From positions 17,886,589 through 17,950,588 of the forward strand of contig CP154954.1 in assembly GCA_039621445.1 (NCBI GenBank): a stretch of 64,000 bases of DNA. The letters run 5' to 3'. This stretch comes from Euglena gracilis. Its lineage: Eukaryota. The notes below the pieces were generated by a model, which saw nothing but the letters and a program-made list of their open reading frames with translations, was not told the origin of the DNA and searched no databases. The translations under genes were made by a program, and so were the position numbers. Positions 1 to 64,000 of the stretch are shown here, piece after piece. The first letter of the stretch is position 1; each line of letters starts with the position of its first letter.

Positions 1-299
1 CGTCCATCCACCCAAATCATCAAAAACTGTGTTTTTCGACTGTTTAATTTTTGCCCCCGTTCAAGTCCCACTCTGGCCCTTGGTCGGCCCTTTGGCCGAC
101 CAAGCCGTTCGTTCAGCCTTGCTGGGTGCAGGGCGGTCCTTAAGGGACAGGAAAGCTTTTTTTCTATTTCCTTAAGGACCGCCCCCCATTCATTCATTCG
201 GTCAGGAATGAATGAATGGGGGGCGGTCCTTAAGGAAATTAAAAAAAAACTTTCCTGTCCCTTAAGGACCTCCCTGCACCCGGCAAGGCTGAACGAACG
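1..299. repeat. Partial family A MITE followed by a long inverted repeat
   Basis: 1-98 matches family A interior; 106-299 is a near-perfect palindrome. Confidence 0.8.
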
Positions 300-730
300 T
301 GGCGGCACACCCTTCTGCATTCTATAACACAACATTTGGATTCCACACATGAAGTGTGTGCTTTCAACGTCAGCAGAGGTCATTTGAAATGACAAAAACA
401 AGCTAGGAAAACTTTCACTCCTCTGCAAAGCTGCTTTTTAATAAACAAATAAACAAAGACCCCAGGCAACAGCAGAGGGACCAGAGACAAAACATGACAT
501 GGCGGCCAACTACAAAAAAATTTCCAGGGCAAAATATTTTATGCAAAAAAATGCAAAAAAATGCAAATTTCGGAAAAACCTGATTATGCAAAAAAAATGC
601 AAATTATGCAAGTTGCATATTCCCCGCCCCTGCCCAAGCTCCTTTGGGGCAGGGGTGTCACAGCACCACCCTCCCCAAAACCTGTTCCCTTGGGGTCATT
701 GGGGTCAGGTGCGGGGGAGGAGGCCCACAC

Positions 731-808
731 TTCTGCAGCACCAGCTGCTGCCCCTGCAGCTCCAGATAGAACAGGGCGCCGCTGGTGCCCGCCAGCAGCA
801 GCTGGCCC
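731..808 (-). CDS. DDB1: DDB1 exon 18 ([17 protein letters not shown]...QK)
   Basis: Matches DDB1 Q...A.G.AL.YL; probable donor AA|gtgtgg. Confidence 0.88.
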
Positions 809-3800
809 CCCAGGGCCAGGGGCTTTTTCAGGACCCGGGGGGAGGAGGGGGGGTCCGGACCCACCCACCCACCCCCTGGGGGAGGCCCCCCGGGGGGGGG
901 GGGCTGGGGGAGACCCACTTTTGGGGGTCAATTTTGGGTCTAAATAAAATTTTCGGCGAGAAGCACCAAAAAAAAAAATGCCTCCAGAGTACCCACCCAG
1001 CCCGACCCCCCACCAGGGTTTCCCACTGATTCGTACTTGGGGACTCCTTTGCCCATTCGTACTTATTCGTACTTATTCGTACTTATTCGTACCTATTCGT
1101 ACCTATTCGTACTTCAAAAAAGGGCCATGTATGGCAATGGGTGACCATTTGGTATGCTTCCTTGGGCACATCTTCAACGTTCTGAAACCGGGAAAAGCAA
1201 GGAAAACAGGTCATTCACTTGAGAAACTATCTAAGTGACGAACTCATGCTGGCGAAATTTGTGGGGAAAAAATCGCGCTGTGAAAAAAAATACAAAACAT
1301 TACAGGAAAAACACATTCCTTCTTTGCGACTGATGTTGTCCAGCATGCCATGCACGAACAAATACTCAAGATGAAAAAGCGGATTGTTCAATTGTGTGCA
1401 AAGCGTTCTTCGCAGTCACCATTGCAAAACATGCCAACGGCTGCTTGCCGAAGGTTAGATGACATGTGTTGGCGGTTTTTGACATCAATCAGTCCTGCCA
1501 ATCTGAAAGACCGTTCAGACCAGGGCAATTCAATTTTGTGAGCCACACTTTCTTCCCGCTCAAGGATTTCCTTATGCTCGCAATGTGTGTGGTATACACT
1601 CTGTCCACTGACGGTGCAAACTACTCCCCTCTTTCACACTGCCATATACAGATGTGTACTTTCGGATGAGTCCCCTGATGGATGGATGGTCTAACTTGTT
1701 GATGGGCAAACCTAAAAATCATTTTCGGAGGGAAAAGAGGACATGAGGCGTCCTGCAGCGTAAGATATGCATCACATACAGAGAAGTGTGAGGGGCCCTT
1801 CAACTCAGTGCAATGGTGTAGAAAATTGTACCTTTTTCTACTTGGCAATTCGTACTTATTCGTAACTGGGGAATTTTTCATTTGTACTTATTCGTACTTA
1901 TTCGTACTTATTCGTATTTTGGCACATCTCGGCAATTCGTACTTATTCGTACTTATTCGTACTTATTCGTGTACGAATCAGTGGGAAACCCTGCCCCCAC
2001 CCCTGGGGGCTTGGCCGGGACCCACCCACCCCCCCCCCCCGGGCCACGAAACTTAAAAAAAAATCTCTGGTACGGATCCACCCGAGGGGGGGGGGGTCAG
2101 GGGGCTCGGGGATCCACTTTTGGGGGGCCAATTTTGGGGTCCAATCTTGATCGGTGCTTCGTGCCAAAAATCAAAAAAACCTGCCTCCAGCAGAGTACCC
2201 ACATGCCCCACCCCCCTCCCCCCTCCCGGGGCAGACCCACCCACCCCCCCTCCCCAGGGTCACCAAACTGTAAAAAAAAAAATCTCTGCCCAGGGCGTTG
2301 CAGCTCGCCAGGTTGATGGTGCACCCGCTTGGGCTGCTGGCCTGGGGGTTTGCTCCGGCCCAGCGCGGGAAGTAATTGGAATGGTTGCTCCGAAACACGA
2401 ATGGGGACTCCAACTGCCAAATTATGACCATTTTTTTCGACCGTTTTCCTGGTTGGAAGTTTTTTTTGTTTTGCCTGAGGACTGCGGGACCCCGCCGGGG
2501 GGTGGCAAAATGAAGCCTGGTGCTGGGGCAGGAATACTTTTCACATTAAGGGTCACCCTGCATTTAGCCAGAGGTGTGTGGGTCCAAGCACCCCAAATAC
2601 GGGTCGGAAAAGAAAAAACGTCAGGGAATGGTTTTTTTTGATTTTCGACCCTGTTCGATGTCTGGAACGGCCGTTGCCGGCACGCCCCTAAGGCCCAAGG
2701 GCGGTCCTTGACAAAAAAAAGCATATCATCTTTTATGGACCCCCTGCTTGCACTATGGGGTGCCTGCCAGCAGCGTGCACACCCCTGCGGGGGGGGGGGG
2801 CGGATTTGGGTTCCCAGCCCCAGCCGACCCAGCCAATTTGAAAATGGCCATTTTCATGTCCCCGGCGCCGAAGGTGGGCGTACTTTAGCACTGCCCACCC
2901 CAAAACCCAATCCCCAGGCTGAAAATGCCCTTCCCCCCTGCCTGCCCATAGCACTCCCCATTCAACGTTCCATCAAATTTCACAGAAAAAATGGCGAAAA
3001 ATTCCAAATTTTTCGGCGAGAATAGGTCAACATCACAACGTTTTTTAAAAAAAAACTACATTTTCTCACCTTTTTTTGAATGTCTACCCCGTTCAAACTG
3101 AATTATAAAAACAATCCTGTCCCTTGCGGACAAAGATTTCGGAAAAATTTTCAGGAGAGGTGAAAAACTGAAATAAAAATAATAATAAAAAAATGCTCTC
3201 ACATGGGGGAAAAAAACGCTTCCAACAAACCTTGAGGTGGGCCCTAGTCAGGCAAGTCAGGCAACTGTCAGATTGTTATCTGCAAAGAAAGGGAACCCCC
3301 GGTCCCATTCTTGGACCAAGCCTTTCGTTTGGCATGAGATCAGCCGGACACCCCGAGGGGTGACCTGAGTCAGAGGCATGGGCAGGGATGGTCTGACACA
3401 TGTTCTTTGGGGGCACCTCTCAAATGAAAGATAGGCGAGCACAAAAAAATTAAATTGGAATTAAAACTTGAATTCATGGTGCGGATCAACTTAGTTTTAA
3501 AACAATGTCTTCTTCGACAAGTTGATGAGACATGAAAAGTCTTCAACTTCCACAAAACAGCCGAGTCCTTGGGGGATCCAGGTTCACATCCACCCACCAC
3601 TGCAAGGGTTACCTGAATTGTTTGTTTTCACTGGGCATCCACAAAAAATCAAATGATGGTCCTGAGGCTAAATAAGAAGGATTGCAATTCCTGACAAATA
3701 TAGTTCACCAAATGGAAAAATATGTCAATGACCCCGCCTGGTGCAGAAATTTTTTCAAGGAACTGCAGAAAAAGAAGGGGTGAGCTGACCCAAATTTGAA

Positions 3801-6800
3801 CCAAAGTCTGAGAATCCCTGCAAAGCAATTTGTTATGATGAAATCTGAAAACTTTGGTTTGCATTAGATCTGTCACTTCTTTTTTTGGGACCTTGAACTT
3901 GCACCAAACATTTTTCACCCAAATCATATCTCTTGTATTTCTTCTCCATTTATGCTTGCTTTAGTCTGCATTGAAACAACAAACAACCAAAAAATTTTCC
4001 CCATATTCAAAATTATTTCCCCAAAATTTACTCAATCTCTCCCATGAGCATGCAAACTTGACTCCTTTGTAGTTTGGCAAACAAATAATAACATAATTTA
4101 TTATATAACAATAATGATAACACATCAATTTCAGGAGGGCAGCGGGTGGAAAAAATATCATTGAAATTTTGGGGGGAAATCAAAAATAACAACAAAATCG
4201 CGTTGTTTGAACCGGGAATTTCTTCATTTCTAGCACAAATCTTCTTCTTGAAATTGGCGCACCAGGTAAGAATTTGCAAACTCCAGTTGTAACAAAAGTT
4301 TGCCACAGTAAGCCAGCGGCAACGCAGCCAAGTCACCTGCACAAAGAAATGCGCCAGACTCTTGTTTTCGGCGGAGGCGATGTTGGTGCACAGCAGGGTG
4401 GGAAGGTCCGCCGCCAAGCCACCCAGCCTGGCTTCCTGACAGGCGAATATGCAAAAGCTTGCATCACTGCCAGCATTCTTGAAGGCCAGGTTCCTTTGCC
4501 CTTCCTTGCCCTCCAACTTTTCCTTACTGCACAAAAATGCAGAAATTGAACTGATGATGTCTTCCTCGTTCCTTCCCGAGACAAGACTCAAGACATTTCT
4601 CCCCGAGATATTATTGTTTAAAAGATGGTTTATATGGTGCTCCTGTTTGAATGTCCAGCATTGCATCGTTGAGTGTGGTACATTACTGCTTTGAAGCTGT
4701 GTAAGATACCTCCTCTGGTTGAGCCCCACAGGGGGCTGCACCTCGAAATCTAACCTTTGTTGTGTTGTATCATCTCTTAGAAACTGTTGGTTCGGAGGAA
4801 CTAATTCACAATCAAAAGTCCCCTTTTGCTTGAATGGGGAAAACAAAAATATGCGAGAAAACTATTAATCTCCCTCTTACACACCCTTCCAGTGAAAGAA
4901 CAATGAAACAAAAATTTTGGGCTGGAGGGAAAATAATGTGTTTGTTTGTGAATGTCATTGATAAATGCCATTGATGATAAATGGCAAAAAACCACACACA
5001 GGGGCATTTTGAACCATTTCAGGGGTCAGGATTTGACTTGATTAACAAATCCTTGAGGATTAGCAAACGATGGTGCAGAGATCCAACACAATGACAGCCA
5101 CATTAAATACCTTGTCATACAATTGTTAACCTACAGATGATTGTTTGACATTGATAAAACCTGCAATCAATGAGAAGAGGGTCACCCTATCCACAACCCT
5201 GCCGTCAATTACTGGGCTTGAAAGCTCAGAGTCCATTGGGCTGTTGATGCCATTGGTGGGGGAGACAGGCAAAGACAGAGACCTCGATGGATTCCTCGTC
5301 CTCCATGCTGAGCACCTTGGTCTCGTTGATGAAGGAGAGCACCAGGCTTCTTTTTACCGGGGGGAGGAGGGTCCCCCCTCCCACCCAGCCTGGTGCGGGA
5401 CCCCCGGGGGGGGACCCAAAAAATCGGGCTGTTTGCGAGCATTTCCCCCAAAAAATTTCGGTGTTCGCGCGGAAACCCAAACCCTTGCCTCCGGCCCTGG
5501 ACCCCCCCACCCCCCCCCGGGGGGGGGGAGGTCTTCTGACTTAAAAACAAGCCTGGAGAGCACCAAATACTTCGCGTTCAGCACTGCCTCCCCCTCCGTC
5601 ATGCTGTCCAGGGAGGGTTCCAGCAGGGACCACATTCCTGTGCAGGAGAGTTTTGTCAACCATTTGGCAGGGAGAACTATTAGCTTTCGACCTGCTCCAC
5701 GCAAAGCTGGTGGTTTTAAGCCGGGCTGAGAGCCCAGTTGGAGGCCAGGAATTGTGATCATGATCAAGTCGCTTCCCTGACCGCTTTGGTGGTGGCACAC
5801 CAATTTGGGGGGAGGGCACTATGAACGACCCTCCCCCACCCCCCCCCCCCGCTCAGCCCTGGAAAAAATGGCTCGCTGGAAACACACTGCTGGCTGACCC
5901 CCAATCCTGGGGTCCTGCGGTGGTCCATCACTGCTGTGGGGTGCAGCACGCAACCTTCTGGCGGCCCTGGACCCCAGCAACCTCGCACTAGCAAATAACC
6001 ACGGACCGCCTTGGAAGGTCAAGGAACCCTGGAGGGACCGAGCCACCGCCGGCGGGCGCGGCACACCCTTCACCCCCGTGAGCTGCAGCGAGGCCAGCTC
6101 GTTGATGCCGATGCCGTTGCGGATGACGCGGAGGCTGCCGTCCTTGAACGCCCCGCTGCAGGTCACCACTTGCCCCTGCCGCGCATAGGCACGGGGCATG
6201 GCGTCGGGAGCAGCAGTGGGGCTAGAGAAACACTTCTCTGGTTCCGGTGTTCTTTACAGGGCGGTCCTTAAGCAAATAAAAAAAAAACTCCGCTGTCCCA
6301 GCACACTCAGTGAAAAATACACGGGAAAATGGGCAAGAAATTTTGGCATTTTTCAGCGAGAACAGGTCGACATCAGGAAAAAAAATTGATTCCTGGCACC
6401 CTTGGACCATCGTCCATCCACCCAAATCATCAAAAACTGTGTTTTTCGACTGTTTAATTTTTGCCCCCCGTTCAAGTCCCACTCTGGCCCTTGGCCGGCC
6501 CTTTGGCCGAAAGGGGGGGGGGTCCTTAAAGAAATAAAAAAAACTTTCCTGTCCCTTAAGGACCGCCCTGGTTCTTTAAGACCGGGGAGGGGGAGGGGGG
6601 TCCCCATTGGCATTATGTATTTAAGGCTTAAAAACTTTTTTGGGCAAAAAGTGCCTGATGATGCCTTAAATGCCATAAAATGTTTAAAAATTTGGGTTGG
6701 CAGAACTTTCTCGAACCGAGCAAAAATGGAAGATGCAAAATATCGGCAAAAACACAGCCCAACTCTGGGGGGGAAAAATGATTTCTGGCATCGCTGGGAC

Positions 6801-9580
6801 ATTGGTCCAACCAAAAGTCAAAAAAACGTTGGTTTGATTCCCAGGCAGCCCTTTGAACGCTGTGGAAAACAGCATCTAAAAAAGCCTCAAAAAATGCCTT
6901 AAACTGCCTCAAAATTTTGAAAACAAAATACACCTGGTCCCCCACCCACCCAACAGAGGTAGGGGGTCCAGCCAACCCATCCACTCTGCTCCTTCCTCTC
7001 CCCCCTCCCGGGGTCCGAAACTTCCGTGCGCTGCCAAATCAGGCGTTGTTTGAGTCGTTGTTGGGAGGGGGGGGGTTGTTCAGCCAGGCACCATTTGAGC
7101 CCCCCCCCCCCCGCCACATATTGCGTGGTGTGTCCAACTTTCCTGTCGCTGTTTCACTGGTTGTTTTTTTTTAGAGACTGCCTGGTTCCAGGCCCTCCCC
7201 CCGGGTGGGATTGAACGAGGGGTGACCGAAAGAGGCCCATCCAGCACTGAAGGCGCAGGAGAATTCAGGTGAAAATGGCCAAACTGGATTGATTCTTGGT
7301 CATTTTGACGCTCCTCCTAAGCATGGGGGGGGGGGGGGTGCCTGCCGAGTCGCGGGCCAAAAAATGCCCAAAAATGGGTTTTCTGGGCTTCCGGAAGTGC
7401 CTTGGCCGACTGCCCAGGCACTTTTGGTTGTGTGCCCCCCTCCTGGGGGGGAGGAAGTCGGATGCCCAGGCAGGCACCCCCTTAGTTGCACTGAGGCTTC
7501 TTGTCTGTTAATGGCCGGCGCTAACTTCGCTTCTGGCCCAGTTTGTGTGGTGAGGCAGGCACCCCCCGAGGCAGGCACCCCCCCTGGGGTGGGGTCTGCC
7601 TCACGTTAAAATTGAGCCTGGCGCCCAAAGCCAAACAGAGGCTGTCTTATTTGCAGAACCTTCGACTGAAGCTGTGCTTTCAAACAGAACCCCTTTTGGA
7701 ACTGATGGCGAACTGTCTGAATGCATCAGATGTCCTTTGATGCCCTAAAGAGCACAAACGATGCGACCAGGTGTCTTTTCGCGATCCAAAGGGGGATTCC
7801 ATATGAGGGTCAGGCTGAATTTGACCAACCCTGGAGATGGGGATCTTGGGGTGTGAGTGGGCGGGTGGGTACTTCTCCCAAGGTTTGGCCATGTGCCCTA
7901 CCCCCCCCCTAGAGGGTTGGATCTGGGTGCCGTGGAGTGCCTTCCAGGCGGGCATCCCCCACCCCCAGATTGGGGTCGGCCTTGCCCAACAATATCAGCC
8001 AGATAAGGCCAGCTTGGACAGGTCCGTCAACAACAACAATGTTTTAAAAAAAACCCACCTGACGACATTTAATGCAAAATCCACAGGTGGTTGCAAAAAT
8101 GACCGTTTTCTGGCAAAAATGGGTCGACATCAGAAAAAAGCGGTGTTTGGCGTCCTTGAGGCATCGCCCATCCATCCGAAACATCAAAGAAATGCGGTTT
8201 TCGACTTTCGACGTTCCCATCCAAGCCCCAGACCGGCCGTTGCCCTGAGGCCTGAGGGCTGTCCTCAAGGGGCGGTCCTCACTACTGATTTTTCTAAAGC
8301 GCATTAAACAACCTTGAAAAAACCCAAAGAGTTTTGGCCAGAATGCCTTACAGTGCATTGGTGCCCTCCCCCTTGACTGGATGGAGGGCAGTCCGGGACA
8401 ATGTTGAACCATGGCTGCCAGAAGTCATGTTTTTTTCCGCAATTGGCTTGTTTTTGCCGAGAATTTGCAGTTGCATTTTCGCTCGTAAAGAGGAAATCGA
8501 GCCAAAAGTTTTTTAATGCCATTTTGATCTAAATGAACCATTCTTGGCCTGGTGTGAAGCGCTGGGCCGAAGATTCCCCAGCATCAACCCAAAATGCATT
8601 GATAGGCTCTTTTGGGCAAAAAAAAAAGCCGAAATTGCCAAAAAAAAAAATTCAATGCAAAGTGTCGGAAAGAAAATTTTTGACCCATTTGGGGGATCTC
8701 GGGTGCCCCCCCAAATTAACCGAGGGCACCCACCGTTGGTCTGAAGCAACCTTTGGTGGGGGGGTTTCCAGACTCTCCCTGTGGTCAAAAGGGAACGGCA
8801 CCATCGTTGGGTACGCCCTCCTCAAATTGAACCCCAGTGCAGGCTGCTGCCAAGCATCTATAGCCAAGCCCAAAAAAATCCCAATTTTAGGCCATTTTAG
8901 CCATTTTATGCCGTTTCAGGCCATTTTAGGCCATTTAAGGCCATTTTAAGGTATAGGTGGGGGTTCTGAAAATCATAATTTTGTGTCATTTTTGTCCCAA
9001 AAACTGTATCATAATGTATGCAAACCTTCTCTTATTCAGGAAGAAGAAATGCACATCTAAAAAAGCATGCAAAATTCATAAACACTGGATCAAAACCATG
9101 GGAAGCTCAACAAATCTTAATTCATACCCACAGAGGAATTCTGAACAAAGAATTTATCAGTTTACGGCAAAAAAAAAAGTTTTTCTGAAAACATTTTCAG
9201 AAAAAAATGTTGGACAAATGTTAAATCTTTTATTTGCACCACCAAAGAAGCGCCGGTCTTTTTTGCATTTTGTAAAATCATTTTGCGGGATATCGTAAAA
9301 GCAATCTTTTTCTTGAAAGATGATGCTTTTGCCTGGTGAAATTCAATTTGATTTTGGCAGTGTTTCAGCCATTTGGGTCTTTTTTTTTTGGCATGAGAGA
9401 GGATGGCAGAGATCAAAGGGCAAAGCTGAGAGCAATTCCTCTTCTCCGTGTTTCCCCCTTGGGGGAAACTTAATACTAAAAAGAAAACCCTCTGAACACG
9501 TTCATAAATATGAGAGAGCCACATTCATAATTGTTTGTGGTTATTTGGGTCATTTGATCATTATCATTATCATTATCACT

Positions 9581-9615
<35 letters not shown>

Positions 9616-9781
9616 TCTTCATATTATTAGTATTAATATTGTATTAGTATTAGTATTAGTATTAATATTAGTATTAGTATTAGTATTAGTATTAGTATTA
9701 GTATTAGTATTAATATCAGTATCAGTATCAGTATTAGTATTAGTATTAGTATTAGTATTAGTATCAGTATGAATAATAATA

Positions 9782-9832
<51 letters not shown>

Positions 9833-10407
9833 ATCATTATCATTATTTATCATTACTATGCTGATACTATTATTAGTTGGGATGCAAAAATGGGCCTTGT
9901 GGGGCTGTGCTCCTCCACCAAATCCACCGTTCGCCGTCCACATTAACAAAACACACCGAAAATCATTACCTGAATGGCTTCAGTTGTTCACAAAAAAAAT
10001 TGTTGTGCAACAGAATTTTACCATTTTAGGCCATTTTAGGCCATTTCAGGCCATTTTAGGCCATTTTAGGCCATTTTAGGCTATTTTAGGGACCCCCACC
10101 TATAGGGGGTCAAAAAGGCATTTTAGGCCATTTTAGGCCATTTTAGGCCATTTTAGGCCATTTTAGTGGCTGCCGCCCCCATCGGAAATAGCAGAGGGCC
10201 CACAGGAAGAAATTTGTTTCAGAATAGGCATTTTCTGGCATTCGCCTCGGGAGGGAGTCTGGACCGATCCAGATCTGGATACCCTAAATCTAGGTCTGGA
10301 TCAGGGTTTAGAGGGTTAGATATGATTGGTTAAAAAATGAGCCAGCAAACCAATTACATGTGTGTGTGTGTGTGTTTGCGTGCGTGTGTGTGCGCGTGCG
10401 TGCGCGC

Positions 10408-10491
<84 letters not shown>

Positions 10492-13400
10492 CAGGGCAGT
10501 CCTTAAGCAAATAAAAAAAAATTCCGCTGTCCCAGCACACTCAGTGAAAAAATTACAGGAAAATGGGCGAAATTTTGTCGTTTTTCAGCGAGAACAGGTC
10601 GACATCAGGAAGAAATTGATTCCTGGCACCCTTGGACCATCGTCCATCCACCCAAATCATCAAAAACTGTGTTTTTCGACTGTTTAATTTTCGCCCCCAT
10701 TCAAGTCCCACTCTGGCCCTTGGTCGGCCCTTTGGCCGAAAGGGGGGGCGGTCCTTAAGGAAATTAAAAAAAAAACTTTCCTGTCCCTTAAGGACCGCCC
10801 TCTGGTGTGTGCGCGCGCGTGCGTGTGCGCGTGTGTGCGCGCACGCGTGTGTGTGGGTGTGGTGTGGGTGTGTGTGTGCACTCGCAGCGCACATGGATGT
10901 AGAAAAGATCACTCAGAGTGGCTTGCACACCTGGCCCTGCCGGTCCAGATCCACAACCACAAAATCAACAATGGGGCCGAGGTTGGTGAAGCTCTCCAGG
11001 GTTTCAATGGCACTCCCACCCCCTGAACAGCAAAGGGGACCCTCAATGCGCGCCTTTCTGGGCGAAAACAAAAATTGAACTAAGCCAGGTGTGGCCCCCG
11101 AAGTTGGCCTTTTCGGCCTTTTGCACATGGCCCAAAACTCTGAACATCCAAACTTGACCACATAAGATTGGCCCCCTAGCCTGAACTTCAATCATCAGAT
11201 GCACATTCTCCTAAAAACAACCTCTGGCAGGGCAGGTTTGAGCCCCCCCCCTCGCAGTTGGTCAAATTCAGCCTGGCCTATTGGCATTGGAAAGCATTGA
11301 TACCTCCCCACCAAAATGGAGCATCTCTGGTGAAAAAAAAAACGTTGTATCCACCCAAAACTTGTCCTCTTTTTCCTGAATGACATCAGCGTCTGGCTCC
11401 AACGTCGGGGGGGGGGGGGGCTTCACATTTGGGTGGCAAAACCAAACCCCCTGGGGGGGCTGAATATTTGGGGGGGGGATACCCCCTGGTGGGAGGGGCA
11501 GTGTCAGCCACCCCGGAATCCAAGGAAAATTTGACACAAACGTGAAAAAGGGCAAAAAATGTTTCTGTCGCCTTCGACGCCGGGTCACTTTGGTGGTCTT
11601 TTGCCGACCCCCCCCCTCCCCACAGACATCTTGAGGCTATAATCACAATTGTCTGACCAACCAAATCTCGAAAACTCTTTTTTAACTTTCACGTCGAAAA
11701 TAGAAAAGTTCGATGCCTGGGCCACTCTTGGACCATCCTTGGAGACTAGTGGTTTAAAAAACCAGTCACTTTGAATAAACCTCAAGCAGTGACAAGGTTT
11801 CACTCCGTTGTTCAGAAATCTGAAAAATAATTTCTTCAAAAAATGAGCTTGGAGGCCACCTGAAATGATTTTGGGATCGATCTGTGACTTCGAAAATCGT
11901 GCCCAAACGATGACCCGGTCATGGAATTTGGCTGCTGAATTTATTATTTGGAGGATTCAGGGAATTTCTTAAGACAGCGGGAGGGGTCAGGGAGAAAAAT
12001 TCTTTCCAATTTTGGAACATGTTAAAACTGTGAATTTGGTACAAGAGCAATTCTGACCCTGAATGCATCCTGACCCTGAAAAAAAGTTGGGAGGTCAAAA
12101 TATGCATCATGACCCTGAAAAAAAGTTGGGAGGTCAAAATATGCAAAATATGATTAAAATACACATTATCCCAAATTTTTACAACGTAAAAGCTGAAAAC
12201 TATGCAAATGAGAAATTGCAATAATCTAGATAATGCAAAAGAAATGCAAATGATGCAACTTGCATAACCCCCCAGGCATTATTGTTTAAAGCGCCTGAAA
12301 AAACCTTAAAATGGGCCTCACAAATTTTGGCCAAAATGACTTAAATTAGAATTTTGGACTGGGAGACTCCAACCGAGAGGAGCTGTCCGCCCCTTGGACC
12401 TAAAGGCGGTCCTCAAGGGGCGGTCCAGAAGGGAAAAAAAAAACTTCCCATCCCTCATGGACTGCCTGGCAAAAAATAAGCCCACTCTGGAGAGAGCCAA
12501 CTCTGGACATTGTCCATCCAACCAAATCTCAAGAATGAGTTTTTCGACCTTTTTTGATTTTGGACCACGTGCAAAATCAACAACGTTTGGTTCGATGCCC
12601 AGGCAGCCCTTGGAGTGCCCTGGAAAATGGTGCCTTAAAATGCCTTAAAAAGCCTTAGAAGGCTTTAAAACGCCTTGGAATGCCTGGAAGTTTTGAAAAA
12701 AAAATGCGTTAAAAAATAATGCCTGATAACCCCCCTCCTGCAGATGCCCCCCAAAAATAATCTAAACCCCCAAATGGAGGGCACATACCAGGCTGCGATG
12801 CCAGGCGAACCAGTTGGGAGTCCGTAAATGCCCCACCAACAAATACCATAGAGGAGCCCAGGAAAGACAAGCAAGACGGAATGCAAGTCTGCAGAGGTGC
12901 GACCAGGGTGAAAAAAGTGCGGACCAACGAGACCGCCTTTTCGATGCACCTCATCACATACTATCGCCCTGGTAATATGGGTAACTGCATTGGGGCTGAA
13001 AAGAAGCTAATTCAATTTCAAAAAAATATTTGGGTATTATTATTATTATTATTGGAGCCAAACCTTCTGGCACCCAATGCCAACATTTCAGAGACATTTT
13101 TTTGCACAGAAAAGGAAGCATGTATTTTGATTTAAATGCGAAGCCTTGGGGTATTGGTTTCATGGGATGGGTCCCGCGATGATGACAATTTTCAAGTTGG
13201 TCCAATTTTCTCTCTACCCTGAAAGCTTTGACCCCAACCTTCATAAATCCTGGAACGCCAATTGGATGCATGGAGGCCAGGGTTGGGGTTGTTGTTCAGT
13301 TTGGGGATGAGGTGAGGGTTTGGACTTCTGAAGGATTACCATCGGGACCGAATGGCCGCCCGAAATTGTTTCACAGAATTTTTGGGGTATGTGCAGCCCA

Positions 13401-16400
13401 TGGGGTGCAGCACGCCAAGTTGGATGACTGTTCGGCAGCTCCCAACTATATGGCCCCCCCAGGGGGGGGGCATGTAGTTGGGAGAGGGGGGTCCAAAAAT
13501 TTTTTTGTGTTATTGATGGAATAGGGTTAGGGTTAAGAGGTAGGATTAGGGTTAGGCCTAACTTATAGCGTGAAGTTAGGCCGAATTCGTAACCCTAACC
13601 TTACTCCATCATTAACACAAAAAAATTTTTGGACCCCTCTCCCAACTACATGGCCCCCTGGGGGGGGGGGGGCCATATGGTTGGGAGCTGCCAACTGTTC
13701 TTGGGGTGGGCACGCTGGTGGATTGCTACTCCACTCCCCAGTTGCAAAAGGCATGCACTGCTGTGCATTTCAGTCCATTTCCCTCTGGCAAGAATTAGGC
13801 AAGAATTTGAGGAAAACTATGACCATTTTTTTTTGTCAGGATGTATGCTGACCATTTATCCCTCAGGGTGGGTGTGCAGACTTCATTCCAGCATGCAGAT
13901 TTTGTCTGGGACTGCAGCTCTTGAGGAAGAAATGATTCTGTTGACAAAGAAGCGTTCTGTTCAAAATGTTTTGTTTTGGTTTTGGAAGAATGTTTGCCCT
14001 CAAAAAACACCTGAAATCGTTTTATGAAAAACACAGTTGTGCGGACATGTACTTTTTTCATGCATCATTCGACAAAGAGCGAAAATCTGGGGTCATGCAA
14101 GTGCCTATATTTTTTTTGATCGGGGCCATGGGGGGGAAACTTTGGACATAAGGGAGCGTGGTGTTCTGAAATAAAAAATATCATAGGCAACCTTCAACAA
14201 CTTCCAGGGCATTCCTCAAATACCCTCCTGAATCCAGTGACCCATGCCATGCCAGAAGCACACACGGGGGGGGGGGAGGGCATAATTTTCTAGGTGTCTT
14301 TAAAAAACCTTAAAACCGTTTAAAACCTGTGGGGAAAAAATGCCCAAAAAATGCCTTCAAATACTTTGAAATGCCTTTAAAACCCTCAAAAAAAATCATC
14401 CGGCAAAATTTTTCGTCTGACCGAGCAAAAATGAAATCACAAAATCTCGGCACAAACAAGCCAGAGTTAGAAAGGAAAATGATTTCTGGCATCCTGGAAC
14501 ATTGTTTGTCCACCCAAACTCAAAAAAAAACATGGTTTTCAGCTTTTTGGGTTTTGACCCCTTTCTCGGAGGGCCCCTGTCCCCAGAAAAATGGAAATTT
14601 AAACAGCCTTTAAAAACATTAAATGTTCAAAAAAATATCTTTAAAAAACTTCACAAATTAAAAAAAAACTTTCACCTTAAAATCAATCGGGTGTCCACTC
14701 CCAATTTGGGGGGGGGTCGATTTTTGGGTCCTTTGAGCCACAAATAGAGGAACCCCCCCTCTGGGGGCACCCACTGGACACAACCCTCCCCCTGGGGGTC
14801 ACCAACAATTTTAAAAAGAACCTCTAGGCACTACAAAGGTGAAGAATCCTTATTGACCAGACATCAACATACCTCTCCAATAACATCCAAATGTAACTCA
14901 ACATTATCTTCAATCGCTGCCAGCATCACAATGAACAGTCGCCCAGCTTGATCTCCAAGGAGAAATCTGGAAAAGCAGCAAAAACATCGTGGAATAATTG
15001 GTACGGAATTAATTACCACCATTTTCCATTTTCCGATGACTTCTGGTATTTTAGGCTCTTCCAGTGCGGTTGAAACCTCTTGAGGCATTGGGATGAGAAT
15101 CATCACAGGCTTCTATTTAAGGGACACCCATGATCCCAGAAAAAACACCGATAGACTGAACCAGGTGAAACGGCAGATAAAACCCAGGCAGATAAACCCC
15201 CCCCAAAAAAGACACAAAAAAACATGAACAAAGGCGCAAAAAAAAACACAACTAAACACAAAAAAAGCAAATTTGATTTGTGCATAAAAAAACATGCTTT
15301 TTTGTGATTTAAACATGATTTTTGTGATTTTGGGGACACACTGATGCCAAAAAACATTCAATTTATCAGCCAAAAAAAATGTCAAATGTCAAAAAAACTG
15401 ACAAATATTTTGCTTTTTGAGAAGAACTTGAATCAGAATTTTTCAACACAAAAAGGAAAAATCGAAAACCGCAAATCCCCCCCGCTGAGACCCCACCTTG
15501 CATGATTCTTGACCTGCAGCCACAAATCGGTGGACCCCACTGGTGAGCACCCAGACCAATCCTCAGTGTAAGAAAATGTTGTCCCAGAACCAAAAACCAA
15601 CAAAAAATATACAAAAACCCCGAAATATCTCTGCAAAACCAGGTCGACATTGGGGGAAAATAATACCTTGGACCATTGCCCGTCAACCCAAAACAGCACC
15701 AAAAAATCAAACAGCACTTTTCTCCGACTTTGCAAAAATTTTGACCCCCTGGACGGGCCTTGAATTGAAGACCGCCCATTCTGTCTGGGAAGCCACACCT
15801 CTGGTTGTCTATGCGGCACCACGCCCGGATGACGGAGGTGCTGCAGCCCACCGCGGTGCGGCTGCAGATGGACTTGGTGTATGTCCCGCTGTGGTAAGTG
15901 AGCAGCTCCTCCCCGATGATGAGCAGGCCTCCCAGAGGCGGCGGGACCTGCAACGAGATGGCCGCCGTGCGCTGCAGGCATGTGCATGTACTGCTTCCCA
16001 AATTTCCTGCTGTTTGGTTTTGGTCGTTTGTCTTTGGTTTGGCAAGACTGAATCTTTTTCACTGCGCACATCCGCCCTCTATAATAACAGCTTCTGTTGC
16101 GTTGTTGGATGCCAGAAAATGCGCAATCTTGTGTTATTTTTGACTGCAATTTCGAGTGACTTGTTTTTTGACTGCACAAAACGACCTTAGAGGGATTCGG
16201 GGATTCATATATATACATATATATTAAATATATACATATATTTCATCTGCGCTTAAAGACCACACTGATCCCTGGGGGGTCGACCCCTATCTCCATCTTG
16301 GTGGATGGGGGGGTTTCCTGATTTCTGGCATGCTTGGATCCGGGGGGGGGGGCGACTTGAAGCTCCCCCCAGGTACCAGGCCATTGCTTAAGGCAGGGCG

Positions 16401-19400
16401 GTCCTAACAGAAATAAAAAAAAGAAAAAAAAACCTCTCCACTGTCCAACACTCAAAACAAAATATACAGGAAAATGGTCAAGAAAATTTGGCATTTTTTT
16501 TGGCAAAAACAGTCAACTTTAGGGGGAAAAAAAACTGATTCCTGGCCTCCTTGGACCAGTGCCCATCCACCCAAAGAATCAGAAAATGTGATTTTCGCCT
16601 TTCTCATTTTTGACCCCATTCCAGTCCCAGTCGGCCGCTGGTCGGCCCTTTGGCTGAAAGGGGGAGTCCTTAAGAAAATTAAAAAAAACATTCCTGTCCC
16701 TTGAGGACTGCCCCGGGAGGGGTCCAGGGGTTCCCCCTCCCAAGGTTCCCCCCAACTGGAAAAAAAAATTCCTCCGGCGCTGCGCACCAAGTTGGAAATG
16801 AGGTTTTCAATGGTTTTTTGGCTGATTTTGTTCGCAAAAACCCAAAAATGGCCAAAGATGGGGATTTGGGCCGGTTTTGGGGGTCCCAAATAATTTTCTG
16901 CGCTTCGCGATGGTCACTGGGAAAAGTTTGTCCACCAGCCAGCCCTACTAGCAGACCCCCCCCAGGGTCCACTAGGATTTCCACCAGCCAAATTTGGACA
17001 AGCTGCAGTCCAGTCCCCCCCCCCCAGGGGTGGACAGGGGAGGGTGTGCTGCAAACGAAAGGCCTGGCAGGCAGGTACCCCCCCAAAAAGGAAAAAAAAG
17101 CCCAAATCCAGCTGGGTTGGAAGTTTTCAGCCAAAATAGGAGGTGACCCAAAGCCACCCCCATTTTTGCCTCCTTTTTTCAAAAAAAAGTTCCAGTCCAG
17201 TCCAAACCTTATTTCAATGGACCCGGCCGGGAGTTGCTGGTTGGAAAAAAGGTGCTGGCTGGTTGGACCCAGGCATTATTTATTATTTATTATATTTAAA
17301 AACCTTGAAATTTTCGTTCTGCCCAGATGGCCAGATGGCTCTTGAACCGCCTTAAAGATAGATGCCTTAAAATTTTTTTAAAAATCTCAATATGCCTCAA
17401 AAACCCTCAAAAAAAAAACTCAAAAAAAAAAACTCCATAAACCTTTAAAATTTTTGACTTTTTTGAAATCTTTGAAAATTTTCGACTTAAAGAAATAATG
17501 ATGCCTGGTTGGACCCTCCAGCTTAAGAAACCTGTGTCAACTCCACCCCCCAGGGGGTTGACTGACTGGCTTTTTTGGAGTGACTGGCTGGTTTTTTTTT
17601 TTTTGGCTCCTGGACCCCCTCCCTGTGAAAGCCAATATCACAAGAGAAATTTTTCTCCTGGAGATGGCAAAAAGCAGAATTCTTCTCAAAAGTTTCCATA
17701 CTTGTCCATTGCTAAACTTTGTTTCCTTACATTTGGCGATTTATCACTTTATTGCATATTTTTCCTACCATTTCAAAATTACATTTTCAGGCATTAAACC
17801 CGCCCCAAATAGTATTCCCCCAAATAATATTCCTCCCAAATAACATTCCTCAACTTCAGCCGCCCAAAATAATATCCCCCCCCCATTTTGCACAGAGCGC
17901 AACAGAAACAAAGGAGTTTTCCTGGGAGCTGGGACCGTACTTTTTGTGCAATTTTTACATGAATTCCACCATGTTCAGATTGAAAACAGACAGGAAAATA
18001 CCAAAAGGTGCAATTTGAGATGTTGCTTTGATGGTGTTCGACATGGAGACAGTGCATTTCACAATCAAGATTTTACGCCCGAAAACCCAGGGAAATAATC
18101 GCCAAATAATCCCGCCCTGAGGGTGGACTTCAGCGGACCAAATGATATTCCCGAGGGGTGGAATTATTTGGGAGGTTATTTGCATTTTTTTTGCCATTTT
18201 GGACACATATTCCTTCAAAAAATTCATTTTTCCTATAAAAAAATCAAAAAAACTTTTTCCTTGAATGTCTTCATGAGAACCCAGATATTTTTTCCAACTG
18301 TGATGAAACCAAATGCGAAGCAGCCGTGAGAACAACAATGGCATTTCTTTGACAATCAAATTTTTGTTGCACGGAATTTCCAAAAATAATTAAACTCAAA
18401 GAACAAACCCCCCACCAAATTACAAACTTAATTATGCAAAAAAGCCAGTAATTAACCCCCCAGGTCACCAATCTTAAATAAATCGGGGTTGGGACCCCCT
18501 GCCTCGATACCGAAGGCCTTCCCACACATCCCTGCGGTTTCTGGGATTCCCTTTCAGCCCTGGCCGGGCCATGCAGCTTATCGTTTGGGCAAAACAACCA
18601 TCCCAATCATGCAAAAAACGCAAATACAATCACGATTTGTGACGGATCATCCCAACGCATACCGGTATGAGCAGCGACGCGGTGTTTTCCACGTTGTGTT
18701 GCACAAATGGGTGATCCACCAGGTCTTTGTCAGCCACCATGATGTTGTAGGCCTTGACATGCCTGCAGGCAAATGTGAGGTGTGCAAAGGTGATGGAAAT
18801 CAAAAATTTCCCATCATTCCTTTTTCCCATAATCTGTCCCCCCAAATGCCCTGAGTACGTTCGAGCTTCAGGGGTGATCTTGTGTCTCATAAAAGGAAGG
18901 GGGATATTCACATTTTTGGGCCGGGAAACCTAGATGCTTTTGGTTTAAAGCACAAAAGACAACAACTGTTTTTCCAAAGTAAGGCGTCCCATCATTATTT
19001 TCCCTTGGAACTGTTTCAATTGAATCACATTTAGCCGTCAATTTCCCCTCATTCCCGTCAGTTTGACAGTACCGCGGGGTCCCATTCGCATTCGGAATGC
19101 GCCCTTGGTCACCCAATCAAAAACCCAGCACCGGTCCCAAAAGAAAGTTGCAGGCAGCCTAACCTGGCTTTTTAGACTGTGGACCACCCCCCCCCTGGGG
19201 GACCACAAACCTGTGCTGCTTTTTTTTTTCGTTTTTTTGCTTTCGGACCGCCCTGTCCTCCACAAAGTCCACACCCCCTTCTTCAGCATGGGCCGATCAT
19301 ATGAATGTTCTGAGTTCATTGTCTTCGGGTTTGGCTTCAGGTGGCGCACCAGAGCACAAGAATAAGAGCTCAAGCTCATCCTGGGGGGGGGGGTCCAGCC

Positions 19401-22400
19401 AGAAGCCTGTTTCCTGTTCCCAAATTTTCCAGCCTTAGAGCTGGGGGGAGGGGCAAAGCGAAGCCCTCTGGGTAACCTTTGTCACAACGTTGATGGTGTG
19501 ATGTGATCCCCCGATTTGGAAGTTGGGTTGGAAGTTGGGTTTCGTGGTGGCTGTACGCCCCTCGACGCGTTACAGCAAGCCCTCGGAATTGGGGCGGCGA
19601 TTTAGGCTCCAGTTTGGCCGAAGTTAAGACCTTTTTGCCCCCAGACTTCTTTTCAAGACCCCCAAGCCCACCCACTCGGCCCAGTGCGGGGCCCACCCCG
19701 ATTTTTGCCCATTTGGCGTGAGTTAAAACCAGCATTTTTTGAGATCCAAACTCTCTGAGGACACCATTGTTTATACATGACTATAGAAGCCACACCTGTT
19801 CCCTTTTGTGTCCTCGTACAGAAAGGCCACAGTGTTTGTGGACCAGGGGTCGGTTGAGGAGGAGGAGGACGCAGATGACGTGGCAGCAGGGTTCACAGCG
19901 GCCGGCTTTTCCAAGAAATGCAAAAAAAAAGCAAAACCAAAGGGCAGGGAGCGGATCAAAATCCATGGACGGTCCTGAAGGTTAAAAAAAAAGAATCCTG
20001 TCCCATCTCATTCGACGCAAAATTCCATGTGGGGCAGGTTTTTCCCCTTGTTTTCGATAAAGGCAGCCCTTTGAGGATCTCAGACCGAAGGGTTGGCCAA
20101 GGGCCGGTCCGGGGTCGAACAGGGTCAAATACTTATATTTATATATAATTAGAAAAATATATTTGTTTTTATACGTTATAAACAAATATACAATATTTAA
20201 AATTCGCCTTTTTTTACCTGTTTACAATGCGGACAAAAATACAACAAAATTACGGCAGACGAAAATTACGGGGGAAAATATTACAAGAAACAAATTATGG
20301 GAATTTTTTGATTTTGAAAAAAACCAACAAAAATTCAAAATTTTAGAGAAAGTGGTGGTAATTTTTTTCAGTTGAAATGAAGATTTTTTTAAAGCAAAAA
20401 TGTCACTCAAAATCCCAGGGGGTGGTCAAAATGGACTTCTGGTGGTGTTTTTGTGAGTTTTCAATTCACAAAAAACCCCAAGAATTGACAACATTGCACC
20501 TTGTCTATTTGTGCGTGACTGCCCTTGGGAGTGGCTCCCCCAAAGGGCATAGGGAAAATGCACTGGACAAGAACTTTGGGGGAAACCCGATAATTTTTCT
20601 CTCTTGTAATTTTTGTCTGCGCTGTATGGACGGGCGATGGTCAAAGATGCCAGAAATCACTTCCCCCCCCCCCAAAATTGACCCCCGTTTGCGCCAAAAC
20701 GTGGCCATTCTTTTCCGCCCATGGTTCCTGTGTATTTTTGGACCGCCCTGCAGACCACCTTTCCACCCACCACCCTTAACTTCCCGTTCAGACTGCATTG
20801 TGAACCTAGCCAATTGCGTCAGTGTGTGTGTGTGTGTGTGTGTGTTGTGTACAATCCATCAAAGGTGGTGTGACTGCCATTTGTGCGGTTTATGTTTAAT
20901 ACCAAAAACAATTACCTTTCCATCACACTAGATTCTGCTTTTGAATCTCCAAAGCACAAAGACAGCCACAGTTCCCGACTCTGCAAGAAGCACATGTCAA
21001 AGAGCTTGTGCTCCTCCACCCGAAGGTTGAATGCGTCCTTGAGCTGACACTGCCCGGCACTGTTGGCGATGGGAATCACTTTGAGCAACCCCTGAAGTGG
21101 AAAGCAGTGGCATGGTCCACACCAAGAGCACGTTGCTTTGCAATCTGAGCCCCCGAAAAAAGATGCCCTCCCGACACGTTCAATTAAAAAATACACAAAA
21201 AAAAGCGGAAGTTGACTCGGCAAAAACATTTTGACATTGAAAAAATGATTTCTAACATTCTTGGACAATCGCCACCCACCCAAAACATCCAAAATGTGCT
21301 TTACAACTTCACCCATTTTGGGGGAATTTAAGCTGTCTGGAGTTGAGCTGCTGGCTGGCTGGACCCCCCCCCCCCGGGGATGGGGTCCCCTCCGACCTAA
21401 GAAATCCCCTGCTTTGGGCACTAGCGACAGAGGAATTTTTTTTTCCAGTTCGGGCGACCCCTGGACCCCCCCCCGGGGGGGGGTCTGGCTGGTCCATTTT
21501 TTCCAGTCTAGCCGATTGGCTAGCCAGTACCCCCCCCCCCCGGGGTCCTTAAACAGAAGCCTGATCCTACCCCTGACCCTGTTTTTAAAATCAAGTGCCA
21601 ACCCTCCCCAAATCTGCCGCTGGTTCCCCTGCGCCACGGGCGCTTGTCAGCTTGCGAGCAGCGGAGCCGCTGTCTCTGACTTGCCAGGACCGGACGCGGG
21701 CTGGTGCAGGATCCACAGCGAATGTGAAGAGAATGACGTTAAAGTTTCTTCCGCCGCCTTTGGCACGACGTCATCCCCCCCCAAGGAGGGGGAGGGGTTT
21801 GGCCAAAACCAGTCAGCCATTTGGGGGGGGAAAAACAATTAGTCAGGCCTCCCCTGGGGTGGGGTTGGCCTGCGCGCCAAGGTGGAAATGAGGTTTTTAA
21901 TAGGTTTTTGGCTGATTTTGTTCCAAAAATTCCTAAAAATGGCCAAAAACGGACATTTTTGGCCATTTTGGGGGTCCCAATTTTTTTTCCACTAGCTAGC
22001 CATGATAGCAGACCCCCCCCCGGGGGGGTGTGCTATAAATCCCAATAGCCAAATTTGGACTAGCTGCAGTCCAACCCCCGCCGGGGGGGGGGGGGGGGGT
22101 ACTGCAATCCCTTAAGCAGAAGCCTGGGTAGGATTGGCCTGCCGAAAATTGGCCCTTTTTGGGGACAAAGGTAGGGTGGAAGTTAGGTGACAAAGATTTA
22201 AAAAAAAATAACGCCGTCGACTGTGAAAGGTTGCCATGCATACGGCACGACATACCTCGTAGAGGTGCAAAGCAATCAAAGTGCCGGCTTCATTTATAAG
22301 CCCAATTCGAGGTATTTCAACTTTCCGCCCTGTGAGAAAGCAAACCAACTCCGGAGGTTAGTGCTGTTGTCCACATTTGATGTTGGGTTAGGGTTAAGGT

Positions 22401-25400
22401 CAGGGTGAGGTTTAAGGGTAGGGTTGGTGAACATGGGTGTTGCTCAATGACCCCCCCTGTCTGCACTGTGGCTATTTGTTTGGTGCCTTTGAATGGCTAA
22501 GGGCAGGGAGCGCATGAAGCATCCCGGACCCTGACACCCCGGACCTCATGATGCCACTGTCGTCCCCAAGTCTGGTGGAATCTCCTGATTGGCACGTTCG
22601 TTCCCTGCATTTCAGTCAACTGTGATTTGTCCTTCAGTCTGCGTCTTGATGTGGATTTGGAGGACGACGATTTGGACTTGTCTGAATCCGAAATGTGCTC
22701 ACCCAACCGTCTGAAAAGGGGAGGTACTGGTTCATCAATTGCCCCATGGGCCTGGCGGGGCTGGGCTGCAGGGTCGGCCTGCTGCCGGGGAGTGATGGGG
22801 CGCAGGAGCCCTGGGAGGACGACTTAGCCCCTGAGAATGTTGCCAACACAGAAGGGATTTTGTTATTTGAGGGGGGGTGTGGGGGCGGACCCCCCCCCCG
22901 CCTATGCCAAAGTGAGCCACAAAAATAATTTAGCCCCCGAGTATATTGCCAACACAGAAGAGATTTTGTTATTTGAGGCTCGGGTGGAGGTGGAGAGGGA
23001 GTTTTCTGCCCCTCATAATGCAGAATGCTTGCATTTCTAAAGGATTTTCATGTAATCCCTGTTTTGTCATTGGTTTTTTACCCCTCCGGACCCCCATCAA
23101 GGGCCCACCGACCCACCGACCAAAGATTTCCATCTGAGGGTGTTTATGTTGGTGTAAGGCACTTGTTTGGACCCATCCGGACCATTTCCGGGTGATTTGG
23201 GCCCGCCACAGACCATTTTTATGACCACCGACCAGCCACCGACTAGTTTGCATAGGATTTTGTTCATCGGGGGGGGGGTTAAAAGTTGGCGGTTTTGACC
23301 CGTTAGTATATTAGAGTGGGTATTTCGCCAACTAGTCGGCCGACTACCCACTACCCCCTCCCACCCCGTCTCGCCGACTGGCTACCGACCAATTAGTCGG
23401 CCGAATAATCGGCCGACTACCCACTAACCCCCCCCCCCAGTCTACCGCCATGCGCCGCTCTTGTGGCCCAGAACCTGCATGTTGGGGTGTTTTTGGGCCG
23501 GTTTTTTGCCAGAAAATTGATTTTTTCGAAAAATCTCGACAATGAAGCAAAATGAAAGAAAATTGCGTGGTGACCAAAAACGAAGCCCTTGAAATGCCCT
23601 ATCCAACCACGCTTGACTTTCCCCCCAGCTCTTCGCCGAGCCTGAGGTACAGCTGTTTTTGGCCAAGTTTTGGCCCATTCCTTCGGCCTGTTTTCGGTCA
23701 ATAAAAAAGGAATGAAATATTTGCCCAAAACCATGGGGGTGTACCCCCTGTACCACATGGAGGGTTTCCGCATCCTAGCAAGGGCCAAAAAATGGCACCT
23801 TAGGAATTGTCACCCAAATTTGGAATCAAAACTACCAAAAAATGTGTGATAAATTCCTAATTAGATCAATTTGGACCAAAAGTTCTAAAAATAGATCATA
23901 TGTGACGTTGTATGTGAGGTCACACTGGTCACATGTGACCCGGCCATTGTTGTTGACAGCTTGTTTTTTTTTGGACGCTGTTGTTTTGTTTTTTTTCCAT
24001 TTTAACAATGTTTTTTTTGAAAAAAAACAAAAAACGCCAACAAGGTTTTGTTCGAAAAATTTTTGAATGTATATTTTCATTTTTGGCAAGTTTTGGGTCA
24101 TTTTTGCCAAAAATTTCCTTACCTGCCATTTTCTGTTTGCACAATGAAAAAAAGCCTTGCACTGGACAATGGAAAAGGATCCACATCGAGAAGTTTCGAA
24201 AGGCAAATGTGCAAAACACCCGATCCAAGCACAAAAATTTTCGGAACGGAGGCAACTATCCTTGGGACAAGGTGCAAACATTTTTGAGATACAGGAAATG
24301 CAAAAATATGCGGTGTGAAGTGCGAAAAATTCAGGCGTTAAGTGAAAGCCAGACCCCGCCCCACCGCCCCTCAGTTAGTTGCACTAAGGCTTCTTGTCTG
24401 TTTATGGCCAGCACTAACTTCGTAGCTTAATTTGTGTGGTGAGTGGCCAGGGACCGCGCCCCCCCTCCCAGCCCGCCAAATGCCTACCCTAAAATTCGTG
24501 GTCATGAACACGTTTTCAATGAGGGCATCTGTGGCAATGACACGTTTTCGATTAAGGCATCTGTGGTCAGGCACGTTTTCAATTAGGGCATCTGTGGCAA
24601 CAAAAACGCTGTCATGAAAAATCGGCAGGCGGTTTCGAGGCCGGGTGGTCCTCAACGAGTGAGGCGGGTCGGGGGCACTCTACAACACGACAGAAGGCTG
24701 GTGGTGGGTTTCACCACCGGCCTCCACTCCGTCTCGTTGTGCTCAAGGCAACCTTCAGAGCGCCAATTCCCCCACTTCAACGGGATGTTTTCGCGTTCCC
24801 TGGAGCGCGAACGCGCGCGGAAGGCAGTGTCAACGGTGGTTCGGCCTCCAGCTGAGGTGTTGCAGCCTGAAGAGTTGGACCAGTTGCTGAAGGGGGTGAA
24901 CTGGTCCAACCCTTATGAGGCGCAACGAGCGAACATCCTGGTGAGGAAGGCAACACCACTCCCTCGGTCGTTGTTTTGCGGAATGCCCGAGCGACGGCAT
25001 TCACGTATGTCTGAAAAGAGGTTGCCGAACGATTCCCTGAAACGAACAAAGTTCCCGACTGCTGCTCACGTTGAGCCACACATTGTTCAATGACGCTCGC
25101 CTCATCGAACAACAGGCTGGGTTCCAGCTCCCATCCCGTCCAGGCAACAAAGAAAGCATCCAGCACAGGATAAGAGGCTTGCCGATGTTGACACAGTTTG
25201 GCGAACTCCAAACAGTTGGCAACAGCAGCAAGCTCTGCACCTACGGAGCCGGACTTTTTCTTTGTGTTGCCCTGTGCCAGCAAGGTGCCATGAAGGGGGT
25301 CAACCTTCGGCTCCTTGGCATCTTGCTGGTATACCGCGAGAGCAGCCAGGAACAGTTCCGTCCTAGGGGGAGGTGGTAAAAGACCATTCACAAAGTTAGC

Positions 25401-28400
25401 CGTGCGTTTCGCCATAGTGGGAGGGCTGCGGAAAAAGGGGGGGTGACACGTTTTCAATGAGGGCATCTGTGGCAATGACATGTTTTCGATTAAGGCATCT
25501 GTGTTCAGGCATGTTTTCAATGATGGCGCCGTTTTTTGGGTCCGAATTTCACAAATTCGCGTTTTTGACCCCTTGCGTGAATCATGACCACGAATTTCAG
25601 GACAGGCATTTGGCGGGCTCTGAACACGTTTTTTAAACAAATTGTGGCTGAGCCCAGATTTCAGCCTGAAAACGTGTTCAGGGGGCCCCCTTCGGGGGCC
25701 CCCCTGGCTGAACATGTTATCAGGCTGAAATCTGGGCTCAGCCACAATTTGTGTGTAGAAAACCCTGGAAAAAAATCATTCAGGCAAAATGAGCAAAAAT
25801 GAGGATGGCCATTGCCATCATCATTGCCTTTGCAAAATAGAACCTTGAAATATCCCAAAAGGCCGTTAGAAAAAAAGCAAAAAACCTTTACAAATGGCTT
25901 GAAAAAAAATTGAAACCTTTCGCCTTAAAAAAGCCTGAAGCCAGGCGGCGTACCCTCCCCAAGGGGTAGGGATGAGCAGTGATTAAGTTATTGCGATTGC
26001 GGCCCAAAGCCAGGCAGGACAGAGGAATTTAGTGAAAAAAGCATTTTTCAAATGGCCAAAAATGGGCATTTTCGAGGGCCCTTTGGTGTGTTCACGTCGA
26101 ATTTTTGGCCAAAAAAATCCAACGCAGCGAGATTTGAGCTTTGTTGCCTACCCACTGGACCCCCACCACTGGAAGTGCCAAACGGTAGACTGGGGGGGGG
26201 GGGTAGTGGGTTGTCGGCCGACTACCCAATTGGTCGGCCGACTTGGGGGAGGGGGGGGGGGGGGGGGGTAGTGGGTAGTCGGCCGACTAGTCGGCCGACT
26301 ACCCATTCTAATGTGCTAACGGGGGTGCCAAACGGTAGACTGGGGGGGGGGGCAGTGGGTGGTCGGCCGATTAGTCGGCCAACCACCCAATTGGTCGGCC
26401 GACTAGGCCTGGTCGGCAGCTAGTCGGCGAGACAGGGGGGGGGGGTCGGCGGACTAGTCGGCCGACCACCCACTCTAATGTAGTTACGGGCCAGTCTCGC
26501 CGACTTTTAAGCCCCCCCCCCTGAGAAAAAACTTTTGTCCAAATCACCCCAAAACCAGTCAAAACCCACCCAAATGGCTCCAGAACCCCCCAATCGGGGG
26601 TGAATATGCAAAAAAACTGGGGGCAAAATGTCCATTTTGGGCCACTTTTGGGAAAAGAACACCTTTCCCCGTTGGATTTTCAATATAAGTCAAAATTTGC
26701 AAAAAAAAGCCCTCCAAGTATATTGCCAACATAGAAGGGATTTTGTTATTTGGGGGGGTGCGGGTGCCGCCCCCCCCCCCCCGCCTATGCCAAAATGAGC
26801 CACAAAAACGACTTAACCCCGGAGTATGTTGCCAACATAGAAGGGATTTTGTTATTTGAGGGGGGGGGTGCGGGGGGGCGGAGCCCCCCACCCCCCCGCT
26901 TATCCCAAAGTGAGCCACAAAACGACTTAGCCCCCGAGTATGATGCCAACACAGAAGGGATTTTGTTATCTGAGGCTCGGATGGGGGTGGAGGGCGGAGT
27001 TTTCAGCCTGTCGTGATGCAGAATGCTTGCATTTCTAAAGGATTTTCATGTACCCCCCCCCCTTATTGTCCCCCCCCCCCTCTTTTCCCTGGGCCCCCGC
27101 CGGCGGGGGGGTTTTTGGCCCGGCCAATGAAAATTCCTTTGGTACCCCTTATTGTCCCCCCCCCCCCTTATTGTCCGGTCGGGCCTCCCGGGGAGAGGTC
27201 GATGGGACAATAAGGGGGGGGGTAATCCCTGTTTTGTCATTGGTTTTTTACCCCTCCGGACCCCATCAAGGGCCCACCGACCCCCTGGCAGGTGGGGGGG
27301 GGTGGTCCGGACCCCCCCCTGCGGGCCAGGAGGGGGGGGGGTGGGAGGGACACCCCCCCACCTCTACCATGTACGCCCTCCTTATATCAAACCCTGCCCA
27401 GGGGTCCTCACAAAATTCCCTGGTCAAAACAATAATCAACAATGGATCAACAATCAGACAGGCTCAGACAAAAAACACATCACGTTATTTTCACCTTGGT
27501 GCGCAGCGCTGGAGGATGGAATTTTGGGGAGACTCCCGGACCCCCCCCTGGGGGAGCCAGTGGCTTTTTTTCTTGTGGTTCGTAAACACCCACCTGATGG
27601 CCCCCAGGTGGCATTTAATCTTTATCAAACGCCTGGGCAAAACACATGGCTTGACACAAGGGATTTTGGCACTGGCAGAGAGTTGTGGGATCAAACGGAG
27701 GTGGTTGGATGATCTTGGAAATGATTCCATCTGAGTTCTGTTCACGTCAGTAGAAATTCATGACAAATTTGGCCCAGGAAATAGGTTTACCATGCCCCCC
27801 CCCCCCCGATAGTGTCCCATACCCGGCCCAACCAAGGGGCGGGCATGGGACACTATCGGGGGGGGGGGGGCACTATGGGGGGGCATGGTATGTTTGGACC
27901 ACCGAAGCCCTGGGTGGAACCCCCCAGTCAAAAATGATTTTTGTTTCAACCCTCCTTTGGATCCCAAGTCTCCAAGTTCCTCAGCATTCGTTAAACGTTT
28001 CCCTTCCTTTCATATTGAATTTCCTTTCATTGACAGACACTCACATTATTTTGTCCCCCAACTGTCCCAAAGTTTCTGCCCACGTTGTCAAAACCGGTTG
28101 CCCGTCTCCAAAATCACCCATGATCCCCCCTCCCATCCGAATTTTTTGCCCCATGTCTCATCATTCCCCCCCCTCAAATTTCCCATTCACCAAACTTTTT
28201 CTCATCCCGTGCATCTTTCCATGATAGCCGTGAATAGATTACAGCAAGGGCACCCCCCCCCCCCCAAAGTCCCCTCGACTTTGCAACTCCCCCCACCGGG
28301 CTTGGCTTCTCATCACATGGTGCGCTGACCTACAGCTGATTTTCGTGATCGGCAGGCCCCAAAAACCCCAATTTTTTGCACTTTTTTTTCCCCAGAATGT

Positions 28401-30095
28401 TCTGCCATTTGCCTTCCAAAACGTCCCTGTCATTTTGTTTCGTTTGGGGGTGGTAAGATTGAAAACTTGCATTTGTGATTTTTCGGTATTTTTTTTGGGT
28501 TTTTGCCGAAACCATTTCCCTGAGCTTCTTAGTGAAGGTGTATTGGGGGCCGGTCACTGGGAAAATTTTTTCAGTAGAAAAATAGTCAATTAAAACCTGG
28601 AAAGGAAAAACCCGGAAAGGAGTGTGTGATAGTTGTCTAAAGTTCTTTTGGGAGTCAGCAAGTTGACTCTCCCCTATGGTGGTGACTTCCACTAAAAGCA
28701 AAGAAAACCCAGAATAAGGCAACAGGGGGAAACACACCAATCTTGTCAACCAAATCGCCGTTTGCCCTCGTTCGCACTTCACCTGCTGCATATTCCAGAA
28801 CACAAAAAGAATAGCGCTCAAAAACCAAAAATAGAAGATCCTTTTGCTCTCCCTGCACAATGGAAACAAAAGAAGAACCACCCACAGCCGGCAAAAAAAA
28901 GTTTCCCCAACCTGTTTCTCCAACCAACCAAAATTTTTGCTCAGCGCCTTCAAAAAAAAAAACGGTCTCAAGGGTCTCAAAAATTTAGCTCTGGGTCCAA
29001 AAAGTATTTGCACTTGTTCAGAAAAAAGTTGGACTCCGTCATTTTGTTTTTTCTCTGGAAAAGGGCCTCCCTCTGCACCAATGGAAAAAGGTTGATGGAA
29101 AGGGGTTGGGGTTGCAAGGGCAACTGTGCAAAGCGCCCAATCCAAATGCAAAAAATTTGGAACGGAGGAAAATATTTTTAGGACAAGGTGCAAACTTTTC
29201 AAAATGAAATACAAACAAATTGGTCGTGTGTGCAAACTGTTTTGCGATAGAGTGCAAAAAAATTGACCGGAAATGCAAAAATATATGGTGTGAAGTGCGA
29301 AAAAGTCGGTTGTTAGGTGTAAAAAAAACAACTGAAAAGCTTACACTTAGCGTCTGAAATGTTTGCCAACGGCTGGCAAAAATATTTGCCCCAACCCGAA
29401 AAAATTTTTGCCCAGCGTCCTCAAAAAAAATGCCCAAAAGTCCCAAAAATATTTGCACTTGTTCGGAAAAAATCCGCACTCCGCCATCTGATTTTTGCTC
29501 AATGAAAAAGAGCCCCACACTGGACAATGGAAAAAGTTCCACGCCGATTGAAGGTTCTGATACGAAAACTGTGTCCAGAACGCCGGTTCGGGCGTAAAGC
29601 TGTGGCCCAGAACGCGGCGCTGTCTTGGCAACCGCCAGACATTAGCAATACAGACTGAAATCCAGTAATGTCTGGAGAATTCAAGACAGGAAAATGGGTT
29701 GGAAGCTGGAATTCGGTTCAAAGCCAGGCTCACCCCCATGGCAGGAAAAAGTGGGCAGGACAAGGCATTGTAAAGCCGTTTTCAGGTCCCGAAAACCTTG
29801 ATCAGGGAGGCATCAAATGTCAAACGAGAAAGCGAAACGAACCAATGGTCTGTATGTCTGCATGAAGATGATCCTCCCATATAAAGGAATGTCCAAAATG
29901 GGTTGTAGCCCTTCTGAGGCAACGGTGTGGATGTTCAGGCGGGTGCACTTGCTACAGATAGATGGGGGAAAACAGCTCAAGTCTTTTGGCAAACCTCACA
30001 ATCAAATTCAGGTCAGTGGGAGATGTGAAATTGGATGTCAAGCAGCGGGTTGCAGCCGTTGGTTTGTGGGCTGTAACCACATAGTTGAAAGCCAT
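731..30095 (-). CDS. DDB1: DNA damage-binding protein 1 (CUL4 adaptor), 5' part, 18 exons; gene continues beyond the left edge
   Basis: Exons join in frame (1706 nt): 30095-29995, 29951-29843, 28852-28738, 22329-22256, 21091-20981, 19905-19796, 18762-18663, 15947-15799, 14966-14873, 12888-12789, 11022-10931, 6175-6067, 5637-5556, 5334-5283, 4435-4337, 3364-3305, 2359-2289, 808-731. Colinear DDB1 motifs: [63 protein letters not shown]. Confidence 0.96.
817..2288. mobile_element. Composite hAT-type MITE forming nonconventional DDB1 intron 17
   Basis: Begins CAGGGGCTTTTT, ends AAAAATCTCTG; perfect 8-bp TSD CCCAGGGC at 809-816 and 2289-2296. Confidence 0.88.
1014..1993. mobile_element. Nested hAT deletion derivative with TTATTCGTAC subterminal arrays
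   Basis: Perfect 23-bp TIR CAGGGTTTCCCACTGATTCGTAC; flanks CCCCCAC on both sides; minus-strand transposase-like remnant inside. Confidence 0.85.
2289..2359 (-). CDS. DDB1: DDB1 exon 17 (AGANP...[10 protein letters not shown])
   Basis: Matches the DDB1 I..ASCN motif; both flanking introns are non-GT-AG. Confidence 0.85.
3305..3364 (-). CDS. DDB1: DDB1 exon 16 ([10 protein letters not shown]...VQEW)
   Basis: cag| acceptor; no GT donor after EW. Confidence 0.88.
4337..4435 (-). CDS. DDB1: DDB1 exon 15 (EARLGGL...TLLCTNI...FVQ)
   Basis: cag| ... |gtgact. Confidence 0.9.
5283..5334 (-). CDS. DDB1: DDB1 exon 14 ([17 protein letters not shown])
   Basis: Completes the LVLSF..ET.VL motif; donor |gtctct. 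Confidence 0.9.
5343..5555. mobile_element. hAT-type MITE (213 bp) forming nonconventional DDB1 intron 13
   Basis: TIR CAGGCTTCTTTTTA / TAAAAACAAGCCTG (13/14); perfect 8-bp TSD GAGAGCAC at 5335-5342 and 5556-5563. Confidence 0.92.
5556..5637 (-). CDS. DDB1: DDB1 exon 13 (GMWSL...AKYLVLS)
   Basis: cag| acceptor; 3' boundary slides within an 11-bp direct repeat (nonconventional intron). Confidence 0.9.
6067..6175 (-). CDS. DDB1: DDB1 exon 12 ([24 protein letters not shown]...)
   Basis: cag| ... G|gtgtgc. Confidence 0.96.
6257..6570. mobile_element. hAT-type MITE family A (314 bp)
   Basis: Perfect 16-bp TIR CAGGGCGGTCCTTAAG; 8-bp TSD GTTCTTTA. Confidence 0.93.
7482..7552. mobile_element. Short (about 70 bp) interspersed element, family C; other copies start at 24375, 43047, 54590
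   Basis: Core TTAGTTGCACT.AGGCTTCTTGTCTGTT.ATGGCC...; 14-bp flanking duplication AGGCAGGCACCCCC. Confidence 0.75.
9556..9860. repeat. Compound microsatellite (ATC)n-(TAGTAT)n-(GAT)n
   Basis: Direct reading. Confidence 0.95.
10015..10165. repeat. GGCCATTTTA 10-mer array (second block at 8882-8950)
   Basis: Direct reading; probably transposon subterminal repeats. Confidence 0.85.
10359..10490. repeat. (GT)n/(GC)n microsatellite
   Basis: Direct reading; continues at 10805-10878 after the MITE. Confidence 0.95.
10492..10804. mobile_element. hAT-type MITE family A, inserted in a (GT)n tract
   Basis: Near-identical to 6257-6570; TSD GTGTGTGC. Confidence 0.9.
10931..11022 (-). CDS. DDB1: DDB1 exon 11 ([22 protein letters not shown])
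   Basis: cag| ... |gtgtgc. Confidence 0.95.
12789..12888 (-). CDS. DDB1: DDB1 exon 10 ([10 protein letters not shown]...DSQLVRL)
   Basis: cag| ... G|gtatgt. Confidence 0.93.
13434..13692. mobile_element. Foldback MITE with GG termini and internal TTAGGG-like tracts
   Basis: About 100-bp inverted arms beginning GGCAGCTCCCAAC; flanks GACTGTTC / AACTGTTC. Confidence 0.8.
14873..14966 (-). CDS. DDB1: DDB1 exon 9 ([11 protein letters not shown]...IGE)
   Basis: cag| ... |gtatgt. Confidence 0.93.
15799..15947 (-). CDS. DDB1: DDB1 exon 8 ([14 protein letters not shown]...IDNQR)
   Basis: cag| ... AG|gtgtgg. Confidence 0.93.
16394..16713. mobile_element. Diverged family A MITE
   Basis: Colinear similarity to 6257-6570; no TSD left. 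Confidence 0.7.
18663..18762 (-). CDS. DDB1: DDB1 exon 7 (HVKAY...[11 protein letters not shown])
   Basis: cag| ... |gtatgc. Confidence 0.92.
19796..19905 (-). CDS. DDB1: DDB1 exon 6 (PAAV...[13 protein letters not shown])
   Basis: Matches the DDB1 TI.F.Y.D..GRH motif; donor AG|gtgtgg; 5' boundary less certain. Confidence 0.8.
20981..21091 (-). CDS. DDB1: DDB1 exon 5 (GLLKVIP...DMCFLQ)
   Basis: cag| acceptor; 3' boundary non-canonical, uncertain by about 2 nt. Confidence 0.88.
22256..22329 (-). CDS. DDB1: DDB1 exon 4 (GRKVE...LHLYE)
   Basis: cag| ... |gtatgt. Confidence 0.9.
24470..25619. mobile_element. Inverted-repeat-bounded element carrying rearranged tyrosine-recombinase-like sequence
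   Basis: 38-bp inverted repeats (35/38) at 24470-24507 and 25582-25619; about 31-bp subterminal repeats ACACGTTTTCAATGAGGGCATCTGTGG at both ends; no TSD seen. Confidence 0.7.
24698..25415. pseudogene. Scrambled tyrosine recombinase (Crypton-like) fragment
   Basis: Pieces A (-,25415-24946), B (+,24752-24943), C (+,24698-24745) rejoin to ...[13 protein letters not shown]...[11 protein letters not shown]...[12 protein letters not shown]...[17 protein letters not shown]; family assignment by motif recognition only. Confidence 0.6.
27053..27222. mobile_element. Tc1/mariner-pogo type MITE family D; other copies 41107-41282, 42932-43188, 54475-54732
   Basis: TIR C(n)TTATTGTCCC; TA duplication; paralogous empty site CATGTAATCCCT near 23050. 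Confidence 0.9.
27790..27888. mobile_element. TA-TSD MITE with CCATGCCCCC termini
   Basis: TA|CCATGCCCCC...GGGGGCATGG|TA; relative at about 62200-62375. Confidence 0.75.
28738..28852 (-). CDS. DDB1: DDB1 exon 3 (GEQKDLLF...DKI)
   Basis: cag| ... G|gtgtgt; phase matches exon 4. Confidence 0.92.
29843..29951 (-). CDS. DDB1: DDB1 exon 2 (KCTRLNIH...LYGRI...YRPL)
   Basis: tag| acceptor, |gttcgt donor; not in the ORF track. Confidence 0.92.
29995..30095 (-). CDS. DDB1: DDB1 exon 1 ([13 protein letters not shown]...DLNLIVS)
   Basis: ATG 30095; donor AG|gtttgc; followed by a 43-nt GT-AG intron. Confidence 0.93.
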
Positions 30096-30112
30096 TGGCC
30101 CCAAAAGTAGGC

Positions 30113-30122
30113 CTGTCCAACT
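30113..30122 (-). promoter_or_regulatory. Candidate spliced-leader trans-splice or 5' UTR acceptor AGs upstream of DDB1
   Basis: CAG triplets ending at 30121 and 30113, just upstream of the ATG; the role is inferred from euglenozoan biology only. Confidence 0.25.
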
Positions 30123-30615
30123 GCAATAATAATCGCACTGTTGCTGTGACACAAAGCAAGGAACCTTCGGATGACCTGATGGCTGGGTTGGGGAGGCATT
30201 ATTTTAAATGGTGCAAGGGGGGGCCGTTGCAGGTTTCCTGGCCACCAGACGAAAACAGTATCAATGGAAGGTTTGGAAGGAGAAATAAAAGCGAACAAAT
30301 TGGAGTCAACTGATAAAATGTTCTGGGGTGATGTGTAAGCCTCAGGGTGGCAAAATGTTGTCCACCTGGGGGGCAGGTAACTCCCAACCCTAACCGTATT
30401 CCTTCCCATGACCCTTTACAGACCCAGAAGAGAGAAATCTGAAAAAAAGGGGATTCTTTTGTGGGCCTCAAAAATAATGCCTCGTGGGGGCCCTCAAATT
30501 TGGTTCATTTGCACCAACACAAGGGCCGACCCCGGGGGGGGGGGGGTCCAACATGGGAGATCAGGCAGTAGGCTTTGACAAGGGGTGAAGGACTCTGTGT
30601 TTTTTGGGTGATTAT

Positions 30616-31421
30616 GGGGTTATTTGAAGGAGCAGGGTTAGGGCAATATGGCCATGACATGGCGATGTTGCCCTAACCCTACTCCCCATAATCATAATCC
30701 CACAACCACCCATAATCACCCAAAAAAATAGGCCGTCGTGCGACAACCGAAAAGGCCGTCGTGCAAAAACAGATAAGTGCCCGAGTTCACCGCAAGAGCA
30801 CTTTTTGGCCAAAAATGGCCAAAAATGACATTTGGGCAAGTTTTTCGAAAATTTCGATAAAAATGCATGAACCATCAACCTCAAAATGACCATTTTGAGA
30901 GGAAAAGGAGTAAAATTTCACCATCAAAATTTCACCCCCAACCATCAAGAAGGTGAAGTTGGACCCCAAAATGGCCACCCAGGAAGGGGGGGGCAAATTT
31001 TGGCCTTCTGCGCCTTTTGTTGCTGAAGGGAAATGGCCACTTTGAACCAAATTGCCAAAAAAGTTTTGGTTATTTGAGGGGGGGGTGAGGGTGACCCTGG
31101 TTGGGCGGCTCTTTGGGGTAGCTGGTATCCTGTAGGGGCCGTTGTTGTGCGATGCATCCTGACCCTAACCCTACCTGGGAGGTTAGGCAGGGGCTGTGGA
31201 CCCTGCACGGTGCCTGGAGGGCGGCCACTTTGAGCGGGGGGGTGAGGGTTATACACATGGGGGGACCCTCGCTCCCCATCCCGGGTCCCCCACCCCGGTT
31301 GGGCGGCTCTTTGGGTTCACTGAGTACCCGGCAGAGGCAAATATAACGATGTTGAGCGGGAAGGGTGCAACTGTTTGCATGAGAATCTTAACCCCACTAA
31401 CCCTACTCCTTCAAAACCCCA
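30616..31421. mobile_element. Inverted-repeat element with GGGTTAG-containing ends
   Basis: GGGGTTATTTGAAGGAGCAGGGTTAG versus CTAACCCTACTCCTTCAAAACCCC; no TSD recognised. Confidence 0.5.
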
Positions 31422-32283
31422 TCATACCCCATTTCTGACCTCAAGGGAATCGACTTGTGAAATTTGGAGATGGCAGTCGTTTATCTAACAAGTTCCCAAA
31501 ATCCCTTGCCAAACCATTTTGGGCCTCAGATTAACTGCTTTTCGGGTGTTTTTGGATGTTTCTTTGTGTAAAACTGTTTTGATATTTTTGAAAAAATCAC
31601 TGTTTGTTCCAAATAAAAAGTGTTCTTACCCACCCGTTTTGCATTTTCTTGGCGTTTCAACCACACAGTCCCCTTTGGGATGAAGTGGATCAAACAAATC
31701 ACATTCGCCATATGCACGTGGGCTGCAGCATGGGAAAATCACGGTCAAAAATGTGTGGGAACATCATGAAATCGACCAAATGGTGGGGCATTTGCTGGAC
31801 TTTGTGGAAGTTACGATTTCTGAAAGTAAATAGGCCAAAATGGTCGGAATTGGGCTGGCCAGGGCAAATTTGGGGTCAAGCAAAAGAATTTGTTTTCATA
31901 ATTGACTTTTTTTTGGGAGGGGCTTTTTGCAGTTTCAATTATAGGCACCCATTCCGGCCAGGGGGCCCCATTCGGGTCAACCTGCAGCCCATTTCCAGCC
32001 TGCCCAAATTTTCGAGTTGCGCTTGCGCTGTTCCCAAATGCGCAAACAAGAACAAAAGAAATAATTCTTGCCTGACTTGTTTTTTTATTCCTTGATGGTT
32101 TGCAGTGATTGCTGCATGCTGCATTTGTGTGAACGTGAACCTTAGTGGAGCAAGGCAGCAAGCCACACGAGAAGGATGGGGTGATGTTGGATGACGGTAA
32201 TTCCGTTAGGATTTCCCAAAGCACGCCGTCTTTTTTTTTTGCAATTCTCCCGATTAAAAAACATTTCCGGTTCGCAAGGCATC

Positions 32284-32355
32284 GGTCTTATAGTGTAGCG
32301 GTTAGCACATGGGATTCTGATTCCCATAACCCCGGTTCGAATCCGGGTAGGACCT
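32284..32355 (+). tRNA. tRNA-Gln (anticodon CTG)
   Basis: 72-nt cloverleaf: acceptor GGTCTTA/TAGGACC, anticodon arm TGGGA-TTCTGAT-TCCCA, T loop TTCGAAT, downstream T-runs (Pol III terminator). Confidence 0.95.
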
Positions 32356-34349
32356 GGTGTTTTTGCACTTTTTTTTTTTGCCCCAATGGGGCATTCCTAA
32401 TTGTATGAGCAGCATCCGGATCACATCCCTGTGGCCCCCGGCCTGCCCACTCCAAACCATCTCTGCCTAACACTTCCCCTTCCCCTGAACCCATCTCCTT
32501 TCTCCCCTTAACCTCATAACCAGACATCAGAGAACCTATCTGTCACACTCGCCGGGGCAGTTGCCCGTTAACTGCGCCTGCCCGAAAGAGCCACAGACCG
32601 TATGCTCTTATCCACGTGATAATTCACCCTATCCTAGTGCCCTCACACTCCCCCCCCTCTTTTTCCCCTCCTCTACCTTTCACATTGGTCCTCTGGACCA
32701 TCACACATAAACCTGCACTCCCCAAACCCCCAACCTTGAGCTTTGCTCAAGCGTCCGCTCGCTCACTCGTGCTTGTTGTATTTGTACATACTCCTAACCA
32801 TCGAGCACTTCCCCTGAACGCGCCACTTCTGTACATAGCCTTGCTCTCCTGAGCTCGTCAAATCCAGTGAACTCCCCTAATAAGTGCACGAGTGCGCACT
32901 GCATACTTTTTTCGGCAAAGCCAAAAATGCTCACTTTCCCCCAAGGTTGACGGCTTGTTTTTTTTGAAACAAAAAAAAACATGTTTTTTTAAAAAGTATG
33001 GTTTTTTTTTCAAAGAAACAAAAAAATGTCATGGAGGGTTTGGGGGAAAATTTTTTGCGGTGTTTTTCTGGAAAAAAATTCATTTTTTGTTTCTGCAGCA
33101 TTCATTTTTTTGATTTTTTGGGGTTGAAAGCATGATTTTTTGCACCAGAAAACACAGATTTGGAAATATTTTTACACATAAAAAAACTTTAGAGGGGGTA
33201 TTCCCCCCGTGACCCCCCCGACCCGACCTAAAGAACCTTTTTGGCCAACTTTTTTTTCTGAAAAAAGTCTCTCCTTTTTTTTCTGAAAAAAAACTTGGCC
33301 GGTGATGCCTAATTTGATAAAATATTGTTGGGGATTCCTAATTTGGAGCCTAAAAAGGATTTTTTTCCCCAAAAAAATTGTTTTTGGTGATTCCTAATTT
33401 GGCCACCGAAAATGTGATGTTCCCCCGTGACCCCCCCGTTACCCCCCCCATTTTTTTTCCTTCAAAAAATGGCCATTTCACAAAGAAAAAGGTCTTTTTT
33501 GATTTTTCAAAAAAAATTGTGTTTTTTCCAAAAAAACCGTCAACCCTGCTTTCCCCCCACCTTTTTCAATTTCCCTCCTCTTTTTTGATGTCAACCAATG
33601 AATAAAGTGATTATGTGTCAAACTTGGGCTTGGTTGATGGAAGCATTTGGTTTGAGAAGGGCAGTTTTGAGGACTGTGTGTGCTTTTCTGACCTGAGATG
33701 TGACAGTTATTTCTCCTTTGGGGGGGTGCGCTTTTTTAGGGAGGTAGTTTCACAGGTAGTTTCACTGCGTGCACATGAGGCAAAAGAAAGTGGAGGAGAT
33801 ATTGGTGAAAACTTTGTGTTGGAATTGTATTGTCAAGCTCCCCATGATGTGCTCTTTCTTTTCTTTCGGTCTGGCCGCGGGACGCCCTGGTGATATTCCT
33901 CCCACACGGTTGCAAGGTCACCTACATTGAAGCTCTCGACGCCTGAGCGGACGAGCTGGGCTGCTTGTCCCTGTGCTCTGCCACCTCGTGGGGACCACAA
34001 TGTTATTTTTTGAAAGAGGACCCAGTCTCGCAATGCCTCCCATGTGAGTGCTCCGAGCAAAGACGCTCTTGTGCCTCAAGGTATGGCAGCTCGTGGGATG
34101 TGCCAAAACAAAGGCCTGGTCCTGGACAGGAGATCGTGAATTGTTGTCGCCCTGGGTGCATTTGGCTGGTGAGACTTCTTCGTGGTGGTGGGGCGAACCG
34201 AGTCCACCGACCAATGGCATAGCCTAAACCCCCCCCTAATGAGTGCACAATGCCCTAATTATGTGCAGTGCCCTGATACGGGGCGAACTGAATCCACTGG
34301 AGGAGGTTAGGCACAGCGGGGGGGGGGGGGCTGAGGGGGGGGCGAGCGG

Positions 34350-34900
34350 CCGCGCGGGCGGCCGCGCGGGGGGGAGGGGGGGGAGGGGGGTCCGAGGGCG
34401 GCCGCGCGGGCGGAACGCATCCTAAAATCGGGGATTTTCGGGTCCAAAAAGTGGTCATTTTTTGCCATTTTTGGGCCATTTTTGACCAAAAAAGTGCTTT
34501 TTTGGCCGCGCGCAGAGCGCGCGGCCCCCAAATTTGCCATTTTGTGTCCCAAAATGGTCCTTTTTGGTCATTTTTGGGCCTCAAAAAATTCGCGATTTTT
34601 TCACCAAATTTTTTTTTTCTTGGCTATGCTAGGCACAGGGGGGGAGGGGGGGGTCCAGGGGGGGGCGAGCGGCCGCGCGGGCGGAACGCATCCTAAAATC
34701 GGGGATTTTCGGGTCCAAAAAGTGGTCATTTTTTGCCATTTTTGGGCCATTTTTGACCAAAAAAGTGCTTTTTTGGCCGCGCGCAGAGCGCGCGGCCCCC
34801 AAATTTGCCATTTTGTGTCCCAAAATGGTCCTTTTTGGTCATTTTTGGGCCTCAAAAAATTCGCGATTTTTTCACCAAATTTTTTTTTTCTTGGCTATGC
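34350..34900. repeat. Two tandem copies of a 271-bp unit
   Basis: CGGCCGCGCGGGCGGAACGCATCC at 34399 and 34670, near-identical downstream. Confidence 0.9.
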
Positions 34901-36408
34901 TAGGCACAGGGGGGGGAGGGGGGGGGCGGAAGGGGGGCGAGCGGCTGCGCAGGCAGGGGCCGCGCGGGGGGGGGGGTCCGGGACCCCCCCGAGCGGCGCG
35001 CCTAGCCTCCATGAGTGCTCCGAGCAAAGACGCTTTTGTGCCTCAAGGTATGGCAGCTCGTGGGATGTGCCAAAACAAAGGCCTGGTCCTGGACAGGAGA
35101 TCGTGAATTGTTGTCGCCCTGGGTGCATTTGGCTGGTGAGACTTCTTCGTGGTGGTGGGGCGAACCGAGTCCACCGACCAATGGCATAGCCTAAACCCCC
35201 CCTAATGAGTGCACAATGCCCTAATTATGTGCAGTGCCCTGATACAGGGCGAACTGAATCCACTGACCATCGGCACTACCTACTGGATTTGAGAATGTTC
35301 GGGGATGCAAGACCATATACATAACGAAATTGTGAGGATGTAGTCAATGGCTTTCCCATAACGTCAAACAACACACGGCAATCAATCATGATACAAGACA
35401 TCTAACATTAAAACATGAAATCCTTCAAGCATAGTTGGCAGCTTGTTTTTTTTGGACGCTGTTTTTTTGTTTTTTATTATTAAAACAATGTTTTTTTTAA
35501 AAAAATGCCAACAAGGTTTTGTTCCCGAAAAAAAATTTTTGAACGCGCATTTTCAATCATTTTGGCAAGTTTTGGGTCATTTTTGCCAGAATTTTCCTTG
35601 CACAAAAAACATGAAAAAAGTCATAAAGTTGCATTTTTTGCATTTTTGGATGTTTTTGACCATTTTTTGGCAATTTCTGAACTTAGCAGGATTCAAAGTA
35701 TGGTTTGGGTGTTTCGTGACGATTTTTTTTTTTAATGAATGATCCAAGGAGGACATGTGGAATGGCTCCTTGTGTCAAATTACTGGTGGAAGAGTGGGTT
35801 GTCAACGCAAGAGTGTTTCCATGTATTTCGAGCCCAAACGACGGCCACATGCTGCTTACTTGAAAGAACCGCATGGCTTTTGATGGGCATTTGTGCTGCC
35901 CCTTGCAAAGTCTTTTGCCCCATTGGGCTGATTGAACATTAAACTTGGGGTGAGGAAATAACATTCTCTACATTGGCATTGTGATTCCATGCTGTAGGAA
36001 TGTGCACCCGAGCTCGAAGCATGGGCACAACTGACTTGTGCATCACATTCCGCCTCTACACCCACGGACATCGTATGACAAGCGAACATGGTGTGTAATA
36101 AGGCGACCCCTTTGGACTGCTCTTCTTTGCTCTTGCGTGGTAGGATGTGGTCCAAGCGTTCCCAAAAGACCTGGCCTTAAGCCGGCGTTTGAGACGCCGG
36201 GTTCAGGACAGAACCGGCGCCCCCCCCCTGGGTTTTCCGGACGCCGGTTCTGTCCTAAAACTCGGCGTTAGGAACACCAGTTCTGTCCAAAACCCGGCGT
36301 CCGGTTTGGGACTGTATTTTGTGCAAAAAAGGTGTGCAAATGTGACCCCGGAAGCGAAATCTCCTTGGCTGAAGGGGGATAAGAGGCTGATTGATAAGAG
36401 ACACAATT

Positions 36409-36749
36409 GGGGCTTTGGCAGGGGGGGGGGAGGGGGGTCCCGAGGTCTGATTTTTTTTGCATTTTTTGGCACTTTTTGCTGTACTTTCTCAACACAAGGG
36501 GGGGGGAGGGTCCTGGGGTCCCAACTGTACTGCCAACCCCCCCCTCAAAAATTGGCCAAAAACCGGCGCCGAAGGCGCCGGAAAAATTTTTATGGCCTTT
36601 TTTTGGTCCAAAAAGGCCATTTTTGGTCCAAAAAGGCCATCTGTCTCTGACCGTTCGGCACTAGGGGGGGGGGTCCCAAAAATCCCAACTGTACAGGGGG
36701 GGGGGAGGGGGGGGTCCCCAAAAAACCCCAACTGTACTGCCATCGCCCC
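36409..36749. mobile_element. MITE with 3-bp TSD (PIF/Harbinger-like)
   Basis: TIR GGGGC..TGGCAG; TSD ATT; empty site AAAATTGCTGAG near 48705 in copy 2. Confidence 0.85.
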
Positions 36750-39159
36750 ATTGCTGAGTGCAAAATATCATGGATAAGTGGCAGCAAGTGTTTTGCAATT
36801 TTTGAGGTGAGTGGAGGATTGCCATACAGGGAGCCACAGCCGCAATTACAGGGCAAAAGTTACAAAGCAAAAGTTACAAAACAAAACATATTGCCGGCAA
36901 GGAAACACATTGCGGAAATTTTGGCTGGACCCCACTAGGTTTTTTCAGAAGTACGGTTGGGAAATTTTGGGTGGACCCCCCTGAGTTTTTTCAGGCATAC
37001 GGCAGGGAAATTTTGGCTGGACCCACGGTTAAATGTTGACTGCCCACCCCTGGGTTTTTTATTAGGGGGAGCACGCCGTCGGCTGGGAGGTACATCTGGC
37101 TTGGGGGGGGGGTTGTGGGCCGACCCTGGGGTCGGCCCACGGTCGCCAAAGGTTGCCCAAGGAGCCGTCCGGGAGACCCCCCAAGTGGGCTCCCGGAGCT
37201 GGCCTGGGGGGGGGGTTTAGTGGGGGTCGACCATGGTCGTTCTCGGCCGCTATGGGTGATTCCTACTGAGTTTTTTTCCCACCTTTTTTGCCATGTGGCG
37301 GCGTAGGCAACTGTTCCAGGGCCCTAAAATAACAAAATCCCTTGTGTGTGTAACGCCTTTTGCTCGTATGTTGCGCAAATTTTGCATGTAGCGCACATTT
37401 TGACATCTACCCCCCCACGACCGAGGGCGACCGAGAGCGACCATGGTCGACCCCCACTACCCCCCCCCCCCGGATAAATCTACCCTCCCCCAGTGGGCCG
37501 ACCCTAGGGTCGCCGGCTTAGGGTCGACTTAGGGTAGGCCCACCCCACGACCTCCCCCCCCCTTCCAGGATCTGGCCTGGGGGGAGGGGGGTAGTGGGCC
37601 GACCCTAGGGTCGGCCCACGGTCGCCAAAGGTCGCCAAAGTGAATCACAAAAACAACTTAGCCCCCAAGTATGTTAATAATCTTTCGAACTCTAGAAGAG
37701 AATGGGCAACTTTTAGTCGCTTGAAACCATTTCACACAAAATTTGAGCCTTTTTTGTCCACTATTGGGTAAATTTTTGCCAGTTTGTCAAAAACGGGACA
37801 CCCGTTGAGCAATTTTCAGTCATTCGAAGAATTTGTCGACAAAAATCGTTCACAATGACTGGATAATGACCCAAAAATAGGCTGAAATGGTCAGAATTCG
37901 TCAAAAAAGGTCCAATATTGGCAAAATTGACAAAAATTGGGTAAAATTAATTCAAATTAGCAAAAAATGCAACCTCCACCAACGATGAACATGACCTTGA
38001 AGGGAGATTGACGGTGAAATTGCTTCTGCATTGCAAGGCTGTGGCTCGGGTCATTTTCCCGTGAGTCACACGGCTGGCCGACGGCTGGCCGACGGGGCTC
38101 CCGGATCTGGCCTGGGGGGGGGGGGTTGTGGGCCAACCCCAGGGTCGGCCCACGGTCGCCAAAGGTCGCCAAAGGTCGCTATGGTCGACCCCCCCCCCAG
38201 GCTGTGGAGTGGGTGGCGACCCTAGAAACCCTTGTGGGCTGACCCTAGGGTCGACTTAGGGTCGGCCCACCACACGACCCCCCCCCCCTACAACCCTAGA
38301 ACCCCAGGGTCGACTTAGGGTCGGCCCACCCCACGACCTCCCCCCCTCCCTGCCACCTAAGGGTCGACTTAGGGTCGAAGAAAAAAAAGAAGATTTTGGG
38401 AACATTGACTTGGGACGCTAGGAATTTGGCAGGTCTGAATTGCTTCCTGCCCAACCGTTTTGGATGGCAAACCCCTTTTTTGCCCAACTGTTCGAGGGCC
38501 CCAAAGTAACAAAATCCCTTGTGTTACCCACCTGTTTTGGGGGGCAAATCCCTTGCGTAACCCAACTGATTTGGGGGGCAAATCCCTTTTGTTGCCCAAC
38601 TGTTCGAGGGCCCCAAAATAACAAAATCCCTTATGTTACCCACCCAGGGCCCCGAAATAACAAATTCCCTTCTATGTTGGTAACCGTGTTTAGAGGCCCA
38701 ACGCCTGCCCTATATTTTGTGGCTATGAACACGGGAAACAGGGCATGCTTTCTTAACCCGGCAATATGCCCTGTTTTTCGTGGTAAGGTGAACACGAAAA
38801 ACAGGGCATATTGCTGTGTTCAGGTTTTTCTCCAAAAATTAAGACCTTTCAAACAAAGAACATAACTATTTTGAATCACTTGGAATTGCTTCGAACCCGA
38901 GTGGAGAGCAGACAGATGATGGAATGGCACATGAGGAGGGACGAAGTTGCGACCAGTGCAACGACAAATAGCGTTGTGCTGTGGATGATCAGATGGGGAC
39001 ACACTAACGGGGTTTGCACGAATGACACACCCACGATCTATGTTTGGGCTTGTGGCACAAATTCACGCAACGACAATGGTAAGACAATGAACACACGTCA
39101 CATCACACATGATTCATATCACGACACGGAGAGCATGGGGGAACATCCACACCACATTG

Positions 39160-39690
39160 GGCACAGGTGAGGGTTGAAGTGGATGTCCTTGAACGTAGGT
39201 GGCGCTAGACGACGCCCGACACCCAGGCGGCAACACCACGGAACGTCTCCTCCGTCGTGGGCGGGCTGAGCAAGCTCGCAGCCGTAACGCGGCACGACCG
39301 AAAGAGCCAGTTCCCATCCACCCCAGCTGGTGCCAAACCGACCAGTGTTCGTTGCCTCTCAAAGGCAGCCACGGGGCAAGTTGCCGGATCGGGCCCTTCC
39401 ACGATGACTTGCCGCATCAGGGCCATATCCGATTAGCCCAATGATTGCTGATTTTTTTTCACGGTGGGAACGGACACATAAAGCACCCCACCACGTTTCT
39501 CCCAACCCCCCCCCAATTGCCGCATTGCCTTGCTGGCCTGAAAGCCCATGGTACAACTTCAGGGAGTTCATTTCGACCGCAACAAGCTCGGGCGACCGCC
39601 ACACCCCTGACAACTGGAATTGGGATGCTATCCCCAACAGTATGAGGAGATGTGCACGAGTTCTGATGCCAACCTTGATGGTTCATAGCT
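39160..39690 (-). pseudogene. Degenerate tyrosine recombinase catalytic-domain fragment
   Basis: RAHLLILLG...WRSPELVAV (box I-like), then after frameshift and stop KNQ...RQVIVEGPDPATCPVAAFER...WLFR. Confidence 0.65.
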
Positions 39691-39759
39691 GACAATTAGG
39701 GCAAATTAAGGCACAACGGTGCTTTCTATATATTGCAAAAACTGGCTCCTACACTAGAC

Positions 39760-40850
39760 AGGGGTGTGGGGGGGATGTGGGGGGGTGTGGGGGGGGGGTA
39801 TGGGGGGTGTGGGGGGGGTTAGGGGGTAGGGGGGGGGGGGTTAGGGGGGGGGTTAGGGGGGTAGGGGGGGGGGTTAGGGGGTAGGGGGGGGGGTTAGGGG
39901 GGGGGTCAGGGGGGGGTTTGGGGGGGTTAGGGGTGTTGGTTTCGAGGGGGGGGGGATGGGTAAGTCGGCAAATGTCTTGTCTTTGACGTGTTTTCAGACA
40001 TCAGGTCTTCTTCCTCCATCAATTTCCTGGTATTCTCTATCTTGGCAAGAAATTGGGATCGTTATGAGCCTCTGTTTGCATATGGGATGTATCTTGGGAT
40101 TGTGTTATTTTGGTTCTGGGGGGGGGTTCGGGGGGGGGGGGGCGGAGCCCCCCCCCGCCGTGCCGGACAGTTGCATACGACCCGCTCTTTCCTCAAAAAA
40201 AAAATTCCAAACTTGGGATTGTGTTATTTGGTTCTGGGGGGAGGGTTCGGGGGGGGGGGGGGGGGGGGGCCCCCCCCCGCCGTGCCAGACAGTTGCATAC
40301 GACCCGCTCTTTCGTCAAAAAAAAATTTCCAAACTTGGGATTGTGTTATTTTGGTTCTGGGGGGGGGTTCGGGGGGGGGGGCGGAGCCCCCCCCCCCCGC
40401 CGTGCCGGACAGTTGCATACGACCCGCTCTTTCCTCAAAAAAATTTTCCATATTTGGGATTGTGTATTTTGGTTCTGGGGGGGGGGTTCGGCGGGGGGGG
40501 GCGGAGCCCCCCCCCCCGCCGTGCCGGACAGTTGCATACGACCCGCTCTTTCATCAAAAAATTCGGTGTTATTCTGCTTCTGGTAGGGTTGGGGGCAGGC
40601 GGGGGGTTCGGGGGAGGGGGGGGGGGGGTTAGGGGGTAGGGGGGGTTAGGGGGTAGGGGGGATTAGGGGGGGGGTTAGGGGGTAGGGGGTAGGGGGGGGG
40701 TTAGGGGGTAGGGGGGGTTAGGGGGGGGGGAGGGGGGGGGGGGAGGGGGGTTAGGGGGTAGGGGGGGTTAGGGGGGGGGGTTAGGGGGGGGGTTAGGGGG
40801 TTAGGGGGGGGTTAGGGGGGGGGTTAGGGGGTAGGGGGGGGGTAGGGGTC
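39760..40850 (+). repeat. G-rich telomere-like tracts flanking four copies of an approximately 120-bp unit
   Basis: (T)TAG(5-9) repeats at about 39820-39935 and 40625-40850; unit containing GGACAGTTGCATACGACCCGCTCTTT x4 at about 40090-40560. Confidence 0.9.
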
Positions 40851-42189
40851 CCGGCTTCGTGCCATTACTCGGGCCGTAGGCCACCGGACCCTTCATCGGT
40901 GGCAACTTTTTGCAACAATGCGCAGTGATAATGGGGGGGGCGGGGGGGGGCAGCCCCCCCCCCCCCCCCCGCCCCCGGGGCCGTAGGCCACCGGACCCCT
41001 CATCGGTGGCAATTTTTTGCAAATGTGGGGTGGGGGCGCAGCCCCCCCTCCCCCCCGCCGCGGTGGCCGTAGGCCACCGGACCCCTCATCGGTGGCTGTG
41101 GACCTACCACCCCCCCCCCCTTATTGTCCCACCCACCTCTCCCCGGGAGGCCCGACCGGACAATAAGGGGGGGGGACAATAAGGGGGTACCAAAGGAATT
41201 TTCATTGGCCGGGCCAAAAAATCCCCCGTCGGCCGGGGCCCAGGGACAATAAGGGGGGGGGGACAATAAGGGGGGGGGGTGGTAGATAATGTCTATCTCG
41301 GCTCCAATTTTTCACGGAAAAAAACATAAATTTTCATGGAAAAAAATACCAAAGTTTTCAGGTTTAAGTTGTTTTCAGGAGGGGTGATAAAACTGCAAAG
41401 TCAAAAAAACTGCCCCAAATTTTGGCACACTCAAATTTTATGACATTTTTTCTCTTGGCAAATTTTTGGTGTTTCAACCATTTTTTTTTTTGCTTCAAAA
41501 ACCTACGACATTCAAACCTTTGAGAAAATTGTGAAATTTGGACGGTGTGGGAAAAAATGCGGGTTTGGGCGAGTTTTGGAGGGACCTCCAATTTGCCAAC
41601 ATAGGTCCCAAAATGGGTCCAAAATACCCCCGGCGCCGAACCCACACTGGAGTCACCCCCCCTGTTAGTCACCCTGGCCGAATTTCCCTTCCAGGGGGGG
41701 TGACTAACTCGCGGGGGGGGGGCACGGTATCGAAGGCACGGAAATGTCAAGAAAATTCAAAGAAATTACAACAAAAATCGTAAAAAGTTTTGGCAGGATT
41801 TGGATAACCAAAATGCAACTTTTTGATGTGTCAAATACAAAAAACTGAACACTGTGAAAATGAAAGCACGAGGTATTGCAAAAACTGGCTCCTACACTAG
41901 ACATTTACCCCCACACCCCCCCTCACACCCCCCCACACCCCACCCCCCCCCCACACCCCCCACCACCCCCCCCCACCCCCCCCCCACCCCCCCCACACCC
42001 CCCCACACCCCCCCACACCCCCCCCACAGACTAACTCGGGGGGGGGTGACCATCTCGGGCGGGGGGGGGGGGGGGTGGGTGTCATGCGGTTTATGGCAAG
42101 GCAAACCACAAGAGTGCTTGATCATTCTTGAACTAGTGGCCAGTGACGGCGTGTCACGGGCAGAAGGAACATTTCCCGGAGCTAATCCG

Positions 42190-42460
42190 CAAGCCACACT
42201 TGTAGAAGGAACGATGCACTCGCTTCCGACCATTTCCAGCAGCCACTTGTCGGCAAATTCCAACCTCCTCCTTCCTTCAACGGAAAAGGACCCGGCGATC
42301 AACTTCAGGGTACTTCCCCAAAGTTTCTCGCACAGTGTGGTTCCTGGAGAACTGTGGCCAAATAAGAAAAGAAGAAGCACTTAACCACCGGTGACGTACC
42401 TTGATGATGGTCACGTTTTCATCATTTGAGATTGTTCTCCTTGTCCGGGGGACCACGGGG
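42190..42460 (-). pseudogene. pogo/Tigger-like transposase N-terminal HTH remnant with 48-nt GT-AG intron
   Basis: RRTISNDENVTIIK|FSRNHTVRETLGKYPEVDRRVLFR*RKEE; intron 42352-42399; lies inside a TA-flanked element. Confidence 0.55.
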
Positions 42461-43259
42461 TTCACCACGGGGTTGTGGATGGGATCTGAGGGCAGCACCT
42501 AGTGCATGGAATTTTCCAAAAAGGCTTCACAACATGCAAACAAACCTCACCAGCAACTTGAATCGCAGCTCCTTGGGACGGAACCTCTGGCACTCGTGCC
42601 TTCGGCCCAAAACGCACAGTAGTTTGCTTCATTTTGCCAAAGAAAGGTGGCTGTGGGGGCAAAGCCGGGGGTGACTAATAGGGGGGGGGGTGACCAACTC
42701 GGGGGGTGGGCATGGTAATCCAAATTACAACCTTCCTTCCACTTCCATGACAAAAACCACTGCAAAAGGAAAACATTTTTCAAAATTTTCTTCGTTGAAA
42801 ATTTTGGGGAAAAACTGGAAAAAGCATTTTATCTTGGAAAAATGCGGAAATTTTCACTGGAAAATTTTCCTGGAAATGTTTTGGCAATCCTACTGTGGCG
42901 AAGTGGGGTGGGGGCAGTCAAATGCCTGCTACCCCCCCCCTTTATTGTCCCCCCCCTTTATTGTCCCTGGGCCCCGGCCGACGGCGGGTTTTTTTGGCCC
43001 AGCCAATGAAATTCCTTTGGTACCCCTTTATTGTCCCCCCCCCCCCTTAGTTGCACTAAGGCTTCTTGTCTGTTTATGGCCGGCGCTAACTTCGCTTCTG
43101 GCCCAGTTTGCTGCGTGGTGTCCCCCCCCCCTTTATTGTCCGGTCGGGCCTCCTGGGGGCAGGTCGGTGGGACAATAAAGGGGGGGGGTACTGGACGGTG
43201 CCAACTTTGGTCACCAGGTAATTGAATGCTCCCTTTGTCTAACGACCATTTTAGGGGGG

Positions 43260-43705
43260 GGAAATGCGTTTCGCATTTTTTCGCATTTTTGCGCATTTTT
43301 TGCGCATTATTTCAAATTTTCCAAAAATGCGAATTTTTTGCGCATTTTTTCGCATTTTTTGCGCATTTTTTTCGTTTTTTTCAGCGCATTTTTTTTGCTT
43401 TTTGCCACATTTTTTCGTGATTTTCCAAAATTTTCGCATTTTTTGACCATTTTTGCAATTTTTTGCAAAAATTTGAAATTTTTGACTTTTTTTGAAACTT
43501 AAATTTTCCTCATTATTTTACATAATTTCTTCAAATTTGGTGCCATTTTTTGCATGTTTTTGGGTAATTTTTGCATTTTCGTGATTTTTGCGCATTTTTC
43601 CTCGGATTTTGCACATTTTTGCGCATTTTTTCCAAAAATGCGCATTTTTGCGCATTTTTTTGCGCATTTTTGCGCATTTTTGCGCATTTTTGCGCATTTT
43701 TTCCG
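43260..43705. repeat. TTTTTGCGCA-type 10-mer arrays (copy at 54808-55225)
   Basis: Direct reading; bounded by G(n)AATGCG / CGCATTC(n) inverted ends. Confidence 0.85.
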
Positions 43706-45856
43706 AGGCCGGGCGAGCGCATTCCCCCCCCCCCTGGCATTTACCTGCTACCTACCTGCCTGTTACCTACCTACCTACCTACCTACCTGTGACCGGGGGG
43801 TGGTCATTGTAAAGGGGGGCAAAGGCTCACACACAGCGAAAAGCGGGAAAGAATCATAAAGGAGGTAAGCCCAAACACAGCGGCTCCCGAGGGGGTGTCA
43901 TGAACGACGGCGCCAGAAGGTTGCTGTGCAAATGCTACACCGAAGGGGTGCGGGGCAGGCACTATTCCGCGGGCACGGTTTAGAAGCCTTTCTTCCAGTG
44001 ATACAACAATTTTCGGGATAAAATCCCCATCGATCAGATCCTTTGTGAGGTAAAGGTTCCCGTTCAAAAACGTGTGCCAAACCCCAAATTCCACGTGTTG
44101 CTTTTGAAAACAACACCACCTTTTTGGGATCTGGCTCTGACGTTGCCGGGGGGCGGAACATAGCGAAAAAATCCTGCAGCGGGAGGTGGGAAATCTACCG
44201 CTTGGTAAAACCGGCAAACAAAGGGGAGGGGGGGTACTACAAACTACCACACCACTACCACACATTCTACTACAAAAAAGGGGGGGGCTGGTTGTGTCCT
44301 GAACCCGGCGTCCGGGGACACCGGGTTCAGGACAGAACCGGCGTCCGCCCCCCCCCCCTGTTTTATATAAAAATTGTGGGCATAACCCGTATTCAGGCCG
44401 TATAACGGGTCAAGGGCGCCGAAGTTATACGGCCTGAATTTGGGTTATGGCCCACAATTTTTTTGTAAACGTGTTTAGAGAGGCCCGGCGCCTGCCCTGG
44501 AGATCAGGCAGTAGACTTTGGTCATTTTGACCCCCCTCCCCCCCCCCTATGGTGAAGTTCACCGTTTGAAAGTTCACCGGGGGTCCCGGACCCCCTCCCC
44601 CCCCTCTGCCTGAACACGAAAAACAGGGCATATTGCCGTGTTCAGGAATTTTCCAGGAAATCAACAAAAAAGTGCCCGAAACCATGGCGTGAAGCATACC
44701 CACGAAATACAGGGGAGGTTAGGCAGGGGTGGGGGGGGCTGTGGACCCCCCCGGTGAAGGTCACCGGTGAACATTCACCGGGGGGGAGGGGTACTTTCCG
44801 CGGTGAAGTTCACCGGTGAAGTTCACCGGTGAACTTCACCGTTTTGATGGTTGGGGGTGAAATTTTCATGGGTAAAAGTTTGCTCCTTTCCTCTCAAAAT
44901 GGTCATTTTGAGGTTGATGCTTCATGTAATTTTATCGAAATTTCCGAAAACTTGCCCAAAATGCCATTTTTGGCCATTTTTGGCCAAAAAAAGTACTCTC
45001 TTGGTGAACTTCACTTCAAAACAGGGCATATTGCCGGGTTAAGAACAGCCAACAGTTCGGTCCAAAATCACAAATCCACCCTTGGGGTCCAAAAATTTCA
45101 CTTTTCGGGTGAAGGAGCAATTTTCACACTTTTGGGTAAAAATTGCTCCCAAATCTGCCAAAAATCACAATTTCAGGAGAGATTTTGTCGAATTTTTTTC
45201 CTTCCGGTGCTTCGTGCCGGAGGGGGGTTTTTATATTCGGGCGGGATTTCAAGGTCCTCAGGGGGGGTTTTATATTGGGGGGGTTTTGTATTTGGGTGGT
45301 TACATTTGGGGGGGGGGGTTACTCAATTGGGTGTGTGGGTGGGTGTGTAGAATGTGGTTTTGTTCAGTGAATGGTGATGCATGGCTACCAACAGGCGAGC
45401 TGGTTGTGCATGGGTCCAACAGCCAACCAGTTTAGCCGGCTGACACAAGACGGCACTTTTTGGAGGGAGGGGCGGTGGTGGAAGTGGAGACCGCAACGGA
45501 GGGAAAGACAGAGGGCAAGACAGAGAGGTCCTGTGCCACCTCTGCCCCCTCCTCTACCGGTGGAGCCTCCCACGCCAGCCGCCGCGCCCATTGCTGCCGG
45601 TTGCGCTCGATCGCCTCGTCGTCATCATCCGAGTCCAAGAGAGGAGGTGATCAGGAAGCATTCTGAAAATCTTCAAACAAGTCAATGAAGAAGCTCCAGA
45701 CCAGTTGGAGGAGGAGCTCTCATTTGAGGATCTCTGGCCACTTTTCTCATGTTATCAGTTCACGGCGGACGGGGCAGTTTTTCCCAGACCGTGCCCTGGC
45801 CCAGAGGAGCTCTCGTGAAACCAGGAATGCCTGATTGGGACAAGATCAAAAATACC

Positions 45857-45928
45857 AGGTCCTACTCGGATTCAAACCGGGGTTATGGGAATCAGAATCC
45901 CATGTGCTAACCGCTACACTTTAAGACC
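45857..45928 (-). pseudogene. tRNA-Gln(CTG) pseudogene
   Basis: Same sequence as 32284-32355 but U8 to A, T loop TTTGAAT (C56 lost), T-stem mismatch. Confidence 0.85.
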
Positions 45929-48900
45929 GATGCCCTTCGAACACAAAAAATTCCTCAAACAAAAAAATTCAAATCCCAACCACGGATGCTTTGGGAAATC
46001 CTAGCCTCCCCGCCCAATTGACCAAGGTTTGCATTGTGCTGAGCTCTTTACGTGTCTTATGGTGCCATGCTGCAGCAAATGTTTGAGGCCTAGTGCGCTC
46101 GGCGGCCCAGCGGCACAGCGGTCCAGCCCAGCCCAGTGCCCGGCGGCATGGCTAGTGGCCCGGTGGCCCAGCCCAGCTCAGCCCGGCCCGGTCAAAATGC
46201 TGAAAAAGACTCATTTTTGGCTCATCCTAAAAGTGGCTGAAAATGGCCAGTCAAAACAGGCCAAAATTGTGCAAAATGGCCAAAATTGTCTCACAAATGG
46301 CCGTAACTCGAGCTAGGCGGGGAAGTGTGGGGAAATCAAAATATTGTTAGATAGGGCATTTTAAGGGTTTCAATAGTTAGATAGGGCTTTCCTTTGATTC
46401 CCCAACACTTTTGAAAAATTTCAGAAAAATCGATTTTTTTTTGCCCAAAACAACGACCAAAAACGGCCAAGTTGCAAGCCTGCCGCACTGTTTTGGGCCG
46501 TAAATCGGCCATATCTGGTGGCGGGGAGTTGCGGGGAAATCAAAACACCATTAGATAGGGTAAACCCCCCCCAAATAGTATTGCACCCGCAGCTCTATTG
46601 GACGGCCGCCTCCGGCGGCGGGGGGTGCAGCACTATTTGGACCCGTAGCACTATTGGACTGGGTGCCTCTTAGTCCTGGCCTATCACCACAGTCACCCTT
46701 TTTGTCTGCTCAATGTCCTTCTCTGAGGCCGTGTGGTTCATCTTCGGACCACTTCTCTGAGTTGTTCGGGTGGGGATTTGCCCCCTTTCCCCTCTCAGCG
46801 GATTAAAAAAGGTGCCCGCAGTAGGCTGCACCAGCTTCTACGCATTTCACATTGCTGTGATTTGGAGGGGTGCAGCACTCTTGGACGCTCGCTTCATCCG
46901 GCGGGGGGTGCAGCACTATTTGGACCCGCAACTCTATTGGCCCCGCAACACTGTTAGGGGGGGGTTTAGTTCTTTGATGTTGCTTCATTTCCGAGATATT
47001 TTTGAAAAACATCGATTTTTTGACCCCGAAAACAACCCAAAATGACCCCAGAAGTTGGCTTAAAATTGGCCTAAAATTGGCCGTAACTCGGGCAACGGCC
47101 TGGGGGTCCAATTGCAATTGGTAAGGGGTTGTTGATCTCTTACCTCTTTAAAGTAAGAGCGAAGCTCACCACTGGGGAAAAGGGGGGGGTATGCCCCCCA
47201 CCCCCTAGGCACAGTAGGGGGGGGGGCGGAAGGGGGGCGAGCGGCTGCGCAGGCAGGGGCCGCGGGGGGGGGGGGGTCCGGGACCCCCCCGAGCGGCGCG
47301 CCTAGCCTCCATGAGTGCTCCGAGCAAAGACGCTTTTGTGCCTCAAGGTATGGCAGCTCGTGGGATGTGCCAAAACAAAGGCCTGGTCCTGGACAGGAGA
47401 TCGTGAATTGTTGTCGCCCTGGGTGCATTTGGCTGGTGAGACTTCTTCGTGGTGGTGGGGCGAACCGAGTCCACCGACCAATGGCATAGCCTAAACCCCC
47501 CCTAATGAGTGCACAATGCCCTAATTATGTGCAGTGCCCTGATACAGGGCGAACTGAATCCACTGATCATCGGCACTACCTACTGGATTTGAGAATGTTC
47601 GGGGATGCAAGACCATATACATAACGAAATTGTGAGGATGTAGTCAATGGCTTTCCCATAACGTCAAACAACACACGGCAATCAATCATGATACAAGACA
47701 TCTAACATTAAAACATGAAATCCTTCAAGCATAGTTGGCAGCTTGTTTTTTTTGGACGCTGTTTTTTTGTTTTTTATTATTAAAACAATGTTTTTTTAAA
47801 AAAATGCCAACAAGGTTTTGCTCCCGAAAATTTTTTTGAACGCGCATTTTCAATCATTTTGGCAAGTTTTGGGTCATTTTTGCCAGAATTTTCCTTGCAC
47901 AAAAAACATGAAAAAAGTCATAAAGTTGCATTTTTTTTGCATTTTTGGATGTTTTTGACCATTTTTTGGCAATTTCTGAACTTAGTAGGATTCAAAGTAT
48001 GGTTTGGGTGTTTCGTGACGAGTTTTTTTTTTAATGAATGATCCAAGGAGGACATGTAGAATGGCTCCTTGTGTCAAATTACTGGTGGAAGAGTGGGTTG
48101 TCAACGCAAGAGTGTTCCCATGTATTTCGAGCCCAAACGACGGCCACATGCTGCTTACTTGAAAGAACCGCATGGCTTTTGATGGGCATTTGTGCTGCCC
48201 CTTGCGGAGTCTTTTGCTCCATTGGGCTGATTGAACATTAAACTTGGGGTGAGGAAATAACATTCTCTACATTGGCATTGTGATTCCATGCTGTAGGAAT
48301 GTGCACCCGAGCTCGAAGCATGGGCACAACTGACTTGTGCATCACATTCCGCCTCTACACCCACGGACATCGTATGACAAGCGAACATGGTGTGTAATAA
48401 GGCGACCCCTTTGGACTGCTCTTCTTTGCTCTTGCGTGGTAGGATGTGGTCCAAGCGTTCCCAAAAGACCTGGCCTTAAGCCGGCGTTTGAGACGCCGGG
48501 TTCAGGACAGAACCGGCGCCCCCCCCCCGGGTTTTCCGGACGCCGGTTCTGTCCTAAAACTCGGCGTTAGGAACGCCAGTTCTGTCCAAAACCCGGCGTC
48601 CGGTTTGGGACTGTATTTTGTGCAAAAAAGGTGTGCAAATGTGACCCCGGAAGCGAAATCTCCTTGGCTGAAGGGGGATAAGAGGCTGATTGATAAGAGA
48701 CAAAATTGCTGAGTGCAAAATATCATGGATAAGTGGCAGCAAGTGTTTTGCAATTTTTGAGGTGAGGGGAGGATTGCCATACAGGGAGCCACAGCCGCAA
48801 TTAAGGGCGAAAGTTACAAAGCAAAAGTTACAAAACAAAACATATTGCCGGCAAGGAAACACATTGCGGAAATTTTGGCTGGACCCCACTAGGTTTTTTC

Positions 48901-51589
48901 AGAAGTACGGTTGGGAAATTTTGGGTGGACCCCCCTGAGTTTTTTCAGGCATACGGCAGGGAAATTTTGGCTGGACCCACGGTTAAATGTTGACTGCCCA
49001 CCCCTGGGTTTTTTATTAGGGGGAGCACGCCGTCGGCCGGGGGGTACATCTGGCTTGGGGGGGGGGTTGTGGGCCGACCCTGGGGTCGGCCCACGGTCGC
49101 GAGCCGTCCGGGAGACCCCCCAAGTGGGCTCCCGGATCTGGCCTGGGGGGGGGGTGTAGTGGGGGTCGACCATGGTCGTTCTCGGTCGCTATGGGTGATT
49201 CCTACTGAGTTTTTTTTCCACCTTTTTTGCCATGTGGCGGCGTAGGCAACTGTTCCAGGGCCCTAAAATAACAAAATCCCTTGTGTGTGTAACGCCTTTT
49301 GCTTGTATGTTGCGCAAATTTTGCCTGTAGCGCACATTTTGACATCTACCCCCCCACGACCGAGGGCGACCGAGAGCGACCATGGTCGACCCCCACTACC
49401 CCCCCCCCAGGATAAATCTACCCTCCCCCAGTGGGCCGACCCTAGGGTCGCCGGCTTAGGGTCGACTTAGGGTAGGCCCACCCCACGACCTCCCCCCCCC
49501 TTCCAGGATCTGGCCTCGGGGAGGGGGGTAGTGGGCCGACCCTAGGGTCGGCCCACGGTCGCCAAAGGTCGCCAAAGTGAATCACAAAAACAACTTAGCC
49601 CCCAAGTATGTTACCAACATAGAAGGGAATTTGTTATTCGGGGCCCTGGGTGGGTAACACAAGGGATTTTGTTATTTTGGGGCCCTCGAACAGTTGGGCA
49701 ACAAAAGGGATTTGCCCCCCAAATCAGTTGGGTTACACAAGGGATTTGCCCCCCAAAACGGGTGGGCAACACAAGGGATTTTGTTTGCCCAAAACGGTTG
49801 GGCAGGCAGCAATTCAGACCTGCCAAATTCCTAGCGTCCCAAGTCAATGTTCCCAAAATCTTCTTTTTTTTCTTCGACCCTAAGTCGACCCTGGGGTTCT
49901 AGGGTTGTAGGGGGGGGGGGAGGTCGTGTGGTGGGCCGACCCTAAGTCGACCCTAGGGTCAGCCCACAAGGGTTTCTAGGGTCGCCACCCACTCCACAGC
50001 CTGGGGGGGGGTCGACCATAGCGACCTTTGGCGACCTTTGGCGACCGTGGGCCGACCCTGGGGTTGGCCCACAACCCCCCCCCCCCAGGCCAGATCCGGG
50101 AGCCCCGTCGGCCAGCCATCGGCCAGCCGTGTGACTCACGGGAAAATGACCCGAGCCACAGCCTTGCAATGCAGAAGCAATTTCACCGTCAATCTCCCTT
50201 CAAGGTCATGTTCATCGTTGGTGGAGGTTGCATTTTTTGCTAATTTGAATTAATTTTACCCAATTTTTGTCAATTTTGCCAATATTGGACCTTTTTTGAC
50301 GAATTCTGACCATTTCGGCCTATTTTTGGGTCATTATCCAGTCATTGTGAACGATTTTTGTCGACAAATTCTTCGAATGACTGAAAATTGCTCAACGGGT
50401 GTCCCGTTTTTGACAAACTGGCAAAAATTTACCTAATGGTGGACAAAAAAGGCTCAAATTTTGTGTGAAATGGTTTCAAGCGACTAAAAGTTGCCCATAG
50501 TGCCCATTCTCTTCTAGAGTACGAAAGATTATTGAAATGAACATCCGAAATTAAGATTTGGCACCCAACATAAAGCATTTGAACACCAAATTTAGGCATT
50601 AGCCACAGTAACTAAGCAAATTTCACCCCAAAATATGCATTTGCCACTCATGCCACCCAAAATTGTGTATTTTCCACCCCAAAATAGGAGTTTACACCAA
50701 ATTTACCTAGAATTAGGCATTTGCCAACCGAAATTTGGACATCCGTTGTTTTTTTTAGAAATACTGTTGTGAAATGTTGGCTGGACCCCTTGCACCCCCT
50801 GGGTTTTTTCAGACACACGGTAGGGAAATTTTTGCCGGACCCCCCTGTTTTCTTTTATTGCATCACAGTTGGGCAATTTTGGCTGGACCCCGCTGAGTTT
50901 TAGAAAAGCTGTTGGGAAATAGGGCCTGGAACCCCCATGGCTTTTTCAGAGTTTGGGTGGGGAGATTTTATGTTTGAACCCCCTGGGTTTTTTTTGGAAT
51001 TACCTTTGGGAAATTTTGGCTGTTCCCCCCTGGGCCTAAAGGGGAACGCTAGTGAACGTATTTCTAAGTGCTTCCTGGCCCGAAGGGGGTGGATGCCGGT
51101 TCTGTCCTGAACCCGGCATCTCTAAAACACCGCTTTGTAACCGTATTTAGAGGCCCGGCGCCTGCCCTGTATTTCGTGGCTATGAACACGGGAAACAGGG
51201 CATGCTTTCTTAACCCGGCAATATGCCCTGTTTTTCGTGGTAAGGTGAACACGAAAAACAGGGCATATTGCTGTGTTCAGGTTTTTCTCCCAAAAATTAA
51301 GACCTTTCAAACAAAGAACATAACTATTTTGAATCACTTGGAATTGCTTCGAACCCGAGTGGAGAGCAGACAGATGATGGAATGGCACATGAGGAGGGAC
51401 GAAGTTGCGACCAGTGCAACGACAAATAGCACTAACGGGGTTTGCACGAATGACACACCCACGATCTATGTTTGGGCTTGTGGCACAAATTCACGCAACG
51501 ACAATGGTAAGACAATGAACACACGTCACATCACACATGATTCATATCACGACACGGAGAGCATGGGGGAACATCCACACCACATTGGG

Positions 51590-52115
51590 CACAGGTGAGG
51601 GTTGAAGTGGATGTCCTTGAACGTAGGTGGCGCTAGACGACGCCCGACACCCAGGCGGCAACACCACGGAACGTCTCCTCCGTCGTGGGCGGGCTGAGCA
51701 AGCTCGCAGCCGTAACGCGGCACGACCGAAAGAGCCAGTTCCCATCCACCCCAGCTGGTGCCAAACCGACCAGTGTTCGTTGCCTCTCAAAGGCAGCCGG
51801 GGCAAGTTGCCGGATCGGGCCCTTCCACGATGACTTGCCGCATCAGGGCCATATCCGATTAGCCCAATGATTGCTGATTTTTTTCCACGGTGGGAACGGA
51901 CACATAAAGCACCCCACCACGTTTCTCCCAACCCCCCCCCAATTGCCGCATTGCCTTGCTGGCCTGAAAGCCCATGGTACAACTTCAGGGAGTTCATTTC
52001 GACCGCAACAAGCTCGGGCGACCGCCACACCCCTGACAACTGGAATTGGGATGCTATCCCCAACAGTATGAGGAGATATGCACGAGTTCTGATGCCAACC
52101 TTGATGGTTCATAGC
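51590..52115 (-). pseudogene. Duplicate of the degenerate tyrosine recombinase fragment
   Basis: Copy-2 paralogue with additional small indels. Confidence 0.62.
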
Positions 52116-52578
52116 TGATACAATTAGGGTAAATTACGGCACAACGGTGCTTTCTATATATTTGCAAAAACTGGCTCCTACACTAGACAGGGGTGTGGGG
52201 GGGGGATGTGGGGGGGTGTGGGGGGGGTGTGGGGGGGTGTGGGGGGGTGTGGGGGGTGTGGGGAGGTGTGGGGAGCTGTAGGCCACCGGACCCTTCATCG
52301 GTGGCAACTTTTTGCAACAATGCGCAGTGATAATGGGGGGGGGGTGGGGGGGGGGGGGGGGGGGGGGGGGGGGGGCGCAGCCCCCCCTCCCCCCCCCCCC
52401 GCCGCGGTGGCCGTAGGCCACCGGACCCCTCATCGGTGGCAATTTTTTGCAACGATGCGCAGTGATAATGGGGGGGGCGGGGGGGAGGGGGGGTGCGGGG
52501 GGGGCGCAGCCCCCCCTCCCCCCCGCCGCGGTGGCCGTAGGCCACCGGACCCCGCATCGGTGGCTGTGGACCTAGATA

Positions 52579-52846
52579 CCATCCCCCCCCCCGAGCTATT
52601 CCCCCCCCCGAGCTATTCCCATTGGGGGTACGGGAATAGCTCACTGTCATAGCACTTTTTATAAAGAACTTCCTAAGAAAGTGGTCAAAAATTGACGTTT
52701 TTGGACCATTTTCAAAAATCACCTTTTGGCAAATGTGCTCAAAATTGACCATTTTTTGCGAACATCCAAAAAAGTTGCCAAAAATGACCCCTTTTGGGTT
52801 GCCCGAGGGTCGGGTATGGGAATAGCTCGGGGGGGGGGGGGCATGG
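52579..52846. mobile_element. TA-TSD MITE specific to copy 2
   Basis: TA|CCATC(n)GAGCTATTCCC...GGGAATAGCTCG(n)CATGG|TA; absent at the paralogous site near 41287. Confidence 0.85.
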
Positions 52847-53502
52847 TAATGTCTATCTCGGCTCCAATTTTTCACGGAAAAAACATAAATTTTCATGGAA
52901 AAAAATACCAAAGTTTTCAGGTTTAAGTTGTTTTCAGGAGTGGTGATAAAACTGCAAAGTCAAAAAAACTGCCCCAAATTTTGGCACACTCAAATTTTAT
53001 TGACATTTTTTCTCTTAGCAAATTTTTGGTATTTCAACCATTTTTTTTTGCTTCAAAAACCTACGACATTCAAACCTTTGAGAAAATTGTGAAATTTGGA
53101 CGGTGTGGGAAAAAATGCGGGTTTGGGCGAGTTTTGGAGGGACCTCCAATTTGCCAACATAGGTCCCAAAATGGGTCCAAAATACCCCCGGCGCCGAACC
53201 CACACTGGTCAAGTGTGGGGGGTGTGGGGGGGGTGTGGGGGGGTGTGGGGGGGGTGGGGGGGGGTGTGTGGGGGGGGGGGGGTGTTGGGGTGGTGTGGGG
53301 GGTGTGAGGGGGGGTGTGGGGGTAAATGTCTAGTGTAGTAGCCAGTTTTTGCAATACCTCGTGCTTTCATTTTCACAGTGTTCAGTTTTTTGTATTTGAC
53401 ACATCAAAAAGTTGCATTTTGGTTATCCAAATCCTGCCAAAACTTTTTACGATTTTTGTTGTAATTTCTTTGAATTTTCTTGACATTTCCGTGCCTTCGA
53501 TA

Positions 53503-54258
53503 CCGTGCCCCCCCCCCCCCGAGTTAGTCACCCCCCCTGGAAGGGAAATTCGGCCAGGGTGACTAACAGGGGGGGTGACTAACTCGGGGGGGGGGGTGAC
53601 CATCTCGGGCGGGGGGGGGTGTGGGGGGGGGGGCTGGGTGTCATGCGGTTTATGGCAAGGCAAAGCACAAGAGTGCTTGATCATTCTTGAACTAGTGGCC
53701 AGTGACGGCGTACATTTCCCGGAGCTAATCTGCAAGCCACACTTGTAGAAGGAACGATGCACTCGCTTCCGACCATTTCCAGCAGCCACTTGTCGGCAAA
53801 TTCCAACCTCCTCCTTCCTTCAACGGAAAAGGACCCGGCGATCAACTTCAGGGTACTTCCCCAAAGTTTCTCGCACAGTGTGGTTCCTGGAGAACTGTGG
53901 CCAAATAAGAAAAGAAGAAGCACTTAACCACCGGTGACGTACCTTGATGATGGTCACGTTTTCATCATTTGAGATTGTTCTCCTTGTCCGGGGGACCACG
54001 GGGTTCACCACGGGGTTGTGGATGGGATCTGAGGGCAGCACCTAGTGCATGGAATTTTCCAAAAAGGCTTCACAACATGCAAACAAACCTCACCAGCAAC
54101 TTGAATCGCAGCTCCTTGGGACGGAACCTCTGGCACTCGTGCCTTCGGCCCAAAACGCACAGTAGTTTGCTTCATTTTGCCAAAGAAAGGTGGCTGTGGG
54201 GGCAAAGCCGGGGGTGACTAATAGGGGGGGGGGTGACCAACTCGGGGGGTGGGCATGG
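53503..54258. mobile_element. pogo-like deletion derivative, unrearranged copy
   Basis: TA|CCGTGCCC...GGGCATGG|TA, GGTGACTAA subterminal repeats, HTH remnant with intron 53895-53942. Confidence 0.72.
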
Positions 54259-57200
54259 TAATCCAAATTACAACCTTCCTTCCACTTCCATGACAAAAAC
54301 CACTGCAAAAGGAAAACATTTTTCAAAATTTTCTTCGTTGAAAATTTTGGGGAAAAACTGGAAAAAGCATTTTATCTTGGAAAAATGCGGAAATTTTCAC
54401 TGGAAAATTTTCCTGGAAATGTTTTGGCAATCCTACTGTGGCGAAGTGGGGTGGGGGCAGTCAAATGCCTGCTACCCCCCCCCCCCTTTATTGTCCCCCC
54501 CCTTTATTGTCCCTGGGCCCCGGCCGACGGCGGGTTTTTTTTGGCCCAGCCAATGAAATTCTTTTGGTACCCCTTTATTGTCCCCCCCCTTAGTTGCACT
54601 AAGGCTTCTTGTCTGTTTATGGCCGGCGCTAACTTCGCTTCTGGCCCAGTTTGCTGCGTGGTGTCCCCCCCCCTTTATTGTCCGGTCGGGCCTCCTGGGG
54701 GCAGGTCGGTGGGACAATAAAGGGGGGGGGGGTACTGGACGGTGCCAACTTTGGTCACCAGGTAATTGAATGCTCCCTTTGTCTAACGACCATTTTAGGG
54801 GGGGGGAATGCGTTTCGCATTTTTTCGCATTTTTGCGCATTTTTTGCGCATTATTTCAAATTTTCCAAAAATGCGCATTTTTGCGCATTTTTTCGCATTT
54901 TTGCGCATTTTTTCGTTTTTTTCAGCGCATTTTTTTTTGCTTTTTGCCACATTTTTTCGTGATTTTCCAAAATTTTCGCATTTTTTGACCATTTTTGCAA
55001 TTTTTTGCAAAAATTTGAAATTTTCGACTTTTTTTGAAACTTAAATTTTCCTCATTATTTTACATAATTTCTTCAAATTTGGTGCCATTTTTTGCATGTT
55101 TTTGGGTAATTTTTGCATTTTCGTGATTTTTGCGCATTTTTCCTCGGATTTTGCACATTTTTGCGCATTTTTTCCAAAAATGCGCATTTTTTGCGCATTT
55201 TTGCGCATTTTTGCGCATTTTTTCCGAGGCCGGGCGAGCGCATTTCCCCCCCCCCCTGGCATTTACCTGCTACCTATGACCAGGGGGGAGGGTTGTACGC
55301 CCCCATCACCTGCAACCTGTGACCGGGGGGTGGTCATTGTAAAGGGGGGCAAAGGCTCACACACAGCGAAAAGCGGGAAAGAATCATAAAGGAGGTAAGC
55401 CCAAACACAGCGGCTCCCGAGGGGGTGTCATGAACGACGGCGCCAGAAGGTTGCTGTGCAAATGCTACACCGAAGGGGTGCGGGGCAGGCACTATTCCGC
55501 GGGCACGGTTTAGAAGCCTTTCTTCCAGTGATACAACAATTTTCGGGATAAAATCCCCATCGATCAGATCCTTTGTGAGGTAAAGGTTCCCGTTCAAAAA
55601 CGTGTGCCAAACCCCAAATTCCACGTGTTGCTTTTGAAAACAACACCACCTTTTTGGGATCTGGCTCTGACGTTGCCGGGGGGCGGAACATAGCGAAAAA
55701 ATCCTGCAGCGGGAGGTGGGAAATCGTTTGGTAAAACCGGCAAAAAAGGGGGGGGCTGGTTGTGTCCTGAACCCGGCGTCCGGGGACACCGGGTTCAGGA
55801 CAGAACCGGCGTCCGCCCCCCCCCCTGTTTTATTTTAAAAAATTGTGGGCATAACCCGTATTCACGCCGTATAACGGGTCAAGGGCGCCGAAGTTATACG
55901 GCCTGAATATGGGTTATGGCCCACGATTTTTTTGTAAACGTGTTTAGAGAGGCCCGGCGCCTGCCCTGGAGATCAGGCAGTAGACTTTGGTCATTTTGAC
56001 CCCCCTCCCCCCCCCTATGGTGAAGTTCACGTTTGAAAGTTCACCGGGGGTCCCGGACCCCCTCCCCCCCCCTCTGCCTGAACACGAAAAACAGGGCATA
56101 TTGCCGTGTTCAGGAATTTTCCAGGAAATCAACAAAAAAGTGCCCGAAACCATGGCGTGAAGCATACCCACGAAATACAGGGGAGGTTAGGCAGGGGTGG
56201 GGGGGGCTGTGGACCCCCCCGGTGAAGGTCACCGGTGAACATTCACCGGGGGGGAGGGGTACTTTCCGCGGTGAAGTTCACCGGTGAAGTTCACCGGTGA
56301 ACTTCACCGTTTTGATGGTTGGGGGTGAAATTTTCATGGGTAAAAGTTTGCTCCTTTCCTCTCAAAATGGTCATTTTGAGGTTGATGCTTCATGGAATTT
56401 TATCGAAATTTCCGAAAACTTGCCCAAAATGCCATTTTTGGCCATTTTTGGCCAAAAAAAGTACTCTCTTGGTGAACTTCACCGGTGAAGTTCACCGATG
56501 GGTTCACCTTACCACGGAAAACAGGGCATATTGCCGGGTTAAGAACAGCCAACAGTTCGGTCCAAAATCACAAATCCACCCTCGGGGTCCAAAAAATTCA
56601 CTTCTCGGGTGAAGGAGCAATTTTCACACTTTTGGGTAAAAATTGCTCCCAAATCTGCCAAAAATCACAATTTCAGGAGAGATTTTGTCGAATTTTTTTC
56701 CTTCCGGTGCTTCGTGCCGGAGGGGGGTTTTTATATTCGGGCGGGATTTCAAGGTCCTCAGGGGGGGTTTTATATTGGGGGGGTTTTGTATTTGGGTGGT
56801 TACATTTGGGGGGGGGTTACTCAATTGGGTGTGTGGGTGGGTGTGTAGAATGTGGTTTTGTTCAGTGAATGGTGATGCATGGCTACCAACAGGCGAGCTG
56901 GTTGTGCATGGGTCCAACAGCCAACCAGTTTAGCCGGCTGACACAAGACGGCACTTTTTGGAGGGAGGGGCGGTGGTGGAAGTGGAGACCGCAACGGAGG
57001 GAAAGACAGAGGGCAAGACAGAGAGGTCCTGTGCCACCTCTGCCCCCTCCTCTGCCGGTGGAGCCTCCCACGCCAGCCGCCGCGCCCATGCTGCCGGTTG
57101 CGCTCGATCGCCTCGTCGTCATCATCCGACTCCAAGAGAGGAGGTGATCAGGAAGCATTCTGAAAATCTTCAAACAAGTCAATGAAGAAGCTCCAGACCA

Positions 57201-57353
57201 GTTGGAGGAGGAGCTCTCATTTGAGGACCTCTGGCCACTTATCTCATGTTATCAGTTCACGGCGGACGGGGCAGTTTTTCCCAGACCGTGCCCTGGCCCA
57301 GAGGAGCTCTCGTGAAACTAGGAATGCCTGATTGGGACAAGATCAAAAATACC

Positions 57354-57425
57354 AGGTCCTACTCGGATTCAAACCGGGGTTATGGGAATCAGAATCCCAT
57401 GTGCTAATTGCTACACTTTAAGACC
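57354..57425 (-). pseudogene. tRNA-Gln(CTG) pseudogene
   Basis: Same lesions as 45857-45928 plus D-loop GG to AA. Confidence 0.87.
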
Positions 57426-59434
57426 GATGCCCTTCGAACACAAAAAATTCCTCAAACAAAAAAATTCAAATCCCAACCACAGATGCTTTGGGATCCTGTT
57501 TCCCCAGCCTCCCCGCTCAATTGACCAGGTTTTGCATTGTGCTGAGCTCTTTACTTGTCTTATGGTGCCATGCTGCAGCAAATGTTTGAGGCCTGGTGCG
57601 CTTGGCGGCCCAGCGGCACAGCGGTCCAGCCCCGCCCAGTGCCCGGCGGCATGGCTAGTGGCCCGGTGGCCCAGCCCAGCTCAGCCCAGCCCAGTCAAAA
57701 TGTTGAAAAAGACTCATTTTTGGCTCATCCTAAAAGTGGCTGAAAATGGCTAGTCAAAACAGGCCAAAATTGTGCAAAATGGCCAAAATTGTCTCACAAA
57801 TGGCCGTAACTCAAGCTAGGCGGGAAAGTGTGGGGAAATCAAAATACTGTTAGATTGGGCATTTTAAGGGTTTCAATAGTTAGATAGGGCTTTCCTTTGA
57901 TTTCAAATTTCAGAAAAATCGAATTTTTTTGACCCAAAACAACGACCAAAAACGGCCAAGTTGCAAGCCTGCCGCACTGTTTTGGGCCATAAATCGGCCA
58001 TATCTGGTGGCGGGGAGTTGCGGGGAAATCATAACACCATTAGATAGGGTAAACCCCCCCCAAATAGTATTGCACCCGCAGCTCTATTGGACGGCCTCCA
58101 CTGGCAGCGGGGGGTGCAGCACTATTTGGACCCGTAGCACCATTGGACTGGGTGCCTCTTAGTCCCGGCCTATCACCACAGGCACCAATTTTGTCTGCTC
58201 AATGTCCTTCTCTAAGGCTAGTGAGGTCGTGTGGTTCATCTTCGGACCACTTCTCTGAGTTGTTCGGGTGGGGATTTGCCCCCTTTCCCCTCTCAGCGGA
58301 TTAAAAAAGGTGCCTGCAGCAGGCTGCACCAGCTTCTACGCATTTCACATTGCTGTGATTTGGGGGGGGGTGCAGCACTATTGGACACTCGCTTCATCCG
58401 GCGGGGGGTGCAGCACTATTTGGACCCGCAACTCTATTGGCCCCGCAACACTATTAGGGGGGGTTTAGTTCTTTGATGTTGCTTCATTTCCGAGAGATTT
58501 TTAAAAAAACATCAATTTTTTGACCCCGAAAACAACCCAAAATGACGAAAACAGCCCAAAATGACCCCAGAAGTTGGCCAAAATTGGCCGAAAATTGGCC
58601 GTAACTCGGGCAACTATTGCAATTGGTAAGGGGTCATTGATCTCTTACCTCTTTAAAGTAAGAGCGAAGCTCACCACTGGGGAAAAGGGGGGGGGGTAGA
58701 GGCCCATCCCCCCCCGCCCCTGGGTTACATTGGTAGGATGGTGTTCGTTCAAATTCGTGATCGAATAAAAGCGATTAATATCCCCATCCAATCGACTATT
58801 TTTTACCTTAGAGTAACGTGAGACTTCTGTGGATGCTTAATCCCTTTATCGGACAACTGGATCCTATTTTAAATCTCGCGCTGCCGATCTGTCATTAAAG
58901 GTCACGTGAACCTCAGCGGCATCAACTTTGTTGCAGTTAAATTCAATACATCTGCTTCAGGAATGTTTTATCGAAGCGGGTGGCCCTCCAAATTATAAGA
59001 AAAAACCCAAAATATGTTGACTTTTTTGTTTTGCGAAAGTAGGAAATCTGTTCACGACAATCCTTTTTTTGCGTGAGCGATTAATCCTGTTCGGGGGTCC
59101 CGAACGAATAATCGACTAGTCGTACCAACCTTACCCTTAACCCCCCCCCAAATTGAAAACCCCCCCCGGTTTCATATTTGGGCGGAAATTTCAAGACCCC
59201 CAGGGGGGTTTTATATTTGGGGGGGGGGGGCAAGTCACAAATAGGCCCACCTCGGGGGTCCAAAAATTTCACTTTTCGGGCAAAGGAGCAATTTGCACAC
59301 GTTTTTTTTGGTAAAAATTGCTCCCAAATCCGCCAAAAATCACAATTTCAGGAGAGATTTTGTCGCAATTTTTTCCTTCCGGTGCTTCGCGCCGGAGGGG
59401 GGTTTTGTATTTGGGGGGGGAGTAGGTGATGAAA

Positions 59435-59775
59435 ACCGCAGATTATCACCATCACCCTAGCCCAGTTCCCGGATTTTTTTTCCAGACGCGACTGGATCCC
59501 AAGTTTCCAAATCACCTCCATTTGACCCCCGACTCCCTGCTAGGCCCGAGTCATTCAACCATGGGATTCGCCAACCCCTCCCCCAGTTTCGACTCCTTTG
59601 CCATTTCGCTGGGGTGAGATTTTCGGTCAAAAATCGATTTTTGATATTATCTCGAGAGAATGTACATTATCTGGAAGTGTCTCACTGACCAAATGTACCC
59701 CTGGTTGCCCTCTATCACGTTCCGGCGCGCTTTTTTTTTGTGGCCTAAAACGGCCATTTTGGGATGTTTTTGGGC
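59435..59775 (+). repeat. Dispersed repeat, relative at about 63605-63990
   Basis: Shared GATTATCACC...GACTGGATCCC...TTTCCAAATCACCTCC...AAAATCGATTTTT...ATCTCGAGA. Confidence 0.7.
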
Positions 59776-62700
59776 CATTCTTGGTCAACAAATTGGTCTT
59801 TCCAAATTATCTTGACAATGAAGTAAAAATAAAAAGAAATGTCCAGAGACCGGGAGTGAGGCCCCTGGAACGCCCTTTCCATCCATGGATCCCAGAAGGG
59901 TGTCATTTGGTATCTCTCTTTTGGGGGGGGGGAAATACGGCATGTGCCAAAACCAATACCTTTTAACTTGTGGGTAGAGCGATGGTTTTTGATCCTCGCC
60001 TTTTGCAGATATTGATGGATGTACCTTGACGCATGCATTTATCGGGATCCAGCCAAAGACAATACGGCTCATTTCAATGTTCCCTTGGAACCCAACTGGT
60101 CAGGCGCTTGGGGACAGGACACACAGTTTGAAAACACAAAAAAAACACATGCAGATTGTTTCAAGGCAGAAGCACAAAAGCAGAAAAAAGATAGCGGCAA
60201 GCGAACTTTGTGGGCGCAATTGCAGTTTTGGCTGTTTGTAAATCTATCAGCACAAGACTCTCTTTCTTGGAGTTTCAAAACAATCGAATGTTGGATTTTC
60301 TGTGAGCGTCCCAGCCCAATATTTATAATCTCTCCACCTTGTGCAATTTGAATAAGAATTGGGGGGGGTGTTTCCCCGGACCCCCTTGCGACCCCACTCT
60401 GAACCCAGTTCGGCCTTCCAAATGGTACAGAACATTCCACACTGTAGGAATTTGCCACTCAATAAGGAATCAACTACAAAAATTTTTTCGCACGTTCCTA
60501 ATTGGGCCTATTTTTGGACAAAATGGCATGCAAATTCCCAATTGAGATCTAAAGTCAGAGGAAGAAAATGACCTGCCCCCCGTGCAACCCCCCCGCGACC
60601 CCCCTGTAAACCCACCACAAGAATGCTTCTTGTGTGGTCTCCCCCATTTCCCCCATCACCCCTGCTCTGCAGTCGTTCCCAAGGGAGACAGCCACGTGCT
60701 TCCCAAGTAATTCCAGCATTTCCCAAAGGTACGCGGGCCATAGAGGGCCAGAAAAGCTGCACACACACTGCGCTTGACCAACACCAATCGGCATTAGACC
60801 CACCTCATGAAGATCTACCAACACACCCATCCTCATTCCCTCCCACCTTCACCCCAACCTTGGTTGAGAAGCACAAACATTTTTCATGCCATCCAACCAT
60901 GCTTTGACCGAAGAGGATATCTTTGCATGCCCTCACCCCCCCCTCCGCGTCCCCCACCTCATCCAGAGGCAGGGGGAGCGGTAACTGGATCCTCTGGATC
61001 ATTTTGCCCTGTTGACAGTTCAGGGGGGAATCCGAACTGGATTGCCTAACCTAAACAAATTTTGCAACTGGATCGATTTTAAATTTGCTCTGAAAGTGCA
61101 TTGGTTATTTTTGTCATTTTTTAAACGAAAAATATTATTTTTGTGCATTTTTTGGCATGAAGGTGTGTCGGGTGGTACGCAAGGAGACGGTAATGCCTGG
61201 AAAAGGATCTTTTTTTTTATAAAAAAAACACCCGGTTTTTTTCCTTTTTTGAAAAAAGTCCGGGATTTGTTTTTTAAACAAAATTATCAGCTCTGGTTGT
61301 GGTCCAATTATTTCCAATCGATGATTTTTGTGAGTTCAATCTTCTGCCTTTTGGACATTGAGGAGGTAACATTGAGGTTGAGGTTTTCTTGCAAACCTCA
61401 ACCTCAATCCAGCCCTGGATGAAGTTCCTATGTTAAAATGGACCCCTAACCTAACCTCGCCATTGGGAAATTCACTTGGATTTTACCCTAACCCAGATGG
61501 GGCAAAGGATTATTCCAGATGGGGTAAAGGATTATTAGGCAACGTTTGGACCCTACACACAAAGTATGGGGTACCCAGAGGCCATCACAGGGTCCTCTTC
61601 ACCTGTTGCCCTCCACTGCATATCTCACCCCAACACGTTTTGCGAAGAAAATTCTTGCTATATATTTCCCCCTGTCAAAGCTTGCATCCATTGCCACGCA
61701 GGACATCACCGCCACGCCGGATGCAGTATTTCACAGCCTCTTTGGATGGCACAGACGTCATGGTTTTCAATATGTATGTTTCTTTGTCCCCACAATTGCA
61801 CAATTGACAATTTGAATGCAAAAGAAAGTAGCAGTTAAACCACGGTGAACAATTTGGCCTGCACTACATTGAACTTTTTGGTCTTTGACCCTTTACTGCC
61901 CAACCCCCCCAAAGGAGACCTGGGTCTTATCTTTGGGAAACAGGGGGTCCCAGCCTCACCCCCTCGTGTCCAAGTCCCCACCGGGGGAAATTATTGTAGC
62001 CACTTCCCCACCTCATACGTGCAAATCAGACCACTATCAACAAGCACAATCAAGATCAACAAGAAGGCAATTCAAGACATCCACCCCCAAAAAGGCACCC
62101 TGCCCCCAAACCGACCAAGCAACCTCCCCCAATTTAGACGATGAAAAGGTTCTTTGAAATATTGTGGAAATTCCAAATTTTTAGGAACAAAAAAATCACA
62201 CCACATCCCCGATAGTGTCCCCCCCCCCGGTAGTGTCCCATAACCCTTTGCCTTTCGCGTCGCTTTCCTGGACCCTGCATTTCCATTTGGATAGACAGCC
62301 CCCCCCCCCCCCGATAGTGTCCCATGCCCACCTGTGGTTGAGCCAGGTATGGGACACTATCTGGGGGGACATGGCTTTTTCTCGATGCTTTGTAATTTTT
62401 TGAGAAACAAAAAAAATCATGAGATCTCGATTTACCCATGCCGCAAAGTGCCAAAGTGCATAAAGAAAAGTTCTGTTTTTTTTGGAAGGAAAATGATAGC
62501 TGTCTGCAGCCTTCAGGTGTTACCATGCCCCCCCCCCCCCCACGAGCTATCCCCTCCCGAGCTAAGGAGGGGGACGGGAATTGCCTTTGGGAAGTGACCG
62601 AGCCCAAAATCACTCGTTTTAAACGAAGTCAAAAAAAGGCAAACTTTTTTAAAAAAATTAACAAAAAATGCCATTGAGGCAGAATCCAGAGACCTGCACC

Positions 62701-64000
62701 CGAGCCGATGTCCTGGACACAGTTTTTGAAACCGTATATTAGGGCTCTGGACTCACGCCTGTATAGGACGCACGGGATTGTCTTATTTTGTCTGCAGGCT
62801 TTTCTGAATGTACCCTGGCCAGGTCTCCGCCGTTTGCACCAACGCGATGCCCTGCCGAAGATGGAATTTTCTCAAAAGTTGCAAAAAATCACAAATGAGA
62901 TAATGTGGTTTCTCTCTTTGAATTATGCTGTTTTATGTCACGTTGGTTTGCCACACTCACCCATGGAGCTTGCTCGAGAATGGAGGATGAAAGGAGAATC
63001 CATGCTTTTCTGCACTGTCACTGACCACCACATCTCTGGAAATTTCAATGAAAAAAAATCAAATCTGTGGTTTAAAAAAATGCGAAAATTTCAAAAAAAT
63101 ACGAAAAATTCTATGGTTTTTGAGAAAACCATTTGAACAGAGGTTTTTTTCAATTTTTTTTTTGAAATTGAAAAAAAAAGGGAAACTCACAAAAAAATTG
63201 CGCAAATTGAAGGGGCCGAAAAAACTCGGTCTGTTTTTTTTTTTGACAAGGTGGTTGTTTTCTATGGTCAATACTTATCTGAAGCAAAGGTTTGAGAAGT
63301 GCAGAAGATATCACAATCAAGCACAATTCATGCTGGTAGCAAATTCATTTAAGCATTGTTTGGTTAGCACTTTGACTCAAAAAGAAAACTTGCCCGATAA
63401 GAATACTGTGTTACACTATTTACACTATTTACTGTGTTACACATTTCTTTTTTTCTTTTCAGCCTTAACGCTGACCTTTGTCTTACCCAATGGGGCCTCA
63501 CCCTAAGCCTTGAGTACCATCCCCCCCATATAGGACCGGGGGAAAAGGGGGGAGGAACGACCCCTCCCCCTCCCCCCTTGCCCTACGGAGAGGTAGGAGA
63601 ACCAACGGATTATCACCCTGACCCTGGATCCATTCCCGGATTTTTTTTTCCAGTCACGAGCGACTGGATCCCGGCTTTCCAAATCACCTCCGCTTGACCC
63701 CCAACTCCCTGCCAGACCCAAGTTATTCAGCCGACAAGGGTCCACACTAGGTTGGATTATCCTCCCTCCTCAGTTTCGACTCTGCCATATTGCCCGGGGT
63801 TTTCAGCCCAAAAAATCGATTTTTCAACATAATCTCGAGAAAATGCAAATTATTTACAAAAGTGTCTGCCAGACTAACTGTGCCTGTGGACATCCTCTAT
63901 CGCCCCGCTCGCCATTTTGGCCGCCGACACGCCTGGCCCGTGTTCTGGCTTGGTTTTGTGGCCCAAAATGGCCATTTTTGGTTTTTTTGGGGGGGGCTGC

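Follow-up and report, generated by a model that had tools for sequence, protein, structure and literature searches.

Results

The DDB1 gene and its introns

We analysed a 64,000-nt stretch of DNA (the window), whose minus strand carries a gene that, judged by its sequence, is DDB1. In PDB, the open reading frame at 5819-6253 has 39 matches (E <= 0.001), to sequences of DNA damage-binding protein 1, the best with E = 2.9e-12. The best of 568 database matches is P0001, EG_transcript_838 (1205 aa; identity 97% within the alignment), a name that we take to denote the Euglena gracilis transcriptome. As placed by tblastn, residues 1-560 of P0001 extend over 30095 to 730 of the minus strand, and the remainder of the gene lies past the left end of the window. 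Exon joining settled 16 of the 17 junctions, and RNA data settled intron 12 as a 429-nt GT-AG intron. A GT-AG register is present in 13 of the 17 DDB1 introns in the window and absent from introns 5, 13, 16 and 17. Inspection of introns 5 and 16 by eye revealed no recognisable flank repeats. The exons on either side of intron 17 are as follows.

2292..2338, minus strand: DDB1 exon 17, in the register of the published splicing code; from tblastn of P0001 and RNA joints 2338->3305 and 808->2289
730..811, minus strand: DDB1 exon 18, with G as its first base in the code register; from tblastn, with a contig of data set X1 continuing at 730 into an exon outside the window

A composite element with an 8-bp flanking repeat

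The DDB1 coding exon is interrupted, on the minus strand, by an element flanked on both sides by a perfect (8 of 8) repeat, which reads CCCAGGGC on the plus strand at 809-816 and again at 2289-2296. On the plus strand the element starts with CAGGGGCTTTTT and ends with AAAAATCTCTG; in the sense of the gene it starts with CAGAGATTTTT and ends with AAAAAGCCCCTG, giving CAG...CTG ends. Its terminal inverted repeats (TIRs) agree at 9 of 12 positions. The original prediction had placed here a 1.47-kb composite with a perfect 8-bp target-site duplication, and both the element and its flanking repeat are confirmed as real.

817..2288, minus strand: composite non-autonomous TIR element, 1472 bp, the body of nonconventional intron 17
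2289..2296, no strand assigned: upstream (in sense) copy of the 8-bp target-site duplication, CCCAGGGC on the plus strand and GCCCTGGG in sense
809..816, no strand assigned: downstream (in sense) copy of the 8-bp target-site duplication, from the repeat match and window scan

The interior was said to hold two related MITE units and a nested 980-bp element, with an internal AAAAATCTCTG end at about 2069. All of these are present, although the two units proved to be unequal.

2070..2288, minus strand: unit 1, a 3'-truncated MITE copy with the 5' TIR and core, 219 nt; from alignment to unit 2
1994..2069, minus strand: unit 2, 5' part with the 5' TIR, up to the nested insertion; from repeats and alignment
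1014..1993, no strand assigned: nested 980-bp non-autonomous element, multi-copy; from repeat search, contig divergence and depth
817..1013, minus strand: unit 2, core and 3' TIR, giving the 3' end used (CTG at 817-819); from fold and alignment

A pairwise alignment of unit 1 with unit 2 (817-1013 plus 2001-2069) has 173 identities in 187 aligned positions. The last 36 nt, and hence the 3' terminal repeat, are missing from unit 1. The 5' end actually used in intron 17 is supplied by unit 1. Unit 2 begins, in sense, at 2069 with a second CAGAGATTTTT; correspondingly, the internal AAAAATCTCTG of the plus strand stops at 2069.

The nested element (1014-1993) has perfect 23-nt TIRs, CAGGGTTTCCCACTGATTCGTAC, and arrays of a 10-nt subterminal repeat, ATTCGTACTT, and the repeat that flanks it, CCCCCAC, has 7 nt instead of 8. 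A Pfam search of its six open reading frames gave no significant match (0 of 6), with nothing below E = 0.07. The homologous place in unit 1 is without the nested insert, so either the tandem is older than the nested insertion or unit 1 came from another copy. We infer an order of insertion events in which the nested element probably arrived last.

Related elements in the window

We scanned the whole window for elements combining a perfect 8-bp flank repeat, CAG..CTG ends and at least 9 of 12 terminal matches. Four were found, and none in any of 20 mononucleotide shuffles. A second scan required CAG..CTG pairs to match at 10 or more of 12 terminal positions (n = 155 in the window) and gave the following flank repeats.

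Flank repeat of 9 nt, count 1: 12273-12725
Flank repeat of 8 nt, count 3: 5343-5555 (intron 13), 6257-6570 and 17270-17507
Flank repeat of 7 nt, count 1: the nested element at 1014-1993
Flank repeat of 4 nt, count 2

The window-wide mode of flank repeat length is thus 8; the 20 shuffles for the second scan gave four 4-nt repeats in total and never a repeat of 7-9 nt. The intron 17 element, with its 9/12 termini, is a fourth 8-nt case, coming from the first scan. Three of the elements with 7-9-nt repeats sit in introns of the usual GT-AG type (11, 10 and 7), so these elements have no fixed association with coding sequence.

The only clear relative of the outer MITE in the window is the intron 13 element, identical to unit 2 at 161 of 185 aligned positions; besides it, when pieces of the element were compared with the window by blastn, only short G/C-rich matches appeared. 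For the outer MITE, runs of G/C confound the depth signal. Reads and contigs cease to agree precisely at position 6257, and contigs likewise run on unlike one another from exactly 1993; word depth at these points is 10^4-10^5 as compared with ~44 in unique flanks, which indicates that these families are multi-copy.

Among 86 open reading frames of at least 130 aa in the window, Pfam detected no transposase family. The search gave a single sub-threshold match, to the beta-propeller of DDB1 (E = 2e-4), which scored 20.9 bits where the cutoff is 26.9. Rfam gave no matches in window positions 1-7000. The hAT label is based on repeat length and end motif, the hAT end motif being YARNG. The termini of the intron 17 element are CAGGG and CAGAG, and its 8-bp duplication and CAGRG ends look hAT-like.

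Removal of the element from the mRNA

Deletion of 1480 nt joins AAC GCC CTG GG to G GGC CAG, and the product is exactly the sequence that P0001 has at this place. An ortholog, P0003 (88% identical, 1006/1141), has the same junction residues, ungapped, which shows that the duplicated 8 nt encode conserved host sequence. We placed four public runs on window positions 650-6300, the RNA runs among them being chosen by species label or as contigs guessed to be RNA. The joint 808->2289, which skips 1480 nt and has 8 ambiguous positions, was represented as follows.

X21, raw RNA: 6 reads, with 6 different starts
X24, raw RNA: 2 reads
X1, contigs guessed to be RNA: a single contig of 3158 nt at depth 369
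X20, DNA-like run of unrecorded kind: no contig

The number of raw reads spanning the junction is small, only 8. The X1 contig with this joint also bears the joints of introns 12 to 16. In X20 the filled border is represented by one contig, over 2114-2426; contigs such as those of X20 can drop rare alleles. Exon 17 is joined directly to exon 18, and the element, together with one copy of the repeat, is out of the mRNA, as seen from the protein P0001 and from the reads and contig of three RNA data sets. Removal of 1480 nt with restoration of the protein had been proposed from the DNA, with junction-spanning reads as the suggested check; the removal agrees both with P0001 and with the joint 808->2289, and the reads sought were found (6 in X21 and 2 in X24, in addition to the X1 contig).

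None of the 9 registers allowed by the repeat has GT-AG, GC-AG or AT-AC ends. A GT-AG micro-exon hidden between exons 17 and 18 was considered and ruled out: the residue count over the junction is exact, and 0 of 9 registers are GT-AG.

Intron 17 carries the signature of euglenid nonconventional introns

Knock-in genetics in Euglena has defined a signature for nonconventional introns, 5'-N3CDG-/-CH'GN5-6|R (Nomura et al. 2025, PMC12501133). The 5' spacer is strictly 3 nt and the 3' spacer 5 or 6 nt, the downstream exon preferably begins with a purine, and changes in the central length of the intron had no effect in the knock-ins (PMC12501133). Introns of the class have no GT-AG ends, have ends that pair, often carry CAG at +4..+6 and CTG at -8..-6, often have repeats resembling target-site duplications at their junctions, and are excised after the conventional introns, as circles (PMC11282704). 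A MITE origin of the class was proposed in 2013 (Milanowski et al. 2013/2014, PMC3935182) and is still termed unproven in later papers (PMC6221363; PMC12501133).

In one of its 9 registers, intron 17 reads ...GCCCT|GGG-CAG-AGA ... CCC-CTG-GCCCT|GGGGGG.... In this code register, CAG occupies +4..+6 and CTG -8..-6, the spacers are 3 nt (5') and 5 nt (3'), and the downstream exon begins with a purine, G (window position 811, in sense). Every term of the published signature is thus found in intron 17 in a single register. The cut probably falls in this register, in an intron that can be slid by 8 nt. Intron 17 is a euglenid nonconventional intron, a member of a long-known class that the original prediction missed. 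The view, put forward earlier, that the intron tolerates growth fits the presence of a nested element of 980 bp and of an additional 219-nt unit, and fits the knock-in data of PMC12501133.

Pairing of the intron ends

When the whole 1480-nt intron is folded to its minimum free energy (MFE; -561.3 kcal/mol), nt 1-63 are paired with the final 55 nt, and the internal second 5' end is occupied by local pairing. The outer 5' end and the 3' end, taken over 70 nt, form a duplex of -72.6 kcal/mol, as compared with a mean of -61.7 for dinucleotide shuffles (z = -1.62), and 16 of 200 such shuffles equal or beat it. Over 30 nt, the ends of intron 17 are no better than shuffles (z = +0.81); the corresponding value for intron 13 is z = -4.06. 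The ends of intron 17 are G-rich and C-rich, and so pair whatever the order of their bases. Set against shuffled controls, the pairing of the ends of intron 17 is therefore weaker evidence than it seems. RNA folding had been suggested earlier as a check: the ends do pair in the MFE fold, but the energy of their duplex is not clearly beyond that of the shuffles.

A second 5' end inside the intron

The start of unit 2 provides another end that would fit the code.

2067..2072, minus strand: internal second 5' end, candidate cryptic 5' site (UAC-CAG in sense); from duplex prediction and code fit

Its predicted duplex with the 3' end is -84.1 kcal/mol (z = -3.08), and only 1 of 200 shuffles is as low. 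The predicted duplex is stronger than that of the outer end, as might be expected, since the internal end is unit 2's own partner. Use of the internal 5' end is predicted to retain 219 nt with an in-frame TGA. None of the 15 joints listed of 196 uses this end, and the junction has only 8 reads. The internal end near 2069 is therefore a plausible cryptic 5' site: its fit to the code and its stronger predicted duplex (-84.1 against -72.6) bear out the earlier suggestion that it is a potential site, whereas its use, and with it the minor isoforms for which a search had been suggested, is unseen among the 15 joints listed of 196. Given the 8 junction reads, a minor isoform, or one cleared by NMD, may nevertheless arise from it. 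Since the internal 5' end is predicted to pair better and yet the outer one is seen in the mRNA, the code alone does not explain the choice of site.

Discussion

Origin and removal of intron 17

The above results are best explained if DDB1 intron 17, in Euglena gracilis or a very near relative, is a tandem of hAT-like MITEs that landed in an exon, was invaded by a nested 980-bp element, and is removed by nonconventional splicing; we put the probability of this reading at roughly 0.88. It is possible to ask whether the spliceosome itself removes the element, through non-consensus sites held by the terminal hairpin as in Fritillaria, with no separate machinery. The spliceosome does act on the DDB1 transcript, 13 of the 17 introns in the window being ordinary GT-AG introns, and an adaptable spliceosome is one of the options proposed for diplonemids in PMC12621601. 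However, 0 of 9 registers offer GT-AG, GC-AG or AT-AC ends. Furthermore, such introns are described as having no U1 complementarity, as exiting late and as leaving in the form of full-length circles, not lariats (PMC11282704, PMC12621601), and pairing of CAG with CTG at a fixed 3-nt spacer is unlike spliceosomal signals (PMC12501133). We consider removal by the spliceosome unlikely.

The presence of the joint in RNA would have another cause if the insertion were polymorphic at the level of DNA, or were excised somatically, so that the mRNA came from element-free copies and nothing was removed from RNA. An insertion with a perfect flank repeat could be young, and the border contig in X20 has a depth of 18.8 as compared with about 44 nearby, so alleles may differ. 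Yet the empty site is found in none of the contigs of the DNA-like X20, while it is present in RNA data sets, and the same mRNA contig is also without the non-canonical introns 13 and 16. In addition, excision of hAT elements usually leaves footprints, unlike the precise restoration seen here. Element-free copies are thus a very improbable source of the joint. Still less credible, to the point of being nearly negligible, is that the joint is a cDNA artefact of template switching by reverse transcriptase between the 8-nt repeats. Direct repeats beside a strong hairpin generally favour such switching, but the joint occurs in three data sets of three studies and in the protein of the reference transcriptome, its junction residues agree with the ortholog P0003, and without it the TGA in the element would interrupt the DDB1 frame.

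Nonconventional splicing of a hAT-like insertion probably proceeds as follows. A hAT-like non-autonomous DNA transposon would have inserted into the DDB1 coding exon, duplicating 8 bp (GCCCTGGG in sense). The element would consist of two MITE copies in tandem, one truncated at its 3' end and one complete, and the complete one would later have been invaded by the 980-bp TIR element. In the pre-mRNA, the terminal inverted repeats would pair and bring the ends together, and the nonconventional splicing system would recognise CAG at +4..+6 and CUG at -8..-6, cutting 3 nt upstream of the CAG and 5 nt downstream of the CUG. Because 3 + 5 = 8, the element and exactly one copy of the repeat would leave the RNA, and the frame would be restored. 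It is possible that the spacers (3 + 5 nt) are linked in this way to the length of the 8-bp duplication. The code is palindromic (CAG and CTG), and hence should work in either orientation of insertion.

We propose tentatively, at a little under even odds, that nonconventional splicing is in general a precise excision at the RNA level tuned to the geometry of hAT ends, and that the choice of the outer 5' end follows a rule beyond pairing strength. If so, insertion of any such MITE into a coding exon would be neutral at the outset, whichever way round it landed; most nonconventional introns, the 'slidable' ones, would be young insertions whose duplications are intact; and the rule for the 5' site would be use of the outermost, or first-transcribed, end, or else NMD would clear the other product. 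In the main texts of the open literature, we found no paper linking Euglena introns with hAT elements or with an 8-bp duplication, although the sliding distances in a PNAS supplement may already peak at 8. The hAT-like ends, the sum of the spacers (3 + 5 = 8) and the second code-fitting 5' end at 2069 may be new. Intron 17 combines demonstrable splicing with intact hallmarks of a DNA transposon, namely an 8-bp duplication, long terminal repeats, nesting and nearby non-coding sister elements. Its two tandem 5' ends make it a natural test of splice-site choice.

Comparison with known systems

The element shares with MITEs of the hAT superfamily the 8-bp duplication, short CAGRG terminal repeats, absence of coding capacity, nesting, and copies in non-coding DNA; it differs in that no hAT transposase was found here (0 of 86 open reading frames in the window). 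Removal of maize Ds elements from RNA uses cryptic sites of the spliceosome and is imprecise, whereas that of intron 17 is exact. Giroux et al. are said to have described, in 1994, Ds elements that are spliced out of transcripts. The introners of Micromonas, Aureococcus and dinoflagellates are also DNA transposons turned introns in exons, with the target duplication in the splice junction. Introners, however, make GT-AG sites for the spliceosome, and intron 17 has no GT-AG register (0 of 9). The non-canonical introns of diplonemids and those of the tunicate Fritillaria borealis resemble intron 17 in being non-GT-AG, in their terminal inverted repeats and in their proposed MITE origin (PMC12621601, PMC11282704). 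They belong to other lineages, their motifs and spacer rules differ or are undefined, and those of Fritillaria are regarded as spliceosomal.

The closest likeness is to the euglenid nonconventional introns themselves. Intron 17 shares with them the absence of GT-AG ends, the positions of CAG and CTG, the 3 + 5 spacers, the purine, the ends that are predicted to pair in the MFE fold, the slidability through direct repeats at the junction, the removal from mRNA and, by best match, the genus. It differs from the published class in its still perfect 8-bp repeat, in its long (about 50 nt) terminal repeats, in being a stack of three transposon pieces and in having two code-fitting 5' ends. Non-slidable introns were the basis of the published code (PMC12501133), whereas intron 17 is slidable, and the main text of that paper does not read the repeats as 8-bp target duplications. 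Intron 17 is thus a clean, young and nested example that ties the splicing code to the geometry of a transposon, and it sharpens, rather than changes, the known picture.

Non-GT-AG introns of DDB1

DDB1 lies on the minus strand, and its non-GT-AG introns (numbered in sense) and MITE-like elements include the following.

5338-5558, minus strand: intron 13, containing a MITE element at 5343-5555 (213 bp)
2339-3304, minus strand: intron 16, 966 nt, GA..CC ends, non-slidable, non-GT-AG
19895-20975, minus strand: intron 5, 1081 nt, non-GT-AG
6257-6570: 314-bp MITE inside conventional intron 11; its 12-nt ends, CAGGGCGGTCCT, are perfect, and its duplication is 8 bp long (GTTCTTTA)
12273-12725: element in conventional intron 10, ends CAGGCATTATT, 9-nt flank repeat
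17270-17507: element in conventional intron 7, ends CAGGCATTATT, 8-nt flank repeat

The MITE of intron 13 has near-perfect ends (CAGGCTTsTTTT, 11/12), and the 8-bp duplication flanking it, GTGCTCTC on the sense strand, is perfect. All 221 nt of this intron are skipped in RNA, as seen in 12 reads of the raw RNA run X21 and in a contig of X1, a set presumed to be RNA. The joint of intron 16 is also present in the RNA data. By eye, introns 5 and 16 carry no recognisable flank repeat, and neither has CDG/CH'G at the offsets that the code expects; both may be nonconventional introns of greater age that have decayed. The last base of exon 18 is 730 (boundary 729-730), past which the X1 transcript contig continues into sequence encoding QTKLPHEIAC that is absent from the window. 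The first two sense-strand bases of intron 18 are TG, so it may also be nonconventional.

In intron 17, GGGTGGGTGGG runs adjoin C-runs in the MITE arms (834-879, 2011-2060 and 2228-2260), each of which can fold on itself. The sense RNA carries G-quadruplex-like motifs near both ends.

P0001, the best-matching transcript-derived DDB1 protein (EG_transcript_838), has P at a residue for which the window, at about 5609-5611, encodes L (EPSPDSM versus EPSLDSM), probably an allelic or strain difference.

Elements within conventional introns

Many reads and contigs split off exactly at 6257, the edge of the intron 11 MITE, and depth there is very high, so this family is high-copy. Sequence resembling its CTTAAGGACCGCCC is also found near 120-290 and 10550-10760. 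The elements of introns 10 and 7, with their common ends, are two members of one family.

Comparison with the published code

The junction of intron 13 can slide over 11 nt. In the register that fits the published code for euglenid nonconventional introns, 5'-N3CDG-/-CH'GN5-6|R (PMC12501133), the following exon begins with a pyrimidine, whereas the code prefers a purine at this position.

What the first reader, a model, noticed from the sequence alone, without database searches (positions are those of the whole stretch)
809..5563. hAT-MITE intron-generating system: the nonconventional-intron consensus equals transposon end plus 8-bp TSD
Seen: two separate DDB1 introns are CAG...CTG-terminated elements with perfect 8-bp TSDs made of coding sequence; no in-frame GT-AG solution exists. 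Established: 8-bp TSDs with CAG/TAG-type ends mark hAT elements, and euglenid nonconventional introns typically pair CAG at +4..+6 with CTG at -8..-6; a transposon origin has been proposed in general terms. Inference: 3 nt before CAG plus 5 nt after CTG is 8 nt, exactly one TSD. Splicing in that register removes any such insertion without a scar, in either orientation and any phase, so the splicing pathway would both neutralise hAT insertions and mass-produce introns. I cannot check how much of this arithmetic is already published.
Basis: partly seen in the sequence, partly recalled or inferred. Interest (0 to 1): 0.92.

Follow-up and report, generated by a model that had tools for sequence, protein, structure and literature searches.

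The report
Transposon insertions spliced as Euglena introns
Two introns of a Euglena gracilis DNA-repair gene are small transposon insertions that the cell cuts out of the RNA exactly, together with one copy of the 8-base duplication made at insertion, which supports and sharpens a published idea about where Euglena's unusual introns come from.

Summary
The window is Euglena gracilis nuclear DNA carrying the 5' part of DDB1 on the minus strand. Of its 17 in-window introns, 13 have a GT-AG register and 4 do not. Two of those four are CAG...CTG-ended inverted-repeat elements flanked by perfect 8-bp duplications of coding sequence: 817-2288 and 5343-5555. RNA reads and the transcriptome protein show removal of the element plus exactly one duplication copy. 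A DNA run shows no such joined form. Five more CAGG...CCTG elements lie in non-coding parts of the window, with direct repeats of 8, 8, 8, 9 and 7 bp. Random controls give none at 8 or 9 bp. The duplication therefore comes from transposition, not from splicing. The published nonconventional splicing code has spacers of 3 and 5 nt around CAG...CTG. These map onto the two duplication copies, so 3+5=8 is correct arithmetic. A MITE origin, and "TSD-like" repeats, are already in print. I found the 8-bp/hAT link in no paper searched. The hAT label is unproven because no transposase was found. Generality is untested, and the other two nonconventional introns carry no duplication.

The parts
733..30095 (-). 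Euglena gracilis DDB1 gene, 5' part (residues 1-559 of 1205). It has 18 exon blocks and 17 introns, and the gene runs off the window start.
817..2288 (.). Element E1, the core of DDB1 intron 17. It is 1472 bp with termini CAGGGGC...TCTCTG (TIR 9/14). It is composite: unit E1a (817-1013 plus 1994-2066) is interrupted by a nested element and is followed by a 5'-truncated related unit E1b (2067-2288).
   Evidence: RNA joint 808->2289
809..816 (.). TSD copy CCCAGGGC, left of E1. On the transcribed strand it reads GCCCTGGG, within the codons for A-L-G.
2289..2296 (.). TSD copy CCCAGGGC, right of E1.
812..2291 (-). Intron 17 drawn in the published N3-CAG...CTG-N5 register (1480 nt). The next exon starts with G.
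1014..1993 (.). Nested 980-bp non-autonomous element inside E1. It has perfect 23-bp TIRs (CAGGGTTTCCCACTGATTCGTAC) and subterminal ATTCGTACTT repeats. It is flanked by a 7-bp exact repeat CCCCCAC, which could be an 8-bp TSD after a one-base slip in a C run.
   Evidence: no Pfam family in 10 ORFs
2339..3304 (-). Intron 16, nonconventional and not slidable. Its ends are GAC-CGG...CCC-AGGCC|A, one mismatch from the published CGG-CCG variant. No TSD trace remains.
   Evidence: RNA joint 2338->3305
5343..5555 (.). Element E2, the core of DDB1 intron 13. It is a 213-bp MITE with TIR CAGGCTTCTTTTTA / CAGGCTTGTTTTTA (13/14).
   Evidence: RNA joint 5333->5555
5335..5342 (.). TSD copy GAGAGCAC, left of E2. 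On the transcribed strand it reads GTGCTCTC, within the codons for V-L-S.
5556..5563 (.). TSD copy GAGAGCAC, right of E2.
5338..5558 (-). Intron 13 drawn in the N3-CAG...CTG-N5 register (221 nt). The next exon starts with C.
6257..6570 (.). Non-coding MITE inside conventional intron 11. TIR CAGGGCGGTCCTTA matches 14/14. The 8-bp TSD GTTCTTTA lies at 6249-6256 and 6571-6578.
   Evidence: In the DNA run, 13 contigs lose likeness exactly at 6257 (table 7).
10492..10804 (.). Second copy of the same MITE family (92.7% identical to 6257-6569), also in intron 11. The 8-bp repeat GTGTGTGC lies at 10484-10491 and 10805-10812, within a GT-rich tract.
12273..12725 (.). Non-coding MITE in intron 10. TIR CAGGCATTATT matches 13/14. 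It is flanked by a 9-bp direct repeat ATAACCCCC.
17270..17507 (.). Non-coding MITE in intron 7. TIR CAGGCAT matches 11/14. The 8-bp TSD GTTGGACC lies at 17262-17269 and 17508-17515.
19894..20975 (-). Intron 5, nonconventional and slidable by 1. It fits neither the CAG/CTG code nor a TSD.

Best explanation
DDB1 introns 13 and 17 of Euglena gracilis are insertions of non-autonomous inverted-repeat DNA transposons (MITEs) into coding exons. Their termini are 5'-CAGG...CCTG-3'. Each insertion duplicated 8 bp of coding sequence.

The cell removes them from the pre-mRNA by the euglenid nonconventional-intron pathway. The published code for that pathway is a terminal helix that starts with CAG paired to CTG, a cut 3 nt upstream of CAG, and a cut 5 nt downstream of CTG. 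On a fresh insertion, the 3 nt are the end of the upstream duplication copy and the 5 nt are the start of the downstream copy. What is removed is therefore the element plus 8 nt, and the original reading frame is restored.

Shown here: the elements, their duplications, their precise removal from RNA, and elements of the same kind with the same duplication length in non-coding DNA.

Inferred: the cut register (it cannot be read from a slidable intron), the hAT-like superfamily, and the idea that this geometry explains the spacer lengths of the code in general.
For: - The window is E. gracilis DDB1.
- 4 of the 17 in-window introns lack any GT-AG register.
- Introns 13 and 17 have perfect abutting 8-bp repeats and CAG...CTG termini, with TIRs of 13/14 and 9/14.
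- End-to-end pairing energy is -24.1 for E2 against -16.6+/-2.4 for shuffles, and -28.5 for E1 against -24.6+/-3.4.
- RNA joints remove the element plus one repeat copy. Read counts are similar to those of neighbouring GT-AG introns: 12 and 6 reads against 12, 7 and 5 in X21. The DNA-type run X20 shows no joined form.
- Five more CAGG-ended TIR elements lie in non-coding DNA, with flanking repeats of 8, 8, 8, 9 and 7 bp. Controls give 0 at 8 or 9 bp.
- Two copies of one family are 92.7% alike, and contigs of the DNA run lose likeness exactly at terminus 6257.
- Published work agrees. Spacers of 3 and 5 nt, the CAG/CTG motif and the following helix are each needed, and synthetic 50-bp introns built on these rules splice (PMC12501133 sections 8 and 10). 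The E. gracilis logo is CCAGG at +3..+7 and CCTG at -9..-6 (PMC11170887), which matches the CAGG/CCTG termini here and the C that ends 6 of 7 flanking repeats. A recently gained E. agilis gapC intron has eight-nucleotide direct repeats (PMC4770533).
Against: - Only 2 of the 4 nonconventional introns in this gene carry a duplication. Introns 5 and 16 show none, and intron 5 does not fit the code.
- In the 3/5 register, intron 13 puts a C at the start of the next exon. An A-to-C change there gave an unstable transcript in the published assay.
- A 6-nt 3' spacer still gave functional product. The 3' cut is therefore not a pure 5-nt ruler.
- One element has a 9-bp flanking repeat and one a 7-bp repeat.
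- No transposase lies in the window. Three of the seven elements begin CAGGC.
- No further full copy of E1 or E2 is in the window. Their high copy number rests only on summed contig depth, which the tool warns is not a copy number.
- No genome-wide test was possible.
Confidence: 0.8

Rival explanations
1. The elements are MITEs with 8-bp duplications, but of a superfamily other than hAT. Candidates are Merlin, which is reported in E. gracilis with 8-bp TSDs, and P or another 8-bp family (those two from my recall). This reading changes only the hAT label.
For: PMC8101967 reports two Merlin families in E. gracilis, both making 8-bp TSDs. No hAT transposase was found in the window. Three of the seven elements start CAGGC, not the recalled hAT YARNG. 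The TSDs show G......C (first base G in 4/7, last base C in 6/7), not the recalled hAT nTnnnnAn.
Against: The same paper describes Merlin TIRs as having a conserved terminal 5'-GG-3'. Here the duplications abut CAG/CTG directly. CAGGG and CAGAG ends, as in E1, 6257, 10492 and the nested element, fit the recalled hAT terminus. I could not see the E. gracilis Merlin TIR sequences, which are in a figure and a supplement.
Confidence: 0.35
2. The match between the spacers (3+5) and the duplication length (8) is not causal in origin. The splicing ruler existed for other reasons, and exonic insertions survive only if their geometry happens to fit. In this reading the code filters transposons rather than deriving from them.
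For: Many nonconventional introns have no direct repeat at all: 30.9% in E. agilis and 4,498 of 16,151 in E. gracilis. The 3' spacer tolerates 6 nt. Introns 5 and 16 here have no TSD.
Against: All seven CAG-ended elements in the window, from at least four TIR families and five of them in non-coding DNA, have the termini the code needs. The intronic halves of a TSD are free to decay, so repeat-free introns are expected with age. The two readings predict the same present-day behaviour.
Confidence: 0.3
3. The 8-nt direct repeats come from double-strand-break repair during intron gain, as proposed for the E. agilis gapC intron, and not from transposition.
For: Milanowski et al. 2016 offered this reading for an eight-nucleotide repeat at a newly gained intron (PMC4770533).
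Against: The inserted sequences have terminal inverted repeats. They also have relatives, with the same termini and the same repeat length, in non-coding DNA of the same window. That is the signature of a transposase's staggered cut.
Confidence: 0.05
4. The two introns are removed by the ordinary spliceosome at non-canonical sites.
For: None was found here. Spliceosomes in some other lineages do tolerate non-canonical ends (review PMC11282704).
Against: No register is GT-AG or GC-AG: 0 of 14 for intron 13 and 0 of 10 for intron 17. Both introns fit the separate CAG/CTG helix code, which was defined genetically.
Confidence: 0.05

Closest known systems
Euglenid nonconventional introns with the code 5'-N3CDG-/-CH'GN5-6|R (Nomura et al., PNAS 2025, PMC12501133; Milanowski et al. 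2014 and 2016)
   Same: There is no GT-AG register. CAG lies at +4..+6 and CTG at -8..-6. A terminal helix forms, the ends are slidable, and removal from mRNA is precise.
   Different: Here the helix is the TIR of an identifiable multi-family transposon, and the spacers are halves of an intact 8-bp TSD. Intron 13 has a pyrimidine at the exon start, against the stated preference. The PNAS study set slidable introns aside when deriving the code.
Recently gained nonconventional intron 4 of E. agilis gapC, with eight-nucleotide direct repeats (PMC4770533)
   Same: It is a young nonconventional intron with an 8-nt repeat at the junctions.
   Different: The authors ascribed the repeat to double-strand-break repair. 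No TIR family or non-coding relatives were reported in the passages I read.
Introner elements of Micromonas, Aureococcus, dinoflagellates and others, as reviewed in PMC11282704
   Same: MITE-like DNA transposons insert into exons and are born as introns, and their TSD contributes to the removal site.
   Different: Introners are removed by the spliceosome, using a splice site carried by the element and one co-opted from a 3-5 nt TSD. Here no GT-AG exists, and removal is measured from the TIR helix across an 8-bp TSD.
hAT-superfamily MITEs (family features recalled, not tested by a tool); the maize Ds element creating an intron is cited in PMC3935182
   Same: The TSD is 8 bp, the TIRs are short and begin CAGGG or CAGAG, and the nested element has subterminal short repeats.
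   Different: No transposase was seen. Three elements start CAGGC. The target bases show G......C rather than the recalled nTnnnnAn.
Merlin transposons of E. gracilis (PMC8101967)
   Same: They are DNA transposons of the same species that make 8-bp TSDs.
   Different: Merlin TIRs are described as ending in 5'-GG-3', whereas these elements end in CAGG with the TSD abutting the C.

Membership tests
Euglenid nonconventional intron | No GT-AG or GC-AG register compatible with the mRNA | tested here: met
   0 of 14 registers for intron 13 and 0 of 10 for intron 17. In contrast, 13 of the 17 introns have one.
Euglenid nonconventional intron | CAG at +4..+6 and CTG at -8..-6 in a register that gives the observed mRNA | tested here: met
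   Registers 5338-5558 and 812-2291.
Euglenid nonconventional intron | Base pairing after CAG and before CTG that brings the intron ends together | tested here: met
   E2: 13/14 positions, -24.1 against -16.6+/-2.4 for shuffles. E1 is weaker: 9/14, -28.5 against -24.6+/-3.4.
Euglenid nonconventional intron | Purine at the first base of the downstream exon (a preference) | tested here: inconclusive
   Intron 17 has G there; intron 13 has C. Intron 13 is nonetheless spliced, with 12 junction reads.
Euglenid nonconventional intron | Removed from mature mRNA | tested here: met
   RNA joints. The transcriptome protein P0001 reads through both sites.
Euglenid nonconventional intron | Spliceosome-independent removal with a circular intron product | not testable with these tools
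   Known to me only from the review text. The primary paper is not held.
MITE (non-autonomous TIR DNA transposon) | Terminal inverted repeats | tested here: met
   Between 9/14 and 14/14 in six elements; copy 10492-10804 scores 4/14 ungapped because of a 2-base indel in one arm; the nested element has 23 perfect bp.
MITE (non-autonomous TIR DNA transposon) | Target-site duplication of constant length abutting the termini | tested here: met
   8 bp in 5 of 7 elements, 9 bp in 1 and 7 bp in 1. Controls give 0 at 8 or 9 bp.
MITE (non-autonomous TIR DNA transposon) | Many copies in the genome | tested here: inconclusive
   The 6257 family has two full copies (92.7% alike) and further ends in the window. 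E1 and E2 are related to each other only (59-69% identity) and have no further copy in the window. DNA-run depth is 100-1000 times that of the flanks, but it is not a copy number.
MITE (non-autonomous TIR DNA transposon) | No transposase gene of its own | tested here: met
   E2 is 213 bp long. None of 10 ORFs of the nested element reaches a Pfam cut-off.
hAT superfamily | 8-bp TSD | tested here: met
   5 of 7 elements.
hAT superfamily | TIR terminus YARNG (recalled) | tested here: inconclusive
   CAGGG or CAGAG in E1, 6257, 10492 and the nested element. CAGGC in E2, 12273 and 17270.
hAT superfamily | Autonomous partner that encodes a hAT transposase | not testable with these tools
   No genome is held. 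No transposase domain in 121 ORFs from 30-64 kb or in 10 ORFs of the nested element.
hAT superfamily | Target consensus nTnnnnAn (recalled) | tested here: not met
   T at position 2 in 3 of 7 and A at position 7 in 2 of 7. Instead, G is first in 4 of 7 and C is last in 6 of 7.
Merlin superfamily | TIRs with terminal 5'-GG-3' (PMC8101967) | tested here: not met
   The termini are CAGG and the TSD abuts the C.
Introner elements (spliceosomal) | GT/GC-AG splice sites supplied by the element and its TSD | tested here: not met
   No such register exists.

The most novel reading that the evidence does not exclude
The 3-nt and 5-nt spacers of the euglenid nonconventional splicing code are the two halves of the 8-bp target-site duplication made by one class of CAGG-ended DNA transposons. 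On this reading the pathway acts as an RNA-level excision system for that class. Every exonic insertion, in any phase and in either orientation, is born as a removable intron. Most of the more than 70% nonconventional introns of Euglena would then be such insertions at various stages of TSD decay.
Probability: 0.4. Interest if true: 0.8.

Novelty: new member of a known kind. Interest (0 to 1): 0.6.

Why it matters
Where Euglena's nonconventional introns come from is stated to be open in the most recent papers I read (PMC12501133 discussion; PMC6221363). The MITE idea has so far rested on inverted repeats and "TSD-like" repeats.

This window gives concrete cases. Two spliced introns are intact TIR elements with intact 8-bp TSDs. 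Elements of the same kind sit in non-coding DNA nearby.

If the 8 = 3+5 relation holds genome-wide, it would give a reason for the numbers in the genetically defined splicing code. It would also explain why such introns spread so easily: an exonic insertion costs the gene nothing.

It also suggests that the "slidable" introns set aside in the genome-wide study are the most informative ones. The question becomes testable with existing assemblies and with the existing knock-in assay.

Tried and rejected
- Whole genome: none is held for this window, so no genome-wide count of repeats or families was possible.
- Run index: no RNA holder listed. The raw RNA runs were laid instead.
- Extra copies of E1, E2 or the nested element in the window: blastn found only partial, low-complexity matches.
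- Metagenome scan with the 16-nt terminus of the 6257 family: 103 stretches were found (80 listed). blastn of the whole MITE and of the whole window against them gave no hit, so they are chance matches.
- Transposase search: 121 ORFs of 90 aa or more from 30-64 kb gave no Pfam family above cut-off (one weak hit, E 0.0078, below cut-off). I passed 121 of the 247 ORFs that survived a low-complexity filter, choosing those from 30 kb onward. Ten ORFs of the nested element gave nothing better than E 0.1.
- P0003 as a possible genomic relative: it is only 46% identical to P0001 and so is not a close relative. No empty-site comparison with a sister species was possible.
- Survey of all 64 terminal trinucleotides: it was noisy. 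Most non-CAG 'hits' are palindromic 8-mers inside longer palindromes, or homopolymer runs. One possible CTGG...CCAG element with an 8-bp repeat lies at 49143-49506.
- Filled/empty sites in the 12-kb segmental duplication: the one clean case (about 36410-36749 against about 48705) is a GGGC-ended element with a 4-bp repeat ATTG, not a CAG-type element. Two inverted blocks were too complex to read.
- Literature: seven searches, plus in-paper searches for hAT and TSD, found no statement linking 3+5 to an 8-bp TSD or to hAT. The JMB 2021 paper on circular intron RNA is not held. Supplements were not seen, including Fig. 1B and S3 of PMC12501133 (sliding distances) and the appendix of PMC8101967 (Merlin TIRs). 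Either could already contain the answer.

Full report
What the window is. A 47-residue exon translation (6065-6205, minus strand) finds the Euglena gracilis transcriptome protein eukprot EG_transcript_838 (P0001, 1205 aa) at 100% identity. P0001 carries the three RSE1/DDB1/CPSF1 Pfam domains. In that search, 610 of 663 candidates had E <= 0.001, and the named ones are DNA damage-binding protein 1. tblastn and exact 7-mer anchoring place P0001 residues 1-559 on the minus strand from 30095 down to 733, in 18 exon blocks. The gene runs off the window start. One residue differs: L in the window against P at residue 429 of P0001.

Intron census. For each of the 17 in-window introns I listed every donor/acceptor pair that reproduces the P0001 protein. 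Thirteen introns have a GT-AG register. Four have none:
- intron 5 (19894-20975);
- intron 13 (221 nt, 14 registers);
- intron 16 (2339-3304, a single register);
- intron 17 (1480 nt, 10 registers).

The two elements. E2 is 5343-5555 (213 bp). Its ends CAGGCTTCTTTTTA and CAGGCTTGTTTTTA (reverse complement of the right end) match at 13/14 positions. GAGAGCAC abuts both ends. E1 is 817-2288 (1472 bp). Its ends are CAGGGGC and CAGAGAT (9/14), and CCCAGGGC abuts both ends. On the transcribed strand the duplications fall within the codons for V-L-S and A-L-G, inside ...[12 protein letters not shown]... and ...SCNALGGQLL.... P0001 and human-like DDB1 relatives read through both sites without a gap.

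E1 is composite. Unit E1a (817-1013 plus 1994-2066) carries a nested 980-bp element (1014-1993). The nested element has perfect 23-bp TIRs and subterminal ATTCGTACTT repeats. E1a is followed by a 5'-truncated related unit, E1b (2067-2288). E1a and E1b share 140 of 202 aligned positions; E1a and E2 share 124 of 210. Because the outermost termini share the TSD, the whole block behaves as one insertion.

RNA evidence. I laid two raw RNA runs (X21, X24), one contig set that is probably RNA (X1) and one DNA-type contig set (X20) on 1-9500.
- Joint 808->2289 skips 1480 nt and can slide by 8. It has 6 reads in X21, 2 in X24 and one X1 contig.
- Joint 5333->5555 skips 221 nt and can slide by 11. It has 12 reads in X21 and the same X1 contig.
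- Joint 2338->3305 (intron 16) cannot slide. It has 3 reads in X21 and 2 in X24.
- Neighbouring GT-AG introns have 12, 7 and 5 reads in X21.
- None of these joints occurs in X20, so removal happens at the RNA level.
- The 11-nt slide at E2 is the 8-bp TSD extended by one base on one side and two on the other, because the target reads G-N8-CA.
- Unique intron bins have no RNA depth. Depth inside the elements cannot be read as retention, because related copies elsewhere contribute reads.

Transposition or splicing artefact? If the 8-bp repeats were a by-product of intron gain or of splicing, they should be confined to spliced sites. They are not. Scans of the window for CAG...CTG pairs with inverted-repeat ends and abutting direct repeats recover five more elements. 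All five lie in non-coding DNA: four inside conventional DDB1 introns and one nested in E1.
- 6257-6570: TIR 14/14, TSD GTTCTTTA.
- 10492-10804: same family, 92.7% identical, repeat GTGTGTGC.
- 17270-17507: TIR 11/14, TSD GTTGGACC.
- 12273-12725: TIR 13/14, 9-bp repeat ATAACCCCC.
- Nested element 1014-1993: 7-bp exact repeat, or 8 bp after a one-base slip in a C run.
Thus 5 of the 7 elements have exactly 8 bp.

Controls. Among 1022 CAG...CTG candidate pairs with TIR >=10/14, exact abutting repeats number 3 at 8 bp and 1 at 9 bp. Four offset controls sum to 0 at 8 bp. Thirty Markov-1 random windows (mean 683 candidates) give 0 at 8 or 9 bp. In the DNA run, 13 contigs lose likeness to the window exactly at 6257, as expected for other copies with other flanks. 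Summed contig depth over the elements is 100-1000 times that over unique intron sequence, though the tool warns that this is no copy number.

Fit to the published code. Nomura et al. (PMC12501133; I read the abstract, sections 5 and 8-11, and passages of the discussion) report the following:
- 71.8% of E. agilis introns are nonconventional.
- CAG sits after 3 nt and CTG 8 nt from the end.
- The 5' spacer must be 3 nt. The 3' spacer is best at 5 nt and tolerated at 6.
- The CAG/CTG motif and the following helix are both needed.
- A purine is preferred at the start of the next exon.
- Synthetic 50-bp introns built on these rules are spliced.
They set aside "slidable" introns (69.1% of the nonconventional ones) when deriving the logo.

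In E. gracilis the logo is CCAGG at +3..+7 and CCTG at -9..-6, and 11,653 of 16,151 nonconventional introns have ambiguous ends (PMC11170887, passages).

Mapping this onto a fresh insertion, [TSD][CAGG...CCTG][TSD], the 3-nt spacer is the end of the upstream TSD copy and the 5-nt spacer is the start of the downstream copy. The excised piece is the element plus 8 nt, and the mRNA keeps one TSD. In this register intron 13 is 5338-5558 and intron 17 is 812-2291. The extended logo also fits: all seven elements start CAGG at least at one end, and the flanking repeat ends in C in 6 of 7 and starts with G in 4 of 7. The register itself cannot be read from these two introns, because any split of the 8 nt gives the same mRNA.

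Points against, or limits.
- Introns 5 and 16 show no TSD. Intron 16 fits a CGG...CCC variant with 3- and 5-nt spacers and a purine at the exon start. Intron 5 does not fit the code. Old insertions would lose the TSD, since at each of its 8 positions one of the two copies is intronic. That is an inference.
- Intron 13 places a C at the start of the next exon. This base gave an unstable transcript in the published assay. Yet intron 13 has as many junction reads as its neighbours.
- A 6-nt 3' spacer still gave functional product. The 3' cut is therefore not fixed by distance alone, and "scarless by geometry" is too strong.
- E1 and E2 lie in the same orientation, so "either orientation" follows from logic only.

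Superfamily. An 8-bp TSD, short TIRs starting CAGGG or CAGAG, and subterminal repeats resemble hAT elements. The family features here are recalled, not tested. Against the label:
- no transposase lies in the window;
- three elements start CAGGC;
- the target bases do not follow the recalled hAT consensus.
Two Merlin families making 8-bp TSDs are reported in E. gracilis (PMC8101967, passages). That paper describes Merlin TIRs as ending in GG, which does not fit, but I could not see the Euglena TIRs themselves. I rate hAT at about even odds.

What is already known.
- The MITE origin was proposed in 2013 (PMC3935182, passages).
- It is repeated in 2018 (PMC6221363), in 2025 for diplonemids (PMC12621601), and in the PNAS discussion.
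- The 2024 review (PMC11282704, passages) calls CAG/CTG the TIR and speaks of TSD-like repeats at the junctions.
- Milanowski et al. 2016 (PMC4770533, passages) saw eight-nucleotide direct repeats at a newly gained E. agilis gapC intron and suggested double-strand-break repair.
In seven literature searches and in-paper term searches I found no statement that the spacers sum to the TSD length, none of an 8-bp TSD as a rule, and none naming hAT. Supplements and the JMB 2021 paper were not seen.

Verdict. The objects are two new, well-documented members of a known kind: euglenid nonconventional introns of proposed MITE origin. What this window adds is direct evidence that such introns are intact TIR/TSD transposon insertions with non-coding relatives. 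It also adds a simple quantitative link (8 = 3+5) that makes the origin question testable. The hAT label and the general claim remain hypotheses.

Noticed in passing
window 34918-47189 versus 47218-58694: A segmental duplication of about 12 kb, adjacent in the window, at 94-99% identity. Two blocks are inverted between the copies (37676-38323 and 41651-42018), and there are several indels.
   Followed up: partly
window 32284-32355 (+), 45857-45928 (-), 57354-57425 (-): Three tRNA-Gln (anticodon CTG) genes. The last two lie at matching places in the two duplication copies.
   Followed up: no
window about 36410-36749, against the empty site near 48705: A filled/empty site pair within the duplication. 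A 340-bp element with GGGC...GCCC-type inverted ends is present in one copy only and is flanked by a 4-bp repeat ATTG. It is either a different transposon class or a microhomology deletion.
   Followed up: partly
window 49143-49506: A possible element with CTGG...CCAG ends (TIR 11/14, G-rich) and an 8-bp repeat GATCTGGC. CTG-CAG is the one swapped motif that the PNAS 2025 assay found spliceable.
   Followed up: no
window 7478-7545: A short stretch with far higher RNA depth than its surroundings (15-20 against less than 1). Many reads run off into unlike sequence at both edges. It is probably part of an expressed multi-copy sequence.
   Followed up: no
window 1-300 and 6421-6520: The window start is another copy of the interior of the 6257-type MITE, here carrying an extra palindromic insert (105-300). 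Its right end, CCTCCCTG, lies at 269-276.
   Followed up: partly
window 5334-5344 / 5555-5565 and 17261-17270 / 17507-17516: At two of the elements the direct repeat extends beyond 8 bp, because the target has G before and C after the duplicated 8 bp. Across the seven elements the flanking repeat starts with G in 4 and ends with C in 6. This hints at a G-N6-C target preference.
   Followed up: partly
window 1434-1718: RNA reads and an RNA contig join 1434 to 1718, with 21 other letters in between. Other, transcribed copies of the nested 980-bp element therefore differ in their middle part.
   Followed up: no
window 9557-9831 and 10359-10490: Long simple repeats lie inside DDB1 intron 11: (ATC)n, (TATTAG)n, (ATG)n and (TG)66.
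   Followed up: no

Follow-up and report, generated by a model that had tools for sequence, protein, structure and literature searches.

The thirteenth intron of the Euglena gracilis DDB1 gene most probably arose as a MITE-like insertion of the type that generates an 8-bp target duplication (hAT-like), and it is probably removed from the transcript by nonconventional (NC) splicing. We analysed it in a 64-kb stretch of genomic DNA, referred to here as the window, using the encoded protein, the repeats at the intron ends, related elements nearby, and DNA and RNA reads. The gene features at the site are:

730..30095, minus strand: DDB1 gene, first 18 exons (560 codons), with the start codon at 30095; the gene runs past the low end of the window
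5559..5637, minus strand: DDB1 exon 13
5338..5558, minus strand: DDB1 intron 13, 221 nt, in the nonconventional register, starting with 3 spacer nt and CAG and ending with CTG and 5 spacer nt
5283..5337, minus strand: DDB1 exon 14

The DDB1 protein encoded by the window is identical at 559 of 560 residues to P0001, a protein derived from a Euglena transcript. The sole mismatch is residue 429, which is Pro in P0001 and Leu in the window (codon at 5609/5610); judged by this residue, the source of P0001 is another allele or strain than the window. Counting from the start codon at 30095, the 221-nt insert is the 13th DDB1 intron, as the preliminary description had it, and the sense strand at the site is the minus strand that was quoted there. 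The insert lies inside a conserved block of the protein whose pattern, [LMV]V[LVI]SF, is matched by 114 of the 120 DDB1 homologues listed (LVVSF in 107, LVLSF in 3, LVISF in 2, and MVLSF and VVLSF in 1 each). Two predictions of the earlier description also held: excising the 221 nt restores a string identical to P0001 across the site (KYLVLSF), and retention shifts the frame, since 221 is not divisible by 3 and the frame read on into the insert meets a stop at 5354-5356 (ORF 5354..5818). A comparison of two short exon peptides with solved structures gave no match for either, the peptides being too short.

The intron is made up of a compact element and bases of the repeats that flank it:

5343..5555, no strand assigned: MITE-like element, 213 bp, with CAG...CTG ends, delimited by terminal repeats and flanking 8-mers
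5343..5356, no strand assigned: terminal inverted repeat, arm beside exon 14, 13/14 complementary to 5542-5555
5542..5555, no strand assigned: terminal inverted repeat, arm beside exon 13, 13/14 complementary to 5343-5356
5335..5342, no strand assigned: target-site duplication copy 1, GAGAGCAC on the + strand, identical to 5556-5563 (8/8)
5556..5563, no strand assigned: target-site duplication copy 2, identical to 5335-5342 (8/8)

The inverted-repeat arms can be drawn as 15 nt each (5342-5356 and 5542-5556), in which case they are 93% (14/15) complementary; taking away one flanking base per side leaves the 13/14 match. The junctions also carry an exact 11-nt direct repeat (5334-5344 and 5555-5565, 221 nt apart) which, on our reading of the sequence, is the full 8-bp target duplication plus three bases that agree by chance. 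The element itself is short and non-coding, and the stop met by the retained frame lies inside it.

The published Euglena NC splicing code is N3-CDG ... CH'G-N5-6, with the spacers of 3 and 5 nt fixed by knock-in tests in E. gracilis, according to the excerpts of PMC12501133 used here. The register 5338-5558 reads N3-CAG...CTG-N5, with CAG at +4..+6 and CTG at -8..-6; it is the consensus register put forward earlier and the one that fits this code. On the sense strand, the first 5 nt of copy 2 (5556..5563) close exon 13 and its last 3 nt form the 5' spacer of the intron, and the first 5 nt of copy 1 (5335..5342) form the 3' spacer and its last 3 nt open exon 14. The spacers of 3 and 5 nt thus add up to the length of the 8-bp duplication, so that NC splicing takes out the element plus exactly one duplicate. 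On the sense strand exon 14 opens with a C (5337), where the code prefers a purine; in the same excerpts, a purine at the downstream exon start is described as a preference and not an absolute rule, and for one intron that was tested an A-to-C variant at the exon start made the transcript unstable (PMC12501133).

The same arrangement recurs elsewhere in the gene:

812..2291, minus strand: DDB1 intron 17, 1480 nt, a second NC intron of the same build, with the element at 817-2288 and the 8-bp duplication at 809-816 and 2289-2296

The ends of intron 17 are CAG and CTG, its direct repeat measures exactly 8 nt, none of its registers is GY-AG, and the exon start is a purine. Over the last ~100 nt at the 3' end, introns 17 and 13 align at 76% (blastn E 7e-7). 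It is clearly the older of the two, to judge from its 9/12 terminal repeat and the 980-bp element nested within it. There are four NC introns in this part of DDB1; two of the four fit the code, both with a perfect 8-bp duplication, and the two that do not fit have direct repeats of 1 and 0 nt. The 13 other DDB1 introns are GT-AG introns that start with GTRTG, GTTYG or GTSWY.

Elements of similar build are also found outside exons:

6257..6570, no strand assigned: 314-bp element with CAG...CTG ends, a 14/14 terminal repeat and a perfect 8-bp duplication, in conventional intron 11
10492..10804, no strand assigned: another full-length member of the 314-bp family (92.7% identity), with CAG...CTG ends and an 8-bp duplication unlike that of 6257..6570, in intron 11
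17270..17507, no strand assigned: 238-bp element with CAG...CTG ends, a 10/12 terminal repeat and a perfect 8-bp duplication, in conventional intron 7
12273-12725, strand not given: sibling with a 9-bp repeat

We scanned the whole window for an 8-mer followed by a CAG...CTG segment with an inverted repeat of at least 9/12 and then the same 8-mer, with 40 Markov-shuffled windows as the control. The window contains four exact cases, against a mean of 0.25 per shuffled window even with one mismatch allowed, and the duplication is exactly 8 bp in five elements (introns 13 and 17 and the elements at 6257, 10492 and 17270). A "GT" start of the duplications, considered as a target preference, was seen in 4 of 6 elements in one orientation; this was too weak and was dropped. 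The terminal motif of the intron 13 element occurs six times in the window against 0.6 expected. When partner ends were sought for the solo terminal motifs (15106, 2519, 19409, 21563, 22126 and others), none combined a matching terminal repeat with a matching 8-mer, and blastn of intron 13 against the 64-kb window returned no second full-length copy, most matches being C-runs or G-runs. The preliminary description had spoken of a complete 213-bp MITE. Its anatomy bears this out (13/14 terminal repeats, 8-bp duplication, 213 bp); membership in a multi-copy family appears only partly supported, by one diverged relative and by three solo ends in the window that share the terminal motif, the element being present in full only once in the 64 kb. 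Scans of metagenomes with terminal-repeat pair patterns for the intron 13 element and the 314-bp family gave no match for either, in collections without such Euglena-type elements. Rfam over the whole window identified three tRNA genes only, none of them near the element.

Eight-nucleotide direct repeats could also be scars of double-strand-break repair with captured filler DNA, with no transposon involved. A repair origin has been proposed for an E. agilis gapC NC intron with 8-nt repeats (excerpts of PMC4770533), and the window holds neither a second full copy of the intron 13 element nor a recognisable transposase (no Pfam match for any of 54 ORFs of at least 110 aa at 30-64 kb of the window). 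Repair filler, however, leaves too much unexplained: the terminal inverted repeats that match at 13/14, a duplication length that stays at 8 bp across five elements, the shared terminal motif, and a family with two copies, 92.7% identical, that sit at separate sites and have unlike duplications. The non-exonic siblings (6257-6570, 10492-10804 and 17270-17507) likewise point to DNA insertion over an RNA or repair by-product, and we consider repair a highly unlikely source of intron 13.

An 8-bp target duplication is a defining mark of hAT transposons; other superfamilies also produce 8-bp duplications. Non-autonomous hAT-type elements are small, lack coding capacity and combine the 8-bp duplication with short terminal inverted repeats that start with CAG. 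The 213-bp element resembles them in its 8-bp duplication, its CAG terminal repeats, its small size and its lack of coding capacity; one sibling (12273-12725) has a 9-bp repeat. The hAT-like label is accordingly a putative one, taken from duplication length and end type only.

If the repeats were irrelevant to splicing, intron 13 might be an ordinary spliceosomal intron removed through a GT-AG register at 5350..5570. That register has the same 221-nt length and keeps the frame, and a C-rich tract lies ahead of its AG; conventional E. gracilis introns have C-rich pyrimidine tracts (excerpts of PMC11170887). Yet none of the 14 exact protein-compatible registers of intron 13 has GT/GC-AG borders (0/14). 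The single GT-AG register would turn Tyr to Ser, yielding Lys-Ser-Leu-Val where P0001 and P0002 both have Lys-Tyr, and its 5' site agrees poorly with those of the other 13 GT-AG introns of DDB1. As the main route of removal it has, in our judgement, still less to recommend it than repair has as an origin; given the C-rich tract and the AG near the 3' end, a spliceosomal GT-AG route with the Lys-Ser product may exist as a minor path.

Reads agree with removal of intron 13 by splicing. In X21, a same-species RNA run for which depth was compared by bins over the window, depth was 0.14 in the all-intron bin 5351-5487, 6.2 in the exon 14 bin and 12.8 in the exon 13 bin, which places the intron interior at ~1% of exon depth. 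With this near-nil RNA depth and a P0001 that is continuous over the site, the 221 nt are lost from the mRNA product, as had been claimed. The read joints listed include no RNA joint, and hence no read-level junction for intron 13; the entries are repeat-driven DNA-contig joints, which put 20-26 nt of the element ends in other contexts. At the codon at 5609/5610, 4 of 10 RNA reads in X21 have the Leu of the window and 6 have Pro, so that transcripts with the window's Leu variant are present, with the intron interior almost absent from RNA. On the DNA side, contigs of runs X1 and X2 (pieces 4819-5356) reach 19 nt into the element end and carry substitutions and indels relative to the window in the flanking intron, marking a diverged haplotype, and in X1 the depth at interior position 5449 is single-copy-like. 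Summed DNA-contig depth over the element is ~10 times that of the flanks in bin 5351-5487 and much higher still in 5488-5624, values that are inflated by C/G runs and are not a copy number.

These data bear on whether the window carries a disrupted insertion allele, with intact mRNA coming only from an insert-free allele. The Pro/Leu difference at residue 429, with both variants in RNA run X21 (Pro in 6/10), would be compatible with two such alleles. The window's Leu is nevertheless found in 4/10 RNA reads with the intron interior at ~1% of exon depth, the diverged X1 and X2 haplotype also has the element end, position 5449 inside the element has single-copy-like depth in X1, and no empty-site joint is among the joints listed. 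We give a disrupted allele very little credence. The presence of the insert in the diverged haplotype also weakens the earlier suggestion of a recent gain, as does the intact duplication, which is no clock because the clearly older intron 17 still has a perfect 8-bp duplication.

For the preferred reading, an NC intron derived from a transposon, we infer the DNA transposition origin, the hAT-like label, the exact cuts inside the 11-nt repeat, the end pairing and the release of a circle, as follows. A small non-autonomous DNA transposon with CAG...CTG ends would have inserted into a DDB1 exon with an 8-bp target duplication. In the pre-mRNA, the element ends would pair, and the NC splicing system would recognise CAG near the 5' end and CTG near the 3' end and cut 3 nt upstream of CAG and 5 nt downstream of CTG. 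The element and exactly one duplicate would leave, restoring the pre-insertion frame KYLVLSF, and intron 13 would probably be freed as a circle, as the literature reports for NC introns, a class described as leaving the transcript by a non-spliceosomal route once the conventional introns are gone. The arms of intron 13 form an end-to-end duplex of -22.6 kcal/mol (14/15 complementary), a stem that has an ensemble probability of ~2% in the predicted fold of the whole intron; the minimum free energy is -123.6 kcal/mol without the terminal stem and -121.2 with it forced (a cost of 2.4), and the z-score of the fold is -1.77, with 11 of 200 shuffles equally good. The least probable of the alternatives is that the intron spread as RNA, an excised (circular) copy being reverse-spliced into a new site and then reverse-transcribed: NC introns are reported to be released as circles (excerpts of PMC11282704 and PMC12621601), but reinserted RNA would bring the donor's 3+5 spacer bases and leave no perfect duplication of the new target, and introns 13 and 17 have such duplications.

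Several features tie intron 13 to the euglenid NC introns described in the excerpted parts of PMC3935182, PMC4770533 and PMC12501133: it lacks GT-AG borders, has CAG at +4..+6 and CTG at -8..-6 with 3- and 5-nt spacers, carries inverted repeats at its ends and "slidable" direct repeats at its junctions, and is absent from mRNA. It differs from them in that its exon start is C and not a purine, its terminal stem is not the favoured predicted fold, its junction repeat is resolved as an 8-bp duplication plus 3 bases, and it has non-exonic siblings in the same locus. The nearest parallel is intron 4 of E. agilis gapC, a strain-specific NC intron with eight-nucleotide direct repeats that is taken as a recent gain (PMC4770533, in excerpt); both are NC introns with an 8-nt junction repeat, but gapC intron 4 was read as a possible double-strand-break repair scar, whereas the terminal repeats, the related intron and the siblings of DDB1 intron 13 point to a transposon. 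Introners, known in Micromonas, Aureococcus and dinoflagellates (PMC11282704, in excerpt), are likewise DNA-transposon-like elements with terminal repeats and a target duplication that become introns on insertion, the duplication supplying part of the trimmed bases and the frame being restored. They are removed by the spliceosome at GT/GC-AG borders, whereas intron 13 has no exact GT/GC-AG register and fits the Euglena noncanonical code; and they occur in many near-identical copies, whereas the intron 13 element has no second full copy in the 64-kb window.

The excerpts of PMC12501133 call the origin of Euglena NC introns unclear, and the MITE idea presented there rests on inverted repeats and "TSD-like" repeats. 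Intron 13 is a clean new example of a hypothesis that has been in print since 2013 and not a new kind of system. What the locus adds is a resolved case, in which two NC introns each consist of one CAG...CTG element plus one 8-bp duplication and stand beside similarly built elements that do not serve as introns. In the literature searched we did not find the link 3 + 5 = 8; the 2024 review, as searched, makes no mention of hAT or 8-bp and the 2025 code paper (PMC12501133) none of the duplication, and the supplements of PMC12501133 (sliding-distance figure, datasets) and PMC4770533 (Table S3), which lay outside the search, may already hold the repeat-length distribution. We tentatively propose, as a possibility that we would not yet favour over its negation, that the NC code may mirror, in RNA, the insertion geometry of one transposon superfamily, the 3-nt and 5-nt spacers corresponding to the 8-bp duplication of CAG...CTG elements. 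Any element of this kind landing in an exon would then act at once as an intron that is removed precisely and restores the frame, and most NC introns that fit the code (the majority of E. agilis introns) would be decayed insertions of the superfamily. The 3/5 stagger would also produce a 3' overhang of 2 nt at the foot of the terminal stem, like that made by a duplex-cutting (RNase III-like) enzyme. The numerical link is a simple one, and it makes the question of the origin of these introns testable on existing assemblies.

The upstream exon, used as query in a homologue search, returned 510 proteins at E <= 0.001, and the named ones among the best 120 of these 510 are DNA damage-binding protein 1 (DDB1). 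The best match is the transcript-derived protein P0001, whose source label, EG_transcript_838, we take to denote a Euglena gracilis transcriptome protein. A combination of tblastn and a register scan resolves 18 minus-strand exons between a start codon at 30095 and about 730. Of the 560 residues in the spliced window translation, 559 agree with P0001, the sole difference being Pro/Leu at residue 429. Counted from the start codon, the insert is indeed intron 13. Both P0001 and P0002, a second transcript-derived euglenid protein, read uninterrupted through the 11 residues at the insertion site, and the motif pattern there is matched by 114 of the best 120 of the 510 homologues, so that the insert lies inside a conserved block.

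The sequence quoted in the preliminary description is present in the window as described there. An exact 11-nt direct repeat (5334-5344 and 5555-5565) has a spacing of 221 nt, and an inverted repeat of 15 nt, 93% matched, has its arms at 5342-5356 and 5542-5556. Trimming one chance-complementary flanking base per side leaves the 213-bp element at 5343-5555 with the 13/14 terminal inverted repeat that had been claimed for it, and the 8-mers on either side are identical. The 11-nt repeat is made up of the 8-bp duplication and, beside it, one and two bases that agree by chance with the CAG and CTG at the ends of the element.

A protein-compatible GT-AG register exists for 13 of the 17 DDB1 introns (1-4, 6-12, 14 and 15) and for none of introns 5, 13, 16 and 17; for intron 13, no exact register among the 14 has GT/GC-AG borders. 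A GT-AG register at 5350..5570, also 221 nt long, would change Tyr to Ser, and both transcript proteins have Tyr. This minus-strand register, which is preceded by a C-rich tract and yields Lys-Ser rather than Lys-Tyr, could be a minor spliceosomal route. The consensus register of the preliminary description, 5338-5558, holds up, with CAG at +4..+6 and CTG at -8..-6, which is the consensus of the nonconventional (NC) introns of euglenids (PMC3935182, PMC11282704). Knock-ins in E. gracilis define the code as 5'-N3CDG...CH'GN5-6|R; changes to the 5' spacer are not tolerated, and a 3' spacer of 5 nt can be extended to 6 (PMC12501133). The register matches this code as well as the consensus. Two features fit poorly. 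The first exon base after the intron is C, where the code prefers a purine, and the predicted minimum-free-energy fold lacks the terminal stem (about 2% probability, 2.4 kcal/mol penalty), the 3' end favouring an internal 10-nt complement in the predicted fold. As a duplex the stem is 14/15 complementary, at -22.6 kcal/mol.

Two further minus-strand introns have no GT-AG register and lie outside the CAG/CTG spacer code:
19894-20974 (-), intron 5; ends still able to pair (duplex -28.9 kcal/mol); junction repeat 1 nt
2339-3304 (-), intron 16; ends still able to pair (duplex -24.0 kcal/mol); junction repeat 0 nt

Evidence for removal from RNA comes from protein and from reads. The 221 nt are absent from the transcript-derived protein, as had been proposed. 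In raw reads of RNA run X21, of which about 5% was sampled, depth is 0.14 in the bin 5351-5487, which covers intron interior only, as against 6.2 in the exon-14 bin and 12.8 in the exon-13 bin; neighbouring conventional introns have a depth of 0 save where C-runs or a repeat element draw reads. At 5609/5610, the Pro codon of P0001 is seen in 6 of 10 X21 reads and the Leu codon of the window in 4; the window's Leu variant is therefore present in this RNA, where the intron interior is nearly absent. This two-base difference, with both forms in X21, implies that two alleles or copies are expressed. No RNA joint was among the joints listed, which were repeat-driven DNA-contig joints, and the junction was not seen in reads; run X24 is too shallow to bear on removal.

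The geometry of the element suggests how insertion and splicing might be connected. Because the element has CAG and CTG at its two ends and an 8-bp duplication on its flanks, cuts 3 nt before CAG and 5 nt after CTG would take out the element plus exactly 8 nt and, since 8 nt is one copy of the duplication, would restore the pre-insertion codons. This 3+5 = 8 link is drawn from sequence arithmetic and published spacer lengths. None of the papers found in a literature search connects the 3+5 spacers with a duplication of 8 bp or names a superfamily, though supplementary data may hold repeat lengths.

We scanned the whole window for the same build, that is, an 8-mer, a CAG...CTG element of 40-3000 bp with a terminal repeat of at least 9/12, and the same 8-mer again. 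There are 4 exact cases, against a mean of 0.25 in 40 Markov controls even with one mismatch allowed; with at most one mismatch, 6 cases are found in register versus 0-3 when the right-hand 8-mer is slid by 1-10 nt.

Exact scan cases and further copies of the 314-bp family
5343-5555, intron 13 element, exact case
817-2288, CAG...CTG element of DDB1 intron 17 (NC register 812-2291 (-), 1480 nt), exact case
6257-6570, 314-bp element within conventional intron 11, exact case
17270-17507, 238-bp element within conventional intron 7, exact case
10492-10804, second full copy of the 314-bp family, 92.7% identical, different 8-bp duplication
about 16394-16716, older copy of the 314-bp family, 79% identical, no duplication

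Intron 17 has a direct repeat of exactly 8 nt, a purine at the exon start and no GY-AG register. Both code-fitting NC introns in the DDB1 part (13 and 17) have a perfect 8-bp duplication. Nested in the intron-17 element, a generic scan found a 980-bp element (1014-1993) whose terminal inverted repeat is perfect over 23 nt and whose 7-nt repeat lies in a C-run; it has internal 10-bp tandem repeats. The same scan, with end letters free, found 12273-12725, which has a 9-nt flanking repeat and the end type of 17270. This element and 17270-17507, in conventional introns 10 and 7, are A/T-rich and have their first 11 end letters in common.

The MITE-like 314-bp family has 16-nt perfect terminal repeats and fragments at the window start (1-276), and a large imperfect palindrome at 100-300 consists of two short derivatives and their flanks. 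At 6257 many DNA contigs break or join, and summed contig depth is far above the flanks. The window also contains a segmental duplication, and no protein families were found in ORFs of the window half that holds it:
34918-47189 and 47218-58694, duplicates of about 12 kb, 94-99% identity, small inversions
45857-45928 and 57354-57425, one tRNA gene in each duplicate
32284-32355, third tRNA gene

No second full copy of the intron-13 element occurs in the 64-kb window. Apart from itself, it is best matched by the 3' end of intron 17, over about 100 nt from the element terminus on, at 76% identity with a few indels; as the sequence is G/C-rich, homology of the two ends is no more than probable. The terminal motif occurs 6 times in the window against 0.6 expected, and the solo ends at 15106, 21563 and 22126 share about 17 nt and a C-run/G-run with no further likeness. 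Two of these, 21556-21571 and 22119-22134, lie in intron 4 in the same orientation with mutually reverse-complementary 8-nt flanks; a rearrangement involving two elements may have produced this arrangement. In contigs of DNA runs X1 and X2, stretches of 20-26 nt from the element ends are joined to other repeats (for example 5556 to 6257 and 2958 to 5337), which hints at other loci.

The preliminary description had read the intact duplication as a sign of recent gain. X1/X2 contig pieces span 4819-5356, 19 nt into the intron, with 3-4 substitutions and 15 gap letters relative to the window; at the variant places listed there, 4971, 4986 and 5203 (plus 5068 in X1), the entire contig depth has the non-window letter, and X1 covers the interior position 5449, with a variant in 90.6 of 138.5 depth. 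Since these divergent pieces reach into the intron, the insert is common to a diverged haplotype or strain; the duplication of intron 17 is perfect too, and recency therefore does not follow.

Duplications of 8 bp are typical of hAT elements, which often have CAG ends; no transposase was found in the window, among 54 ORFs of 110 aa or more from 30-64 kb. NC introns and the hypothesis of their MITE origin have been published (PMC3935182, 2013; PMC4770533, 2016; PMC11282704, 2024; PMC12501133, 2025), and diplonemids are covered by PMC12621601. According to PMC4770533 (2016), a strain-specific NC intron in E. agilis gapC has eight-nucleotide direct repeats, with double-strand-break repair suggested as its source. 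The observation in the preliminary description is confirmed and its interpretation largely right: intron 13 adds a clean new case to a known class, the euglenid NC introns, and the DDB1 locus provides unusually direct support for their proposed transposon origin.
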